Source of the DNA: Calditrichota bacterium
GTDB lineage: Bacteria > Zhuqueibacterota > Zhuqueibacteria > JANLFK01 > Oleimicrobiaceae
Length of the DNA: 64,000 bases
Assembly: GCA_014359355.1 (NCBI GenBank)
Contig: JACIZP010000177.1
Coordinates: forward strand, 662 to 64,661
Reading direction: 5' to 3'
Shown in pieces: positions 1 to 64,000 of this stretch. Positions within the stretch are counted from its first letter, which is position 1, and the number at the start of each line of letters is the position of its first letter. Both the position numbers and the translations under genes were made by a program. Under the pieces are notes generated by a model. That model saw only the letters and a list, made by a program, of their open reading frames with translations. It made no database searches and was not told where the DNA came from.

Positions 1-45
1 CCACGCGAATGTGGCCATGCGGCACAACCCTGGAGAAGCACAGTC

Positions 46-942
46 ATGAAGCTACTGAATCGTCTCATCGTCTTCTTCATGCCTGCAGTGCCCCGCTTCA
101 TTGTCAAGCAGTTTGCCAAGCCGTACATTGCCGGGCCCACGCTGGAGGATGCCATTCGCGTGACGAAGGAGCTCAACGCACAGGGGATGTGCGCCACCTT
201 GGACGTGCTCGGCGAACACATCACCCGCCGCGAGGAGGCCTCCGCTGCGGCGCAGGCCTACAAGCAGGCCTTACAGGCTATCGCCGACCACCGCTTGGAT
301 GCCAATGTCTCCCTGAAGCTCACGCAAATGGGGCTGAAGATCAATACGGACTTTTGCTATGAGACCGTAGCCGGCATCGTCGCTGAGGCCGCGCGGCACG
401 GCAATTTTGTCCGCATCGACATGGAGGACTCTTCTTGCACCTCCGACACCATCGCCATCTACCTCCGACTCCGCGAAAAGTACGACAACGTCGGCATTGT
501 GCTGCAGGCCTATCTCCGCCGCACCCTTGCGGATGCAGAGCAGCTCATCAAGCACAAAGCCAATTTCCGCCTGTGCAAAGGGATCTACGTGGAACCGCAC
601 CACCTCGCCTGGAAAGACCCGGAGATCATCAACTACAACTTTGCTTACCTGGCGGAGCTCATGCTGCGCAATGGCTGCTACGTGGGCATTGCCACACATG
701 ACGAGCGCCTGATATGGCACGCGCTGCGCATCATCCACACCCTTGGCCTGCGCAGAGACCAGTACGAGTTCCAGATGCTCTTGGGGGTCACGGAAAAGCT
801 GCGTTCGCTACTCGTCAGCGAGGGGCACCGGCTCCGGGTGTACGTGCCTTTTGGCCAGCAGTGGTACGCCTACTCGACCCGGCGCCTTAAGGAGAACCCC
901 CAGATCGCCGGTTACATTGTAAGAAGCCTGTTCCGGAGCTAA
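46..942 (+). CDS. Proline dehydrogenase family protein (PutB-like, monofunctional)
   Basis: 298-aa ORF; N-terminal 'AKPYIAGPTLEDAIRVTKELNAQGMCATLDVLGEH' and overall length typical of monofunctional bacterial proline dehydrogenases; GGAGAAG RBS ~9 nt upstream of ATG. Confidence 0.7.
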   Translation: MKLLNRLIVFFMPAVPRFIVKQFAKPYIAGPTLEDAIRVTKELNAQGMCATLDVLGEHITRREEASAAAQAYKQALQAIADHRLDANVSLKLTQMGLKINTDFCYETVAGIVAEAARHGNFVRIDMEDSSCTSDTIAIYLRLREKYDNVGIVLQAYLRRTLADAEQLIKHKANFRLCKGIYVEPHHLAWKDPEIINYNFAYLAELMLRNGCYVGIATHDERLIWHALRIIHTLGLRRDQYEFQMLLGVTEKLRSLLVSEGHRLRVYVPFGQQWYAYSTRRLKENPQIAGYIVRSLFRS

Positions 943-987
943 TTCTGAGGAACAGGACGCACCTAACCATTGAGGAGGGAAAAAGTC

Positions 988-1455
988 ATGTCCACGACCA
1001 GTCTGCGCATATTTGGCATCGCTCTCATCGTCGGAGGGCTAGTTCTCCTGTTGGCTGCTACCAAGCTGGTCAGCATGGCTGCCCTGTGGCCGCTCATCCC
1101 GCTGACCATCGGCGTGGCCATGGCCACTGCCTACTTTAGCGGGCCGCGCAGCACGCCGTTGCTCCTTAGTGGCGTCATGCTCAGCCTGGCGAGCCTACTT
1201 CTTCTCTACTGTGCCATCGCAGGCTGGGGCGCCATGGTGCAGCTGTGGCCGCTGCTGCTCGTCGCACCTGGAGGGGCCTTTCTGGCCGTCTATGCGTTCA
1301 CGCGCGAGACCAATAGCCTCTCCGTGGCGCTCATGCTCATCGTGACCGCCGCCTTGTTCATGGTCCTCAATCACCTCTTCGGCAAACTTTGGGGTGTGGT
1401 GCTGGTGCTGGTAGGTGTGCTGGTCTTTGCCCTGTCATTGGTGCGCAAGTCTTGA
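988..1455 (+). CDS. Small polytopic membrane protein, hypothetical
   Basis: Highly hydrophobic 155-aa product (several predicted TM segments); GAGGAGGG RBS 7 nt upstream of ATG at 988 (ORF track begins at upstream TTG 970). Confidence 0.45.
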   Translation: MSTTSLRIFGIALIVGGLVLLLAATKLVSMAALWPLIPLTIGVAMATAYFSGPRSTPLLLSGVMLSLASLLLLYCAIAGWGAMVQLWPLLLVAPGGAFLAVYAFTRETNSLSVALMLIVTAALFMVLNHLFGKLWGVVLVLVGVLVFALSLVRKS

Positions 1456-1520
1456 CAAGGGTTGCTACTGCTCCAGCGCACCGACTCAGAAACGGCTTTT
1501 GGAAAGGAGGCACATCCGGG

Positions 1521-1664
1521 ATGAAGAAGCGGATTGCAAAGAAGATCCTCAAGTACCGTGAGCGGCTGTGCTACACGCCAAAGCAAATCCGAAAGGCGGA
1601 AGAGAAGCTGAAAGTCGGTCAACCGATTCCTTCGACGCCGACAGAGAAGACGGCTGAAGAATGA
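1521..1664 (+). CDS. Small basic hypothetical protein (47 aa)
   Basis: MKKRIAKKILKYRERL... short lysine/arginine-rich ORF with strong AAAGGAGG RBS 9 nt upstream; below the 60-aa ORF-track cutoff from this ATG. Confidence 0.3.
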   Translation: MKKRIAKKILKYRERLCYTPKQIRKAEEKLKVGQPIPSTPTEKTAEE

Positions 1665-1740
1665 ACCGTTCACGGAGCCGGCCCGCCAGCTGCACTGCGT
1701 CCCGGCTCTACCCAACGCGCTCACAGCAGGAGCACCACCC

Positions 1741-4332
1741 ATGAACCGTCTTGTCCTGGCAGTTTGCGCCTTTCTCTTGTTCTTCAGCGTGCTCCCCGCT
1801 GCGGCGGCCGATCGCCAGTGGCAACCATTGCCCAAGTTTCCCATCATCGATGGCCCGCTGGCGCTGGAACGTGCAGTGCAACCGGGGACCTACTGCGAGG
1901 CAGTGGGGCGCAAGGCAGCCCTTCTCGGCCTTGAGGAGGGGATATTCGAGGCGTGGGCATTCCCGCTCAAGCTTCTGCACGGTCTGCAGCTGGCGGTGCT
2001 GATGGAGGGGCGGGCCTACCCATTCGATCTCGCGCGCCTGGCGCGCACCATCACCGTGCGCCCGGAGGCGGTCACGATTCGCTACTCGCACCCAGCTTTC
2101 ACGCTGCGTCAGACCCTCTTCGCCCCCTTGGAAGAGCCGGGCCTCGTGATTCTCTTGGACGTGGACACCCAGAGCCCCCTGTCGTTGCTGGTCAGCTTCT
2201 TCCCAGACCTGAATCCCATGTGGCCCGGCGGCATGGGCGGCCAGTTCTGCTATTGGGACGACCAGGAGCGGCTCTACGTGATCTCCGAGAGCCGCTTCAA
2301 GTTCTCCGGTGTGATTGGCTCGCCGTACGGCCGGCCGCAGTCGTCGCCGCCGGCGCACGAACTGGCCAGCAATCCCATGCGCTTTGAGCTTCGCGTCGAT
2401 CCTGCCGAAAGCAAGGGGCACTTTCTGCCCATCGTCATTGCCGGCAGCACCACCCCGGGGTTGAGCGAAGTGAAGGCAACCTACTGGCGGCTCCTTGAGC
2501 GCGCAGAGGAACTGCTCGCTTCTACACGGGCCCATTACGAAAGGCTGCGCCAGGAGCTATTGGTGCTCGAGCTGCCCGACAAGGAATTGGAGATGGCCTT
2601 CAATTGGGCGCGAGTGGCGCTGGACAAGGGGCTGGTGGACAATCCCCACCTCGGCCGCGGCTTGGTCGCCGGCTACGGCACCTCAGGGGTTGGGCGTCGT
2701 CCCGGCTTTGCCTGGTTTTTCGGCGGCGACGCCTTCCTGAACGCCCTGGCCATGAACGCCTACGGCGACTTTGCCACCGTGCGCCAGGCCCTCTCCTTTT
2801 TGCAGAAGTACCAACGCGCTGACGGCAAGATGATGCACGAGCTGTCACAGGCCGGCGGCCTCGTTCGCTGGTTCGAGGAGTATCCCTACGGTTACATCCA
2901 CGGGGACGTTACCCCCTTCTACATCGTGCAGATGGCAGACTACCTGCGTGCCAGTGGCGACCTCGCCTTCATGCAGGCCAGTTGGCAGTCGCTCATGAAG
3001 GCCTACCGCTGGTGCCTCGCCTGCGACGAGGACGGCGATGGACTCATGGATCATGCCAAGGCTGGTCTGGGAGCGGCCGAGCTCGGTTCGCTGCGTCAAA
3101 ACATTCGCACGGACATCTACCTGGCGGCCCTGTGGACGCAGGCGCTGGCGGAGCTCGAGTTCATCGCCCGGGCATTAGGCAAAGAAGGTGTGGCCAAGGA
3201 GGCACACGCCAGGCATTTGAAAGCGCTGCAGGCCATGCGCGCGAGCTTCCGCAACGCGAACAAGGGGCTCATCAACTTCGCCATCGCCAAGGAGGGGGGA
3301 GTCAACGACGAGGTCACCTCTTGGCCAGCGGTGTCGCTGCTCTTCGGCCACTTCCCCCCAGATGCTGCCGCACCCATGTTGGATCGCTTCGCCTCGTCCG
3401 AACTGAGCACCGATTGGGGAACCCGAATGCTTTCCAATCGAAGCACCGCCTACGATCCCCTCAGCTACAACAATGGCGGGGTGTGGCCCTTTCTCACGGG
3501 CCTCGTGGCCCTCGCAGAATATCGCTACGCGCGCCCAGTGTCCGGATTTTTGCACTTGATGGACACCGTCCACCTGACTACTGCCGATGCCTTGGGCTAC
3601 CACACGGAGCTCCTTTCCGGCGACCGCTATCGCGCCTTGGACACCTCGGTGCCCCACCAGCTTTTCGGCTCTTCGCAGTTTGTACACGCGCTTGTGCGCG
3701 GCCTGGTAGGCCTCCGGGGCGATGTCCTTACGCGCAGTGTCGAGTTCAGTCCACAGCCGCCGTGCACCTGGGACCGGTTTGCGGTGCGCAACTACCGACT
3801 CGGCGATGATGTGTTCGCCTTTCAATACACCCGCACGCCCGGGCACGTGCGCTTGGAGTGCGAACACCAGGGGAAAGGCGGCTACGACCTCACCTGTGCC
3901 CCCTTCCTGCCCGTCGGCTCCATCGTGCACCAGGTGCGCGTGGATGGCAATCCCGCGCGATTTGTCGTAAGCGACTCCCTCGGCCTGGTGCGCTGCGCGG
4001 TCTCGCTCCGTCTGGCTACTTCCGCAGTGGTGGAAATCGACTATACGGCGGGGTTGAGCATTGCCCCGCCTGTGACATCACCGCGCATCGGCGACCCCCC
4101 GCAGGGACTGAAGGTCATCCGGCACTCGGCCGAGGATGGATGGCACACCATCGTCCTGGAAGGACGCGCCGGGCAAGACTACGAGCTTTCCCTGCACACG
4201 GAGCGCCCGGTGCTTGAGGCACAAGGGGGCGAGGTTGTGCAAAGAGACCGAGACTTCTACCTCGCAAAGCTCTCCTTCACCGGCGAAGGCGACGCATACG
4301 TCCGCCAGGTGCTCAAGCTACGTCTGCAGTGA
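1741..4332 (+). CDS. Six-hairpin glycoside hydrolase (amylo-alpha-1,6-glucosidase/GDE_C-like) with N-terminal signal peptide
   Basis: 863 aa; N-terminal signal peptide (LLFFSVLPAAAA); central 'GRRPGFAWFFGGDAFLNALAMNAYGDFATVRQAL...DGKMMHE' block resembles (alpha/alpha)6-barrel glycosidases of the glycogen-debranching/GH63-like clan; exact family not determinable by eye. Confidence 0.5.
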   Translation: MNRLVLAVCAFLLFFSVLPAAAADRQWQPLPKFPIIDGPLALERAVQPGTYCEAVGRKAALLGLEEGIFEAWAFPLKLLHGLQLAVLMEGRAYPFDLARLARTITVRPEAVTIRYSHPAFTLRQTLFAPLEEPGLVILLDVDTQSPLSLLVSFFPDLNPMWPGGMGGQFCYWDDQERLYVISESRFKFSGVIGSPYGRPQSSPPAHELASNPMRFELRVDPAESKGHFLPIVIAGSTTPGLSEVKATYWRLLERAEELLASTRAHYERLRQELLVLELPDKELEMAFNWARVALDKGLVDNPHLGRGLVAGYGTSGVGRRPGFAWFFGGDAFLNALAMNAYGDFATVRQALSFLQKYQRADGKMMHELSQAGGLVRWFEEYPYGYIHGDVTPFYIVQMADYLRASGDLAFMQASWQSLMKAYRWCLACDEDGDGLMDHAKAGLGAAELGSLRQNIRTDIYLAALWTQALAELEFIARALGKEGVAKEAHARHLKALQAMRASFRNANKGLINFAIAKEGGVNDEVTSWPAVSLLFGHFPPDAAAPMLDRFASSELSTDWGTRMLSNRSTAYDPLSYNNGGVWPFLTGLVALAEYRYARPVSGFLHLMDTVHLTTADALGYHTELLSGDRYRALDTSVPHQLFGSSQFVHALVRGLVGLRGDVLTRSVEFSPQPPCTWDRFAVRNYRLGDDVFAFQYTRTPGHVRLECEHQGKGGYDLTCAPFLPVGSIVHQVRVDGNPARFVVSDSLGLVRCAVSLRLATSAVVEIDYTAGLSIAPPVTSPRIGDPPQGLKVIRHSAEDGWHTIVLEGRAGQDYELSLHTERPVLEAQGGEVVQRDRDFYLAKLSFTGEGDAYVRQVLKLRLQ

Positions 4333-4353
4333 GAAAGGAGTTGAGGGGCGCAT

Positions 4354-4929
4354 ATGACAGAAAAGCGCGTGACCACTACCTTAGAGCACTTTCTGTACTT
4401 CTACCCCAAGAATGTAACCTTGGTGGGAGTCCGCCACGGCGAGCGTACGAACTTTATGGCGGCGGCCTGGAACACCGCCCTGTCGTTCAATCCGCCGCTA
4501 TTCGCCGTGGCAATTACCAAGAAGAGGTTCACGCACAACCTCATCGCCCAGGCGGGCAACTTTACCTGCAACTTCCTCCCTAACGAAAAGGCCGATATTG
4601 TGCATTCCTGCGGCCGGGTATCTGGCGCAGAGGTGGACAAGGTGGCGCGTTTCGGTCTCAAGCTGGAGCCCTCCCACCTCATCTCGTCCCCGGGCCTGGA
4701 GGATGCCTACGCCATCTTGGAGTGCACCTTAGAAAGCATTGCTACTTTCGGTGACCATGACCTCATCGTGGGGAAGGTAGTTGCGGTCCACTACCAGGAA
4801 GAGTTCTTTGACGAAAACGGGGCTCTGCGGCCCGAGCGGGTGAAGCCCACCCTTTATCTGGGCTCCGACACCTATGTGACCACCGACGCGGCCTCCATAG
4901 TGCGGCGGCCACGTAAGCCGACGCTGTAG
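4354..4929 (+). CDS. Flavin reductase-like FMN-binding protein
   Basis: 191 aa; 'VTLVGVRHGERTNFMAAAWNTALSFNPPLFAVAI' is the flavin-reductase-like split-barrel signature; 20 nt downstream of the glycosidase (likely co-transcribed); AAAGGAG RBS. Confidence 0.7.
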   Translation: MTEKRVTTTLEHFLYFYPKNVTLVGVRHGERTNFMAAAWNTALSFNPPLFAVAITKKRFTHNLIAQAGNFTCNFLPNEKADIVHSCGRVSGAEVDKVARFGLKLEPSHLISSPGLEDAYAILECTLESIATFGDHDLIVGKVVAVHYQEEFFDENGALRPERVKPTLYLGSDTYVTTDAASIVRRPRKPTL

Positions 4930-5047
4930 CCGAGCCTTTCGGTCCGGAAAAAGGAAAGCGCCACGGTGCCAGGCGACGCGCGTGGTGCGCAGCGAAAATG
5001 TGCTGCCCATGAGGCAAGGCGGCGCGGCGCACTCCAGGGGCGACGTG

Positions 5048-6085
5048 CTACCTCAGGGCCGGCCCGTGGATGCGTACGCTTCCTGGCTCCCCTTCTTGCC
5101 CGGCCACCTCAATGACCACCGGCAAGAACGAGCGCACCACCTCAATGTTGGTGAGAAGATGGCGCGTAAGCCGAGCCACGCGCAGCTCGGAAGACCCATC
5201 CGCCAGAAGCAGGGGGATGACCAGCTGGTCGGCGACATACTCATCCACCGCGGCATCAGTGGCCAAGAAGCGCTGCAGCTGGTCCACTGCCTCGTCTGCT
5301 ACCCGCTCGGCAGGCTTGCCACGTTCGCCCAAGGCGTAGTAGCAGCACTGCGAGTGGGCAAAGTCTGCCAGCAGGAACAAGAAAGTGCCCGGAGAGCGAG
5401 CAGGGAGGGAAAGCAGCTCGATCTCCGCCTCGACGCCCATAGCTGCCAGGCGGCGCAGAGCCTGACGCCGCTGTCGCTCAGCGATGCTCATATCCAGCCT
5501 GGCCACTGCGGAGAGCCCGGTGACCTTGCGAAGTTCTCCTCGCTCTGTGCGCACCAGAGGCCTCAGCGGCCCTGCCGGTTCCACGGTCATGCGGATAACT
5601 CCGCCGCCCTCGGGATAGAACCCGGCGCGCTCCAGCTCCATGGAGATGCGGAAGCCCGCCTGGGCCAGGAGGGGAAGCCAGTGCAACTGCAGGAAGTGGA
5701 AACAAGGGCTCCATGGCACGTGCGTGCCGCCGGTGATGGTGAGCGCCGAGGCTGCCGCACAACGGGACAAGGGCACGGCCACGGTCTGGGCCACCAGGGA
5801 GGTGGACCCGGCCGTGCCAATGTCGAAGCGGTAGGTGCCCGGGGTTACGACACCCGGTGCAAAGCGCAAGGTAGTAGAGCCTAAGGCTGCGCCCTGCACC
5901 TGTGCCTGGCCAACGGACGCTGCTGCTTCGATGGCTTTGAGATGTTGCGCCATGAGACCCGGCTTTGGGCGCCGAGCCCGAATGTTTTGGATCTGGAAGC
6001 TCTTGCCGGTCAGTAGGGAGAGCGTCAGAGCGCTGCGCAGGACCTGACCCCCTCCCTCACCCATGGACCCGTCGAGCACAACCAT
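5048..6085 (-). CDS. rtcA: RNA 3'-terminal phosphate cyclase
   Basis: 345 aa; N-terminus 'LDGSMGEGGGQVLRSALTLSLLTGKSFQIQNIRARRPKPGL' matches the RtcA family hallmark (GEGGGQ...IRA.R..PGL). Confidence 0.85.
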   Translation of the reverse strand: MVVLDGSMGEGGGQVLRSALTLSLLTGKSFQIQNIRARRPKPGLMAQHLKAIEAAASVGQAQVQGAALGSTTLRFAPGVVTPGTYRFDIGTAGSTSLVAQTVAVPLSRCAAASALTITGGTHVPWSPCFHFLQLHWLPLLAQAGFRISMELERAGFYPEGGGVIRMTVEPAGPLRPLVRTERGELRKVTGLSAVARLDMSIAERQRRQALRRLAAMGVEAEIELLSLPARSPGTFLFLLADFAHSQCCYYALGERGKPAERVADEAVDQLQRFLATDAAVDEYVADQLVIPLLLADGSSELRVARLTRHLLTNIEVVRSFLPVVIEVAGQEGEPGSVRIHGPALR

Positions 6086-6110
6086 GTGCGCTGACCTCTA
6101 CGTTCAAATC

Positions 6111-6704
6111 CTAACGGAGAAGCTCACTGAGAAGCCACAGTTGCCCGAACGTGAGGAGCAGGCCCCCACAGGCGCCGGCCACCACTTGGGCCAGCGTGTG
6201 TGCCCGCAACCGCAGCCGCGCCCAGCAGACTACCGGCAGCAGAACGTAGGCGGGGAGCATCGCCGCCCCAAAGCCATAGGTGAGGCCCGCCAGCGCCCCT
6301 GCCGCACCCATGGCGTGGGCGCTCATCTTCCAGCGGAGATTTATCAGCGTGATGAGCAGCGTATTTGTGGCGTAGCACCACATCAGACCCCAGACAGAGA
6401 ACGGCGCCCCGATGACAAGGAGGAGCGCCAGACCAACGGTGTAACAGAGCACGGCGATCAGATAAGGCCGGGTGCGCTGCTCACGGATGGGCACGTGTTT
6501 GTCGCTCACTCGCTTTTCCCGCTCCAATTTGAGCACATACGCTGCGGGCAAAATCGAGCCGGTGACCCAACAGATGGCGGTGGTCACCAGCCCCCGCAGC
6601 AAGGAGGTTTCGTCGTGGATGGACAAAGCAAGAAAGGCCACCGCCGAGAGCACGGTGGGCACCGTCACGTTGGAAATCACCTGCGCGATCCGTTCCACTG
6701 TCAT
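6111..6704 (-). CDS. PAP2-superfamily membrane protein (phosphatidic acid phosphatase-like), hypothetical
   Basis: Start placed at internal ATG (MTVERIAQ...) rather than the long N-terminal extension of the ORF track, which overlaps the divergent TrmH-family gene; multiple TM segments and 'KMSAHAMGAAGA' (S-x-H PAP2-like motif). Confidence 0.45.
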   Translation of the reverse strand: MTVERIAQVISNVTVPTVLSAVAFLALSIHDETSLLRGLVTTAICWVTGSILPAAYVLKLEREKRVSDKHVPIREQRTRPYLIAVLCYTVGLALLLVIGAPFSVWGLMWCYATNTLLITLINLRWKMSAHAMGAAGALAGLTYGFGAAMLPAYVLLPVVCWARLRLRAHTLAQVVAGACGGLLLTFGQLWLLSELLR

Positions 6705-6808
6705 CACCTGTTCTCTTCCCGTTCTGTGCGCCGCGCAAAACACTACAAATTTCCGCCCACTTTTGCAAGGGAAAAGTCGCCAGGCCTCGGCGTTGCCGGA
6801 GCGTGCAC

Positions 6809-7345
6809 ATGCGCAAGTTGAGCCCTCTTGAACTTTCCCGCCTCCGGCCGTCGCCTGCCGAGTTGCGCCAGCGCCCACGTAGGCCCATCTACGCGCTGGC
6901 TGACAATGTACGCAGCATGCACAACATCGGCGCGATGTTTCGCACTGCAGACGGCGCAGGTCTGGCCAAGCTCTTCCTTTGCGGCATCTCGGCCTGTCCG
7001 CCACGGCCGGAAATCCGCAAGACCAGCCTCGGCGCAGAGGAGGCAGTGCCCTGGGAGTACGTGCCCAGCGCGGTCCAGGCGGTGCGTCGTCTCAAGGCCG
7101 AAGGCGTGCAGATCGTCATTCTGGAGCACACCGATTGCAGCCACGACTTCCGCGTGGCGCCCTATCGCTTCCCGCTTTGCCTGGTGGTGGGGCACGAACA
7201 CCACGGAGTGTCTGACGAGGTGGTCGCTTTGGCTGACCTGGCGGTCGAAATCCCTATGGCAGGAGTAAAGGAGTCGCTCAATGTGAGTGTGGCCTTTGGC
7301 ATAGCCGTGTATGAGATCGTACGCCACTTCGATGCTCAGCGCTGA
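6809..7345 (+). CDS. TrmH/SpoU-family RNA 2'-O-methyltransferase
   Basis: 'IYALADNVRSMHNIGAMFRTADGAG' (motif 1) and C-terminal 'ESLNVSVAFGIAVYEI' (SPOUT motif 3); GGAG RBS 8 nt upstream of ATG 6809. Confidence 0.8.
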   Translation: MRKLSPLELSRLRPSPAELRQRPRRPIYALADNVRSMHNIGAMFRTADGAGLAKLFLCGISACPPRPEIRKTSLGAEEAVPWEYVPSAVQAVRRLKAEGVQIVILEHTDCSHDFRVAPYRFPLCLVVGHEHHGVSDEVVALADLAVEIPMAGVKESLNVSVAFGIAVYEIVRHFDAQR

Positions 7346-7450
7346 GAGGTGCTGGCTTGAGTGGCAGCGAAGCAGCGAAAAGCTGAGTCTGGGTTATTGA
7401 AGGGGGAGCCGGGTATCTTGCCGCACCTCGCACAGCAAAGAGGACCAGGC

Positions 7451-7621
7451 AATGAAGGCCTTTGTGACAAGGGGGGCGATCTACATCGGCATCAGTGCAG
7501 TGGGGCTCGTCTACCAGTTCGTCTTCGCCGAACAGCCGCAGGCGCTGCCCGTGTTCGTCTTCTGCGCCCTGCTGGGCATCGGCCTGTACTGCCTCCTCGC
7601 CTTGGGCAAATGGCGACCGTG
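7451..7621 (+). CDS. Small membrane protein (56 aa), hypothetical
   Basis: MKAFVTRGAIYIGISAVGLVYQFVFAEQPQALPVFVFCALLGIGLYCLLALGKWRP, two hydrophobic helices; GAGGA ~9 nt upstream; not in ORF track (<60 aa). Confidence 0.25.
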
Positions 7622-7776
7622 AGGAGCCGGCGATGGAGGTTCCGCTACTCAGGAACCCCCGCGGCGACGCGCCACTGTGCCCCCGCTTCTCCCCACGCCC
7701 TGCACAGGCCGAAACGCACACGCCTCGGCCGCACTGAGGACCTGGCCTCCTCGCGCGTAGGCTCCCCCTCGTCGCT

Positions 7777-7815
7777 CAAAAACAAAGCGCCCATCGACCG
7801 CAGGCCGACGGGCGC
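7777..7815 (-). terminator. Rho-independent terminator downstream of the PorV-like gene
   Basis: On minus strand: 13-bp stem (GGCGCCCGTCGGCC/GGTCGATGGGCGC, two G-U pairs), 3-nt loop, followed by TTTGTTTTTG; located 22 nt after the stop of the 7837..8883 gene. Confidence 0.6.
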
Positions 7816-7836
7816 CTGTCAGGTCATCCGTGGAAT

Positions 7837-8883
7837 TCAGAACTTGAGGGTAATGCTAAGTTGCTGCGTGTTGCCCAGTATCTGGTAGTCCGTGTAGGCA
7901 TAGTCCAAAGTCAGGTCCAACCCAGCCACCGCATAGTGCAAGCCGACACCTGCTGCATAACTGGAGGTGTTGTAGGTCTCGTACTCATCGTGCGCCAGCA
8001 CCACACCACGGTAGCCGCCTCGCAAGGCGATGATGTTGTTCCACACGTACTCCACGCCAAAGTTAGACCGCAAGAGCGAGTCGTTGGTATCGGTCGCATC
8101 GGCATAGACGGTGACCTCATTGGACTCACTCTTAGCCAGTTGGCCGTCTACTCCCACCAGACTGGAGGAGATGCCCATGCGGAAGATCATGGGCAGGGGC
8201 CAAACCTCGGTGCTCAGGTCAGCATAACGCGTAGGGTTGCCGGTGTACTCTGGCCAACGCGTGTGGCTGACACGCAGGTCTGGGCCGGAAAGCCGCATAT
8301 TGCCCCCGAAATTGGAAAGACTCATGGCCAATTTCATCCCCAGCAGTCCGGTGTCCAGGAGCGAGCCGAGGTCGACCGCGATCGTGCGCGCCTTCTCCCG
8401 GTAAATCCCCTCCTGGATGAACTTGGCGGTGATGCCCAAGCTCAAGCGATCCGTCATGTAGCGCGCAAAGGTCAGCCCCACGGCGTAGTTACTCAGGCTG
8501 TAGAACGCGCCGGTTCCCTGCGGCATGTCCACTGTGGTGATTTCGATGTCGTCGGAGGTCATGTAGGTGATGCCCACGCCGACGGTGCTCCCTGCACCCA
8601 GTGGATAGGCCAGCCCCAAGAAGTTGTGCGACAGGCCCGCATACATCGAGGAGTAGGAGAAAAAAGCGGACAAGCGGTCCACTGCCGCCACGGCCGCCGG
8701 GTTCCAGTACAAGCCGGTAATTCCCGGCGCTGCCGTACCCGACTCACCGAGCGCTGCCGCCCGGGCGCCGACCCCCACCTTGAGGAACTGCGCGGCGCAG
8801 GTGCCCACGCGTGAGTTCTCCTGTGCCCACGAGGTCAGCACCCAGACCGTCGCGACCAGAAGCACTATGGTTAACTTTCTCAT
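7837..8883 (-). CDS. Outer-membrane beta-barrel protein, PorV/FadL-like (candidate T9SS shuttle protein)
   Basis: 348 aa; signal peptide (VATVWVLTSWAQE); 'GARAAALGESGTAAPGITGLYWNPAAVA' matches the G-x-R-A-x-A-x-G-x-A...NPA motif of FadL/PorV-family barrels; alternating beta-strand pattern to C-terminal F; AAGGAGG RBS. Confidence 0.45.
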   Translation of the reverse strand: MRKLTIVLLVATVWVLTSWAQENSRVGTCAAQFLKVGVGARAAALGESGTAAPGITGLYWNPAAVAAVDRLSAFFSYSSMYAGLSHNFLGLAYPLGAGSTVGVGITYMTSDDIEITTVDMPQGTGAFYSLSNYAVGLTFARYMTDRLSLGITAKFIQEGIYREKARTIAVDLGSLLDTGLLGMKLAMSLSNFGGNMRLSGPDLRVSHTRWPEYTGNPTRYADLSTEVWPLPMIFRMGISSSLVGVDGQLAKSESNEVTVYADATDTNDSLLRSNFGVEYVWNNIIALRGGYRGVVLAHDEYETYNTSSYAAGVGLHYAVAGLDLTLDYAYTDYQILGNTQQLSITLKF

Positions 8884-8946
8884 GATTGGCTCCTTCCGCT
8901 TTCATCCAGTGGCGTGACTGCCACCCTGATGACTTCCGGACCAGAA

Positions 8947-11900
8947 CTACCGCAGTATCGCAAATTTGCCTACCTGGGTTTGCCCATTGGGCGTCTCCAC
9001 CACGTAGAGGTACATGCCGTAGGCCACCTCCTGCTGGTTGAAGCTCAGCATGTTCCAGTAGGTCCAGCTCTGCGTCTCATGCTCGTGGTGAAGGGTATAC
9101 ACCCGCTCTCCGGTAATGGTGTAGATGTGGATGTCGCACTTGTTGGGCAGGTTGGTGAATTGAATCTGCCGCTGGTTGGGGTCAAGCTCCCATTGCGCGG
9201 AGATGATGTACGGATTGGGCACCACGCGCACCTTCTTCAGGTCGGCCTTCTCAGCTTCCCGCACCACATAGCGGCTGGTGTTGAGGCGGAACTTGTCCCG
9301 CTTGCCCACAAAGGGCTTGCCCGAGATGATGCGCAGCACATCGCCAGTCTGCGGGGCCACTCCAGTATCCACCTTCGTGTACACCCACTGCCCATTCACC
9401 AGGGTACTGTCGATGCGCGGAGGCGGAGCCGAAAGCTTGAATGTCCAGGTAAACTTGGCCGGCTTGCCTGTCTCCACCACCTCGCGCAGTTTGAGCTCGT
9501 CACCGCTGGTCCAGGTCGCTTTCATTTGGGGCGTGGTATCCGCTGGGTTTGCGGTGAAGTGACCAAAAGCCGCCTTCTTGTTGAGCGTCAAGTTCCAGAT
9601 CTCAAAAGGCGTAATGTAGGTGGCCGGCTGAAAGGCCGTGTCTGGCTCGCTTACAAACCTAAACTCATAGTCAAAGGGAAAGTCGCCGGCTGGAGTGCCC
9701 GTGACCTGCCAGTTGCAGGGCGACTCCGTGCCGCGCTGCCCCCGGTACCAGTAGGTCGAGTCGGGGTCAAGGCTCACGGTGCTGAAGCGCTCCACCACCG
9801 TGAGCTGCAGGCCATCGAAGATCGGCCCCTCAGCAGAGGCACCCAGTGGACCGTTGTCCACCACCTGCTGACCTGTCGCCTCGTCCAGGACGTCGTAGTA
9901 CTTCACCCCCGGCTTTGCGTCGTCGATGGTAATCAGGTACGAGTGTCCAGTCACCGCGAACTGGTCAAAGATTCTGGCAGTGAGCGTGTTGCCGGTGTAC
10001 GCACCAGGCAGAGCCTCCACTGCGATGGTCGGCGCCACGTAGTTGCTAGGCGTAGGTCCAGGGGTGACCTCCACCAGGTTCGGCGCGGCCTGCGGGTTTA
10101 CCCCTTTGGCGCACTCTAACGAGTTCAGGTCCGCCCACCCGGCTAAAGCTAACGAGTCGCCACGTGCCAGGCTAATGCCCCGGTCGTAGGAGGTCACACT
10201 GTACCAATAAGTGACACCGTTCTTCACGTTGTTGTCCGTCCACGAGTGCACCAGGCCGGTATTGTTGCCGAGGTTGAGGTGCGGGTAGTTGGGGTCAAGG
10301 CCACTCACGTTATCGTTGAGGTCAAATTGCGCCACCGGGATGAACCCCACCGCGTTGCCTAATCCGTCGCGAATGATCTCGCCCCACTGGTTGTTAGTCG
10401 GGTTGGAGGTCGTCCGATAGATACGGTACCCCTGAAAGTCCTTGGCGCCAGTCATCAAGTCGCGGCTCTCCTCGGCGCTGCGGTCCCAGTAGAGGGTCAC
10501 CTTGCCGTCGCCTGGCACCGCCGTGACGCGCGGCGGCGACGGCGGGTCGGCCCCCTGGTAGAACAGCTCGTACATGAACTGCGCATTGCGCGCGTTGAAC
10601 TTGTAGTCTTCGAAATCATCGCCGGCGATCATGCAGAAGCTGAAGGTGGTCGTGTCACCGGCCGGCAGGTCGAACGGCCCTGTGCTCATGATGAACACGC
10701 AGTCTAACCCGGTGGGGAACTTTTCCCTGATCAGCTCCGGCGAATCCAGGTGCGGATTCAGCTTGCCGCTGGGGTCCGGCCAGAAGTAGTTGTCCTGCTG
10801 CTCGATGGACAGGTTCGAGGTGTCGCCGCTCATCAATTTGTACTGCTCCAGCTCCTGCTTGTCCGGGGTCAACACGCCTGGCCGTTGCTCCCAGTTGAAC
10901 CAATGCCAGTCGGTGAGCCCGAGCTGTTGTCCCTCCGGAATATCGATGATCCCGTCCTTGTCCAAGTCCACACCACCCGCGGGAGCCTTCGGCGTCTCCA
11001 GCAGCTTGAGGCCAATATACACCTTCCATGCCGCCGGGTCAGCCACGCCGCTAAAGTCGCCCGTACCCCAACGATAGTCGTAGAAGTAGGCCGTGTTGTA
11101 CCGGTAGGTGGTGTCCTTCTTGGCGTCGTACTCCGAGATCAGGAACCCCATCCAGTCCATGCGGTCGTTGTAGGTAGTGGTGAGGTTGTACTCCGGGAGG
11201 TCCGCATCGATGTAAAAGCCGAAGTAGACTCCCTTGTAATCGTAGCCAATGCCCCGTGGGTCGATCGCCTTGCTATTGTTGATGATCCGGCACGGGAAGA
11301 AGATAAAGTCCTCGGCGTAGGACCTTCCATAGGTGTAGGCAGTCACCTCCACGTCGATGCCAGTGGCATAGCCTTGGTCCACGCGGCCGTCCGCCTCGGC
11401 ATAGCGCTGACCGACGTTGTTGAGGTCATAGTCGTTCATCACGAAAAAGACGTCTTTGTCGGAGGTGAATTTGCCGGGGATGATCTCCCCAGTTTTGGGG
11501 TCCCGCGCCCACGGCCCGGGCCAGATGCGATTGCCACTGGCATCCTTCGGCCAGGAGGCCTCGATTGTGCTGGTGGCGACAATGGGCAGGCCTTTGATGC
11601 TCGACGGCGCATTGGCCATCACGTCGCCCACGGTCACGTCGCCAGAATGAAGCTTGCCGTAGGAGCCGGCCTTGGGGCCCCAGTCTGCGGCCACGTTTCG
11701 CTCCGAAACCGTGGCCCCCATGCTCACCGTGTCACCTTTGACTGGGTCATAGCGCCGCGGTGCCCATGGTCCATCCGGAATGCCCAACATTGGGAAAAGG
11801 TCCGGCACGTAGGACCACCCCTTGTAGAAAAACGCCGGCACCGAGGGTCGGTAGTCCCATGTGGACAGACGGCCGTCGTTAAACACCGCATGCTGCACCT

Positions 11901-12045
11901 TGCCCACATCCAGTATGCCCACGGCGATGTCGCGGCTGTGCATGGGCTTCTGCAGACCCTTCTGCTGTTGCTGGTTCAGGTCCGCTGCCCAGGCCAAGGC
12001 GGCCAGTAGGACAATGCAGAGGAACACGAGCGCTTCTCGTCTCAT
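8947..12045 (-). CDS. Large secreted protein with T9SS C-terminal sorting domain (function unknown)
   Basis: 1033 aa; signal peptide (ALVFLCIVLLAALAWAA); C-terminus 'CDIHIYTITGERVYTLHHEHETQSWTYWN...GMYLYVVETPNGQTQVGKFAILR' is the type-A Por secretion CTD pattern; start moved to second ATG (AGGAGA RBS). Confidence 0.6.
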   Translation of the reverse strand: MRREALVFLCIVLLAALAWAADLNQQQQKGLQKPMHSRDIAVGILDVGKVQHAVFNDGRLSTWDYRPSVPAFFYKGWSYVPDLFPMLGIPDGPWAPRRYDPVKGDTVSMGATVSERNVAADWGPKAGSYGKLHSGDVTVGDVMANAPSSIKGLPIVATSTIEASWPKDASGNRIWPGPWARDPKTGEIIPGKFTSDKDVFFVMNDYDLNNVGQRYAEADGRVDQGYATGIDVEVTAYTYGRSYAEDFIFFPCRIINNSKAIDPRGIGYDYKGVYFGFYIDADLPEYNLTTTYNDRMDWMGFLISEYDAKKDTTYRYNTAYFYDYRWGTGDFSGVADPAAWKVYIGLKLLETPKAPAGGVDLDKDGIIDIPEGQQLGLTDWHWFNWEQRPGVLTPDKQELEQYKLMSGDTSNLSIEQQDNYFWPDPSGKLNPHLDSPELIREKFPTGLDCVFIMSTGPFDLPAGDTTTFSFCMIAGDDFEDYKFNARNAQFMYELFYQGADPPSPPRVTAVPGDGKVTLYWDRSAEESRDLMTGAKDFQGYRIYRTTSNPTNNQWGEIIRDGLGNAVGFIPVAQFDLNDNVSGLDPNYPHLNLGNNTGLVHSWTDNNVKNGVTYWYSVTSYDRGISLARGDSLALAGWADLNSLECAKGVNPQAAPNLVEVTPGPTPSNYVAPTIAVEALPGAYTGNTLTARIFDQFAVTGHSYLITIDDAKPGVKYYDVLDEATGQQVVDNGPLGASAEGPIFDGLQLTVVERFSTVSLDPDSTYWYRGQRGTESPCNWQVTGTPAGDFPFDYEFRFVSEPDTAFQPATYITPFEIWNLTLNKKAAFGHFTANPADTTPQMKATWTSGDELKLREVVETGKPAKFTWTFKLSAPPPRIDSTLVNGQWVYTKVDTGVAPQTGDVLRIISGKPFVGKRDKFRLNTSRYVVREAEKADLKKVRVVPNPYIISAQWELDPNQRQIQFTNLPNKCDIHIYTITGERVYTLHHEHETQSWTYWNMLSFNQQEVAYGMYLYVVETPNGQTQVGKFAILR

Positions 12046-12090
12046 GGTCATTCTCCTGGGGTAGAGTCTACGGTTACCTTTCCTGAGCTG

Positions 12091-15000
12091 CTACATCTCC
12101 AGGCGCAGGCCCAGGTCGATGCGCCGCCGCTCGCCGTACCAGTGCGGGTGGTCATACTGCGTGCTGTACGCCGTACGGCTCATGGTCGGGCCGGGATCGG
12201 TCGGGCTGCCGGTCTCCGAATACACGGTGAGCACGTTCTTGCGGTCCAGGATGTTCCACACTCGTGCCACCAACGCGGCGCGCAGACGCCCGAACAGCAC
12301 AAAGTCCCGGCGGAACACCCCATCAAGCGTCATGCGCCACGGTCGCCGCGCGGTGTTAGGCTCCAGCGCCTGGCCGCCCACCGTCGGCGTGTAGGGGTAA
12401 CCACTGGAGCCGCGGAAGATAAACTGCAGCGTCGTGCGCTCAAACGGCCGCACACCAAAGATCTTCGGGCCTTGCCCTCTTCCCAAAGCGTAGCCAGCGT
12501 TGATGTCGATGACGTGGGTCTGATCCCATGGCATCAGGTACTCCTTCTTCGGCCGGTTCTCCTCGGTGTCACTGTCCCAGTACCCGGCCCAGGAGTAATA
12601 CTTGTTCGCCTTGGCCACAGAGTAAGTGTACTCCAAGGTACCGAAGTAGTTGTCACTGAAGCGCTTCTCCAAGCTGATGTCGATTCCCTTGGAGCTGCCA
12701 AAGTCGCTGTTGTGGATAATCGAGTAGCTGTAGAGCCCTAAGCTGTCCGGGTCAAAGCCGGTGATGCGGTAGCTCCCTGGGTCGCCGTTGTTCTCCTTGG
12801 CCCATGCCGCCACGCTCAGCTTCCAATTGTCGCCAATCTGCTGATCCACGCCCAGTTCATAGGCCTCAGTGCGCGCCGCATCCATATTGGCCCAGCCGAA
12901 CAACGGTAGGGGCGAGTTCAGGTTAAGGGTCTGGTTGGTGTACAGGTCCCGGTAGTCCGGCACCTGGAAGAAGTGGCCATAGGCAAAATGGAAGGTGGCC
13001 CGATCGGTGATCGGATGGCCAATGCCCAAACGAGGGCTCCACTGCCACTTCTTCCTCCCCGTCTGCACCTGCGAGGTGGGATCGTTCCAGTTTTCCCACG
13101 CCCGCCCTTTGGAATCGGCAAAGTCGAAGCGGATTCCGGCGTTGACGATGAGGTTTTCGAACTCCATTTTGTCCTGAATGTACGCTGAAATCTCCACGGG
13201 ATGGGTGTGGTAGTACTCCACATACGGGTTGGCAAGGTAGGGGTGCTGGAGTTCCAGGAAGAACAGGCCTCCGGATTCGCCACCTGCCAGCTTGCCAAGT
13301 AGGCTGTTCTTGTCAAAGCCGAAGGTCTTGTACTCGCCGCCAATCTTCACCTGGTGGCTGCGGTGCGCCTGCCAGGTGAGGCTGCCGGAGAGCTCGAAAT
13401 CCTGCTGGAAATTCCGCGTCCAGTACTGCGTAGTGTAACCGTAGTACACGTAGCGCGGCACCTGCACGCCATGTTCGGTGATGGTATCTACCCGGACGAA
13501 GGTAAGGTCGCACGCAAAACCACCGGTGGAAGTCCTGTCCGGGTATTCCTGTGGGGTCACCGGCCATTCGCGGGCGATCTGCTGGCGCCGGGCCTCGATC
13601 TCCGCATCGGTGGGCTTGCGACCGTTTTCCTTCTCGAACTGCTCGATCCACGTCTCGAGAAATGCATCCCTGAAGAGCTCCGAGTGGCCTGCGGTCAACT
13701 CGTGGCCATCCGGACCATACACGCGATAGCGGCGATGCTTCCAGAAACGTGAGCCGCGCAGCTCGTAAAAGAGCTTGGGGCTCACCTGGTGCGTCCAGAT
13801 CAGACCTTGCTGCTCAGTCTGGTCGGTGACGATGTGGATGCCCTGCTCGGCAAAGCGCCAGAAGTCGTCGAAGTAGCGGAACCGCCGCTGCGTCTGCCGG
13901 TGGGTGTAGACCAACTTCATGCTGGGGTTGATCCGCCAGGAGAGCTTGCCGGCAAAGTCATAGTCGGAGTTGAAGCCAAAAGCCATCCAGCCGGCAGTGT
14001 CGTCCCAACGAATCAGGTCGTTGATGCCGTCACCTTCGCCTGCGTCCTTGGTGTTCGGCTTGCGGTCCTCTCCCCAGTCGGCTTTCCAGGACCACGCCTT
14101 CCGCCAGGCGCCGGTGGCCCAGTGCCGCATCACATCGCCGACGTAGCGGTAGGTGCTGTTGTTGCGCAACTTGTTGATGTCGGTTACTTCCGTGATGATC
14201 CCTGCGTCGATCTGCTCCTGGATCTTCTTGTAGCGAGGATCCTCGGGATGGTCCAGGAGCCAATTGAGCGGTGTCGGGTCGTAAGTGTACTGGTCGTACT
14301 CCAGCACCGTGTACTTGCGGTAGCCCTGTGAGCCAGAAAGGAAGAAGCTCAGTCCCTTAACAAACGGCACCGGGCCGCCAAAGGAGCCGATGACCTGGTG
14401 GGCGTTGCGCAGGTCGTCGCTCTTGGAGCCCAGCCAGCCCGCCACCTCGCCGCTGGTCACCTCCGCCATGCCGGAGTAGTAGTCGCGCCCCTCTTTGGTG
14501 ACGATGTTGACCACCGCCGATTGCGCCTCGCCGTACTCCGCGTCAAAGTTGCCGGTGATGACCGTCAGCTCATCGATGGCCTCCCGGTTGACCGTGGTCC
14601 CCATGCCGGCGTAGATGGCATCTTCCACGTACATCCCGTCCACCATGTAGGCGATCTGGCCACTTCTGCCGCCGCGCACGTGGGTTTGGTCAAGGCCGCG
14701 CGCCTCAAAGCCGGCGATCTTGTTCTGGTAGCCTTCCATGACGGTGATACCCGACTGCAGGGTCATGATGTCCTGCACCGAGCGCACGGGCATGTTGGTG
14801 ATCATCTCCGCCGTGACCGTGGTGCGCTTGGTGGTGACCGAAGGCTCGATGAGCGGCCGCTCTGCTGTCACCTCCACGGCCTTGCCCAAGTCGATCACCG
14901 TGGGGCTGAGCTCAAAGTTGATCTTAGTGGTCAGGTCAACGCTCACCCGCACACCGGTAACCGTCTCCCGCTGATAGCCGATCATGGAAGCCGTTACCCG

Positions 15001-15225
15001 ATAGACGCCAGGCCGCACGTTGATGATGAAGTAGTAGCCGTCAGCGTCGGTTGCTGCCCCCATCTTCGTGCCCTCGATGAACACGTTGGCACCGGGCAGG
15101 GGTTGGCCCGTTTCCTTGTCCTTTACGAACCCGGCGAGCTTGCCTGTGGTGCCAGCAAACAGCGTCACCGGCACTGCCAGCACCAGGGCGAGAGCCAGGG
15201 CCAGGACTACCTGTGCGCGTTTCAC
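12091..15225 (-). CDS. TonB-dependent receptor, SusC/RagA-like (CarbopepD_reg + plug + barrel)
   Basis: GTG start 15225 preceded by AGGAGG RBS; signal peptide; 'GKLAGFVKDKETGQPLPGANVF...DGYYFI' carboxypeptidase-regulatory-like domain; TonB plug (ITGNFDAEYGEAQSAVVNIVTKEG); ~1045 aa typical of SusC-like receptors; C-terminal residue is M rather than the usual F. Confidence 0.75.
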   Translation of the reverse strand: MKRAQVVLALALALVLAVPVTLFAGTTGKLAGFVKDKETGQPLPGANVFIEGTKMGAATDADGYYFIINVRPGVYRVTASMIGYQRETVTGVRVSVDLTTKINFELSPTVIDLGKAVEVTAERPLIEPSVTTKRTTVTAEMITNMPVRSVQDIMTLQSGITVMEGYQNKIAGFEARGLDQTHVRGGRSGQIAYMVDGMYVEDAIYAGMGTTVNREAIDELTVITGNFDAEYGEAQSAVVNIVTKEGRDYYSGMAEVTSGEVAGWLGSKSDDLRNAHQVIGSFGGPVPFVKGLSFFLSGSQGYRKYTVLEYDQYTYDPTPLNWLLDHPEDPRYKKIQEQIDAGIITEVTDINKLRNNSTYRYVGDVMRHWATGAWRKAWSWKADWGEDRKPNTKDAGEGDGINDLIRWDDTAGWMAFGFNSDYDFAGKLSWRINPSMKLVYTHRQTQRRFRYFDDFWRFAEQGIHIVTDQTEQQGLIWTHQVSPKLFYELRGSRFWKHRRYRVYGPDGHELTAGHSELFRDAFLETWIEQFEKENGRKPTDAEIEARRQQIAREWPVTPQEYPDRTSTGGFACDLTFVRVDTITEHGVQVPRYVYYGYTTQYWTRNFQQDFELSGSLTWQAHRSHQVKIGGEYKTFGFDKNSLLGKLAGGESGGLFFLELQHPYLANPYVEYYHTHPVEISAYIQDKMEFENLIVNAGIRFDFADSKGRAWENWNDPTSQVQTGRKKWQWSPRLGIGHPITDRATFHFAYGHFFQVPDYRDLYTNQTLNLNSPLPLFGWANMDAARTEAYELGVDQQIGDNWKLSVAAWAKENNGDPGSYRITGFDPDSLGLYSYSIIHNSDFGSSKGIDISLEKRFSDNYFGTLEYTYSVAKANKYYSWAGYWDSDTEENRPKKEYLMPWDQTHVIDINAGYALGRGQGPKIFGVRPFERTTLQFIFRGSSGYPYTPTVGGQALEPNTARRPWRMTLDGVFRRDFVLFGRLRAALVARVWNILDRKNVLTVYSETGSPTDPGPTMSRTAYSTQYDHPHWYGERRRIDLGLRLEM

Positions 15226-15254
15226 TGCCGCGGCCTCCTCTGTTTGGTGAAAAA

Positions 15255-15270
15255 AAAAGTTGCAACTTTT
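15255..15270. promoter_or_regulatory. Perfect 16-bp palindrome AAAAGTTGCAACTTTT in the TBDR leader (candidate operator)
   Basis: Self-complementary sequence 15-30 nt upstream of the receptor RBS; a second half-site copy GAAAAGTTGCAATTCC lies at 15476-15491 next to a putative -35. Confidence 0.4.
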
Positions 15271-15300
15271 TCCCCATCTGCTGCGTCTTAAAGGTGTGCC

Positions 15301-15358
15301 AAAACAAAAAGGGCGGTCCTCTCCCCTGGATCCTTGCGCGGATTTCGGGAGACCGCCC
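15301..15358 (-). terminator. Strong intrinsic terminator/attenuator hairpin inside the TBDR upstream region
   Basis: Minus strand: GGGCGGTCTCCC-20 nt loop-GGGGAGAGGACCGCCC followed by TTTTTGTTTT; lies between a sigma70-like promoter (15444-15471) and the receptor start, or alternatively terminates the upstream operon ending at 15605. Confidence 0.55.
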
Positions 15359-15443
15359 CCTGGCTTCTGGCACAACGGGCTATTGGCATGGGTCTGGCAG
15401 CTCCTGCTAATAGCCTTTTCTTTTCTGGGGGTTTCTATGCCGT

Positions 15444-15471
15444 AAAATAATGAATCCGCCCCAGTTTGTCA
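15444..15471 (-). promoter_or_regulatory. Sigma70-like promoter (TTGACA-16-TATTTT) reading toward the TBDR operon
   Basis: Minus-strand TTGACA (15471..15466), 16-nt spacer, TATTTT (15449..15444) in an AT-rich island. Confidence 0.35.
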
Positions 15472-15604
15472 AGAGAAAAGTTGCAATTCCGCGGCAGAGA
15501 GACAAGAAAAAAAGTCGACTTAAGGCAAGCTTGTGGGGGAAGGAGCGCCGGCGGGGATTTCGGGCGGAGTTTCGCTGAGGGCAAGCCCGCGCTTTAGCCA
15601 GGGG

Positions 15605-16168
15605 TTAAGCGCCATCAGTCTTTGCGCCTTCCATGCGTGCCCCCTCCAGGTTTGCATGTGCCAGGTGTGCACCGCGCAGGTCGGTGTCGGACAGGTCAGC
15701 CCCCGTCAAGTCCGCGCGCTCCAGGTGAGCACCCCGCAGGATGGCACCTGCCAAGTTCGCCCCCTTGAGGTTGGCGCGCTTCAGCCGTGCGTCGGTCAGG
15801 TTCGCGCCGCGCAGGTTCGCCCTGGCAAGGTGCGCCCCGAACAGAGCGCAGGCAACCATTTCTGCCCTGGCAGCCGACGCCCCCTCCAAGTTCGTGTCTT
15901 GTAGGTTCGTCTCCACCAGCACGGCACCGTCCAGGCGAGCCCGGCTGAGGTTAGCGCCAAACAGGAAGGCCCGCGTGAGATTGGCACCGCTGAGGTTGGC
16001 TCGTTCGAGGTTGGCATTCTGCAGGTGGGCATCGCTGAGGTCAGCATTGCGGAGGTCCAGGCCCCGCAAGTCTTCGTAAGACAAGTCCGCTTCTCGGAGA
16101 TCAAGGCCGGCAAGTGACTCGCCCTGTCGGGCGCGCGCCAGGATCTCCTCTCGGGTCAAACGTGCCAT
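15605..16168 (-). CDS. Pentapeptide-repeat protein
   Basis: 187 aa made almost entirely of A(D/N)LxG(A)xL quintets ([38 protein letters not shown]...). Confidence 0.8.
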
Positions 16169-16177
16169 GGGGTCCTC

Positions 16178-16516
16178 CTAAGCAAAGCTGCGCACCCCCT
16201 GTTCCTCGCTGTCGAACACCTCGAAGACGGAGTCCAGCCGGGTGATCACCAGCGGGCGGCGTGTCCCCTCATTGAGTCCCACCAGGCGCAGGTCACCGCC
16301 GGCGCTGCGCATGGTGGTCAGCCCGCTGATGAGCATGCCCAGCCCGGAGCTGTTCATCCAGGTCACCTGGCTCAGATCCACCAGCACGTTCACGATGCCC
16401 TCGCCGATGGCGCGATAGAGCATCTCGCGGAAGCGTTCGGCGTCTTTGCCTCCCATGAGCTTGCCACTCAGGCCCACGACCAACACGTCCCCCACACGCT
16501 TTTCCTCAAGCTCCAT
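16178..16516 (-). CDS. STAS-domain anti-sigma-factor antagonist (SpoIIAA-like)
   Basis: 'VVGLSGKLMGGKDAERFREML...VLVDLSQVTWMNSSGLGMLISGL' STAS fold with the phosphorylatable Ser in NSSGLG; start chosen at MELEEKRV by alignment with paralog at 55764..56102. Confidence 0.75.
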   Translation of the reverse strand: MELEEKRVGDVLVVGLSGKLMGGKDAERFREMLYRAIGEGIVNVLVDLSQVTWMNSSGLGMLISGLTTMRSAGGDLRLVGLNEGTRRPLVITRLDSVFEVFDSEEQGVRSFA

Positions 16517-16541
16517 GCTTCCTCCTGGCTTTGCCAACAGG

Positions 16542-17789
16542 CTACTCGTACCGCAGTGCTTCGATCGGATCCAGCCGTGCGGCCCTGGCTGCCGGGTAGA
16601 TGCCGAAGACGATGCCCACCAAGGAGATGAACCCCAGCCCCAACAGGACCGCCCACACCGGCACCGCAGCCGGCAGGGGCGTGAGGGCGCCGATGAGCAA
16701 CCCTATGCCCACGCCGAGCACAGCGCCGATGATCCCACCGAACTCACAGATCAACACCGCCTCCAACAGGAACTGCCCCAGAATGTCGCGACGCCGCGCA
16801 CCCACTGCCTTGCGGATACCGATCTCCCTGGTGCGCTCGGTGACCGACACCAGCATGATGTTCATCACGCCGATGCCGCCCACTAGCAGCGAGATGCCAC
16901 AAATGACCAGCGCCGCCACAAAGACAACCTTGGTCACATTGCGCCAGGTCTCCATCAACGAGTCCCTGGTCATAATTTCAAAGTCGTTGGGCTCGCCGGG
17001 CGGCACCCGCCGCACAGCCCGCATAATCCCCGTCACCTCTTCAATGGCCTGATTCAAGAGCTCGGGCCGCACTGCCTTGCAGTCCACATACACACTGCGA
17101 TTCATTCCGTAAAACTTGCCGAAGGTGGAGATGGGAATAATCACATGCGCGTCCTGGCTCTGGCCAAAGACAGACCCCTTCTCCTCCAGTACGCCGATCA
17201 CCGTACAGCGATGTCCATCGATGAGGATGTCCTCGCCCACCGCTTCGCGGAACGGGAAGAGCTGCTCGGCGAGGTCCGTGCCGATGACGCACACCTGCCG
17301 TCGCCGCTGTACGTCCATCTCGTTGATGAAGCGGCCTTCGCTCACGAACTGCCCGTCAGCCTCCTGGCGGTATTGGTCGCCGCCGAAGACCATGATGTCC
17401 GGGTTGGTCTTCTTGTCGCCGTGCCGCAGGGTCGCGCCAAAGCGAAAGACCACCGGTGACACCACGCTGACCAATGTGGCGCGCCGCTGCAGTTCCTCCA
17501 CTTCCTCCAAGGTGATGTTACGCCGGTTGCGGTATTTCTGCCACGAGTCCCCAATCTGTACTGCCGGATACTTGCGGATCTGGAAGGTGTCCGCACCCAG
17601 GACCGACAGCTCTTTCTCCCACCAGTTGTTGAGGCCCTGGATTATGGTCTGCATGCCAATGACCGCGAACACACCGATGATGATGCCCAGCGCGGTCAAG
17701 ATGGAGCGGAACTTGTTCGCGGCGATGGCGCTCACAGACATCTTTATGCTTTCGCGCAAATCCATGGCAGTGTTCGCCTTGCTCCTCAT
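16542..17789 (-). CDS. ABC transporter permease, FtsX/MacB family (MacB periplasmic domain + 4 TM)
   Basis: 415 aa; N-terminal TM then large periplasmic domain, C-terminal FtsX core 'ERTREIGIRKAVGARRRDILGQFLLEAVLI'. Confidence 0.8.
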   Translation of the reverse strand: MRSKANTAMDLRESIKMSVSAIAANKFRSILTALGIIIGVFAVIGMQTIIQGLNNWWEKELSVLGADTFQIRKYPAVQIGDSWQKYRNRRNITLEEVEELQRRATLVSVVSPVVFRFGATLRHGDKKTNPDIMVFGGDQYRQEADGQFVSEGRFINEMDVQRRRQVCVIGTDLAEQLFPFREAVGEDILIDGHRCTVIGVLEEKGSVFGQSQDAHVIIPISTFGKFYGMNRSVYVDCKAVRPELLNQAIEEVTGIMRAVRRVPPGEPNDFEIMTRDSLMETWRNVTKVVFVAALVICGISLLVGGIGVMNIMLVSVTERTREIGIRKAVGARRRDILGQFLLEAVLICEFGGIIGAVLGVGIGLLIGALTPLPAAVPVWAVLLGLGFISLVGIVFGIYPAARAARLDPIEALRYE

Positions 17790-17792
17790 CCG

Positions 17793-19028
17793 CTATTCGT
17801 AACGCAGGGCGACGATGGGGTCAAGCCGCGAGGCCTTCCAGGCCGGATAAAGGCCAGCGAACATCCCCACGCCGCATGAAAACCCCAACCCCAAGAGCAC
17901 GGCACTCGGGGCAATGGTGGCTTCCAAAACGGGCAGCCGCCCCAAGAGCATGCCCACCCCAAAGCCGAGCCCGAGGCCGATTAGCCCGCCCAGGGCGCTG
18001 ATGACCACCGACTCCACAAGAAACTGCAGCATCACATCGGAGCGGCGTGCGCCCACTGCCTTGCGGATGCCGATCTCGCGCGTCCGTTCCGTCACCGAGA
18101 CCAGCATAATGTTCATGATGCCAATGCCCCCGACTAACAGCGACAATGCCCCGATGCCAAAGGCGACGGCGTAGAGCACCCGTGTCAGATTTTTGTAGAG
18201 GTTTTCCAAAATGTCCTGGCGGTTGATGGCAAAGTCGTTCTCCTTGTCCGGCGGCACCTGCCGCACCCGGCGCAAGATGCCGATGATCTCATCTTCCGCA
18301 TCGGCAAGCCGGGAGGCGTCGACGACCTTCACCAGAATCGTCAGGCTGCGCCGCGAGCCGTACAGCTTCTGGAAGATGGAGAGGGGCACCATGACCACGA
18401 TGTCATTGTTCCGCCCGAGCACCTCCCCTTGCTTTTCCAGCACGCCGACCACGGTGAACTTGTGGTCCCCCACGGTGATCTTGCGCCCGATGGGGTCGAC
18501 GCGGTCAAAGAGCTTGGCGGCCACCTCCTGGCCGATCACGCACACCGCGTGTCGTCGCTCCACGTCCGTTTCGGTGATGAACCGACCGAACTCTGGCAAC
18601 ACATTGGCCGCGTCCTTGTAGTTGGCCTCCACGGCGTAGATGGTGACGTCGCTCAGCTTGGTGCTGCCGTACTTGACTGTGCGCCGCGTGCCGGTCATTG
18701 GCGAGACCACCGTGGCCAAGGTGCAGAAGCGCTTCAAGGCATCGGCTTCCTTGGTGGTGATGTTCTTGCGATTGCGATACTTATAGAACTCCCGCCCAGA
18801 GACCCAAGGAAACTTTTGCACGTAGAGCAAGTCAGCGCCCAGGCCGGCGATCTGCGAGTAGACGGCCTTGTTGAGTCCCTGAATGACCGACACAATCCCG
18901 GTGATGGTGGTGACACCGATAATGATGCCCAGCACGGTGAGGAAGGCGCGCATCTTGTGTGCCCACAAGGCCAACACTGCCATGCGGGCGCTGTCCCACA
19001 ATGCTGTGGCAAAACGGATCATGCTCAC
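17793..19028 (-). CDS. ABC transporter permease, FtsX/MacB family (second paralog)
   Basis: 411 aa; same architecture, 'ERTREIGIRKAVGARRSDVMLQFLVESVVI'; 4 nt from downstream paralog. Confidence 0.8.
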   Translation of the reverse strand: MSMIRFATALWDSARMAVLALWAHKMRAFLTVLGIIIGVTTITGIVSVIQGLNKAVYSQIAGLGADLLYVQKFPWVSGREFYKYRNRKNITTKEADALKRFCTLATVVSPMTGTRRTVKYGSTKLSDVTIYAVEANYKDAANVLPEFGRFITETDVERRHAVCVIGQEVAAKLFDRVDPIGRKITVGDHKFTVVGVLEKQGEVLGRNNDIVVMVPLSIFQKLYGSRRSLTILVKVVDASRLADAEDEIIGILRRVRQVPPDKENDFAINRQDILENLYKNLTRVLYAVAFGIGALSLLVGGIGIMNIMLVSVTERTREIGIRKAVGARRSDVMLQFLVESVVISALGGLIGLGLGFGVGMLLGRLPVLEATIAPSAVLLGLGFSCGVGMFAGLYPAWKASRLDPIVALRYE

Positions 19029-19046
19029 CTCTCCTGGCCCGGTCTG

Positions 19047-19727
19047 TCAGTTGATGGCTTCGTCGCGCTCGATCATGCCGTCGCGAAGGCGGATGATGCG
19101 GTTGGTGTGCTCGGCGATGTACTCTTCGTGGGTGACCAAGATGATGGTGTTCCCTGCCTCGTGCAACTTCTCGAAAATGTCCATGATTTCTTGCCCAGTG
19201 CGCGTGTCGAGGTTGCCCGTGGGCTCATCAGCCAGAATGATCGAGGGCCTGTTGACCAAGGCGCGGGCAATGGCCACCCGCTGCCGTTGTCCACCGGAGA
19301 GTTCGTTGGGGCGATGGTGCATGCGGTCGGCGAGCCCCACCTTGGCCAGCGCCTCCTCGGCCAGTTGCCGTCGCTTGCTCGCCGGCGTGCCGTTGTAGAT
19401 GAGCGGCAGTTCCACATTGTGCAGAGCGTCGGCGCGGGGCAAGAGGTTGAAGGTCTGAAAGACAAAGCCGATCTCGCGATTGCGAATCCCTGCCAGTTGG
19501 TCGTCGTCCATGGTCCCCACGTTCTGCCCTTTGAAGAGGTAGCGTCCGGAGGTGGGGGTGTCCAGGCAACCGAGGATGTTCATCATGGTCGACTTGCCTG
19601 ACCCCGAGGGTCCCATGATGGCCAAGTATTCGTTCTCCTCGACGCGCAGGGAGACACCGCGCAACGCGTGCACGCGCTCGGCACCGACCTCGTAAATCTT
19701 CACCACATTCTCAAGCTCGATCAACAT
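19047..19727 (-). CDS. ABC transporter ATP-binding protein, MacB/LolD-type
   Basis: Walker [10 protein letters not shown], signature [15 protein letters not shown], Walker [14 protein letters not shown]-loop. Confidence 0.9.
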
Positions 19728-19786
19728 CTACCACCTCGACAGTTCTGCCTTCCGCAAAGGGACGGCCCCGAAGTCGCCCCGCCCGG

Positions 19787-21072
19787 CTACTTCTTCTCCT
19801 TGGCCACGGGCAGCTTACCGGAGCTAATCTTCACGGCAGCGCCATTCTTGAGCTCTTTGGAAAGCACGCGATAGCTGCCGGTGACCACCTGTTCACCCTC
19901 GCTTACCCCGCTGACGATCTCGATGTCCGTCTCGCTGCTGATACCGGTCACCACCGGGCGCATCTTGGCGACGCCGCCTTCGACCACAAAGACCACTTCG
20001 ATCTGCTTGGGGGCGGCCTGCGCCTTCTTTTCCTCCTCAGACGGTGGCGGTCCGAAACCCTCCATGCTCTCGTCCCTGGTGCCGCCCTTCTTGCGCCGCC
20101 ATTTCGAACCGCCCGCTTGGGCCAGCATTGTCGTATCCTCGGGCGTACGCATGGTGATGCACTGGATGGGGACGTAGAGCGCCTGGTCTTTCGACTTTGT
20201 TTCGATCTCCACGGTGGCCGACATGCCTGGTCTGAGCTGGGGCACGCGGTCCACCACCGACACTTTCACCTCAAAGTTGGTGATCTCCTCCTGGGTGCCA
20301 CGCCCCCGGGTGATGGCGGTGTGGGCGACTTCACGCACCCGCCCCCGCAGTACAGTGTCGGGGATGGCGTCCACCTGGATGCGCGCGCTCTGCCCCTCGG
20401 TCACGTCCACCACATCATTCTCGTCGATCTCGGCGACCACCTCCATGCGCTCCAGGTCGGCAACCTCCATGATGACGTCTGCCTGGAACTGGGAGCCCAG
20501 GGTTATCTCACCCACCTCCTTGTTCAGCTTGATGACGGTCCCATCGATCGGCGACGTAATCGTGGTCTTGGCGAGGTTGTCCTCGGCCTGGGCCAAGGTG
20601 GCCTGGGCCTGTTCGACCTCGCTTTCGGCAAGCATTAACGCCGCCTCGACCGTCTGGAGCTGCGCCAACGAGGTCAGCTTCTGCGCGTAGAGCTCCTTGG
20701 CGCGCTCGTACTCGGCGCGCGTCTTGGTCAGGTTAGCCCGTGCCGATTTCAGGGTCGAGCGCGCCCTTTCCACTGCCGCCTCGTACTGTTCACGCTCCAA
20801 GCGAACCAGGAGCTGCCCACGTCGCACCTGTTGGCCCTCGCGCACCGGCAGCTCCACGATCTTGCCGGCCACATGCGCGGCGATGTTCACCTTGAGCTCC
20901 GGTTGCACCTTCCCCGAGCCGGAGACGATCTGGGTGATCGTCCCCCGCTTGACCGGCGCCACCGTCACCTCGAGTGCCTTCTTCTTGGCTGACTGGCTGC
21001 CGAGTATCACGGCCAGCGCTATGACAACCGCCAGGCCCACCAGGAAAATGACTGTTCTCTTCTTCTTCGCCA
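19787..21072 (-). CDS. Periplasmic adaptor subunit (MacA/HlyD-family membrane fusion protein)
   Basis: Start at MAKKKRTVIFLVGLAVV (N-terminal TM anchor); long coiled-coil segment (REQYEAAVERARSTLKSARANLTKTRAEYERAKELYAQ); beta-barrel/MP domains. Confidence 0.8.
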
Positions 21073-21102
21073 TTGCCACTTCTCCAGCTGTGTCACCTTC
21101 AA

Positions 21103-21564
21103 CTATGGGGAAAGGAGCGTGAACACCTGACTGCGCATGAATTGTCCGTCCAGATAGACCTCCACCCACCAATCACCTGCCGGTGCAGAGGCCGCCGTAT
21201 CCAAGTAGAACCAGGTGACCGCATGCCCGCTGTCGGAGGTCAACTCCACCTCGCGATGGCCCTGGAGCTGCCCCTCGGGGTCGAACCATTTGGCCCCCAC
21301 TGTGTGCGTCTTGTACCAGTTGCCCCACCTGATCCAGAGGTAGACGACGTCATCCACCCGAAACGTGGCAGTCACCAGGACCGGATGCGACTCTTCGTCC
21401 ACCGCGACGCAGGTGAAGCACTCGATGATGTACGGCTCATCCTTGGTGGGCGCCACTACGCCGCCCCCTTCGCCCTCTATTTTCTCGCAACCGGGCAGCC
21501 CGGCCAGCCCTAAGAGGCAAGCAAGGAGGCCAACAATCGAGCCGCGTGCCATTGGCAACACCAT
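21103..21564 (-). CDS. Small lipoprotein, hypothetical (between TolC and adaptor genes)
   Basis: 153 aa; signal peptide ending LAGLPGC (probable lipobox Cys); no recognisable domain. Confidence 0.45.
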   Translation of the reverse strand: MVLPMARGSIVGLLACLLGLAGLPGCEKIEGEGGGVVAPTKDEPYIIECFTCVAVDEESHPVLVTATFRVDDVVYLWIRWGNWYKTHTVGAKWFDPEGQLQGHREVELTSDSGHAVTWFYLDTAASAPAGDWWVEVYLDGQFMRSQVFTLLSP

Positions 21565-21575
21565 GGGAGCCTTTC

Positions 21576-22964
21576 TCAGGACCCCTGGCCGACTTTGCCC
21601 AAGCTGCCCATCAGAGCTTCGAGAGTGGCCCGAGCAACTTGGCTATCGTATTTGGCGCCGATCACGATCTGCTTGGCGCGGGTGACCGCCACGCGCGCGT
21701 CGTTGATCTCCAATAGCGTGCCAGACCCCACCCGGTAGCGCTCCTCTGCCAAGCGCAGGTCCTCTTCGGCGGCCAGCAAGTTGTCGCGATTGATGCGGGC
21801 GATCTCCTGCACCGCCTCAAGGTAGAGGAAGGCCTGGTTGACGCGCAGCGCCAACTGTCGCAATTTGTCGGCATGCTCTTCCTGCACGCTGCGGTAGGAA
21901 GCGGCCTCGCGCTCCACCGCCGCCTTGTCCGCAAAGCCCCGGAAGAGGTTCAGGTCCACCTGCATGCCCAAGGAAAGGTAGTAATCTCGATTCAGGTCCT
22001 TCGAGTAGACTTTGTCGAAGAACTCGTTGTCGCGCGAATACGTAAGCCCGAGAGAAAAGGTGGGCAAGTAGGCCAGTTTGGCCGCGCGCACCCCCAGGCG
22101 AGCGGCCTCTAACGACTGCCGTAGCTCGCGCAGCTCCGGGTTGTTCTGCAAGGCCACTTCCAGCACCTGTTCGCGGGTGTACGGAAACGGCGTCTCGGCC
22201 GCCTCCACTTCCACCACCGAGAGTTCCGCCTCCGGATCGCGCCCCATGGCGACGTTCAGGTTCCCCTTGGCCGCACGCACCTCGTTTTCCTGGGAGATGA
22301 CGTTGATTTTGGCTTCGCCCACGGTCACCCTGGCCTTGTACACATCGCCCTGCGCCGCTGCGCCAAGCTCAAACATGCTCTGCGTACGCCTGAGCTGTTC
22401 TTCCGCCGACTGCAGCGCTTCCCGATATACCTCCAAAAGCTTCGTGGCTTTGAGCAGGGCGAAGTATTTCGTGTACACATCCAGGACGACTGCCTGCTGG
22501 GCCGCGATGAACGCCTGCTCGGCTGCTTGCTGGCGCGAACGCGCCTGCTGCAGGAGGCTGATGCTCCGCCCCCAGTCGAACAGGTTCTGCGCCACCGACA
22601 GCCTGGCGTAATGGCTGTTGCGTTCCACGCCCTTTTGCACAATCTCGCGCTGTTCGTAGATGACCTGGCCGGTCTGCGGATCATAGCCCACCGGCACGTC
22701 CATCTTGCGAATGCGGTCGCCTTGGATGAACCGCCCCGAGGCGAAACTGGCGTTCACGTGGGGCAGGAGGCCGGACCACGTGCCCAGCACGGTGGCCTCC
22801 GCCAGATCCACCCCAAACTCCGCCTTGCGCACCCCGGCGTTCTTTTCGAGGGCCAGGGCGACACAATCCTCCAAGGTGAAAGGGCGCCCCGCCTGTTGCG
22901 CCTCAAGCCCCCCAGCTGCCGCAAGCACGCACAGAGTTGCAACGACCACACCAACTCTTGTCAT
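21576..22964 (-). CDS. TolC-family outer-membrane efflux protein
   Basis: 462 aa; signal peptide; 'LTLEDCVALALEKNAGVRKAEFGVDLAEA' OEP-repeat start, two repeat halves with coiled-coil heptads. Confidence 0.8.
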   Translation of the reverse strand: MTRVGVVVATLCVLAAAGGLEAQQAGRPFTLEDCVALALEKNAGVRKAEFGVDLAEATVLGTWSGLLPHVNASFASGRFIQGDRIRKMDVPVGYDPQTGQVIYEQREIVQKGVERNSHYARLSVAQNLFDWGRSISLLQQARSRQQAAEQAFIAAQQAVVLDVYTKYFALLKATKLLEVYREALQSAEEQLRRTQSMFELGAAAQGDVYKARVTVGEAKINVISQENEVRAAKGNLNVAMGRDPEAELSVVEVEAAETPFPYTREQVLEVALQNNPELRELRQSLEAARLGVRAAKLAYLPTFSLGLTYSRDNEFFDKVYSKDLNRDYYLSLGMQVDLNLFRGFADKAAVEREAASYRSVQEEHADKLRQLALRVNQAFLYLEAVQEIARINRDNLLAAEEDLRLAEERYRVGSGTLLEINDARVAVTRAKQIVIGAKYDSQVARATLEALMGSLGKVGQGS

Positions 22965-22991
22965 CTCTTTGCTCCCGGAATGCCCGCCGGC

Positions 22992-23702
22992 CTAAGTGAG
23001 CGCCGCGGTGATCGCCGCCGCAGCCAGCGCGTAGACGATGTAGAGCGCCACCACGCCGGTGGCTGCCTTCTTCACGGTGAAGCGGTAAATGACCGCCATG
23101 CCAATGCACACCAGCACCAGCTCCCACAGCGAGAAGACATCGGTGCGCGCCAGGAGCTGGTAAAGAAAGGTGCCCTTCTGCTCGGGGTCAAGGAACGCGG
23201 CCAGGCTGGTCTGCACGTTCACTGTGCCCCGGGAGAGCATGAGCGGCGTCTTGACAATGGTGGCCAGGACACCGATCAGCGAGGTCCAGGTGTACATGGC
23301 AAACACCTTCTTGAAGTTGCTCGCGCCACCCAGGACGATGTTTCCTAAGAAAAGGAGGGCCAATGTGACGACCACTATGACGACCACCGCACCCACTGGT
23401 GCCATCACCGGGCCGGTGATCCGGCCGATCTTGGCCCCCACTTCCAGAGCCCGGTCTGCTTCCTCTGGAGTCATGCCCCGCTGTTCGATCAGCTTGTCCC
23501 GCTGCTTGGCCATGCCCTCTTCCATGGCCATCGGCGTGATGAAGATGGCGGCAACCACGGTGGCAATGACCACCAGCACCAGCGGCAGAACCCACCGGGG
23601 CCGGCGGTCGATCGCCTCATAGGCCTCACGCGGACTGACGAAAATGTTGACCAACGTCCCCAACAGGGAATCCCCCTGCCCAGACACTTGTGGATTCTCC
23701 AT
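22992..23702 (-). CDS. Yip1-domain membrane protein
   Basis: 236 aa; 'LLGTLVNIFVSPREAYEAIDRRPRWVLPLVLV' plus five TM helices typical of the Yip1/DUF1282 family. Confidence 0.6.
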   Translation of the reverse strand: MENPQVSGQGDSLLGTLVNIFVSPREAYEAIDRRPRWVLPLVLVVIATVVAAIFITPMAMEEGMAKQRDKLIEQRGMTPEEADRALEVGAKIGRITGPVMAPVGAVVVIVVVTLALLFLGNIVLGGASNFKKVFAMYTWTSLIGVLATIVKTPLMLSRGTVNVQTSLAAFLDPEQKGTFLYQLLARTDVFSLWELVLVCIGMAVIYRFTVKKAATGVVALYIVYALAAAAITAALT

Positions 23703-23877
23703 GCTCGTTTCCTCCGCAGCTTAGTCCTTCTGCAGCGCAGCGACCACCTGCTCTGCCTGCATGGCGCCGGCACTGCAACCACTCACCGAGTATACACTTC
23801 ACCATCGGCAGTTATTGCAAGCCAGCTCCACCAAAAAAACCAGAAGATGGAACGAAAAACCGCCACAAAAGTTTCGG

Positions 23878-25290
23878 TCAAGGCATGCGCTTTTTCGTGG
23901 GTTCGCCGCTGGCCAGCACCTCGTCTTTGATGGAAAGCAGATAGTGGTAGGCCGCATCGTGCTCGTTGGGGATCTGGCCGTCCAGGATCGCCTCCTCAAT
24001 CATCTTTTTCAGGCGCCCGACCATGGGGCCCGGTCCAATGCCGCACACAGCCATGATTTCGTCGCCGCGCACCGGCGACTGGAAGGCGCGCATGCGGTCT
24101 TTCTCTTCGACCTCATGGATGCGCTGCACCAGATGGTCGAAGTTGGCCAAGTGCTGGCTCACCCGCGCCGGGTTGCCCGAGGTGATGTCCGCCCGGCAGA
24201 GGATGAAGAGGTCCTCCAGGTGCTCGCCTGCCTGAACGATGAGCCGGCGTATGGCCGAATCGGTGACTCCTTCGTCCGCCAGGTGAATGGGGCGCAGGTG
24301 CAGGCGAATGAGTTTCTCCGCGTACTTCTCCACGTCGTTGGGCAGGCGCAGCCGCCGACAGATGCCCTTAATCATGCGAGCACCGATCTCGTCATGCCCG
24401 TGAAAAGTCCACCCCACGCGCGGCACAAAGGCCTTGGTCTGCGGCTTGGCCACGTCGTGGAAAAGCGCCGCAAAGCGCAGCGGAAAACTCTGGCTGACTG
24501 CCGCCACATTGTCCAGGACCTTCAGCGTGTGGAGGAAGACATCCTTGTGATGATGGCGGCCGATCTGCTCCACTCCCTTGAGCGCGCTGATCTCGGGCAG
24601 CACCACTTCCAGCACCCTGGTCTCATCCATCAGTTTGAAGCCGATGGACGGACGGCTCGCCAAGAGGATCTTGCGCAGCTCCTCGCTGATGCGCTCCTGG
24701 GAGACGATGGCGAGCCGCTCGCGCATGGCGGCAATCGCGGCCTTGGTGCGTTTTTCCAGGCGAAAATCAAGCTGGGTGGCGAAGCGTATGGCCCGCATGA
24801 TGCGCAGCGGGTCGTCCTGAAAAGTCACCTCGGGGTCCAGCGGGGTGCGCACCAGGCGGTGCTCCATGTCTTGCCTGCCGCCGAAGGGATCCACCAGCTC
24901 CATCCAGGAGGCGCTATTTAAAGACAGGGCCATGGCGTTGATGGTAAAGTCCCGCCTGGCCAAGTCATCGGCAAGGGTGGCCTTGCGCACCGAGGGCTTG
25001 CGCGAGTGGGGCTCGTAGCTTTCGGCTCTGGCCGAGACAAACTCCAACTTGCGGCCGTCCAGCAGGAAGGAGGCGGTACAGAACTTGTCGTACACTACAA
25101 AGCCCGTGCCCTGCAGCCTCTTCTTGACCAGGCGCGCGAACTCCGGGCCGTCGCCCACCACGACAAAGTCGATATCGGCGCTGTCCATGCCGCGCAGACG
25201 GTCGCGCACAAAGCCCCCAACGGCATAGACCGGCAGGCCTTGCTCGTCAGCCAGGGCCCCTATCTGGGCCAGTATCTCTTCAGTGGTCAC
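23878..25290 (-). CDS. cca: CCA tRNA nucleotidyltransferase with HD domain
   Basis: 'VYAVGGFVRDRLRGMDSADIDFVV' polymerase-beta head motif, 'RDFTINAMA', HD domain (HHHKDVFLHTLKVLDN...FAALFHDVAKP). Confidence 0.85.
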   Translation of the reverse strand: MTTEEILAQIGALADEQGLPVYAVGGFVRDRLRGMDSADIDFVVVGDGPEFARLVKKRLQGTGFVVYDKFCTASFLLDGRKLEFVSARAESYEPHSRKPSVRKATLADDLARRDFTINAMALSLNSASWMELVDPFGGRQDMEHRLVRTPLDPEVTFQDDPLRIMRAIRFATQLDFRLEKRTKAAIAAMRERLAIVSQERISEELRKILLASRPSIGFKLMDETRVLEVVLPEISALKGVEQIGRHHHKDVFLHTLKVLDNVAAVSQSFPLRFAALFHDVAKPQTKAFVPRVGWTFHGHDEIGARMIKGICRRLRLPNDVEKYAEKLIRLHLRPIHLADEGVTDSAIRRLIVQAGEHLEDLFILCRADITSGNPARVSQHLANFDHLVQRIHEVEEKDRMRAFQSPVRGDEIMAVCGIGPGPMVGRLKKMIEEAILDGQIPNEHDAAYHYLLSIKDEVLASGEPTKKRMP

Positions 25291-25319
25291 GTTGCCTCAG
25301 GAATCCGAAAATCCTCGCT

Positions 25320-26993
25320 CTACAACTTCCCCGACCGCAGTATGGCCACCACTAACCACACCCCCAGCAGGCCGGCAAATGCATAGCCCACGATCCCCAG
25401 GACCGAAATACCCAGCAGCGACGGCCCCACATGCGCCGCGATAATCATGGAGGAAGCAACGATGAGCGCAGCGATGATCAGGCTGAAGGAGAGCCGGTTA
25501 GAGGAACGGTCAATCTCCCGAATGAGGTTCTCCAACCCTTGATGCCTAAGCTCGGCGCCGATCTTTCCGGCGCTCACACGTCGCAGCAGCACCTCCATTT
25601 CGTGGGGCAAGGTCAAGGCGAGCTGGTACAGGTCGCGCAGGCCTCTTCCCAGCTGATAGGCAACCCGTCCCGGTTCGAACTGCCGCCACATGAGCTTGCG
25701 CGCATAGGGACCGATGGCCGCCGCAAAGGAAAAGTCGGGGTCCAGCTTCTCGGCAATGTCCTCGTAGGAGCCCAAGGTCTTGCCCAAGAGCATCAAGTTG
25801 GAGGGGACGCGCAGCCGGTGCCGCGCCAAAACCGCAACGGCATCGTCGAGTACCGCCTTCATCCGCAATTTGCCCAAGTTGACGCCGTAGTAGCGGTCGA
25901 TGAACTCGCCGATGTCCAGGCGCAGCAGCCGCTCGTCGCTGCCCTGGGGCACAATCCCCATCTGGGCCATGACGCGCAGGATGAGGCTCACGTCGCGCCG
26001 GGTCACCCCCACCAGAAGGTCCGCGAACAGAGCAAGCATCTGGTCGTCCAGCCGACCCATGATGCCAAAGTCCACCGGGGCGATCGTCCCATCTCTGCGC
26101 ACCAGCAGGTTGCCAGGGTGCGGATCGGCGTGGAAGAAGCCGTCTTCAAAAACCTGCTTCAGGACAAAGTCGGTGCCGCGCCGCACCAAGGCCTTCAGGT
26201 CGACGCCCATGGCGCGGAGACTCTCCACGTCGGAGATCTTTACTCCCTCCACATACTCCAGCGTCAGCACCCGGGACGTCGTCAGCTCCCAAAACACGGC
26301 CGGCACATGTACTCCCGGGAGTGTGGCGCAGTTGCGGGCGAAGAGCTCCACATTGCGCGCCTCGCTCATAAAGTCCAACTCGCGCCTGGTGGTCCTGGCC
26401 AACTCCTCCACCATCCCCACCGGGTCGAACTGGTGGCTCTCCGGGACATGCCGTTCGATGAGGCGCGCCAAGTCCAAGAGGATCTCCATATCCACTTCGA
26501 TGAGCTCGCCGATGCGCGGTCGCTGGATTTTGACCACCACTTCCTGTCCATCCACGGTGCGGGCACGATGCACCTGGGCAATAGATGCCGATGCCAGCGG
26601 CTCGTTGTCGATGGAAGCGAACCGCGCGAGAGCCGGTTCCTGGAGCTCCTGGTGCAGTGTCTGCTCCAGAACAGAAAACGGCTCCGGCCGCACCTGATCC
26701 TGGAGGAGGGCAAGCTCGGCAAGAAGGTCGGCAGGCACCAGGAACGACCGCGTGCTGAGCACCTGGCCAAGTTTCACGAACGTGGGGCCAAGCTCCTCCA
26801 AGGCCATGCGAATGCGCCTGGCGGTGGTAACGCCTTCCACCCCACGCCGCACGCGCGCAAGTCGCCGCCCCAAGTGCAAGTAGGCAGCCAGGTCCAGCCT
26901 TTCCGCCAGGTCAGCGAACCCGTACTTGATGAGCACCATGGCGATCTGGCGGTAGCGCTTGAGGTGGCGATATCGCCGGTGAATCGTTAGCAC
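25320..26993 (-). CDS. ubiB: UbiB/ABC1 (AarF) atypical kinase family protein
   Basis: 'EELGPTFVKLGQVLSTRSFLVPADL' ABC1-family signature; two C-terminal TM helices; GTG start with AAGGAG RBS placed at 26993 (ORF track extends further to 27095). Confidence 0.8.
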   Translation of the reverse strand: MLTIHRRYRHLKRYRQIAMVLIKYGFADLAERLDLAAYLHLGRRLARVRRGVEGVTTARRIRMALEELGPTFVKLGQVLSTRSFLVPADLLAELALLQDQVRPEPFSVLEQTLHQELQEPALARFASIDNEPLASASIAQVHRARTVDGQEVVVKIQRPRIGELIEVDMEILLDLARLIERHVPESHQFDPVGMVEELARTTRRELDFMSEARNVELFARNCATLPGVHVPAVFWELTTSRVLTLEYVEGVKISDVESLRAMGVDLKALVRRGTDFVLKQVFEDGFFHADPHPGNLLVRRDGTIAPVDFGIMGRLDDQMLALFADLLVGVTRRDVSLILRVMAQMGIVPQGSDERLLRLDIGEFIDRYYGVNLGKLRMKAVLDDAVAVLARHRLRVPSNLMLLGKTLGSYEDIAEKLDPDFSFAAAIGPYARKLMWRQFEPGRVAYQLGRGLRDLYQLALTLPHEMEVLLRRVSAGKIGAELRHQGLENLIREIDRSSNRLSFSLIIAALIVASSMIIAAHVGPSLLGISVLGIVGYAFAGLLGVWLVVAILRSGKL

Positions 26994-27066
26994 GTCTGCT
27001 CCTTTGCTTGCGGTCGGCTCCCGGGTCTCTGCTTCCGCGAAGGAGCCCAACTGCCGGTGACGAGTT

Positions 27067-27111
27067 AATTTAACAAACGCCCGACCAAAAATCAACGCGT
27101 TTGTGGGTGGC
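27067..27111. repeat. Intergenic motif copy A (AATTTAACAAAC...AAAAATCAACGCGTTTGTGGGTGGC)
   Basis: Near-identical to copy B at 44694-44729 (AATTTAGCAAAA AAAAATCAAGACGTTTGTGAGGGTGGC); both lie in divergent promoter regions. Confidence 0.5.
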
Positions 27112-27423
27112 CGGCATCCGGTCAGACCGTCTCATTTCTAACACACTGTGTCACCGTGTCGCAACGCCTGCGCTTCTCCTGCACCACGGCGCGAAACGGA
27201 AACGATGGAGCCAAACAACGATGGGCCGGAAGATGCTGTTGTCTCGTGACTTAGCTTACCAAGAGCAACATTGGGTGTCCCGGCGCTTCCAAAATCGGGC
27301 GCCGAGGCGGTTTCGGGCATGGCATTACTTTTGCGGGCTGTCTGGCGTAACGAGTGGGCCTTCCGCGGCGAGGGCGCGTCCCTTGTAGTGAGTGTCCAGG
27401 CCCACAAGTTGTTCAAAAAGTGC

Positions 27424-27451
27424 TTGCTTTTGTGAATTCAATTGCTAATTT
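27424..27451 (+). promoter_or_regulatory. Candidate sigma70-like promoter (TTGCTT-16-TAATTT) for the giant surface-protein gene
   Basis: AT-rich island ~80 nt upstream of ATG 27536. Confidence 0.3.
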
Positions 27452-27535
27452 TACACGCTGTGAAGCGGGTGGGATGAACGGTATCGGTCGTCACTCTCTG
27501 CTTCAGGGGCACAACCATAAGCAGTGGAGGCTGAG

Positions 27536-30500
27536 ATGGCAGCGAAACGGATACAGGCCAGCACGCTGATCGGAGTTGGTCTCCTCCTGTTCTATACGAC
27601 AGCGGCGGTTGCACAACAGGGCTCCATAGGTAACAGGGCTACCGCCGACCCCGCGTACACCGGGTATGCAGCTTGGATCAAGCTGACCGTGGCGGGGCCC
27701 GCAGGGAACAATTCTCTCAACGACAACTTTGCCGGTGCGAAGGTCGAGATTGACCTGAATATCGACGGCGACAACAATGAAGCCACCAACCCTGGCGACG
27801 TGTACGAAGCCAGTGGCGACGCCGGAGAAATGGTGACTGACCCGCTTGGCTCCGGCGGCGCCTTTGACCAGTACTTCTACGTGCGCATCAAATCCGGCGC
27901 GAACAACCCGTTCCCGGATGGAGTAGGTTACGACACCGACCTCCGTCCGCGCGTGAAATTTGCCGCCAGCGGGTTTCTGCGTGTGGGTGGGGTGCCGATA
28001 CAGACCGAGACCGGCTTTGTGAACGCCACCGACGACATCACCCCCAGGATGCGCAAAATCGAGCACTATGACGACGGTACAGGTCATATGCCCGGTTCTC
28101 CTGGCAATCAGGTGCAGTACGACGGCTACATTGACAAGATCATCATCGAGTGGAGCGAGCCCATGCGCACCAGCAATGTGGCCGCCAGCACAGCCATCTT
28201 CGGTGGCCTCGGCTCCTCGGTGAGCAGCATTGAAGCTACCGGTGCGTGGGCCGACAACAAGCATTTTGTCATGTGGCCCGTGTCCATTTCGCCGAACTCC
28301 GGCATCACCCCAACCCTGTCCTATTACCCCCCACCCAGCAACAGCGACAAATTTGCCAGCGCAACTTTGCAGTACGCCGAGACGCATGCCAAGGTGGTGA
28401 CCGACCGCTCCGGCCCGGCGATTGTCAGCGCGCAGACCAAGCGCGCCACCCGGCGCCAGGCCTTGGCTGCAGCGCTCGCGGCCAAGCGCATCCGCGTGGT
28501 CTTTAGCGAGCCGGTGGCCTTCAACTACATCCAGGGTACTGACTTTACCGTGACCATCAACGGCGTCAACAACCCGGTGGCCAGCATCGTCTCGCCCACC
28601 ACCGCAAACCCACCGACCAATACGTACGAATTCGCCCTGACCAACGACTTTGTCCACGAGGATGTGACCGGAAGCATCTCCTACACGGGGACGATGCTGG
28701 TGCGCGACGTCAGCCCCGACAGCAACTACAACGGCGTGGGGCCCACAAGGACAATCACCGACGGTATTCTCCCCAACATTGTCTCCGTGCGTACCGTTGA
28801 CGGTCTCTCGGCCACCAATGCTGGCGCCAATGGCTGGGGTTACTTGGACTGGGTGGAGGTCACCTTTGACCACACTTACAACGGCATGGACCAGGCCCGC
28901 CTCAGCACTTTGGGCTTCACCGTCACTGGCACCGGTATATTGACCATTGGCGCCACCGGCAGTTGGGCCAGCGCCACCACGTTCCGCATTCCTTTGGTGG
29001 CCACTTCCCCGAAGGTGCCTAATACTGACCTTGTGCCCACGGTGACCTATGTCAACCCGGGGTCGACTACCGGTTTGCGGAGCGCCGTCAACAACGGGTT
29101 GGCCGAGAACTTGCTGGCAACCGATGTGACACCATCCTCGGAAAATGCCTCGCCCGTGCAGATTATCGACGGTGCCGGCCCAGCCCTCATCGAAGCTTAC
29201 ACTGCTGGTGGCAACAGAATCAGGCTCACGTTCAGTGAGAAGGTCAACACGGCCGGTTGGCCCACCACCGAACCGGCCGCCCAGGTGCCTTCCCGCTTCA
29301 AGTGGTTCGTCGGCCTGCGGAACTTTAGTGCGGCCGGAACCAAGGTCTTTTTCACCGGGCTCTCTGGCACCAATCAGGACAATGTCATCTACCTGAACAG
29401 CACCGGGGCCACCTGGACAAAGACCGATAGCGGCTTCGTCAACTTTTATGGGACCAACGTCGTCTACGACGTCGCCACCCCTGCTAACGGGAACCTGCAG
29501 TGGGACGACGACGGCTCCATAGTCGGCTTCACCGGGACCACTTCCGACGTCAAAGTGAAACGTGACAACATCGCCCCTATCCTCCTTGGTTTGTACACGC
29601 AGGACTTTGACGCCGACGGGACGTTAGATCACTACCGCTTCGTGTTCGATCCTCTGTCTCCCATCTTCCCGAAGACGTCGTTCAAGGCGGCAAACTGGAC
29701 GATTGCAGGCTATGACGGACCGAAGTCGGGCATCAGCCTGAACATGAACGTCTACAATCCGGCACACGCGCAGTACAAACCCACGGCCATCAACACCTTT
29801 GGCGATACGGTGGAGGCATACATCTCGTTCAACGAGACTACGGCTGGTGGCCCACCTGCCACCCCGTATGGCGGTGACACAGGGGATGTGCCGGACGTAA
29901 TTGTAGAAGCTGGAAAGGGCTTCGCGGACTGGGCCGACAATGTGATGGCCGCCTTGGGCGAGGGCCTCTCCTTGGAGAGCGATAAGGCTGGCCCGGCCAT
30001 CATGAGCGCCAAGACCATCTCTACAACCACCGTGGAAATCCTCATGAGTGAAAAGGTCCAGGGACTGGACTTGGCCGACTTTGACCTCACCATGGGTTTT
30101 GTCCCGCCGCTGGCCTCGGTGACCCAACCCAGCGACGCTCGTGTGCTGCTGACCGTCGCCCCTTACGCCCAGTGGGCACCCACGCAGACGGGCACCGTTC
30201 GCCTGACCGGGGTCAACAAGATCTATGACGATATCGCCGGCACTAACAACGGCAACATGCAGACTGCCTCCATCGCCGTGATCGATGCCACGGCCAGTTA
30301 CTTCATAGTCAGCCAAGTCTACAAGGAGGGGTCGCAGTTCACCGGTGTGCCGTTTGACATCAAAGTTATCGCCAAGGATTCCCACGGTACCACTGACGTG
30401 AACTTTACGGTACCCATCCAGTTCGCTGCCAACAAGCAGCGGGTGACCCTCCCGACCGGCGTGCAACGCCTGACCAACGGCGAAGGGGTGTTCCAGATCG

Positions 30501-31981
30501 TCTGCTATGACACTACCTCGAACTTGGTGATTACGGTCTACAAGACCACCGATCCCGGGGTGAACGGCTCAACTGAGCCAATAGAGGTGGTGGAAGCGGT
30601 GATCGACGCACCCAACACGCTCACCGTGAAGGACTACAAGGGTGCCGACGGCGAGGGGGACCAGGGTGGTTATGTGACGCTGGTCTGGGACTTTTCGCAG
30701 AACCATCCTGGCATCGGTACGGTCAACATTATCGACTACTACCAGATCTACCGCGTGGTCGAGGGCAAGCTCTTCCATTGGGGCACCGTGCAAGCGACTG
30801 ACCCGCGAAAGAGCGAGGCGGACTCGGTGCGCGTGGTGGTGCCCACCTATGACAATGTGATCTCGGACTTTTACGTGCAGGCTGTCAAGAATCCTCCCCC
30901 GCTCACGGCTGCGGCCCCGCTCTTGCCTGATGAGGACGCCATCCCGCTGCCGGCGGGGTACGTGTTTGCCATGCCGCCGAAGGGCGACAATGGCGAGGTG
31001 ACTGTCGCTGCCGCCATGACTGCTGGGCAGTTGGTGTCGCCGCTCACCAAGGGCACGGGTGGCGCCACTGACGACATCCCGCCGGCAGCCATCACCGAGG
31101 CGGCTATTCGCAAGATTAGTGCGCAGGCGAAGCTGTTCTGGCCAAAGGTCACCAAGGGCATCGATGGCTCGCCGGAGCGTTCGCGGATTACCTATCGCGT
31201 GTATGCGCACCCCAGCAATGCCTTCTTTAACGTTGGAGACCCGGACGCGGTACTTCTGGGTAGCTGCGCAGATACCTTCTTGGTGGTGAACGTCGATGCC
31301 TTGCGGCGGTTCTACATGGTGGTGGCCATGGACGACAACAACATGTCCGGCCCCTCCAACCGCGTCGGCCATTACGGCTTTGCCTTGAACAAAGGCGAGA
31401 CGCGCAAATACACGCACATCTCGCTGCCGCTGATCGATCCGAACATCACCGACGCCAAGTCATTAGCCGCCAGCATCGGCGGTGTGGCTGCGGTGTACAA
31501 GTTGGACCCAGCGACCAACGCCTACACCACGTACTGGCTGCCAGATATGGGTTTGGGCACCAACTTCCCCATCACCCCTGGCATGGCCTGCTTGGTCAAC
31601 CTGAAGAGCGACGCACCCAGCACCTGGTTCATGGTGGGGTCGGTGCCGTACCCAGGCAGCGTTCGTTTCACGCTGGCCAAGACCAAGACGCGTACCTACA
31701 ATGAGATCAGCGTGCCGCTTGACCGTCTGACCCTGACCAACGCCGCACAGCTGGCCGCCAGCATTGGCGGCGTGGAGGCGCTCTACCGGATCGACCCGGC
31801 TACCAACGCCTTCACGCAGTATTGGCTCGTGGCTCAGGGCTTGGGCACGAATTTCCCCTTGAACCCAGGCGAACCGGTGCTCCTGTTGGTGAACCAGTCG
31901 GCTCCCAATCAGTGGCCGGCAGGCAGCATGACCGCTGCGCTCCCTGTGGGCGAACAGCCTGCGGGCGCAAAGGAAGAATGA
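27536..31981 (+). CDS. Giant secreted surface protein (1481 aa) with Ig-like/beta-rich repeats and C-terminal tandem ~90-aa repeat
   Basis: GGAGG RBS 6 nt before ATG 27536; signal peptide (LIGVGLLLFYTTAAVAQQ); Thr/Gly/Asn-rich beta-strand composition; last ~190 aa contain two copies of ISLPLxxxxLTxAxxLAASIGGVxAxYxxDPATNAxTxYWLxxxGLGTNFPxxPG; no T9SS CTD. Confidence 0.6.
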   Translation: MAAKRIQASTLIGVGLLLFYTTAAVAQQGSIGNRATADPAYTGYAAWIKLTVAGPAGNNSLNDNFAGAKVEIDLNIDGDNNEATNPGDVYEASGDAGEMVTDPLGSGGAFDQYFYVRIKSGANNPFPDGVGYDTDLRPRVKFAASGFLRVGGVPIQTETGFVNATDDITPRMRKIEHYDDGTGHMPGSPGNQVQYDGYIDKIIIEWSEPMRTSNVAASTAIFGGLGSSVSSIEATGAWADNKHFVMWPVSISPNSGITPTLSYYPPPSNSDKFASATLQYAETHAKVVTDRSGPAIVSAQTKRATRRQALAAALAAKRIRVVFSEPVAFNYIQGTDFTVTINGVNNPVASIVSPTTANPPTNTYEFALTNDFVHEDVTGSISYTGTMLVRDVSPDSNYNGVGPTRTITDGILPNIVSVRTVDGLSATNAGANGWGYLDWVEVTFDHTYNGMDQARLSTLGFTVTGTGILTIGATGSWASATTFRIPLVATSPKVPNTDLVPTVTYVNPGSTTGLRSAVNNGLAENLLATDVTPSSENASPVQIIDGAGPALIEAYTAGGNRIRLTFSEKVNTAGWPTTEPAAQVPSRFKWFVGLRNFSAAGTKVFFTGLSGTNQDNVIYLNSTGATWTKTDSGFVNFYGTNVVYDVATPANGNLQWDDDGSIVGFTGTTSDVKVKRDNIAPILLGLYTQDFDADGTLDHYRFVFDPLSPIFPKTSFKAANWTIAGYDGPKSGISLNMNVYNPAHAQYKPTAINTFGDTVEAYISFNETTAGGPPATPYGGDTGDVPDVIVEAGKGFADWADNVMAALGEGLSLESDKAGPAIMSAKTISTTTVEILMSEKVQGLDLADFDLTMGFVPPLASVTQPSDARVLLTVAPYAQWAPTQTGTVRLTGVNKIYDDIAGTNNGNMQTASIAVIDATASYFIVSQVYKEGSQFTGVPFDIKVIAKDSHGTTDVNFTVPIQFAANKQRVTLPTGVQRLTNGEGVFQIVCYDTTSNLVITVYKTTDPGVNGSTEPIEVVEAVIDAPNTLTVKDYKGADGEGDQGGYVTLVWDFSQNHPGIGTVNIIDYYQIYRVVEGKLFHWGTVQATDPRKSEADSVRVVVPTYDNVISDFYVQAVKNPPPLTAAAPLLPDEDAIPLPAGYVFAMPPKGDNGEVTVAAAMTAGQLVSPLTKGTGGATDDIPPAAITEAAIRKISAQAKLFWPKVTKGIDGSPERSRITYRVYAHPSNAFFNVGDPDAVLLGSCADTFLVVNVDALRRFYMVVAMDDNNMSGPSNRVGHYGFALNKGETRKYTHISLPLIDPNITDAKSLAASIGGVAAVYKLDPATNAYTTYWLPDMGLGTNFPITPGMACLVNLKSDAPSTWFMVGSVPYPGSVRFTLAKTKTRTYNEISVPLDRLTLTNAAQLAASIGGVEALYRIDPATNAFTQYWLVAQGLGTNFPLNPGEPVLLLVNQSAPNQWPAGSMTAALPVGEQPAGAKEE

Positions 31982-32040
31982 CCGGTGGGGGTAATCCCCC
32001 GCCTTCGATCACTATGGAAGACTACCCAAGGGAGGTTGCT

Positions 32041-32994
32041 ATGAAAGGCCTGCTGAGCTTTGCGCTGGCGCTCTTGGCAATAGCGGTGCTCACCGGCCCA
32101 GCTGCAGCACAAGGGCCGCTGACCGCCATCGTCTACGGGCAGGTCCTCAATCCTGACCTGAGCAAGCCCGATTCGGCGGACATCAAATACCGGGCTTATC
32201 TGACCAATGACCCGCTCGACACGCTGGTGGGTCGCTCACAGAAGGAAGGGATGTGGAGCTTGGCACTGGCCCTTTTCGCCGGCGGCTCGTTCCCCTGGAA
32301 AGTGGGCGACACCTTAGCCATGCGCTTCGAGAACGTGGGCAATGGGCCCTTCAAGGGTGCGGTGACCTACTTGCGCTACGTGACCACCAACGAGGACCTG
32401 CAGTACGCGGGCCAGTCCGCGTTGCCCGTGGAACTGGTGGAGTTCGTTGCCGCAGTGGAACAGACCGAGCTTGCCACACGGGTGCGCCTCACCTGGAAGA
32501 CGGCTTCCGAGAGCAACAACTATGGCTTCGAAGTGCAGCGTTCACCGGACAGGAGCAACTTCCAGACGCTGGCGTTCATCCCCGGCGCCGGCACCACCGC
32601 TGCACGGCAAGTCTACGAGTACGTCGACCAGGAGGTAAAGGCTGGCACCTATTACTACCGTTTGAAGCAGGTTGACCGTGACGGCTCCATCCAGCTCACC
32701 GAGCCGCAATGCGTCGAGGTAGCGGCACCGCGGGCCTACGCGTTGCGGCAGAACTACCCGAACCCGTTCAACCCGTCGACCGAGATCGTGTACCAGCTCA
32801 AAGAGCGTGGGCGAGTCTCGCTGGTGGTGTACAACGTCCTGGGCGAGCAGGTGGCTACCTTAGTTGACGAAATGCAGGAGGCCGGCATCCACCGTGTGAC
32901 CTTCAACGCTTCCGGCCTCCCCACCGGCGTGTTCTTCTACCGGCTGCGGGTGAACGGTTTCGACCAGATGCGGAAGATGGCAGTGGTGAAGTAG
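32041..32994 (+). CDS. Secreted protein with T9SS C-terminal sorting domain
   Basis: GGGAGG RBS; signal peptide; C-terminus 'LRQNYPNPFNPSTEIVYQLKERGRVSLVVYNVLGEQVATLVDEMQEAGIHRVTFNASGLPTGVFFYRLRVNGFDQMRKMAVVK' is a textbook type-A T9SS CTD. Confidence 0.8.
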   Translation: MKGLLSFALALLAIAVLTGPAAAQGPLTAIVYGQVLNPDLSKPDSADIKYRAYLTNDPLDTLVGRSQKEGMWSLALALFAGGSFPWKVGDTLAMRFENVGNGPFKGAVTYLRYVTTNEDLQYAGQSALPVELVEFVAAVEQTELATRVRLTWKTASESNNYGFEVQRSPDRSNFQTLAFIPGAGTTAARQVYEYVDQEVKAGTYYYRLKQVDRDGSIQLTEPQCVEVAAPRAYALRQNYPNPFNPSTEIVYQLKERGRVSLVVYNVLGEQVATLVDEMQEAGIHRVTFNASGLPTGVFFYRLRVNGFDQMRKMAVVK

Positions 32995-33174
32995 TCCCTC
33001 CAGAGGCGCGCGGGCACATCTCGGCGTTGGGCGCCCATCTCCTGCCCCCGGGGCGTCCTTATGCGTGAGAAGTGGGTGAGTCTGCCCGCGCGCCTTCGTT
33101 TTTCCCGCCGAAAAGTGAGAGCCGGGCCCCATGAGCAAGAATCTGGATCCTTCCCCTATTTCCCCTGAAAATCC

Positions 33175-33203
33175 TTGAAATTGTCCCCGCTTTGCGTTAT
33201 CTT
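33175..33203 (+). promoter_or_regulatory. Sigma70-like promoter TTGAAA-17-TATCTT upstream of proS
   Basis: Hexamers with 17-nt spacer ~75 nt upstream of proS ATG in AT-enriched stretch. Confidence 0.4.
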
Positions 33204-33277
33204 TTGCCATTGATCGGGCGTCTGCCGAGACGGGCGCTCAACAGCACCTGCCAAGCATCACTGTCAAGAGGAGACCT

Positions 33278-34708
33278 ATGGCCAAGGGAATCACCCCGCG
33301 ACACGAGGACTATGCACGCTGGTACACCGACGTCATTGCCGCTGCAGAACTTGCCGACTATGCACCGGTCAAGGGCTGCATGGTCATTCGCCCTAACGGT
33401 TACGCCATCTGGGAAAAGATCCAGAGCACCTTAGATCGCATGTTCAAAGAGACCGGTCATGTGAATGCCTACTTTCCGCTGTTCATTCCGGAGAGCTACT
33501 TGCGGCGAGAGGCGGAGCATGTGGAGGGCTTTGCCCCAGAGTGCGCGGTGGTGACCCATGGCGGGGGCAAGAAATTGGAGGAGCCTTTGGTGGTGCGGCC
33601 CACCTCGGAGACCATCATCTGGGCCATGTACCGCAACTGGATCCATTCGCACCGCGACCTGCCGCTCCTCATCAACCAGTGGGCAAACGTCGTCCGCTGG
33701 GAGATGCGCACGCGCCTGTTCTTGCGCACCACCGAGTTCCTTTGGCAGGAGGGGCACACCGCCCATGCTACTGAACAGGAGGCCGAGCACGAAGCGCTGC
33801 TCATCCTTGACCTCTACCGCCGCTTCGCGGAGGAGTATATGGCCATGCCGGTCTTCGTCGGGGTGAAGACGGAGAAAGAAAAGTTCGCCGGTGCCGTGCG
33901 CACCTACTGCATCGAGGCCATGATGCAGGACAGGCGCGCGCTGCAGGCAGGGACCTCGCACAACCTGGGACAGAATTTCGCCAAGGCCTTTGATGTTACC
34001 TACCAGGACGAGCAGGGGAAGCAACAGTACGTCTGGGCCACGAGCTGGGGTGTGTCCACCCGTCTCATCGGCGCACTGATCATGTGCCACAGCGACGACA
34101 ACGGGCTTGTCCTGCCGCCGCGCTTAGCAAGCCTCCAGGCGGTGGTGGTGCCCATCTGGACAGGCGACACGGAGCGCGACGCGGTGCTGGCCTACGTGCG
34201 CCAGCTGACCGCCTCGTGGACTGGACGCTTGAGCTTCAAGATCGACGACCGCGACAACTATCGGCCAGGCTGGAAGTTCAACGAGTGGGAACAGCGTGGC
34301 GTGCCTATCCGCATCGAGGTGGGGCCGCGCGACATGGCCCAGCAGCAGGTCGTCCTCGTGCGACGCGATACGCGCCAGAAGACTGTCGTGCCTGCCAGTG
34401 CCTTGCCCGGCGCAGTGACAGAAGAGTTGGAATCGATGCAAAAGGACTTGTTAGCCCGGGCGCGGGACTTTCGCGACCGCTACACGCAGAAGGTCGACGA
34501 TTACCCGACTCTTACCCGCCTCATCGAAGAACCAGGCGGCTTTTTCTGGGTGGACTGGTGCGGCGAGCGCGCCTGCGAGGACCGCTTGCAGGAGGAGACC
34601 AAGGCCACCATCCGCCTCATTCCATTCGAGCGCGTGCTCGAGCGCGGACCGTGCATACTCTGCGGGCAGCCTTCTCAGCACCGCGTGCTCGTGGCAAAGG
34701 CCTACTGA
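33278..34708 (+). CDS. proS: Proline--tRNA ligase (archaeal/eukaryotic-type class II ProRS)
   Basis: 476 aa; '[35 protein letters not shown]', motif 2/3 class II blocks, C-terminal zinc-binding Cys; no bacterial-type editing insertion. Confidence 0.85.
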
Positions 34709-34796
34709 GGCGACGGCCATGCGTGCGGCACAAGAGCGCGCGACCTAAGGACCAGAACTGGAGCGACAGCGAGCGCCAGGATCAGAGGAGAAGACA

Positions 34797-36161
34797 TTGG
34801 AAGAGACACTGCTCCGCTTCTTCAGGGGACTGAGCGACATTGTGTGGGGCCCACCGATGCTGGTCTTGTTGGTCGGCACCGGCATCTTCCTGACCATCCG
34901 GCTGCGCGGGCTGCAGTTTCATGGCCTGCTCCATTCGCTCTACCTGGCCCTGGTCAAACGCAAGGAGGAGAATGCCACCGAGGGGGACATTTCGCATTTC
35001 CAGGCACTGATGACCGCGTTGGCCGCCACCGTGGGCACCGGGAACATCGCCGGCGTGGCCACCGCCATTGCCTCCGGAGGGCCAGGCGCCTTGTTCTGGA
35101 TGTGGATCACCGGTCTCTTCGGCATGGCCACCAAGTACGCCGAAGCAGTGCTTGCCGTCAAATACCGCGAGGTGGATGAGTTCGGAACCATGAGCGGCGG
35201 GCCGATGTACTACCTCAGCAAAGGGCTCGGCGCCAAGTGGTTAGGGGTCATCTTCGCCGTGTTTGCTTCGGTGTCAGCGTTCGGTATTGGCAACATTGTG
35301 CAGTCCAACTCGGTGGCCGAGGCGGTGCGCACCTCGTTCCCCGTCGTGCCGACTTGGGCCGTGGGGACCGTTATGGCTGTGGCCACGGCATTGGTCCTCC
35401 TCGGGGGCATTAAGAGTATTGGCAGGGTGGCAAGCCTCCTGGTGCCGGTGATGATTGTCTTCTACATGCTCGGCGCCACTGTGGTGGTAATCCTCAACTA
35501 CCGAGGTATCCCCAGTGTTTTCTCACTGGTGATGAAGGGGGCGTTCACCGGGACGGCGATGTTCGGCGGCTTCCTCGGCGCCTCGGTGCGCGAAGCAATT
35601 CGCTGGGGGGTGGCGCGCGGCGTCTTCTCCAACGAGTCCGGCCTGGGCAGTGCTCCCATTGCTGCAGCTGCCGCGCAGACCAGGAATCCGGTCACCCAGG
35701 CGCTGGTCTCCATGACGCAGACCTTCATCGACACCATTGTCGTCTGCTCGTTCACGGGCTTTGTCATCATCTCCACCGGCCTGTGGACCAGCGGCAAGAC
35801 CGGCGCAGAGCTGACTACCCTCGCCTTTAACCATGGCCTGCCCGGGAACAGCGGCGGCATGATTGTGGCCATCGGCCTCATTCTTTTTGCCTACTCCACC
35901 ATCATCGGCTGGAGCTACTATGGCGAAAAGTCGTTGGAATACCTGTTGGGCCCCGCCTCGGTCAGGCCCTATCGCGCGCTCTTCTGCGTGATGGTCTTCG
36001 TGGGGAGCGTCATCAGCAAGTTGGAGCTCGTGTGGTCATTCGCCGACGTCATGAATGGCCTCATGGCTCTGCCCAACCTGGTGGGGCTCCTCGGCCTCTC
36101 CGGGGTTGTGGTTGCAGAGACGAAAAAGTACTACTGGAGTGAGCGGGCACGGGCTCACTGA
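34797..36161 (+). CDS. Alanine/glycine:cation symporter (AGCS) family transporter
   Basis: 454 aa; '[57 protein letters not shown]' AGCS signature; 11 TM; TTG start with AGGAG RBS. Confidence 0.8.
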
Positions 36162-36193
36162 ACAGTGCCGACTCTGGGCAAGGTGAGGTAACC

Positions 36194-36643
36194 ATGAACG
36201 CCAAGCGCGAGAAGATCGAGCTGGAGATCCCGTCCAAGGCGGTGCACATCAGCCACGCTGCTTGCGGCAATGGCTGCAGCCTCATGGACGAAACGGTGCA
36301 GATCGGCGGCCACGCCTCCATCAAGGCGAAGATCCGTTACGCCGGGCAGGAAGGGATCATCAACCTCGACCCGGTGTACGGCAGCTTTGAGCACCGCTGC
36401 ACCATCGACGTTCCATGCGGGGCGGTCGTCGAGTTCTTCTGTCCCCACTGCGGAGTTTCTCTCAAAGGCCAAGATACCTGCAACGTCTGTTCGTCGCCGA
36501 CCTTTGTGTTGCATCTGCCGCGGGGAGGCGTCGTGGAAGGCTGTTTGCGAAAAGGGTGCTTCGAGCACTCCCTAAAGATTGTCGATGCAGAAGAGCTGCT
36601 CAAGCGTCTGTTTGACGAGCACACCCTGGACGCATACCTGTGA
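36194..36643 (+). CDS. Cysteine-rich (zinc-ribbon-like) hypothetical protein, translationally coupled to era
   Basis: 149 aa with CxxxC, CxxC and CxxC pairs (CGNGC, CPHC, CNVC); stop overlaps era GTG start (GTGA). Confidence 0.5.
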   Translation: MNAKREKIELEIPSKAVHISHAACGNGCSLMDETVQIGGHASIKAKIRYAGQEGIINLDPVYGSFEHRCTIDVPCGAVVEFFCPHCGVSLKGQDTCNVCSSPTFVLHLPRGGVVEGCLRKGCFEHSLKIVDAEELLKRLFDEHTLDAYL

Positions 36644-37551
36644 CGCAGCCGAACACAAATACGCAGTCACCGCACAAAGTCGGGTATGTGGCGTTGGTGG
36701 GCCGCCCTAACGTCGGCAAGTCGACGCTGGTGAACGCACTGCTGCAGTTCAAGCTGTCCATTGTCACACCCAAGCCCCAGACCACGCGTCACCGCATCTT
36801 GGGGATTCTGTCGGAGCCCGGATGCCAGGTTATTTTTCTCGACACTCCCGGCTTGATCCAGCCGCGGTACGCGTTGCAGGCGGCGATGATGCGTGCTGCA
36901 GAGCGGGCCATGGCCGAAGCGGACATTGTCGTCGTGCTCCTGGACGTCTCCACACCCTTGCAGGAGGAGGATTTCCAAACGCTGGAGCAGGTCAAGGCCC
37001 ACGGCAAGTCACTGCTCATCGCGCTGAACAAGATCGACTTGATCAACAAGGCCAACCTCTTGCCCATTATCGACCAGCTCGCGCAACGTTTCCCTGAGAC
37101 GGAGATTATCCCCATCTCTGCACTGCAGCGCGACGGGCTCGATGACCTCAAGGCGGCTATTGTGCAGCGCCTGCCCGAGGGCATGCCCCTCTATCCGGAG
37201 GATCAGCTCACTGAGCATCCGGAACGCTTTTTCGTGGCGGAAATCATCCGCGAGAACATTTTCGAGCGCTATGGCGAAGAGATCCCTTATGCCACCGCCG
37301 TGCAGATTGAAGAGTTCAAAGAGCGACCTGGGGGGAAGGATTTCATCAGCGCCCGTATCGTGGTAGAGCGCCCTTCGCAGAAAGCAATCCTCATCGGCAA
37401 GGGTGGACAGGCCCTCAAGGAGGTCGGGAAAGCGGCGCGCGTCGAGATCGAACAGTTCTTGGGACGGCCCGTTTTCCTCAAACTGTGGGTGGCGGTGCGC
37501 GAGAAGTGGCGCTCCGACGAAACGCTGTTGCGCGAGTACGGCTACCAGTAA
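36640..37551 (+). CDS. era: GTPase Era
   Basis: G1 'GRPNVGKST', G3 'DTPG', G4 'NKID', C-terminal KH domain. Confidence 0.9.
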   Translation: MTQPNTNTQSPHKVGYVALVGRPNVGKSTLVNALLQFKLSIVTPKPQTTRHRILGILSEPGCQVIFLDTPGLIQPRYALQAAMMRAAERAMAEADIVVVLLDVSTPLQEEDFQTLEQVKAHGKSLLIALNKIDLINKANLLPIIDQLAQRFPETEIIPISALQRDGLDDLKAAIVQRLPEGMPLYPEDQLTEHPERFFVAEIIRENIFERYGEEIPYATAVQIEEFKERPGGKDFISARIVVERPSQKAILIGKGGQALKEVGKAARVEIEQFLGRPVFLKLWVAVREKWRSDETLLREYGYQ

Positions 37552-37619
37552 TGTGTCACCCCCTGCCGTGCGCCGACCACGTTGCGACCAAAGCCACGCC
37601 GTGCAAGAGCAAAGTTTCC

Positions 37620-39404
37620 ATGAGCAGGATTAGCCAGGCGACACGAGTCTTCTCGGGCCTTCGAGGCAAGCCGGCGGCACCGGCCCGGCCGTGCAGGACG
37701 AAGAGCTCCGCGGGCAGGTGCCTCCCCTGTGCGCCGCCTCCTGTCCGGTCGCAAGCTCCCCTGCTGGTTGCCTTGGGGCTCCTTGCCGCCGCGGCAGTGC
37801 TGTGGCTGAGCTGTGCCCCGCATGTGCCTCCTGCCGGAGTGCCGGTCCCCCCGCAAGAGCCTGAGGTCACCATCCGCGTCGGCATTGTGCAGGGGCGGGA
37901 CAGAGTAGAGTTTGCCACAGCCGATCCCTACCGCATCGTTGAAGCTGGGGGCAAGGTTCTCATCGACAAGGGGCAGGCGCGCTCGCTGTGGGAGGTGACG
38001 GTGGAAGGCGGCAGGCCAGCGCCCTCGGTCTTTTTGCTGGTCGTGCAGACCACCAAGGACCGGGCTGCCGCCGAGCGGCTCCTGGCAGACCTTCGCGCCA
38101 AAGGCGTGGAAGCCACCGTCGACGTGCTGGGCAAGGTGGTGCAGGTGGGCGGCAGAGAGTTGCGCGACTACCGCACCTACCGCGTGCGCCTGAAGCGCCT
38201 GTTCCCCTCCAGACAGGAGGCGCAAAGGTGGCAGGGGAACGTGGCCGGCATCTGGACCACCATCGTGGAAGAGCCCGGGCACACACCAGAGGGCACTCTC
38301 TCCCTGCGCAACGTGCACACAGGCCAACGCATCTTCTCCTCGCTGCCCGTGCGCATAGAAGGCTCGCGCGTGGCCATCAAAGATGTGCCGGTCGCGGAAG
38401 GTTACATCCACGAGCGGCGCGAAAACCGCCTATTTCGCGGTGCGATGGAGTTTATGGTGGACAGGGCCGGCAAAGTCACGGTGGTAAACGTGGTGAGCCT
38501 TGAAGACTATTTGCGCGGGGTGGTGCCCTACGAGATGCACGGCGATTTCCCCTTGGAGGCGCTCAAGGCGCAAGCAGTGGCGGCGCGCACCATGGTCCTC
38601 TACACCATGGGCAGCCGCCATCCCTATGACCCCTTCGACGTGTGCGCCGACGTTCATTGCCAGGTCTACGGCGGAGTGGTCGCCGAGACTGAGCAGAGCA
38701 ACTCAGCGGTCCTCGCCACCGCAGGGGAGGTGCTCACCTACGGCGGGCAACTGTGCGAGGTGGTCTTTTCCAGCTGCTGTGGAGGACACACCGAGCACAA
38801 CGAAAACGTTTGGCAAGGCACCGCTCAGCCATACCTTCGCGGCGTGCTCGACATCGAGGAAGGGGCAAGGTTCACCGGCAGGTACGACTTGGCCAAGGAG
38901 GAGGTGCTGCGTCGCTGGATCGAGGGGCGGCCTGCGGTGTTCTGCAACGTTGGTCAGTCATCCGTGCCAGCCGGTTTCGGGTATGCTGCTGAAGCCTTCC
39001 GCTGGGAGCTAAAGGTGAGCGCCAGCCAAATCCGCCGCACGGTACTCGCCGCCACTGGCCAGGACCCTGGGGAGGTCACAGAGCTTGTCCCCCTGCAACG
39101 CGGTGTCTCTGGCCGCATCGTGCGCCTGCAAGTGAAGGGCAGGAACAAGACCGTCACCCTTTCCCAGGAGCTGAACATCCGCAAGGCGCTGGCCGAGCCC
39201 CCACTGCGCAGCTCGTGCATCGTCATCGATCGGGAGCAGACGGCATCCGGGGAGGTTTTTTTCCACATCCGCGGCGCGGGCTCGGGGCACGGAGTGGGCA
39301 TGTGCCAGACCGGCGCCGCCATGATGGCTCTGCGTCACGGCAAGGACTACCGCCAGATCCTCCGCCACTACTTCACCGGAGCAGAGATCACCGGGCTCTA
39401 TTGA
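37620..39404 (+). CDS. SpoIID/LytB-domain protein (peptidoglycan-remodelling, lytic transglycosylase-like)
   Basis: Start at MSRISQ... with N-terminal TM anchor; 'LEDYLRGVVPYEMHGDFPLEALKAQAVAARTMVLY' and 'DVCADVHCQVYGG' SpoIID/LytB signatures. Confidence 0.7.
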   Translation: MSRISQATRVFSGLRGKPAAPARPCRTKSSAGRCLPCAPPPVRSQAPLLVALGLLAAAAVLWLSCAPHVPPAGVPVPPQEPEVTIRVGIVQGRDRVEFATADPYRIVEAGGKVLIDKGQARSLWEVTVEGGRPAPSVFLLVVQTTKDRAAAERLLADLRAKGVEATVDVLGKVVQVGGRELRDYRTYRVRLKRLFPSRQEAQRWQGNVAGIWTTIVEEPGHTPEGTLSLRNVHTGQRIFSSLPVRIEGSRVAIKDVPVAEGYIHERRENRLFRGAMEFMVDRAGKVTVVNVVSLEDYLRGVVPYEMHGDFPLEALKAQAVAARTMVLYTMGSRHPYDPFDVCADVHCQVYGGVVAETEQSNSAVLATAGEVLTYGGQLCEVVFSSCCGGHTEHNENVWQGTAQPYLRGVLDIEEGARFTGRYDLAKEEVLRRWIEGRPAVFCNVGQSSVPAGFGYAAEAFRWELKVSASQIRRTVLAATGQDPGEVTELVPLQRGVSGRIVRLQVKGRNKTVTLSQELNIRKALAEPPLRSSCIVIDREQTASGEVFFHIRGAGSGHGVGMCQTGAAMMALRHGKDYRQILRHYFTGAEITGLY

Positions 39405-39405
39405 C

Positions 39406-40296
39406 ATGCGCGTGCTCATGATCTTCGTGGACGGGCTCGGGATCGGCCGCCACGACCCCGCGTGGAATCCCTGCAGCGCTGAGGGTCTGCGCTTCTTCAA
39501 CAACTTTGCCGATCGTCAGCGCCCGGAGCCCGTGCCGTTCGGCGGCATGGTGCTCGGTCTGGACGCCACCCTGGGTCTGCCTGGCTTGCCGCAGAGTGCC
39601 ACCGGTCAGACTGCGCTGCTCACGGGCGTCAATGCTGCCCAGCTTCTCGGCCGCCACCTCAACGGCTTTCCCAACGGCAAGCTGCGTGAGGTCATTGCCC
39701 AGCACTCCCTGCTCAAGCTCCTGGCCGAGCGTGGCCGCAAGGTAGCCTTCCTCAACGCCTTCCGCCCGCCTTTCTTCGACTATGATCCTTTTCAGATCAT
39801 CCGCCACCTGTCGGTGACGAGCGTGTGCAATCTGTACGCAGGGCTGCGCTTCTTCGACCTCGACGACCTGCGCGCCCGCCGCTGCATCTACCAGGACTTT
39901 AGCAATGAGGCGCTGCGTCGCCGCGGGTACGAGCTCCCCCTGTTCTCGCCCGAAGAAGCAGGAACGATCCTTGGTACGCAGGCTGCTGCCTACGACTTTT
40001 GCCTGTACGAGTACTTCCAAACTGACCGGGCTGGCCACGCGCAGGAGACGTCGACGGCAGTGCAACTGCTCCGCGACCTGGAGAGGTTCGTGGCCGCCAC
40101 GTTGCAGAGCGTTGACTTGCAGGAGACCCTGGTGGTGCTTACCAGCGACCACGGCAACATCGAAGACCTGTCCGTTAAGGGGCACACCCGCAATCCGGCA
40201 ATGACCCTGATCTGGGGCCGTGGAAAGGAGGATTTCGCCTCGGGCATGAGCTCCATCCTCGACGTCGCCCCGAAGATCCTCGAGCTGCTCGGCTAA
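39406..40296 (+). CDS. Alkaline-phosphatase-superfamily metalloenzyme (cofactor-independent phosphoglycerate mutase/phosphopentomutase-like)
   Basis: 'MRVLMIFVDGLGIG' N-terminal metal-binding Asp motif and C-terminal 'VVLTSDHGNIED...GHT' of the metalloenzyme family. Confidence 0.5.
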   Translation: MRVLMIFVDGLGIGRHDPAWNPCSAEGLRFFNNFADRQRPEPVPFGGMVLGLDATLGLPGLPQSATGQTALLTGVNAAQLLGRHLNGFPNGKLREVIAQHSLLKLLAERGRKVAFLNAFRPPFFDYDPFQIIRHLSVTSVCNLYAGLRFFDLDDLRARRCIYQDFSNEALRRRGYELPLFSPEEAGTILGTQAAAYDFCLYEYFQTDRAGHAQETSTAVQLLRDLERFVAATLQSVDLQETLVVLTSDHGNIEDLSVKGHTRNPAMTLIWGRGKEDFASGMSSILDVAPKILELLG

Positions 40297-40336
40297 GTCT
40301 CGGCCTCATCTTCTCTGCCCGCTGCGCAAAAAGGGC

Positions 40337-40365
40337 TTGACACTTCTCATATTATTTGCTATAAT
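40337..40365 (+). promoter_or_regulatory. Perfect-consensus sigma70 promoter TTGACA-17-TATAAT
   Basis: TTGACA 40337-40342, 17-nt spacer, TATAAT 40360-40365, in AT-rich island 80 nt upstream of BFN-nuclease ATG. Confidence 0.6.
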
Positions 40366-40445
40366 TACTCGGCACAAGGCTCCAGTCAACTTCCGGGAAC
40401 GGCCCTGCCGGGGACGGGGCGCGACATTTGCGTGAGGTTCATGAC

Positions 40446-41003
40446 ATGTTAGTCTCGGTACGAGTTGATCGGGTCACGTTGGACACCGCGACGAGTCGGT
40501 TCGTGGTCGTCCTCAGAGACGACGCCCACAATCGCTGGTTGCCAATCGTGGTTGGCTCCACCGAGGCCCAGGCTATCGCCCTCCAGCTGGAGAAGGTAGA
40601 GCCTCCCCGTCCGCTGACCCACGATCTCATGAAGAACCTCCTGGAATCCCTCGACGCCAAAGTGTCGAGAGTTGTAGTCACCGAGCTGCGCGAGAACACC
40701 TACTACGCGAAGATCGGGCTGCAACTTGACGGCAAGAAGCGGGAGATCGACGCACGCCCCAGTGATGCCATCGCCCTCGCCCTGCGCATGAATGCGCCGA
40801 TCTTTGTGGTGGAGGAGGTGATGAAGAAAGCGGCCGTGGTTGACCGGCAGGAGGCCAGGGAGCGCGAAGTGCCGCTGGAGGAGCGCTTAGAGCAACTGGC
40901 GGCGGAACTGGAGGGCGCAATCCAAGAGGAGCGTTACGAGGACGCGGCGCGCCTGCGCGACGAAATACGCAAGCTCAAAGAACAGCAGGCGGCGTCAAAG
41001 TAA
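40446..41003 (+). CDS. Bifunctional nuclease (BFN/DUF151) family protein with C-terminal UVR motif
   Basis: BFN-domain core with UvrB/UvrC-type C-terminal helix 'EERYEDAARLRDEIRKLKE'; GTGAGG RBS. Confidence 0.7.
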   Translation: MLVSVRVDRVTLDTATSRFVVVLRDDAHNRWLPIVVGSTEAQAIALQLEKVEPPRPLTHDLMKNLLESLDAKVSRVVVTELRENTYYAKIGLQLDGKKREIDARPSDAIALALRMNAPIFVVEEVMKKAAVVDRQEAREREVPLEERLEQLAAELEGAIQEERYEDAARLRDEIRKLKEQQAASK

Positions 41004-41118
41004 TCACAGGCACACGCCACCGCCTTTGACGACAAGAACAACCCGCGGCCACGCGGGGCGGAAGAGGTACAGGCCGAAGGCAAGCGCCGCTTGACTTTCG
41101 CTAAGGAAGCACACGGGA

Positions 41119-41148
41119 GGCACTCTGCAGAGTGCCTTTTCTGTTTTT
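41119..41148 (+). terminator. Rho-independent terminator after BFN-nuclease gene
   Basis: GGCACTC-tgca-GAGTGCC hairpin followed by TTTTCTGTTTTT. Confidence 0.65.
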
Positions 41149-41288
41149 CAGCCAACCCCACAAGGCCTGCCAAGCAGCCGGGAACAAGCCCGGTGCAGCC
41201 ATAGGCCAAGGAGTTGGTCGCTGCGTGGCGAAGTGGGGGCGTTTCCCTTCTCTCTGTGCCCCCTGGTTTGGCCGCTTGCCGGAGGCCC

Positions 41289-42371
41289 TTAGTAGACACA
41301 CTCGCGCGCCGCGTCGGCATAAGCCTGTAGGTTCTCCACTGGCGCATGGAAGAAGTGGTCGCAGGTGCTGAGAATGTAGCCGCCGCCTGGACCTGCCGCA
41401 GCAAAGTTCTTCAGCACCATTTCGCGGACTTTTTCTGGTGTGCCGTAGGTGAAGCCGTGCGTCTGGTTCATCCCGCCGATCATGCACACGTACTGCCCAA
41501 CCCGTCGCTTTGCTGCGGCCAAATCCACATCGCCGCCGATCTCGCGCGGGGTCAAAGTTTCGATGGCGTCCACCTCCGTGCCCACAATCTTCTCTAAGAT
41601 GGGCATCATGCCGCCGCAGGTGTGGTACACCACCCGCATGCCCACTGCATGCAGGGCGCGGTGCACCTCGCGGTCGTAGGGGGCCACAAACTGCTCGAAG
41701 ATCGTAGGCGAAATCACCGTCGTCGAGGCGTCGCCGCCGCCACCCTCGATGAGGTCGTAGGCGCTGTCCTTGTACTGTTCCACAAAGGCCAGCTTCTTGT
41801 CGCGCAGAATGCGCAGGAACTCGTGCACCCAGGCCGGGTCGTCGAAGGTGGCCATAATCATCTGCTGCGTGCCGTACCACTGGCAGGCGTCTTGCCAGCA
41901 TCCGGGCTGCTGGTACGGAAGCACCCCGCGCACGATGCCGTCGTCGCGCACCCGGTCGCGCCAGGAGGCGACCAGCTCCTTGTCCAGGCGCGGCACAGGC
42001 ATGTATTTTTCGATCCAGCGGATTTGCTCGGGGTGTTTGAGTGGGTAGTCGGCGATCCACGAGGTGTACTGGTCCGCCTCGTACACTGCCACAAAGCTTC
42101 CCTCAGGCGTCGTGATGGTGCGGAGCCAGCGGCGGTAATCGGGCCGCTCCTCAACGACCTCTTCAGTGACCCGCCACTGTGGACTTTCCATGTCCAAGAA
42201 GGGCGAGACATAGATGGACGCATCGAGCCCGAAGCGACGAAAGGCCTCCAGCGGGTCAATGCCGCCCAGGTAGTGGTCGAGGTAGTACTTCATCCAGTCG
42301 TGCAACGTGGCGGGCAAGCGATCCGGCTTGCCGCGCTGCAGTGCCGTCAAAAGGCGTTCCCGTGAGGTCAT
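41289..42371 (-). CDS. Uroporphyrinogen decarboxylase (URO-D)/MtaA-like family protein
   Basis: 360 aa; 'RLPATLHDWMKYY' N-terminus and TIM-barrel-like pattern of URO-D/corrinoid methyltransferase family; precise activity unknown. Confidence 0.5.
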   Translation of the reverse strand: MTSRERLLTALQRGKPDRLPATLHDWMKYYLDHYLGGIDPLEAFRRFGLDASIYVSPFLDMESPQWRVTEEVVEERPDYRRWLRTITTPEGSFVAVYEADQYTSWIADYPLKHPEQIRWIEKYMPVPRLDKELVASWRDRVRDDGIVRGVLPYQQPGCWQDACQWYGTQQMIMATFDDPAWVHEFLRILRDKKLAFVEQYKDSAYDLIEGGGGDASTTVISPTIFEQFVAPYDREVHRALHAVGMRVVYHTCGGMMPILEKIVGTEVDAIETLTPREIGGDVDLAAAKRRVGQYVCMIGGMNQTHGFTYGTPEKVREMVLKNFAAAGPGGGYILSTCDHFFHAPVENLQAYADAARECVY

Positions 42372-43885
42372 GGCTGCGCTCTCTCCTGATGAGATCCGAT
42401 TGCTGCGCCGTCTGCTAAGACGCGGGCGGTGAGGAATGCCAGCCGCGCCGCGGCTGTAAAGAGCTCTGGCCGTAAGGTCTCCGGCCTGTCAGAGGGAAGG
42501 TGCAAATGCTCGTAGCTGTTGGTAGTGGCAAAGTAGAGGTTGGGCACGCCCCGGCGATGGAATGGACCGGCATCGGCTCCGCCGCCCCCTCCAGTAGCTG
42601 CGCTGAGGAGCCGCGTGTGCAACCGGTCCTGTTCCTGCACCAGGGCAAACAGCTCCGAAAAGTCCACTCCCCCATAGACCGCCACGCTGTCGCCGGTGCC
42701 GATGCAATCCAGGTTCAGCATGGCAACGGTCCGCTCCAAGGGAAAGGGTGGGCGACTTGCATAGGCATCGGCGCCCAGCATTCCTTGCTCCTCGCTGGCG
42801 AAAAGGGCAAAGACTATGCTCCTGCGAGGCCGAGAAGACGCTTGCGCAAAGGCCTTGGCGATGGCCATCACCGCCGCGCTCCCGGAGGCATTGTCGTTGG
42901 CCCCCGGGTAGTAGACCTCCGGCGACTGCCGCCCCACGTGGTCGAGGTGCGCGCCGATGACCACGCACTCTTCCTGCACCTGCGGATCAGAGCCAGGCAA
43001 CAGGGCGACCACGTTCATGGTGCGCTTTGCCTTGGCGTAGCGGGCGCGGACCTCCACTCTCACCTTGGTGCGCAAGGGGAACGACCGCGGCATGTGGGTC
43101 GAATCGATGACCGCCTGCAGGGCCGCCAGGTTCACGCCCGCATCCGCCAGCATCTCGTCCGCCAGCGCCACGTCGATGTGCAGCTGTGGGATGTCCTGCT
43201 GCTCGCCAGGTCCATGCATGACGCTGCCGATGGGCCTCTGCACCGGCTGGCTATTTGGGCAAGAGACAAGCAGCAAGGCACGAGCGCCGCGACGGCGCGC
43301 TGCTTCTGCCTTCGGCCTGGGCAGGGCGCGCTCGCCCCAGTTCGCACCTGGCGGTTGCCACGCCGGCGGCTGCTTGAAGGCCAACACCACCTTGCCGCGC
43401 ACATCGACGCCGGCATAGTCGTCGTAGCCATGTTCGGGGCAGGAGAGGCCATAGCCGCAAAAGACCACCGGCGCGGTGACCTTGCCGCTGCCGCTAAAGC
43501 CGCGCGCCACAAATTCCTTGCCCAGCACGCACTCCCGGACCACCTGGCCGCCCGCGCTCAGAATCGCTAAGCGAGGAGGGCTGAGCAACTCATTGTACTC
43601 CACATCCAGGTACTGGAAGTAGCCCTGGTCCCCGGCCGGGCGCAAGCCGAGCCGCTCGAACCACGCCGCAGCATAAGCGGCTGCTTTGTCGTACCCCTTG
43701 CTTCCTGGCAATCTGCCGTCCAGCTCGGGCCGACAGAGCTCGCGCACAATTTCCATCAGCGTCGGCGCGTCGATCGCCTCCGCACCGGCCTGCCCTGAGG
43801 ACACGCCTGCGCTGCCGCACAGGAACAGCAGGACCACCAACGCCCCTTCAACACCCCGTACGACCCTCGATTTCGTGGATCTCAC
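42368..43885 (-). CDS. M28-family aminopeptidase with PA domain, secreted
   Basis: Signal peptide; 'NVVALLPGSDPQ...VIGAHLDHVG' and 'GANDNASGSAAVMAIAKAF' zinc-ligand motifs; 4-nt overlap with downstream gene. Confidence 0.8.
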   Translation of the reverse strand: MRSTKSRVVRGVEGALVVLLFLCGSAGVSSGQAGAEAIDAPTLMEIVRELCRPELDGRLPGSKGYDKAAAYAAAWFERLGLRPAGDQGYFQYLDVEYNELLSPPRLAILSAGGQVVRECVLGKEFVARGFSGSGKVTAPVVFCGYGLSCPEHGYDDYAGVDVRGKVVLAFKQPPAWQPPGANWGERALPRPKAEAARRRGARALLLVSCPNSQPVQRPIGSVMHGPGEQQDIPQLHIDVALADEMLADAGVNLAALQAVIDSTHMPRSFPLRTKVRVEVRARYAKAKRTMNVVALLPGSDPQVQEECVVIGAHLDHVGRQSPEVYYPGANDNASGSAAVMAIAKAFAQASSRPRRSIVFALFASEEQGMLGADAYASRPPFPLERTVAMLNLDCIGTGDSVAVYGGVDFSELFALVQEQDRLHTRLLSAATGGGGGADAGPFHRRGVPNLYFATTNSYEHLHLPSDRPETLRPELFTAAARLAFLTARVLADGAAIGSHQERAQP

Positions 43886-44014
43886 CCGCAGGCGTTCCTT
43901 TCTCCTTTTCGCCCGTAACTCGGCAAACTGCTTTTCCCTTGCGTTCGGCCGCCAGCCACGACCGACACTCTGCCTGCCCCGTGGAGCGGTAGCACTCCGC
44001 CCGCCCGTCTGGCC

Positions 44015-44415
44015 TCACTTTTTCTCGTAGGCGTGATGGGCGCGCGAAAAGTGCTCATGCACGACCTTCCACTGGCCGTCGCGCTTGGCGTACACGTGCG
44101 TGCCCCGTCCCTCGATGACCCGCGGCTTGCCCTTCTTGTGCAGCGTCACGGTCCAGTAGAAGCTGACCACCGCCACATCGCCGAGCACCTGCACCTGCGG
44201 CTGGAGGATCTTAAAGTCCACCTTGTCCGCCTGCGTGAGGTAGTACTCGATGGTCTGCCGCAGGGCGCGCAGGCCCTTCAGGCGCGCATGGCGTGTCGAA
44301 GAGAAACCGACGAGTTCCGAGTCAAAGTGCGCCAAAATGGCCTTCACGTCGCCCTGGTTGAAGGCCTTGGCCTGCGCCTTCTCCAGGTCCACCAACGTCT
44401 TCTTGAGGTCTTCCA
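44015..44415 (-). CDS. NTF2-like/SnoaL-like (DUF4440) small protein
   Basis: 133 aa from MEDLKK (AGGAGG RBS); cone-shaped alpha+beta fold pattern. Confidence 0.5.
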
Positions 44416-44693
44416 TGTGCGTTCTCCTCCTGCGCTGGTTTGCAGGCACAAAGGGCCACCGCATGCCGTGCCGCCGCGGAAGCATGCGGTCCCTCTGCGA
44501 TTATCCACATCCCCAGCACGTCGTCAGCGGCCACTCGGCCTTTCGCGCCCTCCGCTACAACGGGGAACGCCGAGTAGGCTTCACTGCGGCCTGCTTGGTC
44601 GCTGCATCCGCCTCACTTCTCGGTCCTTTGGGCAAAGGACCCTTCGACCAAAAGCCCGCCGCGCCATACCGGCATGAAGCTGCCGCTGTCAAT

Positions 44694-44729
44694 ATTGAGC
44701 AAAATTTAGCAAAAAATCAAGACGTTTGT
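44694..44729. repeat. Intergenic motif copy B (AATTTAGCAAAAAAATCAAGACGTTTGTGAGGGTGGC)
   Basis: Matches copy A at 27067-27111; an inverted partial copy TTGCTAAATTTGC sits at 44943-44955 just upstream of the GT9 start. Confidence 0.5.
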
Positions 44730-44975
44730 GAGGGTGGCAAGAAGCACGGGGCTGCTCAGAGCCGAGGGCCCAGCGCGTGGACGGTATGCATGGCACGCCA
44801 GAGGCGTGCGCACCCAGGGCGACACCAATGACGGGCCGGGAGGCCCGCGCACCCCGGGCGCACCCAAGACCACTTCTATTCCCGAGAGGCCGATTGAAGA
44901 AAGGATGTGGCGCCATTTTCCCCTTTGTTTTTGCCTATGGGGTTGCTAAATTTGCCACACCAGCTTTGGAGGGCT

Positions 44976-46172
44976 ATGGCAAGTCTGTTCGACACATTGC
45001 ACCGCCTTCTGCGGCGGCCGCAGATTCACGACGCGCAGCGCAAGGCGAAGGTGCTGCTCTTCCGCGGCCTGCGCAGCTTCTTCCCGGTGTCCACCATGAG
45101 CGTACAGGAGATCGGCCATCTGCGGCGCATCCTCGTGGTGCGCCAGCACAATCAGCTCGGCGACATGCTGTGCGCCACACCGACTTTTCGCCTCCTGCGC
45201 CAGGCTTACCCACACGCGGAAATCACCCTCATCACCAGTCCGGCCAACTACCCGGCGGTGCAGAACAGCATCCGCCTGGACCGCGTGCTGGTGTTCGACA
45301 AGATCGGCTTTGCCAAGCAGCCCCGTCGCTACTGGCACTTTTTGCGCACGCTGCGTTCCCTGCGGCCAGACGTGGCCATTGTCCTGTCCACGGTCTCCAT
45401 GTCGGTGACCTCGGACGTGCTCGCCTATTTGTCGCGCGCCCGCTATCGTCTCGGTCCGGCTGCGATCGACGGGGTGCCCAACACCACGGGCTTTCTCTTC
45501 AACGTGCCGGTCACGCTCAATTGGCGCGAGCAGCCGCATCGCCACCAGGCTTTGCGCAACATGGACATGCTCGGCCCCCTGGGCCTGAGCAGCACCGACC
45601 TGCAGGCGGAGCTCTTCCCCACCGCGGATGAGCAAGCGCGGGCGGCAGAGCTCCTGGCGCGCTTGGGCGCAGTGGTCAAGGTAGGAATTCACCCTGGGGC
45701 GGGCAAGCCGGCAAACCGCTGGCCGGCAGCTCATTTTGCGGCGTTGGCCAATACCTTGGCGCAGCAGTTCGGTGCCCACATCATCGTCTCCGCCGGCCCA
45801 GATGACGGGCAAGTGCTTGCGGAGCTCTTGCCTGCGCTGCAGGCGCCCCACACGTTGTGCCTGAATCGTCCGCTCGGCGAGCTTGCCGCCATCATCGCTG
45901 GCCTGGACGTGATGGTCACCAACGACACCGGGGTCATGCACGTGGCCGGCACGACCCGGGTGCCGCTCATCTCGCTGTTTGGCGCCACGGATCCGGAGCA
46001 ATGGGCTCCCTCGCGGCCCGGAAGCTACTACCTGCAGCGGCCGCGGTTGAGCGACATCAGCGTGGAGGAGGTGGTGGCCCTTGTGAGCAGACTGCTGAGG
46101 GAAACCCAACGCCCGGGAGCGTCTCCCAGGCGCGGGCGCAGGCGCAAGGCGAAAAGGGCCGTGGCCGGCTGA
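44976..46172 (+). CDS. Glycosyltransferase family 9 (ADP-heptose:LPS heptosyltransferase-like)
   Basis: 'RILVVRQHNQLGDMLCATPTFRLLRQAYPHAEITLI' GT9 N-terminal signature and C-terminal 'MVTNDTGVMHVAG'. Confidence 0.75.
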   Translation: MASLFDTLHRLLRRPQIHDAQRKAKVLLFRGLRSFFPVSTMSVQEIGHLRRILVVRQHNQLGDMLCATPTFRLLRQAYPHAEITLITSPANYPAVQNSIRLDRVLVFDKIGFAKQPRRYWHFLRTLRSLRPDVAIVLSTVSMSVTSDVLAYLSRARYRLGPAAIDGVPNTTGFLFNVPVTLNWREQPHRHQALRNMDMLGPLGLSSTDLQAELFPTADEQARAAELLARLGAVVKVGIHPGAGKPANRWPAAHFAALANTLAQQFGAHIIVSAGPDDGQVLAELLPALQAPHTLCLNRPLGELAAIIAGLDVMVTNDTGVMHVAGTTRVPLISLFGATDPEQWAPSRPGSYYLQRPRLSDISVEEVVALVSRLLRETQRPGASPRRGRRRKAKRAVAG

Positions 46173-46303
46173 CCTGGTCGAGGCGGGGGCTGAACCTCGG
46201 GGAGCTTGTCGGAGGCTGGAGTGACGGCCCAATGGGGCTCATGGAGCTGGTTGGGTGAACTTTCGCGTGGGGAGTTACGACTTACTGAAGACAACGGAGG
46301 CAG

Positions 46304-47974
46304 ATGATGAATCGCATCGCAGAGCAGTTGCAAAAGATTGTCGGCGAGGATTACCTCTTTACCCCGGAGCGGCCGGAGTACTGGGCCTACACCTTTGGCG
46401 ATGCCACCATGTATCGCTCCCGCCCGGACTATGTGGTCTACCCCGGTTCAATCCAGGAGATCCAGGCGGTGGTAGAGCTCGCCGGGCGTCACAAGGTCAA
46501 GGTAGTACCCGGTGCCGGGCTCACCGGCCTGTCGGGGGGTGCCCTGTGCGATGGCGGCATCCTCCTCAACCCATCGCGCTTGCGCCAGGTGTTGGACATT
46601 GACCCCATCACCCGCACCGTGGTCACGCAGCCGGGCATCAGCTGCGCCGAGCTCAATCGCCGGTTAGCGCCCTTTGGCATGGTCATTCCGGTGGCGCCTG
46701 CCTCGCACGAGATTTCCACCATCGGCGCCAACATCGCCGAGTCATCAGGGGGCACTTGGGGCATGTCCAAAGGCACGTTCAAGAACTATCTCTTGGCGCT
46801 GAAGGCAGTGGACGGCAAAGGCCGCCTGTTCAGCGCCGGGCACCGCTGTCCCAAGGAGAGCACCGGCCCGAACATAGTGGGCCTGATGATCGGCTCCGAG
46901 GGGACGTTGGGCATCATCGTCGAGATGACCTTCCGCTGCGACTTTTTGCCTGAGGACACCTGGACCATCCGTTGCAGCTTCCGCGACGAGTCGGTGTTGC
47001 AACAGATTCACGAAGCGGTGGCTAAGGCGCGCATCAACCTCTTCTCCTTCGAGTACATGGACACGAAGATGATGGCCTGCTTTGGCAAACAGAACATGCT
47101 CCTCCTGTTCCAGACTGCCGGCGGACCGCATGAGGCCAAGGAGAACGCGGAAAAGTTAGTGGCCGTGCTCAAGGCCCTGGACCCGCTGGAGCTCCGCTAC
47201 ACCAACGACCCCAAGGAGGCAGACGAGCTCTATGCGGAGCGCCGGAGCTGCCTGGGGGCAATGGCCAAGTTCAAGCGCGAAAAGCCGGTGATCGTGCAGT
47301 TCGACCCGGTGCTGCCCATCGCCAAGTTTGCGGCGGGGGTACGCAAGATGCGGGAACTGGCCGCGCGCGAGGGGTTGGAACTCATCATCTACGGACACGC
47401 AGGCGACGGCAACCTGCATCCCAGCTTCATCGTGCGCGACTGCCAGGAGGATAAGGAGAAGGCGGCACGCGTGGTGCGCGAGTTCGACGCCTGGATCGAG
47501 GCAGAGGGCGGCTGTTTTGCCGGCGAACATGCCATCGGCAACTTCTTAGGCAGATGCGAGGAGCAGCTCAGCCCGGACATCGTGGAGTACGTCAAGGGCA
47601 TCAAGAAGGCCTTTGACCCGCTGGGCATCCTCAATCCTGGCAAAGTCTTTGACGTGCAGGCGCCGAGCTTAGCGGTGGACCCGGTGCTGCCGCAGTACCA
47701 GGCCATCTACGAGCTCAGCAAGCTCTGCTGCAAGTGCCACCTGTGCAAGAACGACAGCCCGCGCTTCAAAGAGGTGCCGTTCGAGCACCACACCATCCGC
47801 GGGCGGATTGCCATGATCGACGCTGCGGCGCGCGGCAAGGTGTCGTTCGCGGCCATCAGGCCCTTTGTGGAGGAAATGCGCCCGTGGACGACCAACATGA
47901 ACTGTCCCACCTTCATGAAGGAAGAAATGGGCAAGCTGATTGACTTGGCCATCCAGGCAGGGAGGGCGGCATGA
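46304..47974 (+). CDS. FAD-linked oxidase (GlcD/D-lactate dehydrogenase family) with Cys-rich C-terminal extension
   Basis: FAD_binding_4 'VVPGAGLTGLSGGA', 'GPNIVGLMIGSEGTLGII'; C-terminal CCKCHLC...CPTF cluster suggesting Fe-S/CCG-like tail. Confidence 0.7.
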   Translation: MMNRIAEQLQKIVGEDYLFTPERPEYWAYTFGDATMYRSRPDYVVYPGSIQEIQAVVELAGRHKVKVVPGAGLTGLSGGALCDGGILLNPSRLRQVLDIDPITRTVVTQPGISCAELNRRLAPFGMVIPVAPASHEISTIGANIAESSGGTWGMSKGTFKNYLLALKAVDGKGRLFSAGHRCPKESTGPNIVGLMIGSEGTLGIIVEMTFRCDFLPEDTWTIRCSFRDESVLQQIHEAVAKARINLFSFEYMDTKMMACFGKQNMLLLFQTAGGPHEAKENAEKLVAVLKALDPLELRYTNDPKEADELYAERRSCLGAMAKFKREKPVIVQFDPVLPIAKFAAGVRKMRELAAREGLELIIYGHAGDGNLHPSFIVRDCQEDKEKAARVVREFDAWIEAEGGCFAGEHAIGNFLGRCEEQLSPDIVEYVKGIKKAFDPLGILNPGKVFDVQAPSLAVDPVLPQYQAIYELSKLCCKCHLCKNDSPRFKEVPFEHHTIRGRIAMIDAAARGKVSFAAIRPFVEEMRPWTTNMNCPTFMKEEMGKLIDLAIQAGRAA

Positions 47975-49119
47975 AGATTGTCGTTGCCCCGGATTCGTTC
48001 AAAGGGAGCCTGTCGGCCCTGCAGATTTGCGAGGCCATGGAGCGCGGCATCAAGCGCGTGCTGCCGAAGGCAGAGGTCGTGAAGATCCCGATGGCCGACG
48101 GCGGGGAGGGCACCGTACAGGCTCTGGTCTCCTCCACCGGCGGGCACATTGAGAAGGTCACCGTGGTGGGGCCGTTGGGCGAGCCGGTGGAGGCGGAGTA
48201 TGGCATCCTGGGCGATGACCAGACGGCGGTCATCGAAATGGCAGCTGCCTCTGGCCTGCCGCTGGTGCCGGTGGCGAAGAGGAATCCGGTGGTCACGACC
48301 ACCTTTGGCACCGGGCAGCTCATGCGCGCGGCCTTGGCGCACGGCTGCCGGCAGCTCATCGTCGGCATAGGCGGCTCTGCCACCACCGACTGCGGCACAG
48401 GGATGGCGCAGGCGCTGGGCGTGCGCTTCTACCGCAGCGACGGCAGCGAAATCACCGACTATATGTGCGGCGGCCTCATGGCGGAAGTGGCGCGCATCGA
48501 CCTTTCCGGCAGGCTGCCGGAGCTGCTCCAGGCCACCGTCACTGTGGCCTGCGATGTGGACAATCCCCTGCTCGGCCCGCGCGGTGCGGTCATGACCTAT
48601 TCCCGGCAGAAAGGCGCCACCGACGAGCAGCTGGCCCTGCTGGAGAAGAACATGACCCACTTTATCGGCGTGGCGGAGCAGACGATCGGCCGTTCGGTGC
48701 GTGACCTGCCGGGTGCCGGTGCCGCCGGTGGACTGGGCGCGGGCTTGATGGCCTTCGCCAATGCTACCTTGCAGCCAGGCGTGGCCATTGTCCTGCGCGC
48801 CTCGCGCTTTGCCGAACGCATCAAGGGCGCTGCCCTCATTCTGACCGGCGAGGGCAAAGTCGACTTCCAGACCGCCTATGGCAAGACCATCAGCGGCGTG
48901 GCGGCAGAGGCGCAGAGGCAGGGGATCCCGGTGATCGTTTTGGCCGGAACGGTGGAAGACGAGGCGGAGAACTTGTACGAGCGGGGGGTGGTGTCGCTAT
49001 TTTCCATCTGCCCGGGGCCAATGAGCTTGGAGGAAGCTATGCAGCAGTCGGCGACCCATGTGGAAAAGGGTGCCGAAAGAATCGTGCGTGCCCTCAAAGC
49101 AGTCAACCTCAAGGACTGA
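47971..49119 (+). CDS. glxK: Glycerate kinase
   Basis: 'MKIVVAPDSFKGSLSA...MADGGEGT' and 'GIGGSATTDCGTGMAQALG' glycerate kinase family I motifs; ATGA overlap with upstream oxidase. Confidence 0.85.
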   Translation: MKIVVAPDSFKGSLSALQICEAMERGIKRVLPKAEVVKIPMADGGEGTVQALVSSTGGHIEKVTVVGPLGEPVEAEYGILGDDQTAVIEMAAASGLPLVPVAKRNPVVTTTFGTGQLMRAALAHGCRQLIVGIGGSATTDCGTGMAQALGVRFYRSDGSEITDYMCGGLMAEVARIDLSGRLPELLQATVTVACDVDNPLLGPRGAVMTYSRQKGATDEQLALLEKNMTHFIGVAEQTIGRSVRDLPGAGAAGGLGAGLMAFANATLQPGVAIVLRASRFAERIKGAALILTGEGKVDFQTAYGKTISGVAAEAQRQGIPVIVLAGTVEDEAENLYERGVVSLFSICPGPMSLEEAMQQSATHVEKGAERIVRALKAVNLKD

Positions 49120-49173
49120 GGGAGGTGCTCAGCGGCAATTAGGGACGGTCTTCCCTACCCTGGCATATTGTGC

Positions 49174-50031
49174 CTAGGGCCTCGCCGCCGGCGGGAGCAC
49201 CTCGGCGTAAAAGGCCTCCTGTAGGCGGCGGGTCACCGGCCCGGGCCTGCCCTCGCCCACCACCAGGTCGTCGATGCGCACGATGGGGGTGATCTCCACC
49301 GTGGTGCCGATGAGCATCGCCTCGTCAAAGTGCGCAAGTTCAGCGCGCGGGATGGGCAGTTCCTTGGCTGGGATGCCCAGCTCCTGGCACAGGCGCAGAA
49401 CCACCGCCCGCGTTACCCCAGGCAGGATCAGGTGCGAGAGCGGCGGGGTGTACAAGGTGCCGTCCTTGACAAAGGCGACGTTGCAGTGCGTACCCTCGGT
49501 CATGAAGCCGTCGCGCGCCCAGATGGCCTCCACTGCCCCCTGGTCAATTGCCCGCTGCCTGGAGAGCACATTGGGCAGCAGGGCGATGGACTTGATGTCG
49601 CAGCGCAGCCAGCGGATATCGTCTTCCAAAATCACCTTCACCCCCTGTTCGATCTCCTCCCAGTGCGGCTTGAAAGGCGAGGTGCTGATGTAGACGGTGG
49701 GGGGCGTACCCGGCGGCGGGAACCAGTGCCGCCGTGGCGTGTAGGCCCCGCGGGTCACCTGCAGGTAGGCAATCGCCTGCTGCTCGTCGTGGTTGTTCTC
49801 CTCCACCAGCCGCTGCATGATCTGTGGAAAAGCCCCAAGGTCCGGCGCATCGATGCGCAGCTCACGCAGCCCGCGCGCCATCCGTTCGAGGTGGGCCTCC
49901 GTCTGAAAAAAGGCCCCGTAGTAGCAGCGGACTACCTCGTACACGCCATCGGCAAACTGAAAGCCCCGCTCATAAGGGGGCAGGCACACCTCTTCTTCCT
50001 GCATGTAGTGGCCATTGTAGTAGACGAGCAT
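49174..50031 (-). CDS. Class IV (fold-type IV) aminotransferase (branched-chain/D-amino-acid aminotransferase family)
   Basis: 285 aa; 'FQFADGVYEVVRCY' and 'EGTHCNVAFVKDGTLYTPP...ILPGVTR' fold-type IV motifs. Confidence 0.65.
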   Translation of the reverse strand: MLVYYNGHYMQEEEVCLPPYERGFQFADGVYEVVRCYYGAFFQTEAHLERMARGLRELRIDAPDLGAFPQIMQRLVEENNHDEQQAIAYLQVTRGAYTPRRHWFPPPGTPPTVYISTSPFKPHWEEIEQGVKVILEDDIRWLRCDIKSIALLPNVLSRQRAIDQGAVEAIWARDGFMTEGTHCNVAFVKDGTLYTPPLSHLILPGVTRAVVLRLCQELGIPAKELPIPRAELAHFDEAMLIGTTVEITPIVRIDDLVVGEGRPGPVTRRLQEAFYAEVLPPAARP

Positions 50032-50070
50032 GCGGAGTCCCTTTCGGCGTGGTCGATGGTGTCACACGTC

Positions 50071-53000
50071 CTACAGTCGGCCAGCCAGAACCACCGTGGC
50101 TCTGGCGGTTTCCACGGTACCGGCTGCGGCGTTGAGCGCTTCCAGGTAGACGATGTACACCCCGATACGTGCCTGCTGGCCATGATCGTCCCTGCCGTCC
50201 CACACCACCGCATTGGAGGCGGCCACCGGCTGGTTGCTCGCTAAGAAGCGAATGAGGCGGCCGGTGACATCGTAGATCTTGACGTTCACGGCAGCCGTGG
50301 TCATCGGCAAGGCGAACGAGATGACGGCAAAGTCGTCGCGCCCGTCGCCATCTGGCGAAAAGGGCGAGGGCGAGACGCTGAGCGTGGTGCGCGGCGGTAC
50401 CACCATGGTGAGGACGCTGTTGGCACGGCCTGGCGTCCCCCCGGTCTTGTCCACGCACGAGCTCCAATTGGACTTCAGCTGCGAAGGCAGGCTTGGGTTG
50501 ATTCTTTCGAGCGAGACGCCCGTATCTCCGCCCCAGCTCTGGTCGTAGGCCACACTGTCGATGACCGTGCCCTGGGGGTCGTAAACGACCACGGCGTCGC
50601 CAGTCGCGGAGAGCGCAGGCCATGAGGGTACTACCAGCAGCAGACTTTCGCCGAGCTCGCCCGCCTTTGCTAAGGAAGAGTCTTCGGCAAGCAGCACAAA
50701 GCCGCCGGGCGGCACGAGCAAGAGATTGCTGCTCACCACCCGGCGCTTGGCCAGGTCCGCATCGGAGAAGAGCCACTTCTCCAAGTTTACTGCCGCCTCG
50801 CTGCGATTGTACAGCTCCACCCACTCGCCCATGCCGCTGAGCGGCGCGTACATGATCTCGTTGACCACCAGCGTCCCCCTGGCAAAGCCCACCATCAGTT
50901 CAGCCACGGCGATGTTGTTGGCCGGCCTCATGTCGCCTGCACAGGTCACCAGCACGCCGATCCACATGACGCCAGCCGGGGCTTCGCGCCATTCCACCTC
51001 CACCGACCGGCACTCATCAGGGGCCAGTTGTGCTATGTCGACCGGTTCCCCCAGTCGCTCGCCCGGCGCAAATACCGTATCCCGGTTGGCGTCCCAGAAG
51101 AACTCCACCCGCACGTGCTCGGCGGGCGCCCGACCTTCGTTGCACACCTGGGCCTGAAGCCGCACGCTTTCGCCAACACGAGGTTGCTCGGGGAGGAAGG
51201 AAAGCCCGGCACCAGCCACACCAACGTCCACCGTCAAGGGGCTCACGCTGTTTTCTGTCCCAGGGGTGGCTCCTTCGGGGGCAGTGCTCAGCCGCCAGTT
51301 GGCGCTGTCCTGCGAGCCCCACTCGTAGCGCACCCGCTCCAGGGAAACGCCAGTGCGCATCCCCCAGCGAGAAAAGTAGTGCACGCTGTCCACCACCACG
51401 CCCGCGGGGTCGTACACCCGCACCTCATCCTGGTCATTGTTGAGCGCGGCCCACCCCTGCTTCACTGTCAGCAGGGGCGCAGGAAGCTGGCCGTACTGGA
51501 AGCGCACTACAGAATCGGCGGCGACCACCGCAAAACCACCCACTGGCACGCGCACGTGGGTGGTGCCGAAAAGCCGCGGACCGGAAGTGGCATCGCCCAG
51601 TCCCCAGCCGTAAAGGTCCACCTCGCTAGGTCCGGCATTGTAGAGCTCAACCCACTCACTCTGCCCGGAGAAGGGTGCGTACATAATCTCATTGACCAGC
51701 ACCTGCCCCACGGGAAAGGCCACCACCAATTCCGCGAAACGGCGGTCATTGTCCGGCCGCTGGTCATTTGGGCAGCTCGCCGCCACTGCGATGCTGTGCA
51801 CTCCTGGCGGCACTCCTTCCCAGCGGAAGAGCAAGGTCTGCTTCGCGCCACTGGCCAACTCGCCCACCACCTGTGGCGCATCCAGCCGTTCCGCAGCCGT
51901 CAGCACGGAGTCGCCGTCTGCGTCCCAGTAGCAGCTCACCTCCACGCCGGCCACCGCCTGGCGGCCTACATTGCGCACTGCCGCAGCGATCGTCACCGAT
52001 CCCTGCGCACGAGGCACAAACGGCGCCCACTGAATCGACCCCGCCACCACCTCGACGTCCACCGCCAGGGGACTCACGCTGTTCTCCAGGCCTGGCGTTC
52101 CGCCGCGTGCGTTCACCGCAGCACGCCAATTGCTGGGCAGGTTGGACGGCTCTTCCGCGCGCACCCGTTCCAGGGACACGCCTGTTCGCACCGGCCCCCA
52201 AGAAGCAGCATAAGCCACGCTGTCGATGGTTGCCCCTGTCAGATCGCGAACAACCACCAGGTCGGCGTCGTTGTTGAGGGTCGGCCATTTGCTGCCGATC
52301 GTCAGCAACAGGCCGCCAAATTCCGGAAAGTCCCTCTTCATCGTCGTGTCTTTGGCCACGACCAGGTACCCGCCTGGCGGTACCACGATGTGGCGGTCGG
52401 TGAGGCGCACCAGTGTTCCGACGTTCTCGTCGCTCACCGTCCAGTCATAGACGTCCACACCGCTGTCACGAGGGTTGAATAGTTCTATCCACTCGCACGC
52501 GCCGGACTGGGGTTGGAACATGATCTCATTGATGATGAGGTCTCCGCTCTGGAAAGGCACGCGATACTCCCCGTACGCCATGTCGTCGGAGGTGTCAGGA
52601 TCCGCCACCTCAACCAGTCGAGCAATGATGCGGCTGAGCCCAGGGGCAGCGGCTCCCAGCTCGACGCTGCACAGCAAAGAGTCGCCGCCTGCCAGGCCCG
52701 CCAAGGGACAGGAGAGGCCCACCAGCTCCTGCGCGCCGGGCTTGAGGTCATAGTCCGCGTCGCGATAGAAGGCGACCATGCCGCTCTCCGCCGTATCCAT
52801 GCCGTGATTGTAGACCCACACCGAGGCGCGGACCGTTTGCCCATAGCGAGGCTGTGGCGGCTCAAACTGCACCCCGGCAGAACCAAGTCCAACATGCTTG
52901 TCGCGCGGACGGATGCTATTCGGGGCATTGGGCGTACCGCCCAACGGCGCCCGGCAGGGACCCCAGTTCTTGCGACTGTTGGTTGGCCAGTCTGGCCTCA

Positions 53001-54312
53001 CCCGCTCTATGGACACGCCCGTCTCGCCACCCCAAGAGGCGAAGTAGTACAGGCTGTCCACCGAAAAGCCTGCGGCATCCCAAATCACCACTGCATCGCT
53101 GGTGTTGTTAAGAGCAGGCCAGCCCCGTCCCGGCACAAACACCGGGCCGGACAAAGTGGGAAAGAGCGCCCGAACCAGGGTGTCCTCTGCGAGCAGGGCG
53201 AAGCCGCCAGGAGGGAGGAGCGCCTTTGTGCTGGTGACCGTAACTCGTGTAGCAGTGCGGGAATCGCTTAGCGACCACAGCCGCAGGTCGATCACCTCCG
53301 GGCTGCGGTTTAGGATCTCCACCCACTCGGGCTCCCCTGCACTTGGCCGGTACATGACTTCGTTGACCACCACCTCGCCGGGCCACACGCCGACGCCAAG
53401 GGTCACCCTCTGCTGGTCGTTCTCCGCGGAGCTGTCGCCTTCGCCCACCACCCGCGCAAGTAGCTGGTGCACTCCAGCCGGCACCTCATGCCAGGTGAAC
53501 CGTGCCACCGCACTGTCGCCTGGCTGCAGAGAGGGGCTGACAAACGGCGCTTCCAGGAGTTCCTCTTCCCTGCCGAAACCGTCCTCGTCGCGATCCAAGT
53601 ACAGGGCAATCTGGCAGCTGGCGATTTCCTTGCGGCCGGCGTTCAGCGCGACCACCGTAAGCTGAACGCTCTGGCCGCGTCGGACACGAGACGGCGACCA
53701 GACCACGCTCTTGAGCGCCAGGTCTATGGCTCCCGCGCTCACGCTGTTGGGCGCGCCAGGCGTACCCCCGAGCACCCGGCTGTTCGCCCAGTTGGCAGGT
53801 GCGTCGCCGGCTTCGAGATCGATCTTCTCGTCAGAGTACCCCTGAGGGTTGTCCAGGGTGTAGCGATAGCGGCTCACCGTGTCGCCCCTGGCGTTGGTGA
53901 GAATCACCGGTTCGGGAATGGTGTTTGACCACCCGCCGCTGCCAAAGGCGCCGTCGTCAATTTTCACAATCAATGCTTCGGCAGGGATGACGCCGTCGTA
54001 GGTGGTGGAGTTGCCGAAGTAGCTGCCGTCGAGGATGACGGCGAACTGCCGCGGCCGGAGGATGAGCCCCCACCCTGCGTCGATAATCTTGTCCAACTCG
54101 ATGCTGTCGCCAACGGCCCAACCGGCGAGGTTCACAGAATCCGTCGCACTGAGGTTGAATATTTCCACGTACTCGTCGTGGGCCTCGTTGGTGGCGGGAT
54201 CGAACATGACCTCTGACACGGTCACCTGCCCCAGGCTGCGACCTGGGCTTGCGGCCAAGATAAGGAAGGCTCCAATAACGAAGAAGCGGCGATAAAACTT
54301 TGACTCAGCCAC
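50071..54312 (-). CDS. Giant secreted protein with five lamin-tail domains (LTD) alternating with CARDB/Ig-like domains and C-terminal FlgD-Ig-like domain
   Basis: GTG start 54312 with purine-rich RBS (ORF track extends upstream into purA region); signal peptide; five repeats of NE(I/V)M(F/Y)xPxxGxxEW(I/V)ELxN...D(L/V)xxWxLxD...PPGG(F/Y)xV...ALNNxxDxVxxxDxxGxxxDSVxY...WG...GVSLERV; C-terminal 'PFSPDGDGRDD...VKIYDVTGRLIR' FlgD-Ig-like. Confidence 0.7.
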   Translation of the reverse strand: MAESKFYRRFFVIGAFLILAASPGRSLGQVTVSEVMFDPATNEAHDEYVEIFNLSATDSVNLAGWAVGDSIELDKIIDAGWGLILRPRQFAVILDGSYFGNSTTYDGVIPAEALIVKIDDGAFGSGGWSNTIPEPVILTNARGDTVSRYRYTLDNPQGYSDEKIDLEAGDAPANWANSRVLGGTPGAPNSVSAGAIDLALKSVVWSPSRVRRGQSVQLTVVALNAGRKEIASCQIALYLDRDEDGFGREEELLEAPFVSPSLQPGDSAVARFTWHEVPAGVHQLLARVVGEGDSSAENDQQRVTLGVGVWPGEVVVNEVMYRPSAGEPEWVEILNRSPEVIDLRLWSLSDSRTATRVTVTSTKALLPPGGFALLAEDTLVRALFPTLSGPVFVPGRGWPALNNTSDAVVIWDAAGFSVDSLYYFASWGGETGVSIERVRPDWPTNSRKNWGPCRAPLGGTPNAPNSIRPRDKHVGLGSAGVQFEPPQPRYGQTVRASVWVYNHGMDTAESGMVAFYRDADYDLKPGAQELVGLSCPLAGLAGGDSLLCSVELGAAAPGLSRIIARLVEVADPDTSDDMAYGEYRVPFQSGDLIINEIMFQPQSGACEWIELFNPRDSGVDVYDWTVSDENVGTLVRLTDRHIVVPPGGYLVVAKDTTMKRDFPEFGGLLLTIGSKWPTLNNDADLVVVRDLTGATIDSVAYAASWGPVRTGVSLERVRAEEPSNLPSNWRAAVNARGGTPGLENSVSPLAVDVEVVAGSIQWAPFVPRAQGSVTIAAAVRNVGRQAVAGVEVSCYWDADGDSVLTAAERLDAPQVVGELASGAKQTLLFRWEGVPPGVHSIAVAASCPNDQRPDNDRRFAELVVAFPVGQVLVNEIMYAPFSGQSEWVELYNAGPSEVDLYGWGLGDATSGPRLFGTTHVRVPVGGFAVVAADSVVRFQYGQLPAPLLTVKQGWAALNNDQDEVRVYDPAGVVVDSVHYFSRWGMRTGVSLERVRYEWGSQDSANWRLSTAPEGATPGTENSVSPLTVDVGVAGAGLSFLPEQPRVGESVRLQAQVCNEGRAPAEHVRVEFFWDANRDTVFAPGERLGEPVDIAQLAPDECRSVEVEWREAPAGVMWIGVLVTCAGDMRPANNIAVAELMVGFARGTLVVNEIMYAPLSGMGEWVELYNRSEAAVNLEKWLFSDADLAKRRVVSSNLLLVPPGGFVLLAEDSSLAKAGELGESLLLVVPSWPALSATGDAVVVYDPQGTVIDSVAYDQSWGGDTGVSLERINPSLPSQLKSNWSSCVDKTGGTPGRANSVLTMVVPPRTTLSVSPSPFSPDGDGRDDFAVISFALPMTTAAVNVKIYDVTGRLIRFLASNQPVAASNAVVWDGRDDHGQQARIGVYIVYLEALNAAAGTVETARATVVLAGRL

Positions 54313-54365
54313 TGCCCTTCTCCCCGCTCGTGCTGAACGGTAGCTGGTCTGTAGCGATGATGCGA

Positions 54366-55640
<1,275 letters not shown>

Positions 55641-55763
55641 CTATCCGACCGATTTGGGGACACGCCACCACGTGCCCATTGCGAAACAAAACTCCGAATC
55701 GGCCCCTTCCCGACCCGGAGTCCCAACCACACGCACACCTCACCGGGGCAAACCGCCTCCGGT

Positions 55764-56102
55764 CTAAGCGAAACTCTCTACTGCCTGTTCGACGCTATCG
55801 AACGTCTCAAAAACGTGGATCAGCTTGGTGATGGTCATCAGGCTGCGTATGCGCGGTGTGACGCACGCCAACTTCAGCTCGCCGCCGTTGTTACGCAGCG
55901 TACTCAGCGCGCTGATCAGCAGGCCCAATCCGGAGCTGTTCATCCACTGCACCTGGGCCAGGTCGGCGACTACCTTCCTGACGCCGGCGTCGATCAGCTC
56001 GTGGACCTTCTCGTTGAGGAGCCCTGCGTCCGGTCCTCCCATTATCTTGCCCGCCAAGGAGAGCACCGTCACTGGGCCAAACTGCCGTTCGGTGAGCGTC
56101 AT
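55764..56102 (-). CDS. STAS-domain anti-sigma-factor antagonist (paralog), downstream of secF
   Basis: 'VTVLSLAGKIMGGPDAGLLNEKVHELIDAGVRKVVADLAQVQWMNSSGLGLLISAL'; ~45% identical to 16178..16516 product. Confidence 0.75.
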   Translation of the reverse strand: MTLTERQFGPVTVLSLAGKIMGGPDAGLLNEKVHELIDAGVRKVVADLAQVQWMNSSGLGLLISALSTLRNNGGELKLACVTPRIRSLMTITKLIHVFETFDSVEQAVESFA

Positions 56103-56129
56103 CGCTCCCTCCTATTCCCCTGTGCCCAA

Positions 56130-57071
56130 TCAGGCTCGGGCCACTTCGCGGTGGAGCTTCCTGCGTTCGAGCCATCCCTGCCACGCCACGACAATAGGGC
56201 TGGCCACGAAAATGGACGAGTAGGTACCAATGGTGATTCCTATCAACAGGGCAAAGGCGAAGCCATGGATGACCCTACCCCCGATGAAAAAGAGCACGAC
56301 CAGCACCATGAGCGTCGTGAGGGCGGTGATCACCGTCCTACTCAGGGACTGGTTGATGCTGGTATTGACGATGGTGTAGATGTTCTCACGCCGCATGAGT
56401 TTGAGGTTTTCCCGTATCCGGTCAAAGACCACAATCGTGTCATTCAGGGAGTAACCAACCAGGGTCAAGAACGCCGCGACCACCACCAGCGAGATTTCCA
56501 TGTTCAGCAACGAGAAGATGCCCAGCGTGATGAGCACGTCGTGGAACAGCGCCACCACCGCACCCACGGCAAAACGGAACTCGAACCGCCAGCTGATGTA
56601 GATGAGAATGAGCAACAGCGAGATGAAAATGGCCAAGGTGGCTGCACGCCGCAACTCTGCCCCGATCTTCGGACCCACGGATTCGATGCTCAGTACCTCG
56701 TAGCTCTTGTCGGGCAGGTCCTTAGCCAGCTGCTCCTTGATTTTCTCGGCAACTTGTTCGCCGCTCAGCTCGCCCTGTTCAACGCGAATGAGGATATCGC
56801 TGCCAGCCCCGGCGCCCCGCAGTGAAGTGGAGGCCTTGATCTCTGCAGTGCCAAAACCGATCTTGGCCAACGAGGCTCGCACCTGGCCGACGCTCACCTG
56901 TTCCTTGAATTCCAGCACAATGGACGTGCCACCGCGAAAATCGATGCCGTAACGGGGTCCGCCGTGGGCGATCAGGGAAATGAGCCCCGCCAGGATGAGC
57001 ACGCCAGAAAAGGTGTAAGCTGCCTTGCGCATGCGCAGGAAGTCTATCGATGTCTGCTTAAAGAGTTGCAT
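56130..57071 (-). CDS. secF: Protein translocase subunit SecF
   Basis: 313 aa; 'IDFRGGTSIV' and six TM with 'LHDVLITLGIFSLL' SecF motifs. Confidence 0.85.
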   Translation of the reverse strand: MQLFKQTSIDFLRMRKAAYTFSGVLILAGLISLIAHGGPRYGIDFRGGTSIVLEFKEQVSVGQVRASLAKIGFGTAEIKASTSLRGAGAGSDILIRVEQGELSGEQVAEKIKEQLAKDLPDKSYEVLSIESVGPKIGAELRRAATLAIFISLLLILIYISWRFEFRFAVGAVVALFHDVLITLGIFSLLNMEISLVVVAAFLTLVGYSLNDTIVVFDRIRENLKLMRRENIYTIVNTSINQSLSRTVITALTTLMVLVVLFFIGGRVIHGFAFALLIGITIGTYSSIFVASPIVVAWQGWLERRKLHREVARA

Positions 57072-57110
57072 CTGATCTGTCTCCTTGTGATGCCGTATCG
57101 CCGTGAACCA

Positions 57111-59186
<2,076 letters not shown>

Positions 59187-59275
59187 CGACAGACTACCTC
59201 CTGAGAGGAAATAGCTCAATTTCGCTGCTTGTCACGAAGGTCACGCCGCACCCGGCGGGTGCACCACGAACTGCA

Positions 59276-59304
59276 AATATAGACCATTCCCACCTAAAAG
59301 TCAA
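59276..59304 (-). promoter_or_regulatory. Sigma70 promoter TTGACT-17-TATATT for secD-secF-STAS operon
   Basis: Minus-strand -35 at 59304..59299, 17-nt spacer, -10 at 59281..59276, ~80 nt upstream of secD ATG, between citF stop and secD. Confidence 0.55.
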
Positions 59305-59325
59305 ACGGAAAAAGGCGAGGCCGGC

Positions 59326-60876
59326 TCACGTCTTCGGCACCAGCTGGCGCACTGCGTCGATGATTGTACCATCCCGAAACTCGATGAGCGCCACGATGCG
59401 CTCGGTGAACGTGGGCTTTTCCGGCTGCCCTGTCATGTCGATCGCCATGCGGTAGAGCTTGTCGATGGGCACGATGGGCAGACTGCTCCGCTTCAAGCGC
59501 TGCAGCAGGTCTTTCCGCCGTGGGTTGATGGCAATGCCGCGCTCGGTGACCACCACGTCGATCATCTCGCCTGGCGCAGTAACGGTCACCACCTTGTCCA
59601 CGATGATCGGCACCCGCCCACGCACCAGCGGCGCGGTGATGATGGTGACCTCTGCGTCGGCGGCGTCTGTGAACCCGCCGATGCCGTGCAGCAACCACCC
59701 GTCGGAGTGGGTGTTCACGTTGACGTTGAAATCAAGGTCGATTTCCGTGGCACCCAGCACCGAAACCTTGACCATCTGGGCAAAACAACCCTTGGTGTGG
59801 TAGTTGTAGGAGACGAAAGGATTGGTCTCGATGTGCCGCGGGTTGTCGCGCAGGGACTGCACTCCAGCCAAGTCAAAGCTCTGGCCGTCGAGAATGTAGC
59901 GGGTGAGGCCCTGGTTGAGCAGGTCCACCATGTACTGCGTCGATCCGCCTCGCACAAAATCGGCGACGACGCCGGCGCGGGCCATGTGCTCGGCCATGAA
60001 CTGCACGAACGCAAGGGAGACACCTCCGGCCCCAGCCTGAAAAGAGAAGTGCGGCTCGTGCATGATGCCGCTATCCACCACCAGCTGCGCGGCGTACTTG
60101 GCGATGAGCAGCCGCGTGGGGCTGCGCGTGATGACCGTGGTGCCGGAAACGATGCGCGCAGGGTCGCCGATGGCATCCACCTGGACGACATAGTCGACGT
60201 TGCCGCCCTGGATGCTCCATGGGTAACAGGGGAAGGGCACAAGGTTATCGGTGACCACCACCACCTTGTCGGCATAAAGGGAATCGGCCAAGGCAAAGCC
60301 GAGCGGGCCGCAGGCCGATTTGCCATAGACGCCGTTGGCGTTGCCGTGGGCATCGGCAGCCGGTGCGGCAATGAAGGCAACATCGATGTGCAGGTCGCCA
60401 TCCTGGATGGCGCGATAGCGGCCGCCGTGGGAGCGGAGCACGCACACGCTCTTCATCTTCCCCAACGAGCACGCCCTGCCCACCGGCCCGTTCATTGAGC
60501 CCTCCACGCGGCGCACCACGCCCTTTTCGATGTGGCGCACCAACGGCTCGTGGCAGGGGAAGAGCGCAGACGGGGCGACCACCAGGTCTTTGAGGCCTCT
60601 GCGCGCCAGCTTGTCCATGACCATGTTCACCACATAGTCGCCATCCCGCAAGTGGTGATGGAAGGAGACCGTCATGCCGTCCTTGATGCCGCAGGCATCG
60701 ATGGCGTCGTCCAGCGACTTGAGCAGTTTGTTGCGGTAGTCGCTGGCTGCACGAATCAGCGCGCCAGCAGTGCGTCCCCCACCTTTGTCGGCATGAGCCC
60801 CTTGGAATGGTCTAAGCTTTCTCCCTTCAATCTCTGTGGGCACTAACCGCCCAACGGCGTTCTCTACCAGGTCCAT
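59326..60876 (-). CDS. citF: Citrate lyase alpha subunit (citrate CoA-transferase)
   Basis: Start at MDLVENAVGRLVPTEIEGRKL; 'LDDAIDACGIKDGMTVSFHHHLRDGD' and overall ~516 aa match CitF family. Confidence 0.75.
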   Translation of the reverse strand: MDLVENAVGRLVPTEIEGRKLRPFQGAHADKGGGRTAGALIRAASDYRNKLLKSLDDAIDACGIKDGMTVSFHHHLRDGDYVVNMVMDKLARRGLKDLVVAPSALFPCHEPLVRHIEKGVVRRVEGSMNGPVGRACSLGKMKSVCVLRSHGGRYRAIQDGDLHIDVAFIAAPAADAHGNANGVYGKSACGPLGFALADSLYADKVVVVTDNLVPFPCYPWSIQGGNVDYVVQVDAIGDPARIVSGTTVITRSPTRLLIAKYAAQLVVDSGIMHEPHFSFQAGAGGVSLAFVQFMAEHMARAGVVADFVRGGSTQYMVDLLNQGLTRYILDGQSFDLAGVQSLRDNPRHIETNPFVSYNYHTKGCFAQMVKVSVLGATEIDLDFNVNVNTHSDGWLLHGIGGFTDAADAEVTIITAPLVRGRVPIIVDKVVTVTAPGEMIDVVVTERGIAINPRRKDLLQRLKRSSLPIVPIDKLYRMAIDMTGQPEKPTFTERIVALIEFRDGTIIDAVRQLVPKT

Positions 60877-60895
60877 TGCCAAACCTCGTGGTTCC

Positions 60896-62083
60896 TCAGT
60901 CGATAAGGCCAAGGGCCTTGGCCAATTGCAGCGTACGCTTTGCCCGTGCCACCACGGGCGCATCGATCATCTTTGTGCCGAGACTGGCGACACCCGCACC
61001 GCGGCGCTCTGCCTCCTCCAACGCAGCAATCACTTGCTGCGCATGCGCAATCCGCTCCGGAGTCGGCGCAAAGGCGCGATGGATGGGCTCAATCTGCGCT
61101 GGGTGGATGACCCCTTTACCTTCAAAGCCCAAGGCGATGGCCTCTTCTGTGCTCTTGACCAAACCGTCGACGTCGGCAACATCGGAGAACACGGTGTCGA
61201 TGGCCTGCACCCGTGCGGCCTTTGCCGCCAGCACCAGCAGGCTGCGCGCCACAAAGCTCTCCTTGCCCTCAACGGTGCGCTCTGCGCCGATGTCTGCGGT
61301 AAAATCCTCCGCTCCGAAGCAAAGGGCGACCACCCGCTGACTGGCAGAGGCGATCTGGTATGCGTTGAGCACGCCTTTGGCGCTTTCGATGAGCGGCATG
61401 AGCCAAATCTGATAGCGAAGGCGATGCTCTCTTTCGAGGGCAGCGACTCTCTCCTCGACCTCCAGCACGCTTTCCGCTGCCTCGCACTTGGGGATGAGGA
61501 TGGTATCAGGTTGGGCCGGTACCACCATCTCTAAGTCGGCTGCGCCAAATTCTGTGGCCAAGGGGTTGATGCGCACGATGCGCTCGGCAGCACCAAAGTC
61601 CACCGCCAGCAGGCTGTTGCGCACCAACACGCGGGCGGCCGCCTTGTCTGCGGGCGCTACCGAGTCCTCAAGGTCCAGAATGACGCTGTCCGCCCCAAAG
61701 AGTCCTGCGTTGAGCATCAGGTCTGGATTGTTGCCGGGCAGATAGAGGCGCGTGCGCCGTAGGCGATCTTTGGGTACCTGTCTCCGCTTGATCCGCCGCT
61801 CCGGCCAGACGCCCAGCCCTTCGACAGGCCAAAGGGCGCGCACCCCCGCCTCCACGCGAGCCTGAATGACGTGGTCTAAGGCGCCCCTGTCGTCTACCGT
61901 CAGGGAGGCATGACGCACGCCCAAAGCCTCGAGGGTAGAGAGAATGGTGGCACGGATTTGTTGGCCAAAGGTGCCCGCCACCGAGCTGACCAGGTCGAGC
62001 CGGATGCCACCGCGTGTCCGTCGCTCGATGGTCAGCAGCAGGTCGCTCTTGTCACTCCTTCCGACTTGGATCTTCTCTGCCAT
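60896..62083 (-). CDS. Fused citrate lyase acyl-carrier (CitD, gamma) + citrate lyase beta/citryl-CoA lyase (CitE) protein
   Basis: Residues ~10-85 'SDKSDLLLTIERRTRGGIRLDL...IRATILSTLEALGVRHASLTVDDRGALDHVIQARVEAGV' align with CitD incl. VDDKGALD block; residues ~110-395 'RRTRLYLPGNNPDLMLNAGLFGADSVILDLEDSVAPADKAAAR...' HpcH/HpaI-CitE fold; single continuous frame. Confidence 0.65.
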   Translation of the reverse strand: MAEKIQVGRSDKSDLLLTIERRTRGGIRLDLVSSVAGTFGQQIRATILSTLEALGVRHASLTVDDRGALDHVIQARVEAGVRALWPVEGLGVWPERRIKRRQVPKDRLRRTRLYLPGNNPDLMLNAGLFGADSVILDLEDSVAPADKAAARVLVRNSLLAVDFGAAERIVRINPLATEFGAADLEMVVPAQPDTILIPKCEAAESVLEVEERVAALEREHRLRYQIWLMPLIESAKGVLNAYQIASASQRVVALCFGAEDFTADIGAERTVEGKESFVARSLLVLAAKAARVQAIDTVFSDVADVDGLVKSTEEAIALGFEGKGVIHPAQIEPIHRAFAPTPERIAHAQQVIAALEEAERRGAGVASLGTKMIDAPVVARAKRTLQLAKALGLID

Positions 62084-62121
62084 ATGTTGTCCTCAACACC
62101 ACAGAGCCTCAACGATTCCGT

Positions 62122-62706
62122 TCACAACAAGCTGGTGACCAACTCCGCCTTGGGGGCTGGAATCACCACCTTGCGCATGAGCAAGCCCTTGCGCTGTACC
62201 ACTGCCGCGCCTGCCTCCACTGCCGCCCTGGCTGCCGCCACCTCTCCCGTGAGGGTCACGAACGACTTGCCGCCAAGTCCCACGGCCAGACGCACCTCGA
62301 TGAGGGTCACCTTGGCTGCCTTGGCCGCGGCATCGGCCGCTTGAATGCTGGAAGCAACCGAAAAGGTCTCGATGATACCCAGCGCCTCGACTTGTTCAAC
62401 TGCGGAGGTCGCGTTGATTGCCGGGAATACGCTCTGGTGGACGCGCGGCAGGACCATTTCGTCGACGACCGTTTCGCCACCTCTGGTCACGCCGGCGTTC
62501 ACGCTGCTCTGCACGGCGGCGACATCGCCACGCACCAGGCAGATATACTTGCCAGGGCAGACCGTCTTGGCCACCACCAGCTCCACCTCGCTCACCTTGA
62601 GCATGGCGTCGGCTGCCTCGATGCCCACGGCGATGCTGTTGAACTCCACCAGACCTATGCAGTCACGCGCCGCTTGCGTCATCATCCCTCTGCCACTTCG
62701 GTTCAC
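62122..62706 (-). CDS. Bacterial microcompartment shell protein, tandem BMC-domain (PduT-like BMC-T)
   Basis: Two BMC domains: 'IGLVEFNSIAVGIEAADAMLKVSEVELVVAKTVCPGKYICLVRGDVAAVQSSVNAG' and 'LGIIETFSVASSIQAADAAAKAAKVTLIEVRLAVGLGGKSFVTLTGEVAAARAAVEAGA'; conserved Cys in KTVCPGKY as in PduT (4Fe-4S site); start may be internal ATG 62682; GTGA overlap with upstream gene. Confidence 0.8.
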   Translation of the reverse strand: MNRSGRGMMTQAARDCIGLVEFNSIAVGIEAADAMLKVSEVELVVAKTVCPGKYICLVRGDVAAVQSSVNAGVTRGGETVVDEMVLPRVHQSVFPAINATSAVEQVEALGIIETFSVASSIQAADAAAKAAKVTLIEVRLAVGLGGKSFVTLTGEVAAARAAVEAGAAVVQRKGLLMRKVVIPAPKAELVTSLL

Positions 62707-63995
62707 GATGCTTCGATGCAGACCATTTCCTCATCCACTTCTGCCACACGGCCAGAGATGGAGGCGTGCACCCGGGCGCTCACCTCGTCTGGGTGGCAAT
62801 CGCCGATGAGTTGCCCAACAACTACCTGCTGGCCGCGCGTTACCACCGGTCGTGCTGGGGCCCCTGCGTGTTGCTTGAGGCGGATGCGCACCCGTTGCGG
62901 GGCCACGGCATCTTCCCAGTAGCGCGCCGGACGGGCATAGGGCGTGAGCTGGAACCGCCCCATCAAACGCGAGGTGGGAATGCGTCGACTGCCCAGGGGC
63001 ACGCGCGCCTTGGTCTCGCGTGGCGCGGGCGCCTGCACCCCTCCACTGCGCAGAGCACGCTTCAACTCCCTGTTCACCAGGCGCGGCGACAACCCCATGG
63101 GACAGGCGTATTCGCAGGCCCCGCACTCTGAGCAGAGCAGGGCCATGCGCGCCACCTCGCTTTTGGCATCCAGGCCCAAGGCCATAGTCCGCATCACTCG
63201 ATGCGGCTCCAAGTGGTGCCCCAGCAGGTAGCGATTGCACGTCTCCGTGCACAATACACACTGCGTGCAAGCAGACCTCGCGTTGCGCAACTGGTGGGCA
63301 ACGCTCTGCGTGCGCGCCTGGACGCAGGGGTGCGCCAAGGGGAGCATAATTACCGCCGCGGTGGTCTTGTCAATGGGGGCCTCGGGATCCGTGGTTAGCG
63401 TCCCCATCATGACCCCGCCCATGAAAAACGCGGGGGCTTCGCACTGCGTGCCGCCGCAGAGCGACAAGAGCTCCCGTACCGTGGTGCCCACAGGCGCACG
63501 CACCACCTTCGGCTGCTGCACACAGCCGCCCACCGTCAGGGTACGGTGCGTGACTGGCTCCCCTTGCCACGCAGCAGCCACATTCCGGAGCGTCTCCACG
63601 TTTTGCACCAGCACACCCACGTGGACCGGCAGCCCCCCTTCGGGCACTAGCCTCCCGGTGGCAAGGGCCACCACCTCATGCTCGTCACCCGCCGGGTAGG
63701 CGTCAGGAAGCTCGACTACCTCCACGCCCTCGCGCCACGCAGCAATCAAGTGCCGGTTCTTTTTCTTGAGAGCGATGGCGAGCCTCTGCGCACCTGTTGC
63801 CTGGGCGATGAGCCGCAGCCCCCTGAGCACTTGCTGCCCCTCGACCCGCAAGACCTCCTGGTCGTTGCACAGAAGAGGCTCACATTCCGCAGCGTTGGCA
63901 ATCACCCACTCCACCCGGTGGGCGAACTTGTGGTGCGTAGGAAATCCTCCGCCTCCACCGCCAACCACACCTGCAGCAAAGACCTTTTGCGCCAA
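62703..63995 (-). CDS. PduS-like RnfC-family flavoprotein with two 4Fe-4S ferredoxin motifs (5' end probably outside window)
   Basis: 'AAGVVGGGGGGFPTHHKF...VIANAAECEPLLCNDQ' (RnfC/PduS NADH-binding + SLBB), 'CTQCVLCTETC' and 'CSECGACEYACP' ferredoxin motifs; ORF reaches window edge. Confidence 0.7.
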   Translation of the reverse strand: MAQKVFAAGVVGGGGGGFPTHHKFAHRVEWVIANAAECEPLLCNDQEVLRVEGQQVLRGLRLIAQATGAQRLAIALKKKNRHLIAAWREGVEVVELPDAYPAGDEHEVVALATGRLVPEGGLPVHVGVLVQNVETLRNVAAAWQGEPVTHRTLTVGGCVQQPKVVRAPVGTTVRELLSLCGGTQCEAPAFFMGGVMMGTLTTDPEAPIDKTTAAVIMLPLAHPCVQARTQSVAHQLRNARSACTQCVLCTETCNRYLLGHHLEPHRVMRTMALGLDAKSEVARMALLCSECGACEYACPMGLSPRLVNRELKRALRSGGVQAPAPRETKARVPLGSRRIPTSRLMGRFQLTPYARPARYWEDAVAPQRVRIRLKQHAGAPARPVVTRGQQVVVGQLIGDCHPDEVSARVHASISGRVAEVDEEMVCIEAS

Positions 63996-64000
63996 AGAAC

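Follow-up and report, generated by a model that had tools for sequence, protein, structure and literature searches.

The closest described counterparts of the locus reported here are SpoIIAA and RsbV (SDoPs, TIGR00377), single-domain STAS proteins that work by partner switching. RsbV touches RsbW through its l2 loop, its l4 loop (Tyr53 and Ser56) and its alpha-3 helix (Arg84, Arg87 and Ile91) (PMC7340262). Partner switches whose kinases are encoded in trans and whose outputs are not sigma factors also exist (bioRxiv 10.64898/2026.04.08.717354; reviewed in PMC8256260). Phosphorylatable STAS proteins with an envelope or secretion output include Bordetella BtrUWV, where the output is the T3SS, Vibrio fischeri SypE/SypA, where it is biofilm formation, and RbaV (PMC8256260). 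For Anabaena HenR/All4160 the output is envelope polysaccharide, and the kinases are encoded apart from the STAS gene (PMC8256260; bioRxiv 10.64898/2026.04.08.717354). A precedent of another kind is MlaB of the MlaFEDB system, a single-domain STAS protein encoded in a transporter operon, which binds to the ABC ATPase MlaF and makes it more stable; Thr52, its residue at the site of phosphorylation in other STAS proteins, lies in the interface (PMC7367683). STAS domains are also present in SLC26/SulP transporters (PMC8256260). Full-text literature searches returned no paper that connects SecD or SecF with STAS proteins or anti-sigma factor antagonists. We know of no regulator of SecDF.

Here we describe two 112-aa STAS paralogs, STAS1 and STAS2, encoded on a 64,000-nt stretch of the genome of a Calditrichota bacterium (hereafter the window). 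STAS2 follows secD and secF, and STAS1 follows the genes of a MacB-type exporter; none of BtrUWV, SypE/SypA and HenR/All4160 involves SecDF or a MacB-type pump. The conserved secD-secF-STAS and MacB-STAS-pentapeptide operons appear to be undescribed, and STAS2 is a known type of regulator in a new, conserved genomic setting.

The STAS2 gene (55764..56102, minus strand) starts with ATG and encodes a SpoIIAA/RsbV-type protein with a candidate phospho-acceptor, Ser56, in the motif WMNSSGLG. The protein matches Pfam PF01740 (1.1e-16; 60.9 bits, cut-off 22.6) and the NCBIfam model TIGR00377, “anti-sigma factor antagonist” (67.2 bits, cut-off 53.45), and its only sequence matches in the PDB are SpoIIAA, TM1442 and RsbV. 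An AF2 model (pLDDT 93.8, pTM 0.86) places helices at residues 24-38, 56-71, 83-91 and 104-109 and reproduces the four-helix, five-strand STAS fold of ~110 residues, the C-terminal strand and helix included. The best Foldseek matches were SpoIIAA bound to SpoIIAB (1THN_B and 1TH8_B; TM 0.88 and 0.87, rmsd 1.8), together with TM1442 and RsbV in its complex with RsbW (6M36). Ser56 aligns with a SpoIIAA position that is Ser in 1TH8_B and Ala in 1TID_B, and which we take to be the phospho-acceptor Ser58. In this family the phospho-acceptor Ser/Thr stands at the N-terminus of helix alpha-2 (SpoIIAA Ser58, RsbV Ser56). Judged by model cut-offs, predicted fold and phospho-site, STAS2 belongs to the SpoIIAA/RsbV family and is not a new kind of protein. 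An identity as MlaB was considered and rejected: the score of STAS2 against the NCBIfam MlaB model NF033618 was 24 bits (cut-off 90), STAS1 gave no match, and MlaB itself (7CGE_C) ranked 46th among the structural matches of STAS2, with a TM of 0.55.

The likeness to SpoIIAA and RsbV extends to size (112 aa), to overall structure (TM 0.85-0.88 to SpoIIAA and TM1442) and to the phospho-acceptor Ser at the equivalent position of an xSSGLG loop. Ser56 is invariant in all 102 aligned proteins, comprising 39 secF-linked, 44 kinase-linked and 19 STAS1-type sequences, and also in a further alignment. Conservation in the secF-linked and kinase-linked groups alike is highest in three segments that correspond, by their position in the model, to those parts of RsbV with which it touches RsbW: G18-A26 (GKIMGGPDA), which is 100% conserved in both groups; W53-I63, which includes S56 and is essentially invariant in both; and positions 84-94, most of which are conserved at ~90% or more in both. 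There are also differences from the solved proteins, to which STAS2 is 22-27% identical. An asparagine, N55, replaces the Asp that precedes the phospho-Ser, the GKIMGGPDA loop is a peculiar invariant feature of the FCB-group family to which STAS2 belongs, and the STAS2 gene ends a secDF operon with no kinase, phosphatase or sigma factor gene adjacent.

The operon begins with secD (57111..59219, minus strand; Pfam SecD_1st, SecDF_P1_head and SecD_SecF_C), followed after 39 nt on the same strand by secF (56130..57071, minus strand; Pfam SecD_SecF_C, 4.7e-68, and Sec_GG). Both are bona fide by their NCBIfam scores (TIGR01129, 451.6 bits, cut-off 244.4, for SecD; TIGR00966, 328.7 bits, cut-off 160, for SecF). 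A sigma-70-like promoter match, TTGACT-17-TATATT, lies upstream of secD (59276..59304, minus strand; 10/12 matches in a consensus scan); this is a consensus match only, and promoters of the FCB group may differ from the sigma-70 consensus. The spacer between secF and STAS2 (56103..56129, minus strand) reads directly as 27 nt and contains a Shine-Dalgarno sequence, AGGAGGGAG, at 56105..56113, whose end is separated from the STAS2 ATG by two bases. A scan of the window found no terminator-like site in this 27-nt gap. The GC3 of STAS2 (0.81) is like that of the adjoining genes; the window as a whole has 62% G+C. A preliminary description of this DNA, made from the sequence alone, had the length and strand of STAS2 right and set the gap to secF at 28 nt, one too many. 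It also gave the identity of the two paralogs as ~45%, which BLASTP revises to 56/112 (50%, E 4e-38), and it pointed to an NSSGLG motif in both proteins, which is indeed present in each as part of WMNSSGLG.

Evidence that this gene order is more than a local accident came from related genomes. One genome per species was scanned, and the best 80 of 329 loci encoding STAS2 relatives, each from a separate assembly, were sorted into contexts by tblastn with the window proteins. The arrangement secD-secF-STAS on one strand was found in 36 of these best 80 species-level genomes, labelled KSB1, Zhuqueibacter, Caldithrix or Calditrichaceae, together with some mislabelled “Cytophagia”; the remaining 44, from Zixibacteria and Ignavibacteria, lack the secF linkage. 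The proteins nearest to STAS2 come from metagenome-assembled genomes (MAGs) that carry the label KSB1, “Ca. Oleimicrobiaceae” or Calditrichaeota, Ca. Oleimicrobiaceae being a member of Ca. Zhuqueibacterota in the FCB group. The same block occurs in relatives with STAS proteins 95% (P0001) and 65% (P0030) identical, where the genes outside the block differ, and a further relative (P0200) also carries it. Exact-sequence look-ups with STAS2 and with P0121, a protein 100% identical to STAS1, yielded no record. SecD and PurA of the window are ~50-53% identical to those of the more distant secF-linked genomes, so that the secD-secF-STAS order has been kept across ~50% amino-acid divergence of these two proteins, and it persists in the 36 species-level genomes even though the flanking genes have been reshuffled.

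The distance from the secF stop to the STAS ATG has a median of 45 nt and a range of 14-171 nt (n = 42), with 26 of the 42 loci at 60 nt or less; one locus, L093, lies beyond that measured range, at about 330 nt. The preliminary description had named two findings that would count against its proposal, a terminator between secF and the STAS gene and random neighbourhoods of STAS genes. Neither was seen: a terminator-like hairpin with a U-tract occupies the secF-STAS gap in 1 of 38 related loci, and STAS placements recur with fixed neighbours in many species. Because secF-STAS gaps are short and terminator-like hairpins come after the STAS gene and not before it, STAS2 is very probably the last cistron of a secDF transcript across the secF-linked lineage.

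The gene downstream of STAS2 is purA (54366..55637, minus strand; Pfam Adenylsucc_synt, 3.8e-178), encoding adenylosuccinate synthetase, and purA follows the STAS gene in 34 of 38 secF-linked loci. The two genes are 126 nt apart in the window, and the median across measured loci is 110 nt. RNA folding of this intergenic region predicted a strong hairpin at 55684..55724 (minus strand), ACUCCG-(19 nt)-CGGAGU followed by UUUGUUU, which is a candidate terminator or attenuator; a hairpin with a U-tract is present in this gap in 28 of the 34 loci. Whereas its inner helix varies, the sequence of the outer stem, (A)ACUCCG ... CGGAGU-UUUUU, is conserved. The exact stem pattern gave 43 strand matches in ~0.6 Mb of secF-linked loci, 41 of them within 400 nt downstream of the STAS gene, and zero in 0.67 Mb of Zixibacteria and Ignavibacteria loci. 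The possibility that the hairpin is a generic terminator motif of the genome was rejected, since a less strict form of the pattern is about as frequent in the window as chance predicts and the exact stem is hardly found outside this locus. A scan of 54300..59400 against Rfam gave no family for the hairpin and returned a sole match, a sub-threshold SAM_alpha within secD. The hairpin frequently ends just 20-30 nt ahead of the purA ATG. Because that distance leaves no space for a promoter, the hairpin may act as an attenuator of read-through into purA, and the unit would then be secD-secF-STAS-(attenuator)-purA.

STAS1 (16178..16516, minus strand; Pfam STAS, 6.4e-17, 61.7 bits; TIGR00377, 66.4 bits) has a conserved position too. 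On the same strand and upstream of it are two MacB-type permease genes (16542..17789 and 17793..19028), each encoding MacB_PCD and FtsX domains, and, by Pfam assignment, the further members of the exporter unit: an ABC ATPase (19047..19727), an HlyD-type adaptor (19787..21172), an OEP/TolC-like protein (21576..22964) and a Yip1 protein (22992..23702). STAS1 orthologs at 83%, 68%, 57% and 52% identity were all found in the order OEP-adaptor-ABC-MacB-MacB-STAS, followed by a gene of ~190 aa, so that MacB-MacB-STAS1 holds in 4/4 other species examined (L087, L089, L091 and L095) and in 5/5 with the window. Yip1 is upstream in the three loci that extend far enough. In the window, the gene after STAS1 encodes a pentapeptide-repeat protein (15605..16168, minus strand; Pfam Pentapeptide, 1.7e-55), for which the nearest NCBIfam models, HetL and Alr5209, both score below cut-off. 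The corresponding 189-190-aa gene was confirmed as encoding a pentapeptide protein in L087, L089 and L091, and the 190-aa gene of L095 is known by length and position only; beyond the ~190-aa gene, the downstream genes vary between species. The proposal that both STAS genes end their operons thus holds for STAS2 and fails for STAS1, where the pentapeptide-repeat gene begins after a further 9 nt, in the same orientation, and is the true last gene. STAS1 is an older paralog that has become fixed, along with the pentapeptide-repeat gene, in the 3'-terminal part of an operon for a MacAB-TolC-like exporter. Since each of the two arrangements recurs in many species, the two STAS placements are not a coincidence; they are conserved features, far beyond chance.

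A different setting was found in the 44 loci from Zixibacteria and Ignavibacteria (L014-L086, L097 range). Here the STAS gene comes first and is followed by a HATPase_c_2 kinase gene and then a SpoIIE phosphatase gene; assignment was by adjacency of the kinase and/or the phosphatase, and HATPase_c_2 and SpoIIE were each found in 39 of the 44. The kinase is a ~145-aa HATPase_c_2 protein resembling the serine kinases RsbW and SpoIIAB (8e-25), and the phosphatase, of ~750 aa, crosses the membrane several times and combines GAF and SpoIIE (PP2C) domains (2.6e-51). Ahead of the STAS gene there are often a Rex-like gene and one for a small secreted protein, and the phosphatase gene is often followed by a NUDIX gene. 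No sigma factor gene was noted among the conserved neighbours of these cassettes. By its predicted products, the three-gene unit is a classical partner-switching cassette.

The cassette STAS proteins are orthologous to STAS2, 59-68% identical to it and alike in conservation profile, with one per genome among the best 80 loci; SecD and PurA, by comparison, reach only ~50-53% between the window and the more distant secF-linked genomes. Because no assembly is represented by more than one of the best 80 loci, the secDF operon and the kinase cassette are alternative homes of one STAS ortholog; they differ in that kinase and phosphatase genes are adjacent in the cassettes and not in the lineage of the window, and in five diagnostic positions of the STAS protein. 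Positions 16, 17, 30, 57 and 84 read L-[S/A]-N-S-R in secF-linked proteins versus P-K-H-T-K in kinase-linked proteins. Positions 57 and 84 are at or beside the presumed kinase interface, and the differences there could reflect a changed partner of the secF-linked STAS proteins. Proteins of the secF-linked group share a mean identity of 0.70 and those of the kinase-linked group 0.80, against 0.63 for comparisons between the two groups. Column conservation and group identities were used to look for a conserved surface peculiar to the secF-linked group, and none was found; with mean identities of 0.70 versus 0.80, this group is if anything the less conserved, and so there is no added conservation pointing to an extra partner. 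In a neighbour-joining tree, the kinase-linked proteins form a clade nested within the clade of secF-linked and kinase-linked proteins, with STAS1 outside; with 112 residues and midpoint rooting, the tree is too weak to tell which context is ancestral.

The partners of such a switch were sought in the window and beyond. None of the window genes scanned against Pfam, which was all but a few, belongs to a kinase, PP2C or sigma-factor family, and the Zixibacteria kinase (c2) and phosphatase (c3) queries found no match in the window by tblastn or HMM search. In ~0.9 Mb of KSB1-type loci, the same kinds of search found no RsbW-like kinase and two SpoIIE proteins, a response-regulator-SpoIIE protein in L066 and a HAMP-GAF-SpoIIE protein in L068. 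Their genes are ~6-8 kb from the STAS gene, a frequency compatible with chance proximity; these proteins mean that KSB1 genomes encode the class of phosphatase that acts on STAS proteins. When a profile of the kinase alignment was run against a 5.8-billion-protein database, the best 120 matches were all of the Zixibacteria type, and a low-identity match, P0335, belongs to another classical STAS/kinase/phosphatase cassette.

We consider it probable, with some reservation, that STAS2 is a partner-switching antagonist that acts in trans and is coupled to secDF at the level of the operon. STAS2 is the ortholog of the opening gene of a cassette running from STAS through an RsbW-like GHKL serine kinase to a membrane GAF-SpoIIE phosphatase. 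Within the KSB1 (Zhuqueibacterota)/Calditrichota-type lineage, this gene stands apart from those for the kinase and phosphatase and has most likely become fixed in the secDF operon, as a promoter-distal cistron with its own Shine-Dalgarno sequence and with a putative terminator, the conserved hairpin and U-tract, only after it. STAS2 probably keeps phosphorylation-dependent partner switching, and we infer that the secF-linked genomes encode a cognate kinase, together with a SpoIIE-type phosphatase, elsewhere in the genome. Unphosphorylated STAS2 would bind and neutralise the kinase or an anti-factor, and phosphorylated STAS2 would be set free. Co-transcription with secDF would make the dosage of STAS2 follow expression of the export machinery, and the output of the switch could be a sigma factor or something non-transcriptional. 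The preliminary description had proposed that STAS proteins here couple to membrane machineries rather than to sigma-factor partner switching. The placement beside transport operons to which it pointed is real, recurrent and conserved. Its “rather than” is not supported by the data: the nearest relatives sit in kinase/phosphatase cassettes, Ser56 and the segments equivalent to the RsbW contacts are equally conserved in both groups, and the protein resembles SpoIIAA/RsbV and not MlaB. Retention of the order over ~50% divergence of SecD and PurA nevertheless suggests that secDF is more than an incidental neighbour and leaves room for a direct tie to SecDF, for which partner switching in trans offers no explanation.

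The most direct form of such a tie would have STAS2 and STAS1 bind SecDF and the MacB-type exporter themselves, as accessory or regulatory subunits in the manner of MlaB and MlaF; in a variant of this model, phosphorylation of Ser56 might toggle binding, and sigma-factor-style partner switching would not be their job. The model is attractive because the two paralogs each sit within a different, deeply conserved transport operon, because MlaB and the SLC26/SulP transporters supply precedents, with the Ser/Thr of the MlaB phospho-site lying in the partner interface, and because kinase and phosphatase genes are not adjacent in secF-linked lineages. We nonetheless judge it unlikely, since the closest relatives in sister phyla are in kinase/phosphatase cassettes with no transporter noted among their conserved neighbours, the sequence and fold scores for MlaB are poor, and no additional conserved surface marks the secF-linked group. 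The STAS2 model also shows the complete SpoIIAA topology, down to the C-terminal strand and helix that are missing from MlaB (PMC7367683), and the exporter beside STAS1 is MacB-type (FtsX/MacB_PCD), not MlaE/MCE. A docking site is a further difficulty. SecDF is driven by the proton motive force, has very little cytoplasmic mass and contains no ATPase, and so offers a STAS protein scant purchase. Direct binding is more plausible for STAS1, which is encoded beside an ABC ATPase, than for STAS2, and MlaB may serve as a functional precedent for STAS1 behind its MacB-type exporter. A related reading, to which we give little weight, is that the partner-switching network of KSB1/Calditrichota has been rewired, with the STAS proteins as switchable cytoplasmic subunits of envelope machines; the role of STAS2 would be to gate SecDF or to report on it, and that of STAS1 and its pentapeptide partner to regulate the MacAB-TolC-like exporter.

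The linkage could instead be inherited gene order without function, with STAS2 riding on a strong, constitutive housekeeping operon while serving unrelated signalling. Both secDF and purA are housekeeping genes, secD-secF-STAS-purA mixes unrelated functions, the secF-STAS gap is variable even apart from the outlying L093, and 44 other genomes have their orthologs away from secDF. Survival of the block order amid reshuffled flanks, fixation of the second paralog in another transport operon, and a terminator position that argues for real co-transcription make this explanation rather doubtful. Still less probable, to the point that we expect it to be wrong, is a tie to purA or to purine-nucleotide status, with the conserved hairpin belonging to a regulatory leader of purA in which STAS2 takes part. 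Some STAS proteins have been reported to bind nucleotides, purA is the usual downstream neighbour, and the hairpin is often too close to the purA ATG for a separate promoter to fit. Against this, the hairpin and U-tract part STAS from purA in most of these loci, the kinase-linked orthologs are not beside purA, and the STAS2 sequence shows no sign of nucleotide or RNA binding.

A phosphorylatable STAS protein fixed in a secDF operon across two candidate phyla leads to a concrete hypothesis, that in the FCB group partner-switching modules act on envelope export or receive input from it; the paralog in the MacB operon strengthens this hypothesis. If the rewired-subunit reading were true, protein export and efflux would be under post-translational, kinase-controlled regulation and not sigma-factor control. 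If the linkage were mere co-expression, the result would be a modest comparative-genomics note on an ordinary anti-sigma-antagonist family. The Zixibacteria/Ignavibacteria cassette and the secDF setting form a ready comparative system. Two Caldithrix MAGs carry secD-secF-STAS, and the cultured Caldithrix abyssi would be a test organism if the same operon is present there.

The two groups of STAS proteins differ both in their gene neighbourhoods and in a small set of residues. In 44 Zixibacteria/Ignavibacteria loci (L014-L086; e.g., L034 3193..5442 and L030 6153..6593) and in L097 (4581..7690), the STAS gene belongs to a cassette with the order Rex-like repressor, ~146-amino-acid secreted protein without a Pfam match, STAS, RsbW-like kinase, and ~750-amino-acid multi-pass membrane GAF-SpoIIE phosphatase, followed 3' by either a NUDIX gene or genes for a small protein and a TPR protein. 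None of the conserved neighbours in these loci was noted as encoding a sigma factor. The cassette is apparently a partner-switching module, so far uncharacterised. STAS2 residues 16, 17, 30, 57 and 84 are L, S/A, N, S and R in proteins encoded in the secD-secF-STAS arrangement, versus P, K, H, T and K in those encoded with the kinase. This split holds with almost no exceptions in 120 proteins from the database and 83 derived from the loci. Position 57 adjoins the candidate phospho-Ser, and position 84 is the counterpart of an RsbW-contacting Arg in RsbV.

A hairpin lies between STAS2 and purA (window 55684..55724, minus strand), and at equivalent positions in the secF-linked loci L001 and L007-L085. 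Its outer stem, (A)ACUCCG...CGGAGU, is conserved in sequence and is followed by a U-run, while the inner helix varies from 8 to 45 nt. The hairpin has no Rfam family. When ~0.6 Mb of secF-linked loci was searched for the exact outer-stem pattern, 41 of 43 strand matches fell just 3' of STAS; the pattern is thus almost exclusive to the STAS-purA locus. Given that the hairpin often ends only 20-30 nt from the purA ATG, it may act as an attenuator or leader for purA, in addition to serving as the secDF-STAS terminator.

STAS1 also has a consistent 3' neighbour. A gene for a ~190-amino-acid protein always lies 9-15 nt 3' of STAS1 and closes the OEP-adaptor-ABC-MacB-MacB operon, in the window (15605..16168, minus strand) and in four related loci: L087 (7349..7918), L089 (7350..7919), L091 (7351..7923) and L095 (6351..6923). 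The copies in the window and in L087, L089 and L091 proved to encode pentapeptide-repeat proteins; the nearest NCBIfam models are HetL and Alr5209, each scoring under its cut-off. Together, STAS and the pentapeptide gene resemble a conserved appendage of two genes on the MacB-type exporter.

The genes 5' of secD (59326..63995, minus strand; 108..4775 in the near-identical relative L001) encode a citrate-lyase alpha subunit (CitF), a fused ACP/HpcH-HpaI C-C-lyase-type protein, a 186-194-amino-acid BMC-domain (microcompartment shell) protein and an RnfC/Complex1_51K-type Fe-S protein, with Pfam labels taken from L001 and only CitF confirmed in the window itself. Together they may form a small citrate/citramalate-type cluster associated with a microcompartment.

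The 62% G+C content of the window gives rise to spurious long ORFs antisense to purA, STAS and secF, including one of 841 amino acids (54300..56825, plus strand); these lack the GC3 bias typical of real genes. In 15 related loci, the STAS ORF was placed by alignment-based coordinates.

Several very large ORFs (1034-1485 amino acids) and one of 348 amino acids have few or no Pfam matches (50071..54513, 8947..12051 and 7837..8883, minus strand; 27524..31981, plus strand). For the 1480-amino-acid ORF, the L001 ortholog, rather than the window copy, supplied the domain labels: LTD (lamin-tail) domains occur repeatedly, and the C-terminus weakly resembles FlgD_ig. At 1e-5, none of the remaining three matched Pfam. 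Two of these Pfam-poor ORFs adjoin a TonB-dependent receptor gene (12091..15375).

Follow-up and report, generated by a model that had tools for sequence, protein, structure and literature searches.

The PduS/PduT pair at the edge of the 64,000-nt stretch of DNA analyzed here (the window) is probably a copy of the known MNdh/BMC-T^SE satellite module, lying beside an ordinary two-gene citrate lyase operon, and not part of a new microcompartment (BMC) type. We give this reading a probability of roughly 0.6. The pair would occupy a satellite position in a genome of KSB1 (Zhuqueibacterota, Oleimicrobiaceae-like), with other shell genes, if any, located elsewhere. The two-gene module is mobile and, in this sublineage, appears to have entered a conserved array of co-directional housekeeping genes, at a point directly upstream of an older citrate lyase operon (a CitD-CitE fusion, CitDE, followed by CitF), with which it is probably now co-transcribed. 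The citrate lyase would act in the cytosol, splitting citrate into oxaloacetate and acetate; it would be neither encapsulated nor the signature enzyme of any new microcompartment.

All 4 genes are tightly packed on the minus strand in the order PduS-PduT-CitDE-CitF (Table 1), and strong HMM matches bore out the identities that an earlier note on this DNA had given them. The PduS-like protein matched Complex1_51K (7e-36), SLBB, Fer4_17 (3e-15), and RnfC_N (3e-16) in an HMM search. Its Pfam order was PF01512 (residues 6-140), PF10531 (154-198), a 4Fe-4S dicluster (242-303), and PF13375 (362-424), which places RnfC_N (PF13375) at the C-terminus, after Complex1_51K, SLBB, and the 2 [4Fe-4S] clusters. 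Compared to RnfC (7ZC6_C), the protein is circularly permuted, with residues 369-420 corresponding to RnfC 33-83 and residues 7-300 to RnfC 129-416. The translation contains a Gly-rich FMN/NADH motif (GGGGGGFPTH, residues 12-21) and 2 CxxCxxCxxxC cluster motifs, CTQCVLCTETC and CSECGACEYACP. Approximately 5 N-terminal codons are cut off by the window edge, given that PduS in relatives is 435 aa long; essentially no part of the cluster lies beyond nt 64000.

Table 1. Features of the PduS-PduT-CitDE-CitF region, in window coordinates.
Feature	Position	Strand	Basis
PduS-like / MNdh flavo-iron-sulfur NADH dehydrogenase	62703 to beyond 64000	minus	Pfam and NCBIfam matches
PduT-like tandem-BMC shell protein (BMC-T^SE), 186 aa	62122..62682	minus	PF00936 x2, 5e-46
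PduT-CitDE spacer, 38 nt	62084..62121	minus	GAGGA ribosome-binding-like site (sequence)
CitD-CitE fusion, 395 aa	60896..62083	minus	PF06857 (ACP) 8e-20; PF03328 (HpcH_HpaI) 4e-61
CitF, citrate lyase alpha subunit / citrate CoA(ACP)-transferase, 516 aa	59326..60876	minus	PF04223 5e-161
Terminator-like hairpin and T-run directly after citF stop	59315..59329	minus	Pattern scan, consensus match only
Sigma-70-like promoter before secD, TTGACT-17-TATATT, 10/12 matches	59276..59304	minus	Pattern scan, consensus match only

The PduT-like protein was 100% identical to a database protein of the same length (MBC7186897.1) and matched eut_PduT TIGR02526 at 6e-37, below the cut-off of that model. Its best solved relatives were 3NWG, 3PAC, and 3N79 (PduT). 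The Fe-S cysteine that had been ascribed to it lies in VCPGKY, where CPGK is the pore-cysteine motif, and aligns with the pore cysteine of the solved PduT structures 3PAC, in which the motif reads ICPGKF, and 3N79. C42, the edge lysines K29 and K121, and the P79/V81/H82 motif were invariant across 20 homologues. The 2 genes had also been described as translationally coupled through a GTGA overlap. That overlap is present in the sequence, between the PduS stop and a second in-frame PduT start (GTG 62706); however, all homologues, like the database protein, begin at ATG 62682, 20 nt past the PduS stop.

In the CitDE fusion, a citrate lyase acyl-carrier-like domain (residues 1 to ~90) precedes a citryl-(ACP/CoA) lyase beta domain (residues 107-392). 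The CitD part passed TIGR01608 (68 bits; cut-off, 63.5), and the CitE part scored under the TIGR01588 cut-off (317 bits; cut-off, 443). CitF passed the equivalog model TIGR01584 (583 bits; cut-off, 501), and its start is most likely ATG 60876, 19 nt past the CitDE stop, and not 60963. Residues 2-512 of S. mutans CitF (2HJ0) align end to end with CitF residues 4-513, indicating that CitF has no terminal extension. CitDE was the shortest among 7 homologues and had no added segment compared to P0131 and P0133, both of which are without PduS/T neighbours. The earlier note had proposed a check of CitF and CitDE for encapsulation peptides; no such extension (N-terminal, C-terminal, or linker) was found on either protein, and both agree in length and termini with homologues that are not beside PduS/T.

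Residues 10-81 of EcCitD align without gaps to the CitD domain of the fusion. In CitD from K. pneumoniae and E. coli, Ser14 is the site of the 2'-(5''-phosphoribosyl)-3'-dephospho-CoA prosthetic group, and the alignment places Lys12 of the window CitD at this position. Lys is found in place of Ser14 in 118 of 120 members of the fused CitD family; the residue that follows it is Ser in 56 members and Gly in 58. This substitution is one of two remaining oddities. Queries with E. coli citC, citX, and citG gave no tblastn match (E <= 0.01) in the window or in any of the retrieved loci, nor was there a Pfam match to these genes among those of the window; they may be present in another part of the genome.

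The spacer between PduT and CitDE falls within the 40 nt previously stated, and a terminator scan found no terminator-like hairpin in it. The sole terminator-like site follows citF and likely marks the 3' end of a PduS-PduT-CitDE-CitF transcription unit. These features of the sequence suggest that the 4 genes are probably carried on a single transcript. However, PduS is also close to the upstream amidase gene (25 nt in the syntenic locus L001), and this equally tight gap indicates that the short gaps are a feature of a compact array of co-directional genes and not of a dedicated operon.

MNdh is a circularly permuted RnfC-type NADH dehydrogenase with FMN and 2 [4Fe-4S] clusters that docks, inside the metabolosome, on a tandem-BMC shell trimer with a [4Fe-4S] cluster in its pore (Sutter et al. 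2024, PNAS; PMC11626177). The MNdh/BMC-T^SE module oxidizes NADH and transfers electrons through three Fe-S clusters, sending those of lumenal NADH out of the shell so that NAD+ is regenerated. The same authors define MNdh by PF01512, PF10531, a 4Fe-4S dicluster, and PF13375 in that order, with PF13375 C-terminal; they found the BMC-T^S gene directly beside MNdh in 97% of loci, determined that a CP(G/S)K pore motif in the BMC-T ligates the [4Fe-4S] cluster, and gave as the defining context a genome encoding a metabolosome with an aldehyde dehydrogenase (PMC11626177). The window pair has the four-domain order, the cofactor motifs, the adjacent BMC-T, and the CPGK motif. By analogy, it would function in NAD+ recycling.

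A BMC satellite locus consists of shell gene(s) of a single type, alone or accompanied by enzymes, distal to a main locus in the same genome (Axen 2014; Sutter et al. 2021). PduS/PduT-type pairs have been recorded in satellite loci of the FRAG1/6/7, ACI, HO, and PVM types (Sutter et al. 2021, Supplementary Data 2; PMC11626177). These copies share with the window a permuted RnfC-like enzyme, an adjacent CPGK BMC-T, and a location apart from other shell genes, and like the window they occur in FCB-group and candidate phyla. The PduT-like gene is the sole BMC-domain gene in the 64 kb, so that the locus consists of a single BMC-T and MNdh and is not a main locus as defined by Sutter et al. (2021); a main locus would lie elsewhere in the genome. 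In contrast to the catalogued copies, the window pair has a citrate lyase neighbour in a probable shared transcription unit. Neither "citrate" nor pfam04223 occurs in the text of the BMC catalogue or its stored supplements (Sutter et al. 2021), bearing out the earlier claim that citrate lyase neighbours none of the catalogued BMC types.

Homologous PduS-PduT pairs are present in the PDU loci of Salmonella and Citrobacter; PduT structures 3N79 and 3PAC match the window protein at 1e-44 to 1e-46, and the PduS GxGxxG motif and two CxxCxxCxxxC motifs are likewise shared. However, the PDU pair is embedded in a 20-gene BMC operon, whereas the window pair is not, and neither a B12-dependent diol dehydratase nor a pdu gene of any kind lies near it. 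In Desulforamulus reducens MI-1, the EUT2-type locus (L003) has the same PduS-then-PduT order, with PduS 46% identical over its full length and PduT ~65% identical to the window proteins, but that pair lies between EutN and EutQ within a full locus (EutABC, BMC-H, BMC-P, AldDH, and PTAC). Ignavibacterium album encodes an ATP-independent citrate lyase as CitF and a CitE-CitD fusion (IALB_1146/1147; Liu et al. 2012, PMC3362086). It resembles the window in being a two-gene lyase from the FCB group with gamma and beta fused and without adjacent citC/X/G; it differs in that no PduS/PduT neighbour has been reported and in that the window fusion runs CitD then CitE. Compared to the classical citCDEFXG operon of E. 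coli and Klebsiella, CitF scores above the equivalog cut-off and the CitE and CitD domains are recognisable, but gamma and beta are fused, Ser14 is changed to Lys, and the neighbourhood is without citC, citX, citG, and citT.

The locus had been expected to continue past nt 64000 into shell, AldDH, or citC/X/G genes. Instead, housekeeping genes flank the cluster in a syntenic relative (L001/L002; PduT 91% and CitF 94% identical to the window). Upstream, PduS is preceded there by genes for Amidase_3 (a cell-wall amidase), a rhomboid protease, an OMP, a kinase, a radical-SAM protein, and QueH; on the downstream side, CitF is followed by SecD/SecF. No further BMC-H, BMC-P (EutN_CcmL), AldDH, or PTAC gene was found in the 64-kb window or within 10 kb on either side of L001/L002. 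Relatives within KSB1 share the gene order rhomboid-amidase-(slot)-CitDE-CitF-SecD-SecF-STAS-PurA as a common backbone. Glutamate dehydrogenase fills the slot in place of PduS-PduT in one KSB1 locus (L145), and PduS/T were absent within 10 kb of the backbone in three others (L142-144). In KSB1 genomes with a PduT 67-74% identical to that of the window, the pair is flanked by a GlgC-like gene and by a peptidase M28 or acetyltransferase gene, and no citrate lyase is beside it. The adjacency of PduS-PduT and citrate lyase is not conserved in the other sampled KSB1 relatives.

The PduS-PduT pair was found outside full BMC loci in 74 loci of other genomes, and the downstream genes, called in 67 of these, represented 52 neighbour families. 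Citrate lyase adjacency was absent in ~120 other PduS/T loci. The same order and orientation of all 4 genes was found in three Acidobacteriota loci (L071, L147, and L148). Their PduTs share 77-81% identity with those of other Acidobacteriota but only 55% with that of the window, and their CitF is only 53% identical to the window CitF, which indicates that the juxtaposition arose independently in Acidobacteriota. The order is kept between acidobacterial species with CitF 86% identical. CitDE is the downstream neighbour in 2 of ~52 distinct contexts, compared to a chance expectation of ~0.015 that is rough and partly post hoc. The acidobacterial loci are surrounded by genes for tricarboxylate enzymes (citrate synthase, homoaconitase-like, (homo)isocitrate dehydrogenase, and PrpD-like), a context that differs from that of KSB1. 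The recurrence in an unrelated phylum, the second of the two oddities, is a small unexplained hint.

The earlier note had suggested that this may be a new BMC locus type. Such a type, in which citrate lyase would be the encapsulated signature enzyme, is largely refuted by the flanks, and we consider it very improbable. A shell protein does adjoin citrate lyase, probably on the same transcript, the adjacency recurs in Acidobacteriota, and neither a function nor a signature enzyme is known for FRAG-type BMCs (Sutter et al. 2021). However, neither BMC-H nor BMC-P was found near any of the five loci with the arrangement, the lyase proteins are without extensions, the pathway involves neither an aldehyde intermediate nor AldDH or PTAC, and close relatives carry the same CitDE-CitF without the pair. 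A new locus type is also not supported in that the satellite module is already known and lies beside citrate lyase in none of the other sampled KSB1 genomes. The accompanying suggestion of a BMC-associated citrate module fared slightly better, gaining some support from the independent acidobacterial recurrence. Alternatively, the BMC-T trimer could serve only as a [4Fe-4S] carrier, with no microcompartment being built. For most of the sampled pairs, the flanking 10 kb on each side are free of other BMC genes, the published complex was soluble and active once purified (PMC11626177), and the 64 kb of the source genome hold no other shell gene. This role is nevertheless improbable; the catalogue lists such pairs as satellites of main loci, shell genes of Melioribacter are spread over five loci, and Calditrichaeota/KSB1 have been recorded with FRAG3, MIC4, and SPU3 BMCs (Sutter et al. 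2021). In addition, the invariance of the shell-edge D-x-x-x-K lysines K29 and K121 and of the PRVH motif in the window protein and its homologues is what would be expected if the protein still tiled into a shell.

Our reading of the pair as a satellite module beside an ordinary citrate lyase operon is itself opposed by the independent acidobacterial juxtaposition, given the rough chance figure above, and by the probable single transcript. Both observations favour a reading in which MNdh/BMC-T^SE and the fused CitDE-CitF would be coupled in function without encapsulation, being co-expressed for one redox task or belonging to one anaerobic regulon. For example, citrate-derived oxaloacetate could be reduced to malate, fumarate, and succinate as a cytosolic sink for electrons exported from a metabolosome. 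The retention of gene order between acidobacterial species would fit such coupling as well. However, citrate lyase catalysis has no redox step, the adjacency is missing from all other sampled KSB1 relatives and from the ~120 other loci, the chance estimate is partly post hoc, and the acidobacterial context is unlike that of KSB1; we therefore regard coupling as possible but unlikely.

Tentatively, KSB1 and Acidobacteriota may each have recruited MNdh/BMC-T^SE on their own, giving at least two independent events, into an operon with a fused CitDE-CitF that lacks the canonical serine, and there is a small chance that this represents a real partnership. If so, the partnership would link metabolosome electron export to citrate-derived oxaloacetate as an electron sink or, alternatively, would place a shell-independent redox role of BMC-T beside a non-canonical, possibly CoA-dependent, citrate lyase.

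The last 4.7 kb of the window held four closely spaced minus-strand genes with strong profile-HMM support, encoding a PduS-like protein, a PduT-like protein, a CitD-CitE fusion (CitDE) and the citrate lyase alpha subunit, CitF. The four-gene observation of the earlier note was thus borne out by profile HMMs, with small corrections to starts. The start of CitF is most likely 60876, giving a protein of 516 aa that matches its relatives and aligns end to end with 2HJ0. Although the sequence does contain the GTGA overlap described for PduS and PduT, homologues and the identical protein MBC7186897.1 (186 aa) start at an ATG 20 nt further on. The pore cysteine of the PduT-like protein lies in a CPGKY motif, which was invariant in 20 homologues and aligned with the solved PduT structures 3NWG, 3PAC, and 3N79. 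Pattern scans found an RBS-like GAGGA and no hairpin in the 38-nt spacer between PduT and CitDE, a terminator-like hairpin directly after the citF stop, and a sigma-70-like promoter (10/12 consensus matches) upstream of secD; the CitDE-CitF spacer was 19 nt. These scans suggest that the four genes are probably co-transcribed. In L001, one of two syntenic relatives of the window (L001/L002), tight spacing extended upstream to an amidase gene. Because the genes sit in such a compact co-directional array, short gaps by themselves say little about a common function.

Features of the window, with strand and profile or sequence calls
Feature	Position	Strand	Calls and remarks
PduS-like RnfC-family flavo-iron-sulfur protein	62703 to window edge	-	Complex1_51K 7e-36, SLBB, Fer4_17 3e-15, RnfC_N 3e-16
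PduT-like tandem BMC-domain protein	62122..62682	-	PF00936 x2, 5e-46
CitD-CitE fusion	60896..62083	-	ACP 8e-20 and HpcH_HpaI 4e-61
Lys12 codon of CitDE	62047-62049	-	within gene 60896..62083
CitF	59326..60876	-	PF04223 5e-161; TIGR01584 above curated cut-off
1480-aa ORF	50071-54513	-	syntenic with LTD-repeat/FlgD_ig protein of L001
Region with two sole long ORFs	43900-46300		44033..44677 (+) and 44946..46232 (-); no Pfam match; third-position GC atypically low (0.62-0.67 vs ~0.8 elsewhere)
1485-aa ORF	27524-31981	+	no Pfam match; followed by 390-aa protein with T9SS sorting tail
MacB-type efflux cluster	16542-22964	-	two MacB_PCD/FtsX permeases, ABC ATPase, HlyD-family adaptor, outer-membrane efflux protein; then STAS protein and pentapeptide-repeat protein
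1034-aa ORF	8947-12051	-	no Pfam match; adjoins TonB-dependent receptor

Sutter et al. 2024 (PMC11626177) named exactly such a pair MNdh and BMC-T^SE. MNdh combines PF01512, PF10531, a 4Fe-4S dicluster domain, and PF13375, the last circularly permuted to the C-terminus relative to RnfC, and in 97% of MNdh loci the adjacent gene encodes a BMC-T^S protein with a CP(G/S)K motif (PMC11626177). The complex is proposed, with biochemical support, to oxidize lumenal NADH and to deliver the electrons outside the shell by way of three Fe-S clusters (PMC11626177). It shows little correlation with bacterial microcompartment (BMC) type or phylogeny and is frequently found in satellite loci (PVM 18/20, ACI 5/7) (PMC11626177). 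The 2021 BMC catalogue lists PduS/T homolog pairs in FRAG1 (24 loci), FRAG6, FRAG7, ACI, and HO, and lists Calditrichaeota and KSB1, the lineage of our source, with FRAG3, MIC4, and SPU3 BMCs. The window PduS showed the same permutation, with residues 369-420 corresponding to RnfC 33-83 and residues 7-300 to RnfC 129-416, and carried both CxxCxxCxxxC motifs and the Gly-rich motif. We considered the C-terminal RnfC_N domain as a new architecture and rejected this, as this circular permutation of MNdh/PduS has already been published (PMC11626177). The PduS inside the Desulforamulus reducens EUT locus was 46% identical to the window PduS over its full length. As judged by all sequence-testable criteria for membership, the window pair is an MNdh/BMC-T^SE module.

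We surveyed the neighborhoods of PduT homologues in 130 loci among the matches listed, 80 from species-level genomes (L007-L086) and 50 from metagenomes (L087-L136). Among the matches listed in these scans, the relatives all had 63% identity or less; the close KSB1 clade was sampled through protein look-ups. PduS was immediately upstream of PduT almost everywhere among the 130 loci sampled. With PduT at about 10001-10550 in most loci, the pair was very widespread without another BMC gene within 10 kb. Among the matches listed, the pair lay inside full EUT-like or other BMC loci only in Bacillota and some metagenome contigs, and outside full BMC loci in at least 74, from Bryobacterales and Terriglobia, Ignavibacteria and Melioribacteraceae, Bacteroidota, Zixibacteria, and KSB1. 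A downstream gene was called in 67 of these 74, and the neighbors fell into 52 families, which marks PduS-PduT as a self-contained and frequently relocating module. Clustering of the flanking ORFs of all loci led us to reject a conserved third gene beside isolated pairs, as the recurrent neighbors (SpoIIE phosphatase, peptidase M64, ClpB, ABC ATPase, SDR, FloA) reflected lineage-specific synteny or generic families. In six Acidobacteriota loci (L005/L006 8290-8661 and 4 others), a conserved small ORF (~123-133 aa, no Pfam match) lay 17 nt upstream of PduS on the same strand and may encode a third module component specific to that lineage.

The earlier note had proposed a new BMC locus type or a BMC-associated citrate/oxaloacetate module, and had expected the locus to run on into shell or activation genes beyond the window edge. 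We read these flanks from L001/L002, which are 91% identical to the window in PduT, 85% in CitDE, and 94% in CitF. With a PduS of 435 aa in these relatives, the window PduS lacks only about five codons. Upstream of PduS were Amidase_3 (25-nt gap), a rhomboid protein, an outer-membrane beta-barrel protein, a kinase, a radical-SAM protein, QueH, and an acyltransferase. CitF was followed by SecD, SecF, STAS, PurA, and a giant LTD-repeat protein, in an order identical to that of the window. tblastn with all D. reducens EUT-locus proteins found no BMC-H, EutN, AldDH, PTAC, or EutABC in the window or L001/L002, and scanning the other window genes against Pfam gave no BMC, citC, citX, or citG family. 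Together, these results refute the expected continuation. The 65.4-kb metagenome-assembled contig from which the window comes carries the label Calditrichaeota; the other members of the 90%-identity clusters of the window proteins were labelled KSB1 and Candidatus Oleimicrobiaceae. PduS itself (window 62703-63995, L001 8671-9978) was only 69% identical between the window and L001, far below the values for its three neighbors; from this comparison, PduS appears either to evolve much faster than its neighbors or to have been exchanged.

Adjacency of PduS-PduT and citrate lyase is not conserved within KSB1. In L137-L141 (PduT 67-74% identical), the pair lay between a GlgC-like gene and a peptidase M28 or acetyltransferase gene. 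L145 (CitDE 69% identical) kept the backbone of rhomboid, Amidase_3, CitDE, CitF, SecD, SecF, STAS, PurA and, further on, the LTD protein, with a glutamate dehydrogenase gene (3253-4542) in the slot where the window has PduS-PduT. In L142-L144 (66% identical), CitDE-CitF followed a phosphoribosyltransferase gene and a 500-nt gap, SecDF and PurA were downstream, and PduS/T were absent within 10 kb. These arrangements indicate that CitDE-CitF is the older resident of the array and PduS-PduT a recent arrival in the sublineage of the window. The CitD-CitE fusion, previously noted in Ignavibacterium album (PMC3362086), was found in all 120 best CitDE homologues and is not special to this locus. As for encapsulation peptides, alignments yielded no candidate and no extension of CitF or CitDE relative to homologues without PduS/T neighbors.

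The same four genes, in the same order and orientation, were found in L071, an Acidobacteriota metagenome-assembled genome among the 80 genome loci listed, with frameshifts breaking PduS and CitD. Two further acidobacterial loci with the four genes intact, L147 and L148, came to light when we searched with the L071 CitF and looked up an 86%-identical relative. The cluster spans L147 4878-17132, L148 5039-17134, and L071 4835-17057. A divergent citrate (Si)-synthase and an AMP-binding/GNAT giant protein precede PduS; after CitF come an HDIG protein, a homoaconitase-like fused aconitase, a (homo)isocitrate dehydrogenase, a PrpD-family protein, and BrnQ. The L071 PduT shared 77-81% identity with other acidobacterial PduTs and 55% with that of the window, and the CitF proteins were only 53% identical; the acidobacterial juxtaposition is therefore independent. 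Transfer of a four-gene cassette between KSB1 and Acidobacteriota was rejected on the same grounds, each PduT grouping with its own phylum. By our own rough calculation (~52 distinct contexts, one target gene among a few thousand), about 0.015 such juxtapositions would be expected by chance, an estimate that assumes one CitDE in every genome and is partly post hoc. We regard the recurrent adjacency as a real, if slight, pointer to a functional or regulatory link, which we consider doubtful.

In canonical CitD, the prosthetic group is attached to Ser14 of an E-S-[GS]-D motif. In both BLAST and MAFFT alignments, Ser14 of E. coli CitD aligned without gaps with Lys12 of the window CitDE. Lysine occupied this position in 118/120 members of the fused family and was followed by Ser in 56 and Gly in 58; L071 CitD had Arg. 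Neither citC, citX, nor citG was detectable near any of these loci. With Lys at the Ser14 position and no citC/X/G nearby, the ACP-dependent citrate cleavage assumed in the earlier note is uncertain for this enzyme. The fused family may lack the phosphoribosyl-dephospho-CoA group and may use free acetyl-CoA and citryl-CoA instead.

Taken together, the best-supported explanation, to which we give a probability of about 0.6, is that a known MNdh/BMC-T^SE satellite module lies beside an independent cytosolic citrate lyase (CitDE-CitF) and is probably transcribed together with it. A new BMC type with citrate lyase would account for a shell protein beside an enzyme, and is highly improbable given flanks free of the shell and aldehyde genes sought and lyase subunits of ordinary length. 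In the literature searched, citrate lyase and BMCs were linked by nothing more than incidental co-mentions, and KSB1/Zhuqueibacterota papers and supplements mentioned neither BMC genes nor citrate lyase. Real coupling of the pair and the lyase without encapsulation draws on the acidobacterial recurrence and is set against the variable arrangements in KSB1; we think it unlikely, yet the least so of the alternatives. In such a coupling, one could speculate that the module's export of electrons is accompanied by citrate cleavage to oxaloacetate, a strong sink for electrons in the cytosol. The many pairs distant from other BMC genes would also suit a shell-independent role of PduS-PduT, which we judge improbable.

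With juxtaposition of a satellite module and a cytosolic lyase as the preferred reading, the main value of the finding is to head off a false lead: a shell gene beside an enzyme is not enough to define a new type of microcompartment. As a mobile housekeeping module, PduS/PduT turns up at many unrelated sites. What is of interest here, modestly, is the recurrent adjacency and the serine-less CitD family, not the locus as first described. The invariant change of Ser14 to Lys in this widespread fused CitD-CitE family and the lack of nearby citC/X/G suggest that, in many candidate phyla, proteins annotated as citrate lyase ACP may do without the classical prosthetic group; if that group is unused, metabolic reconstructions would be affected, including proposed citrate-lyase-driven reverse TCA cycles. 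If the pairing with citrate lyase is non-random, it would offer a first handle on the cytosolic acceptor pathway for MNdh/BMC-T^SE electrons and on the role of FRAG (fragmented) BMCs in FCB-group bacteria.

Follow-up and report, generated by a model that had tools for sequence, protein, structure and literature searches.

Organization of the citDE-citF locus

Two genes encoding citrate lyase subunits lie together on the reverse strand of the window (the whole 64,000-nucleotide stretch of Calditrichota DNA analyzed here). The first, citDE (60896..62083, minus strand), is one uninterrupted frame of 395 aa, seen both in the list of open reading frames and in the sequence, and Pfam and NCBIfam models identify its product as a fusion of gamma-like (carrier) and beta (lyase) citrate lyase subunits, as the original prediction had proposed. 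The frame opens with an ATG located 6 nt downstream of a ribosome-binding-site-like GAGGA read from the sequence (62090..62094, minus strand), and the N-terminus cannot be longer because only three codons separate this ATG from an upstream in-frame stop.

The carrier (CitD/ACP-like) module occupies residues 1–85 (61829..62083, minus strand), as indicated by a match to PF06857 over residues 4–82 (E = 7.8e-20), a match to the citD model TIGR01608 over residues 8–81 that passes the cutoff (68.1 versus 63.5), and the modeled secondary structure. It is 42% identical to E. coli CitD and contains, at residues 63–70, the VDDRGALD block that had been pointed out earlier; residues G8, K12, D14, S33, D65, G67, R76, and E78 are invariant in the family. 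Residues 86–106 (61766..61828, minus strand) form a linker without Pfam coverage, in which G91 and P94 are nearly invariant among homologues, and the linker together with the start of the CitE module, RLRRTRLYLPGNNPD, is conserved in frame across all homologues. The CitE (citryl-thioester oxaloacetate-lyase) module comprises residues 107–395 and the stop codon (60896..61765, minus strand). It matches PF03328 (HpcH_HpaI) over residues 110–328 (E = 4.4e-61) and the citE model TIGR01588 over residues 107–392 and the full model length, with a score of 316.6 bits, which falls short of the 443.4 set as equivalog cutoff; it is 39% identical to E. coli CitE over 293 residues, and its motifs LEDS, VRIN, IES, GAED, and MID are invariant in the family.

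The second gene, citF (59326..60876, minus strand), encodes the citrate lyase alpha subunit (citrate CoA/ACP-transferase) of 516 aa. Its product begins MDLVENAVG, 19 nt past the citDE stop, a start picked by comparison with a 516-aa orthologue in locus L001. CitF matches PF04223 (E = 4.8e-161), passes the equivalog cutoff of TIGR01584 (582.9 versus 501.45), and is 47% identical to E. coli CitF. A terminator-like hairpin at the citF stop (59315..59329, minus strand) probably marks the end of the transcription unit, and a promoter-like site follows at 59276–59304, after the hairpin and before secD; both come from a consensus scan. With PF06857 at the N-terminus, PF03328 at the C-terminus, and citF directly following, the citDE-encoded protein is a genuine CitD-CitE fusion that belongs with CitF. 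Set against the ATP-independent citrate lyase complex (CitDEF, EC 4.1.3.6), the locus has a CitE-type lyase, an adjacent citF, and a carrier of the CitD/MdcC fold type; a serine equivalent to Ser14 of E. coli CitD is absent, as are citC, citX, and citG from the operon.

Distribution of the fusion

A search of the protein collection with citDE returned 7560 relatives, and all of the 120 best clusters (58–100% identity), which derive from NCBI, JGI, ENA, and Logan assemblies, have the PF06857 plus PF03328 architecture. When one genome per species was scanned, relatives turned up in at least 438 species genomes; the suggested database search for the same fusion was positive. All 80 species loci that were fetched are fused, with CitF detected in 68 of them, and fusion-bearing genomes span more than ten phyla. 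The 80 loci come from Calditrichota, KSB1, Ignavibacteria, Melioribacteraceae, Bacteroidales, Cloacimonadota, Planctomycetota, Acidobacteriota, Anaerolineales, Krumholzibacteriota, Gemmatimonadota, WOR-3, and others. The fusion had been thought notable since the subunits are separate in characterized citrate lyases, but a CitE-CitD fusion was already described in 2012 as IALB_1147 of Ignavibacterium album (Liu et al., 2012; PMC3362086). The fusion itself, being both common and published, is not new. The window protein is part of a large clade that includes Calditrichota/KSB1, Krumholzibacteriota, Ignavibacteria, Bacteroidales, Planctomycetota, and others.

Replacement of the attachment serine

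From work on E. coli and K. pneumoniae, we take Ser14 of E. coli CitD to be the residue that carries 2'-(5''-phosphoribosyl)-3'-dephospho-CoA, within the motif G-T-L-E-S-[SG]-D. The site was assigned from this literature and from Ser25 of MdcC, the malonate decarboxylase carrier (PMC5534430), whose match to the CitD profile is weak (E = 1.3). The original prediction had placed the prosthetic-group serine within a Ser-containing N-terminal segment. Ser10 and Ser13 do exist there, but when E. coli CitD, taken from the annotated genome, was aligned with the family, Ser14 fell on Lys12 of the window protein (G-R-S-D-K-S-D; codon AAG, 62048..62050, minus strand), the column that also holds MdcC Ser25. 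Alignment to CitD and CitE, the check that had been suggested, therefore confirmed both domains but not the serine. The pairwise alignment is ungapped, running without a gap from E. coli G10 (window G8) to E. coli S35 (window S33), and the HMM coordinates concur, with TIGR01608 positions 10–83 corresponding to residues 8–81, again ungapped, and the Pfam range in agreement.

Lysine occupies this column in all 118 full-length close homologues. The residue that follows it is Gly in 58 of these, Ser in 56, and Asn in 3, and Ser13 is therefore not a conserved feature. When the fused proteins of the species loci, the related loci, and the window were tabulated together (81 alignable proteins), 77 had Lys or Arg at the column; the motif was RSD in 66 and K-x-D in 10, and Ser stood at the column in 2. 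In the Arg-type sister clade, the Arg is always followed by Ser (RSDC). Searching exhaustively with just the carrier module gave a wider view: among the 150 best cluster representatives, which were typed, the column holds Ser in 53, Arg in 60, and Lys in 21. The 53 Ser types have the canonical GTLESSD and are nearly all short stand-alone proteins, whereas the representatives that continue into a detectable CitE module are all of the Arg or Lys type, save for one Ser-type fusion, P0167. The contigs of P0167, at most 6.5 kb long and with Iso_dh and aconitase flanking the gene, were unusable as an accessory-gene control. Conversely, stand-alone Lys/Arg forms of CitD exist, such as that of Treponema pedis.

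In a tree of the CitE part (simple neighbor joining with a midpoint root and no support values), the Lys-type fused proteins, including that of the window, the Arg-type fused proteins, and one Arg-type stand-alone form lie across the root from the canonical enzymes. The Lys-type stand-alone form of T. pedis and the Ser-type fusion P0167, by contrast, nest within the canonical clade. From these placements, loss of the serine and fusion each seem to have occurred at least twice. We also weighed whether Lys12, at the tip of a hairpin, might be covalently modified in the manner of a lipoyl or biotinyl lysine, and rejected this because Lys and Arg are exchanged freely and no ligase gene lies nearby; the interchange between orthologues argues for a role of the charge rather than for covalent lysine modification. 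No paper on a serine-less CitD was found in the accessible literature, a body that leaves out much of the older work. The conserved Lys/Arg in place of the serine, unlike the fusion, is a new and interesting feature.

Accessory genes and genomic context

In published systems, citG and citX make and attach the cofactor and citC acetylates it, and these genes are normally found in the operon (PMC10798043, PMC3832036, PMC2996986). None of the three was found in the 64-kb window, by Pfam on the called genes or by a search with the E. coli proteins, nor in loci L001–L006, for which precomputed Pfam annotation of the 20-kb neighborhoods of three relatives was used (P0004, P0020, and P0117, the window protein having no exact contig-index match). 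Likewise, phmmer with the E. coli proteins and small profile HMMs found none in the 80 species loci, with about 1.0 Mb of flanks in total; the flank reaches 5 kb or more upstream in 58 of these loci and 5 kb or more past citF in 46. The absence is a local one, referring to the 64-kb window and to 10-kb flanks. The same searches find citC, citX, and citG in every Ser-type control with enough flanking sequence, three in all: E. coli (L008), with citCDEFXG; L098, with citD-citE-citF-citXG; and L100, with citC and citX followed by citD-citE-citF-citX-citG.

The neighbors of relatives include citrate/tricarboxylate transporters, oxaloacetate decarboxylase, aconitase, and isocitrate dehydrogenase, and a PrpD/MmgE-family gene is a frequent neighbor in the Arg-type clade. 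The T. pedis citrate-fermentation cluster consists of a GntR regulator, a 2HCT citrate transporter, four oxaloacetate decarboxylase genes, citD (Lys), citE, and citF, and contains no citC, citX, or citG. A deltaproteobacterial Arg-type citD-citE-citF sits behind TctCBA, with none of the three helper genes found beside it. The contexts in T. pedis and behind TctCBA argue for citrate as the substrate. We also considered, and rejected, a functional connection of citrate lyase with the upstream bacterial-microcompartment genes; the PduS/PduT-like pair occurs in the window and in one close KSB1 relative, and is absent from the other 86 loci.

Predicted structure of the fused protein

An AlphaFold2 model of the citDE product, built on 64 homologues, was confident throughout, the linker included (pLDDT 93.9, pTM 0.90). 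The carrier module is predicted to form four strands and two helices, a fold of the MdcC/CitD type whose secondary structure agrees with that described for MdcC (PMC5534430), and Lys12 is placed in the loop between strands 4–8 and 15–21. The linker, predicted at a pLDDT of about 91, is therefore probably packed rather than a free tether. Together with the pTM of 0.90, the confident linker suggests, at the level of the model, a carrier that is docked rather than swinging. The closest solved structures to the CitE module, by PDB sequence search and Foldseek, are CLYBL and malyl-CoA lyases, all of which act on free CoA esters. No structure of CitD was found by PDB sequence search, and Foldseek gave CitE-like lyases only; no true CitE structure is available for comparison (PMC3832036).

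Relationship to characterized systems

The classical citrate (pro-3S)-lyase of Klebsiella pneumoniae and E. coli shares with the window three homologous modules in the gene order D-E-F, and the overall reaction is expected to be the same. In the classical enzyme, however, D and E are separate, whereas the window encodes them as one polypeptide with Lys in place of the prosthetic-group serine, and the classical operon is citCDEF(X)G, while citC, citX, and citG are missing from the vicinity of the window genes. A published counterpart in architecture is found in I. album, where IALB_1147 and IALB_1146 (CitF) form the same fused protein and the same two-gene unit; they were interpreted as an ATP-independent citrate lyase with a possible role in citrate fermentation or a reverse TCA cycle, in a report that is silent on the missing serine and accessory genes (Liu et al., 2012; PMC3362086). 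All six Ignavibacteria/Ignavibacteriales loci with a readable motif, a set that does not include IALB_1147 itself, are of the Arg type (R-S-D-C), in contrast to the Lys type of the window, and five of the six lie in an Iso_dh-HD-aconitase-PrpD cluster, neighbors that the window does not have. CitD of T. pedis (WP_024469094) resembles the window protein in having Lys at the serine position (GSTEKSD) and in a citD-citE-citF arrangement without citC, citX, or citG. Unlike the window carrier, it stands alone as a protein of 94 aa, and its gene lies in a cluster with those for a citrate transporter and oxaloacetate decarboxylase. Since T. pedis CitE groups with the canonical enzymes in the simple neighbor-joining tree, its loss of the serine looks independent.

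The CitE-like lyases that act on free CoA esters (citryl-CoA lyase, malyl-CoA lyase, human CLYBL, and M. tuberculosis CitE) share with the window enzyme the TIM barrel and the metal and substrate motifs. They cleave free CoA thioesters, mostly malyl-, citramalyl-, and methylmalyl-CoA, which is the chemistry proposed below for the window enzyme, but they have neither a carrier module nor a CitF partner, while the window protein has a conserved carrier. That carrier shares PF06857 and the fold type with MdcC (PDB 5VIT/5VJ1). The prosthetic group of MdcC is attached to Ser25 in a loop between antiparallel strands (PMC5534430), and Lys12 is likewise placed in an inter-strand loop. MdcC, though, needs MdcB/MdcG.

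A proposed citrate lyase acting on free CoA esters

We consider it somewhat probable that this genuine fusion, together with CitF, constitutes an ATP-independent citrate lyase that uses acetyl-CoA and citryl-CoA in free form and has a docked carrier. In such an enzyme, CitF would move CoA from free acetyl-CoA onto citrate, giving citryl-CoA and acetate, and the CitE module would then split citryl-CoA into oxaloacetate and acetyl-CoA. With acetyl-CoA used catalytically, CitG and CitX, for synthesis and attachment of the cofactor, and CitC, for its re-acetylation, would be unneeded. The carrier module would be retained as a docked part with a structural/adaptor or CoA-binding role, and its basic residue, Lys or Arg, possibly binds a phosphate of free CoA at the place once taken by the covalent link. 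Strong conservation of the carrier, together with its modeled docking, implies that it has a function, and we infer that this is most simply assembly with CitF and/or holding the CoA phosphate through the basic residue.

The missing serine, the missing local helper genes, and the free-CoA-ester lyases found as nearest structures are consistent with this proposed mechanism. Some early enzymology is also in line with such a reaction. Isolated alpha and beta subunits reportedly accept acetyl-CoA and citryl-CoA as substrates (Dimroth and Eggerer, in 1975), and deacetylated citrate lyase is said to cleave citrate when given acetyl-CoA (Buckel et al., in 1973). What speaks against the free-CoA mechanism is that CitF looks like an ordinary member of its equivalog family, with nothing obvious to indicate a different acyl acceptor. 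The attachment site could conceivably have shifted, too, as Ser13 adjoins Lys12 in the window protein and the Ser of RSDC is invariant in the Arg clade.

This last observation leads to the strongest alternative, that of a conventional holo-citrate lyase in which CitX and CitG encoded elsewhere attach the cofactor to Ser13, CitC acetylates it, and the fusion is a tether only. We regard this as unlikely, but it keeps a real probability because the helper-gene search was local and because of the invariant serine of the Arg clade. The window protein and its closest relatives have Ser13 (K-S-D), the Arg-type clade keeps a serine at the same place (the 66 RSD proteins), and the carrier module is well conserved and scores above the citD equivalog cutoff. 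However, the near-equal numbers of Gly and Ser (58 and 56 of 118) after the lysine in the Lys-type family indicate that the serine is not required. Furthermore, the accessory genes were not found in more than 80 loci, yet published operons and all three Ser-type controls have them clustered with citDEF, and T. pedis lacks them in a citrate-fermentation cluster that is complete in other respects.

Another explanation would be a carrier-fused lyase whose substrate is a different acyl thioester (malyl-, citramalyl-, or itaconate-derived) and whose partner, a CitF-like transferase, likewise differs in specificity; an ACP-tethered enzyme of different specificity had indeed been offered as an alternative in the original prediction. 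The CitE module does score below the citE cutoff and also matches RipC (194.7 bits), its nearest solved structures are CLYBL and malyl-CoA lyases, and the PrpD/MmgE-family gene is often beside Arg-type fusions. Nevertheless, citE is by far the top model for the lyase module, the structural comparison was made where no true CitE structure exists (PMC3832036), CitF exceeds the citF equivalog cutoff, and the neighbors in relatives are citrate-specific in sense (2HCT with oxaloacetate decarboxylase, TctABC, aconitase, and isocitrate dehydrogenase), which makes a substrate other than citrate improbable.

Returning to a citrate lyase that uses free acetyl-CoA, it is quite possible, although we would stop just short of calling it probable, that CitD of the Lys/Arg type, whether fused or free, defines a class of citrate lyases that hold acetyl-CoA non-covalently, without the prosthetic group and without CitC, CitX, and CitG. 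Such a class would be the common form of the enzyme in many anaerobic phyla and would be found in aconitase/isocitrate dehydrogenase operons in the Arg-type lineages. Citrate lyase is a textbook enzyme that needs a unique covalent CoA-like cofactor and three dedicated helper enzymes. If the class is real, genome-based metabolic models that require citC, citX, and citG, or that count the pathway as incomplete, would be in error for Bacteroidales, Ignavibacteria, Planctomycetota, KSB1, Calditrichota, spirochaetes, and others. The enzyme would then need just catalytic acetyl-CoA, which would change its regulation and make heterologous expression easy, and the carrier fold would gain a second, non-covalent mode of action. 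The Arg-type enzyme could also work in either direction, feeding the citrate branch of the TCA cycle or draining it.

Authenticity and consequences of the fusion

An assembly or sequencing artefact, in which a lost stop codon or a frameshift joined separate citD and citE genes, can be dismissed for practical purposes: a single error could join genes that overlap by 4 nt, as citD and citE do in E. coli, but the same in-frame junction and linker recur in the at least 120 protein clusters from independent NCBI, JGI, ENA, and Logan assemblies and in every one of the loci fetched from among the matching species genomes, the base composition at the three codon positions of citDE is typical for genes of the window, and the linker is modeled with confidence.

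Given the 4-nt overlap in E. coli, fusing the two genes is a small evolutionary step. The classical citrate lyase complex is alpha6 beta6 gamma6, with subunits at 1:1:1, and because it is already equimolar, the stoichiometry need not change upon fusion, contrary to what had been suggested. As the fusion is common and published and keeps the 1:1 subunit ratio, it matters little as such. The database protein that is 100% identical to the citDE product, P0001, is named 'citrate lyase acyl carrier protein [Calditrichaeota bacterium]'.

Gene neighborhood of citDE in the window

Directly upstream of the fused carrier-lyase gene citDE is a gene for a tandem-BMC PduT-like shell protein (62122-62682, minus strand), paired with one for a PduS/RnfC-like flavo-iron-sulfur protein (62703-63995, minus strand). 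Because these two genes, citDE and citF are spaced 20-40 nt apart, with no terminator detected among them, the four look like a single operon. The PduS/PduT-like pair is also present in a close KSB1 relative (L001/L002) and in none of the 86 other citDE loci; no microcompartment genes besides this pair were seen in the window. The PduT-like protein retains the cysteine in KTVCPGK, and the PduS-like protein carries its RnfC_N domain at the C-terminal end.

A terminator-like hairpin and a promoter-like site lie at the 3' end of citF (59276-59329, minus strand), both as consensus matches only. The hairpin coincides exactly with the citF stop, and the promoter-like site (10 of 12 matches) follows it, ahead of secD-secF.

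Carrier types and their genomic settings

The carrier module encoded in the window is of the Lys-type, with lysine at the column of the prosthetic-group serine; this type has the motif K-[S/G/N]-D-[L/I], while the related carriers with arginine at this column (L013-L088) share the motif R-S-D-C. In the Arg-type proteins the serine immediately after the replaced position is nearly invariant and the cysteine beyond it is widely conserved; neither is conserved in the Lys-type. The setting of the Arg-type fusions was taken from these same loci (e.g., L014, L022, L054, L069; L029, L057, L071, L085), where a conserved cluster surrounds citDE-citF. Isocitrate dehydrogenase is part of it in 30 loci, and a small HD-domain protein, present in 34 loci, invariably comes after isocitrate dehydrogenase; aconitase occurs in 25 loci and a PrpD/MmgE protein in 15. 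In Bacteroidales the upstream genes are methylmalonyl-CoA epimerase, carboxyltransferase, and OAD-beta. These conserved neighbors suggest that Arg-type citDE-citF serves the TCA cycle's citrate branch and not classical citrate fermentation.

A further CitD-CitE fusion, P0167, keeps the canonical serine (GSTDSND) and looks like an independent origin of the fused arrangement. On the short metagenome contigs that encode it (L089-L092), the neighbors are a LysR regulator, Iso_dh, and an aconitase-like gene.

Lysine also occupies the serine position in the stand-alone CitD of Treponema pedis, a cultured organism, at loci (L093/L094) that hold a complete citrate-fermentation gene cluster: a GntR regulator, a 2HCT transporter, oxaloacetate decarboxylase alpha, gamma, biotin carrier and beta, then citD-citE-citF. 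The helper genes citC, citX, and citG are missing from this cluster.

Other large open reading frames

Three very large ORFs are found in the window. Two, of 1485 aa (27524-31981, plus strand) and 1034 aa (8947-12051, minus strand), have no Pfam match, and the latter adjoins a TonB-dependent receptor (12091-15375). The third (50071-54513, minus strand) encodes a 1480-aa protein with five lamin-tail domains together with CARDB and FlgD_ig domains, and its placement downstream of citF-secDF-STAS is common to the relatives L001 and L003.

Follow-up and report, generated by a model that had tools for sequence, protein, structure and literature searches.

The end of this stretch of DNA (the window, 64 kb in full) raises the question of what a shell protein with a predicted iron-sulphur pore is doing directly beside the genes of citrate lyase. 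At the minus-strand end of the window, four close and co-directional genes encode MNdh, a tandem-BMC protein, a CitD-CitE fusion and CitF. The earlier note, made from the sequence, had taken the second product for a PduT-like shell protein that carries electrons across a shell together with its PduS-like neighbour, and had found such redox traffic unexpected next to citrate lyase. The answer depends on what the two proteins are, on where such pairs occur in other genomes, and on whether the citrate lyase genes belong to them. The shell protein is encoded by the following features:

62122..62682, minus strand: gene for a BMC-T^SE (PduT-type) shell protein of 186 aa with two PF00936 domains
62548..62559, minus strand: CPGK pore motif, read from the sequence, residues 42-45 of the 186-aa protein

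The open reading frame at 62122-62706 (minus strand), as it had been given before, is present and is readable up to a GTG at 62706, which overlaps the stop codon of the upstream MNdh gene. However, a deposited protein with 100% identity and the same 186 aa (NCBI MBC7186897.1, from a 'Calditrichaeota bacterium' MAG) begins at the ATG at 62682, so that the gene probably starts there, further in, and the earlier 5' end at 62706 sits 24 nt too far upstream. The Pfam family BMC (PF00936) matches the protein in two stretches (E=4.6e-46). The solved relatives ranking best are trimers of the PduT type, namely 3nwg (6.9e-58) and Citrobacter PduT 3pac (6.6e-47), and the Salmonella PduT C38S structure (3n79) gives 3.2e-44, whereas the non-Fe-S BMC-T of Haliangium gives just 4.8e-28. 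Structure comparison has the same outcome. The AlphaFold2 monomer model, built from 45 homologues, has a mean pLDDT of 92.5 and consists of two alpha/beta BMC repeats; in Foldseek it matches 3nwg with a TM of 0.92 and an rmsd of 1.0 A, and PduT with TM of 0.86 (3pac) and 0.84, while the non-Fe-S BMC-T proteins score lower (TM 0.75-0.80). Thus the description as a PduT-like BMC-T holds, since the protein has two BMC domains, its best sequence and structure matches are all PduT-type, and the non-Fe-S families do not fit it better. Furthermore, D25/K29 and D117/K121 (the motif D-x-x-x-K, one per domain) are invariant in the 45-sequence alignment; these we take to be the tile-edge residues for incorporation into a BMC shell. 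The members of the 90% cluster containing the protein are labelled Candidatus Oleimicrobiaceae, a family within Candidatus Zhuqueibacterota, which is the renamed KSB1 division. The best match in a scan of GTDB genomes is 63% identical, and in the metagenome scan none was closer than 62%.

The pore motif KTVCPGKY comprises residues 39-46 of the 186-aa protein, with the codon of Cys42 at 62557-62559. The alignment to 3n79 is gapless here and Cys42 falls on PduT position 38 (Ser in the C38S mutant); the alignment to 3pac is also gapless around the motif. Among the 120 nearest homologues, Cys42, Gly44 and Lys45 are invariant (120/120), and position 43 varies, with Ser in 82 of them, Pro in 37 and Ala in one. 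The Fe-S cysteine is therefore retained, as had been claimed from the resemblance of this motif to PduT. In the AlphaFold2 monomer, Cys42 is at the tip of the hairpin that joins strands 34-42 and 45-52, and in BMC proteins the corresponding hairpin forms the pore. From the residue-for-residue match with crystallised PduT we infer that Cys42 lines the pore of the trimer, where it is predicted to be a ligand of a [4Fe-4S] cluster.

The partner gene, immediately upstream of the shell gene, has the following features:

62703..63995, minus strand: gene for MNdh (PduS-type), an NADH dehydrogenase of 430 aa read from TTG 63995, assigned with Pfam
63933..63971, minus strand: glycine-rich GVVGGGGGGFPTH loop of MNdh, within the Complex1_51K match
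63237..63269, minus strand: first CxxCxxCxxxC motif (C243, C246, C249, C253) for a predicted [4Fe-4S] cluster, inside the Fer4_17 match
63102..63134, minus strand: second CxxCxxCxxxCP motif (C288, C291, C294, C298) for a predicted [4Fe-4S] cluster, aligned with the RnfC cluster motif
62724..62912, minus strand: C-terminal RnfC_N barrel-sandwich domain of MNdh (PF13375, residues 362-424, E=2.8e-16)

The start of MNdh lies at or just past the window edge; its N-terminus aligns with the start of the homologue from locus L059, and the gene calls of homologues in relatives give 435-439 aa, compared with 430 aa as read in the window. The order of the Pfam domains is Complex1_51K (PF01512) at residues 6-140, SLBB (PF10531) at 154-198, Fer4_17 at 242-303 and RnfC_N (PF13375) at 362-424. 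In the alignment to the cryo-EM structure of RnfC (chain 7zc6_C), residues 7-300 correspond to RnfC 129-416 and residues 369-420 to RnfC 33-83. Judged by this alignment, MNdh is circularly permuted relative to RnfC, the RnfC_N domain having moved to the C-terminus. All eight cluster cysteines are invariant in the 8/8 aligned homologues (41-100% identity), and the neighbour is thus PduS-like with two ferredoxin motifs, as had been supposed. Each part that the earlier note described is there, at a level well past what chance would give. The glycine-rich loop in the form GVVGxGGxGFP(T/S)H is kept in 7/8 of the homologues and begins with GIVG in that of locus L021; it is presumably the FMN/NADH site of the Nuo51/RnfC fold. 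MNdh has the FMN/NADH and SLBB domains in common with RnfC, and likewise two [4Fe-4S] motifs. Nevertheless, its identification as the RnfC of an Rnf complex was rejected, for RnfC_N stands at the C-terminus and not at the N-terminus, the neighbours are shell and cit genes with no adjacent rnfABDEG, and the score with the RnfC model TIGR01945 (233.7) is below its cutoff of 245.95.

The combination of these two proteins has a name and a described function. Sutter et al. (PNAS 2024, PMC11626177) called the pair MNdh (metabolosome NADH dehydrogenase) and BMC-T^SE, and found MNdh in 2,172 of more than 7,000 BMC loci, with the BMC-T^SE gene directly adjoining it in 97% of the MNdh-bearing loci. In that study MNdh is defined by the permuted PF13375 at its C-terminus, and all MNdh-adjacent BMC-T^SE proteins carry the CP(G/S)K motif, whereas other BMC-T^S proteins lack such conservation (PMC11626177). 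The window pair has the single-layer tandem tile, the CP(G/S)K cysteine, the adjacent partner and the permuted PF13375, and so agrees at the sequence level with everything by which the MNdh/BMC-T^SE family is recognised; the window proteins themselves show no departure from it. Activity assays, EPR, voltammetry and X-ray footprinting back both the oxidation of NADH inside the compartment and the export of the electrons, which leave FMN and reach the exterior by way of three [4Fe-4S] clusters (PMC11626177). Moreover, the conserved cysteine and a proposed PduS-PduT electron path in non-B12 loci had already been noted by Axen et al. in 2014 (PMC4207490). The proposal of an electron conduit across a shell thus coincides with the published, experimentally supported function of MNdh/BMC-T^SE pairs (PMC11626177). 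The molecular reading of the pair is right, but the mechanism has already been published in general form, and the pair is an unexceptional example of a known module of two genes.

By analogy with this module, three tandem-BMC proteins would assemble into one pseudo-hexameric shell tile, in which the three Cys42 would hold a single [4Fe-4S] cluster at the central pore. MNdh would dock on the lumenal face of the tile and oxidise NADH at its FMN, and the electrons would then pass through the two [4Fe-4S] clusters of MNdh to the pore cluster and on to a cytosolic acceptor. In this way NAD+ could be regenerated for an encapsulated aldehyde dehydrogenase, belonging to a compartment that would be encoded elsewhere.

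Several other solved or characterised systems resemble the pair in part. The closest solved structure is the Desulfitobacterium hafniense BMC-T (3nwg), with 57% identity, the fold similarity given above and VCPGKY common to both, although its host is a Firmicute, unlike that of the window. Haliangium ochraceum BMC-T1 (HO-5812; 5dih) and its engineered Fe-S variant 5dii have the same single-layer tandem fold (TM 0.75-0.81), but the match is weaker than that of the PduT-type proteins, and the natural BMC-T1 is without the pore cysteine (PMC11626177), unlike the window protein. The PduT and PduS of the Salmonella and Citrobacter PDU systems (3n79, 3pac) are similar in fold (TM 0.84-0.86), in the equivalent of Cys38 and in the PduS domain set. 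On the other hand, the identity to PDU PduT is 42-44%, the shell protein scores 127 bits with the eut_PduT equivalog of NCBIfam (TIGR02526), under the cutoff of 250.3, and no pdu gene, B12-dependent enzyme or cobalamin gene was found in the window; PduT sensu stricto of the PDU operon was rejected on these grounds. The same evidence bears on a further possibility, namely that MNdh plays the classical role of PduS and reduces cob(II)alamin, thereby returning B12 to its active form for a B12-dependent enzyme in the compartment; the shell cluster would then be an accessory. The PduS proteins of Salmonella and Citrobacter have indeed been characterised as corrin reductases (cited in PMC4207490 and PMC11626177), and the window MNdh has their domain set. 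However, neither the B12-dependent enzyme nor the cobalamin genes that this role calls for are in the window, and it has been argued that B12 cannot explain a module spread over non-B12 BMC types (PMC11626177). We regard such a role here as highly improbable.

If the pair is a shell tile with its enzyme, the other parts of the compartment should be sought. In a tblastn search with BMC-H and BMC-P across the whole 64-kb window, no other shell gene was found, and a Pfam scan of about 45 ORFs of the window gave housekeeping and transport genes and no BMC-type aldehyde dehydrogenase, PduL-type (PTAC) phosphotransacylase or aldolase. The same holds for eight syntenic relatives, where tblastn within 10 kb of the pair detected neither further shell genes nor an aldehyde dehydrogenase or PduL-type gene. 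Such isolation is a common and published configuration of MNdh/BMC-T^SE pairs. Satellite placement of the pair is frequent in the PVM type (18/20) and the ACI type (5/7), where it lies outside the main BMC locus (PMC11626177), as the window pair does. In BMCs of the FRAG type, the shell genes are spread over up to six sites, and these types occur in Ignavibacteriae and candidate phyla (Sutter 2021, PMC8217296). The window pair resembles satellite and FRAG loci (PMC4207490, PMC8217296) in having a shell and an enzyme gene apart from a BMC-H/BMC-P cluster in a candidate phylum of the FCB group, although a locus is by definition a satellite where its genome also has a main locus. It differs from the described MNdh/BMC-T^SE module in that no main BMC locus or aldehyde dehydrogenase is in view, in its Zhuqueibacterota/KSB1 host and in the co-directional cit genes.

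A comparison of 114 fetched PduT-type loci gave a similar picture. The PduS-type gene directly adjoins the PduT-type gene in 76 of the 83 related loci that had enough flank for adjacency to be scored. Flanks of at least 8 kb on each side were available for 40 loci; 23 of these pairs are isolated (in Ignavibacteria, Verrucomicrobia, Acidobacteria and the Oleimicrobiaceae lineage), and the remaining 17 stand among BMC-H or BMC-P genes. One of these 17 is a KSB1 locus (L021, its genes named from ORF order and tblastn), which contains a DeoR-like regulator, two BMC-P, MNdh, BMC-T^SE, PduL, aldehyde dehydrogenase, BMC-H, aldolase and acetate kinase; full BMC loci thus do exist in KSB1 genomes. In addition, in the next-closest PduT relatives (67-74% identity, KSB1-type) the pair is flanked by a glgC-like gene on one side and by an M28 peptidase or acetyltransferase gene on the other, without cit genes. 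The M28 peptidase of the window (42368-43885) was considered as an orthologue of this flanking peptidase and was rejected, being just 29-32% identical.

The immediate relatives of the locus are informative about its constraint. Eight related contigs, with a shell protein 89-94% identical, have an identical 20-kb neighbourhood, in the order acyltransferase, QueH, radical SAM, kinase, OMP, rhomboid, amidase, MNdh, BMC-T^SE, CitDE, CitF, SecD, SecF, STAS, PurA and LTD protein. Across these syntenic relatives PduT is 89-94% identical, MNdh 68-71% and PurA 73-80%. Since PduT is so much better preserved than PurA, the pair is under purifying selection. The invariant D-x-x-x-K motifs, together with a conservation above that of PurA, argue that the shell protein continues to function as a tile of a shell. 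Conservation is markedly lower in MNdh than in its shell partner, and this is a point that counts against the module reading. From its isolation from other BMC genes one could also suppose that the pair is left over from a microcompartment locus that was lost, and that it is now decaying and without function. Nevertheless, the ORFs are intact and keep their length throughout the relatives (186 aa; 435-439 aa), the PduT gene product exceeds PurA in conservation, and the cofactor residues are invariant throughout, so that we disfavour a remnant and find it scarcely credible.

The explanation that we prefer is that 62122-63995 (minus strand) is an MNdh/BMC-T^SE cofactor-recycling module, serving as a satellite or 'fragmented' locus for a shell encoded elsewhere, and that its position at the cit genes results from insertion into a chromosomal slot; as a whole we hold this to be likely. 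What counts against the satellite part is that no shell, aldehyde dehydrogenase or PduL-type gene is in the 64 kb or near the pair in the relatives. The same absence is the starting point of another explanation, in which the lineage is without a microcompartment and the pair works as a soluble or sheet-forming NADH:acceptor oxidoreductase. It is in favour of this that no other shell gene lies in the 64 kb or within 10 kb in the eight relatives, that the pair is strongly conserved despite its isolation, and that no BMC-P of the lineage is among the named matches listed in a search with a KSB1 BMC-P. That search is of little power, for its list held the best 120 matches, of which about a quarter were named, and what it gave is that the eight annotated proteins from MAGs of the lineage share no accession block with the named ones among the matches listed; moreover, the MAGs are incomplete. 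In addition, pairs of the PVM and ACI types are documented to stand alone as a rule, with main loci elsewhere (PMC11626177), FRAG types scatter their shell genes (PMC8217296), and the tile-edge D-x-x-x-K is still invariant. A pair without any shell is therefore unlikely in our view.

There remains the question of the citrate lyase genes, which lie directly downstream of the preferred module:

60896..62083, minus strand: gene for a CitD-CitE fusion (citrate lyase acyl carrier and beta subunit), by Pfam ACP and HpcH_HpaI and NCBIfam citD/citE
59326..60876, minus strand: gene for CitF (citrate lyase alpha), TIGR01584 citF at 582.9 bits against a cutoff of 501.45
59315..59329, minus strand: terminator-like hairpin with a T-rich tail, overlapping the citF stop codon, a consensus match only

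The maximal ORF of CitF extends to 60963; a start at 60876 is likely, giving 516 aa, the same as in the homologues. Past CitF follow SecD, SecF, a STAS protein and PurA. The gaps within the four-gene run are about 20 nt (MNdh/shell), 38 nt (shell/citDE) and 19 nt (citDE/citF). The site at 59315-59329 is the sole terminator-like site outside the bodies of the coding regions in this run, where the count of terminator-like sites is not above the shuffled expectation. Because the spacing is tight and co-directional and no terminator-like site lies between the four genes, read-through transcription from the pair into citDE-citF is plausible. As to the citrate lyase itself, no citC, citG, citX or holo-ACP gene was found among the about 45 window ORFs scanned with Pfam. 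In CitDE the citE profile runs to residue 392 of 395, the end of the protein, and the 516-aa form of CitF, compared with E. coli CitF, has no obvious terminal extension; from the end of the citE profile and this manual comparison of CitF, no tail resembling an encapsulation peptide is apparent on either protein.

The distribution of the cit genes beside the pair is narrow. They occur in this position in one syntenic set only (Ca. Oleimicrobiaceae of Zhuqueibacterota/KSB1), and more than 100 other PduT loci are without them. Conversely, the citrate lyase genes are found in the same surroundings without the pair. Locus L118 (CitDE 69% identical) has the order rhomboid, amidase, GDH (glutamate dehydrogenase), CitDE, CitF, SecD, SecF, STAS and PurA, with the pair absent, and in the KSB1 loci L115-117 (CitDE 66% identical) CitDE-CitF lies upstream of SecDF-PurA, also without the pair. 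Since the same backbone exists in related genomes without the pair, and with GDH in its place in L118, citDE-citF-secDF-purA is the older arrangement, and the interval between amidase and citDE is a variable slot, filled here by a two-gene cassette. The pair would have reached its site upstream of citDE-citF by insertion into this variable slot of the chromosome, and CitDE and CitF are neighbours outside the MNdh/BMC-T^SE module. The adjacency to citrate lyase is best read as positional, and the functional link that the earlier note had implied is not supported, given that the adjacency is limited to one syntenic lineage, the backbone is found without the pair and the pair is found without cit genes. 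An insertion of this kind fits the frequent transfer of the MNdh/BMC-T^SE module that was inferred by Sutter et al. (PMC11626177).

If the pair and citrate lyase were coupled, the four genes could be a single operon, with the redox module working for citrate fermentation, or with citrate lyase as the cargo or the feeder enzyme of a BMC. The gaps of about 20-38 nt on one strand, with no terminator-like site before the end of citF, speak for it, as does the persistence of the arrangement in several MAGs that have diverged to a PurA identity of only 73-80%. However, the syntenic genomes count as one evolutionary observation, because their synteny is complete over about 20 kb. The backbone without the pair in L115-117 and with GDH in the slot in L118, and the more than 100 PduT loci without cit genes, are likewise against it. 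Furthermore, citrate lyase is non-redox, forms no aldehyde and uses no NAD, and CitDE and CitF carry no apparent tail of the encapsulation type. A functional coupling is in our opinion very unlikely. The tight spacing is the main remaining argument for some regulatory coupling with citrate lyase. Co-transcription with the citrate lyase genes is likely and could carry regulatory meaning, and this counts against the purely positional reading.

A combination of these thoughts is that the pair of Ca. Oleimicrobiaceae has been freed from the icosahedral shell and, co-transcribed with citrate lyase, works as a free-standing, NADH-oxidising tile for electron export, for which we see a slim chance. 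If it were true, it would be the first case in nature of a BMC shell protein with a function outside a microcompartment; and should complete genomes of the lineage prove to be without any further shell genes, a tile with an Fe-S pore would have an existence independent of microcompartments. On the preferred explanation of a satellite module inserted into a slot, the locus adds Zhuqueibacterota/KSB1 (Ca. Oleimicrobiaceae) to the lineages in which the MNdh/BMC-T^SE module stands distant from other shell genes, and it shows movement of the module, as a cassette of two genes, from one chromosomal slot to another.

In comparisons with fully syntenic relatives that carry the pair next to citDE-citF (L001, L059 and L062), the PduS-type NADH dehydrogenase (MNdh; window 62703-63995, minus strand) has an identity of 68-71% to its counterparts, whereas the PduT-type shell protein of the same relatives is 89-94% identical and CitF 94-96%. 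These identities indicate that MNdh is evolving much faster than the shell tile, its presumed docking partner. Moreover, the pore motif, C42-P43-G44-K45 in the window, reads C-S-G-K in 82 of the 120 nearest database homologues of the shell protein (P0001-P0120). The form given in the literature is C-P-(G/S)-K (PMC11626177); the second position of the motif is evidently more variable than the published consensus implies.

Several features elsewhere in the window were also annotated, as follows.

46304-49119, plus strand: GlcD-type FAD-linked oxidase and glycerate kinase gene
50071-54513, minus strand: 1480-aa protein with five lamin-tail domains, CARDB and FlgD-Ig-like domains
27524-31981, plus strand: very large ORF, 1485 aa
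8947-12051, minus strand: very large ORF, 1034 aa

The final codons of the GlcD-type oxidase gene overlap the start of the glycerate kinase gene, and the oxidase continues C-terminally in a cysteine-rich stretch beyond its matched Pfam domains, which stop at residue 448 of 556; the two products may form a route from glycolate or D-lactate to glycerate. Proteins similar to the 1480-aa product (LTD/CARDB/FlgD_ig) are found at the matching position on the relatives' contigs, and the opposite end of L001 and L062 encodes another large protein, distinct from these, in which FlgD_ig is accompanied by a match to Por_Secre_tail (T9SS sorting). The 1485-aa and 1034-aa ORFs gave nothing at E<=1e-5 in the Pfam search; the GC3 of both is typical of real genes, and the latter adjoins a TonB-dependent receptor gene (12091-15375).

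Within and downstream of the MNdh/shell-protein pair, two further features were recognised.

62372-62399, minus strand: sigma-70-like promoter match, TTGAAC / 16 nt spacer / TATCAT, 9/12, a consensus match only
60896-62083, minus strand: 395-aa fusion protein joining the acyl carrier CitD to the beta subunit CitE

The promoter match sits within the shell gene, about 290 nt 5' of citDE, and a separate citDE-citF transcript could start from it. The ACP and HpcH_HpaI architecture of the fusion is common to all 120 best CitDE homologues listed in the database search, the named ones among them including KSB1, Krumholzibacteriota and Eisenbacteria MAGs, with one labelled Bathyarchaeia. The citDE-citF genes appear intact, despite the fact that citC (ligase), citG and citX for holo-ACP are not among the approximately 45 window ORFs scanned against Pfam; either the prosthetic-group genes must be located elsewhere or citrate lyase must be activated by a different route. 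Furthermore, where the window carries the pair (62122-63995), flanked by the amidase gene and citDE, the related genome L118 has a glutamate dehydrogenase gene (3253-4542) in that slot instead. This position in the conserved backbone appears to be a gene-replacement hotspot.
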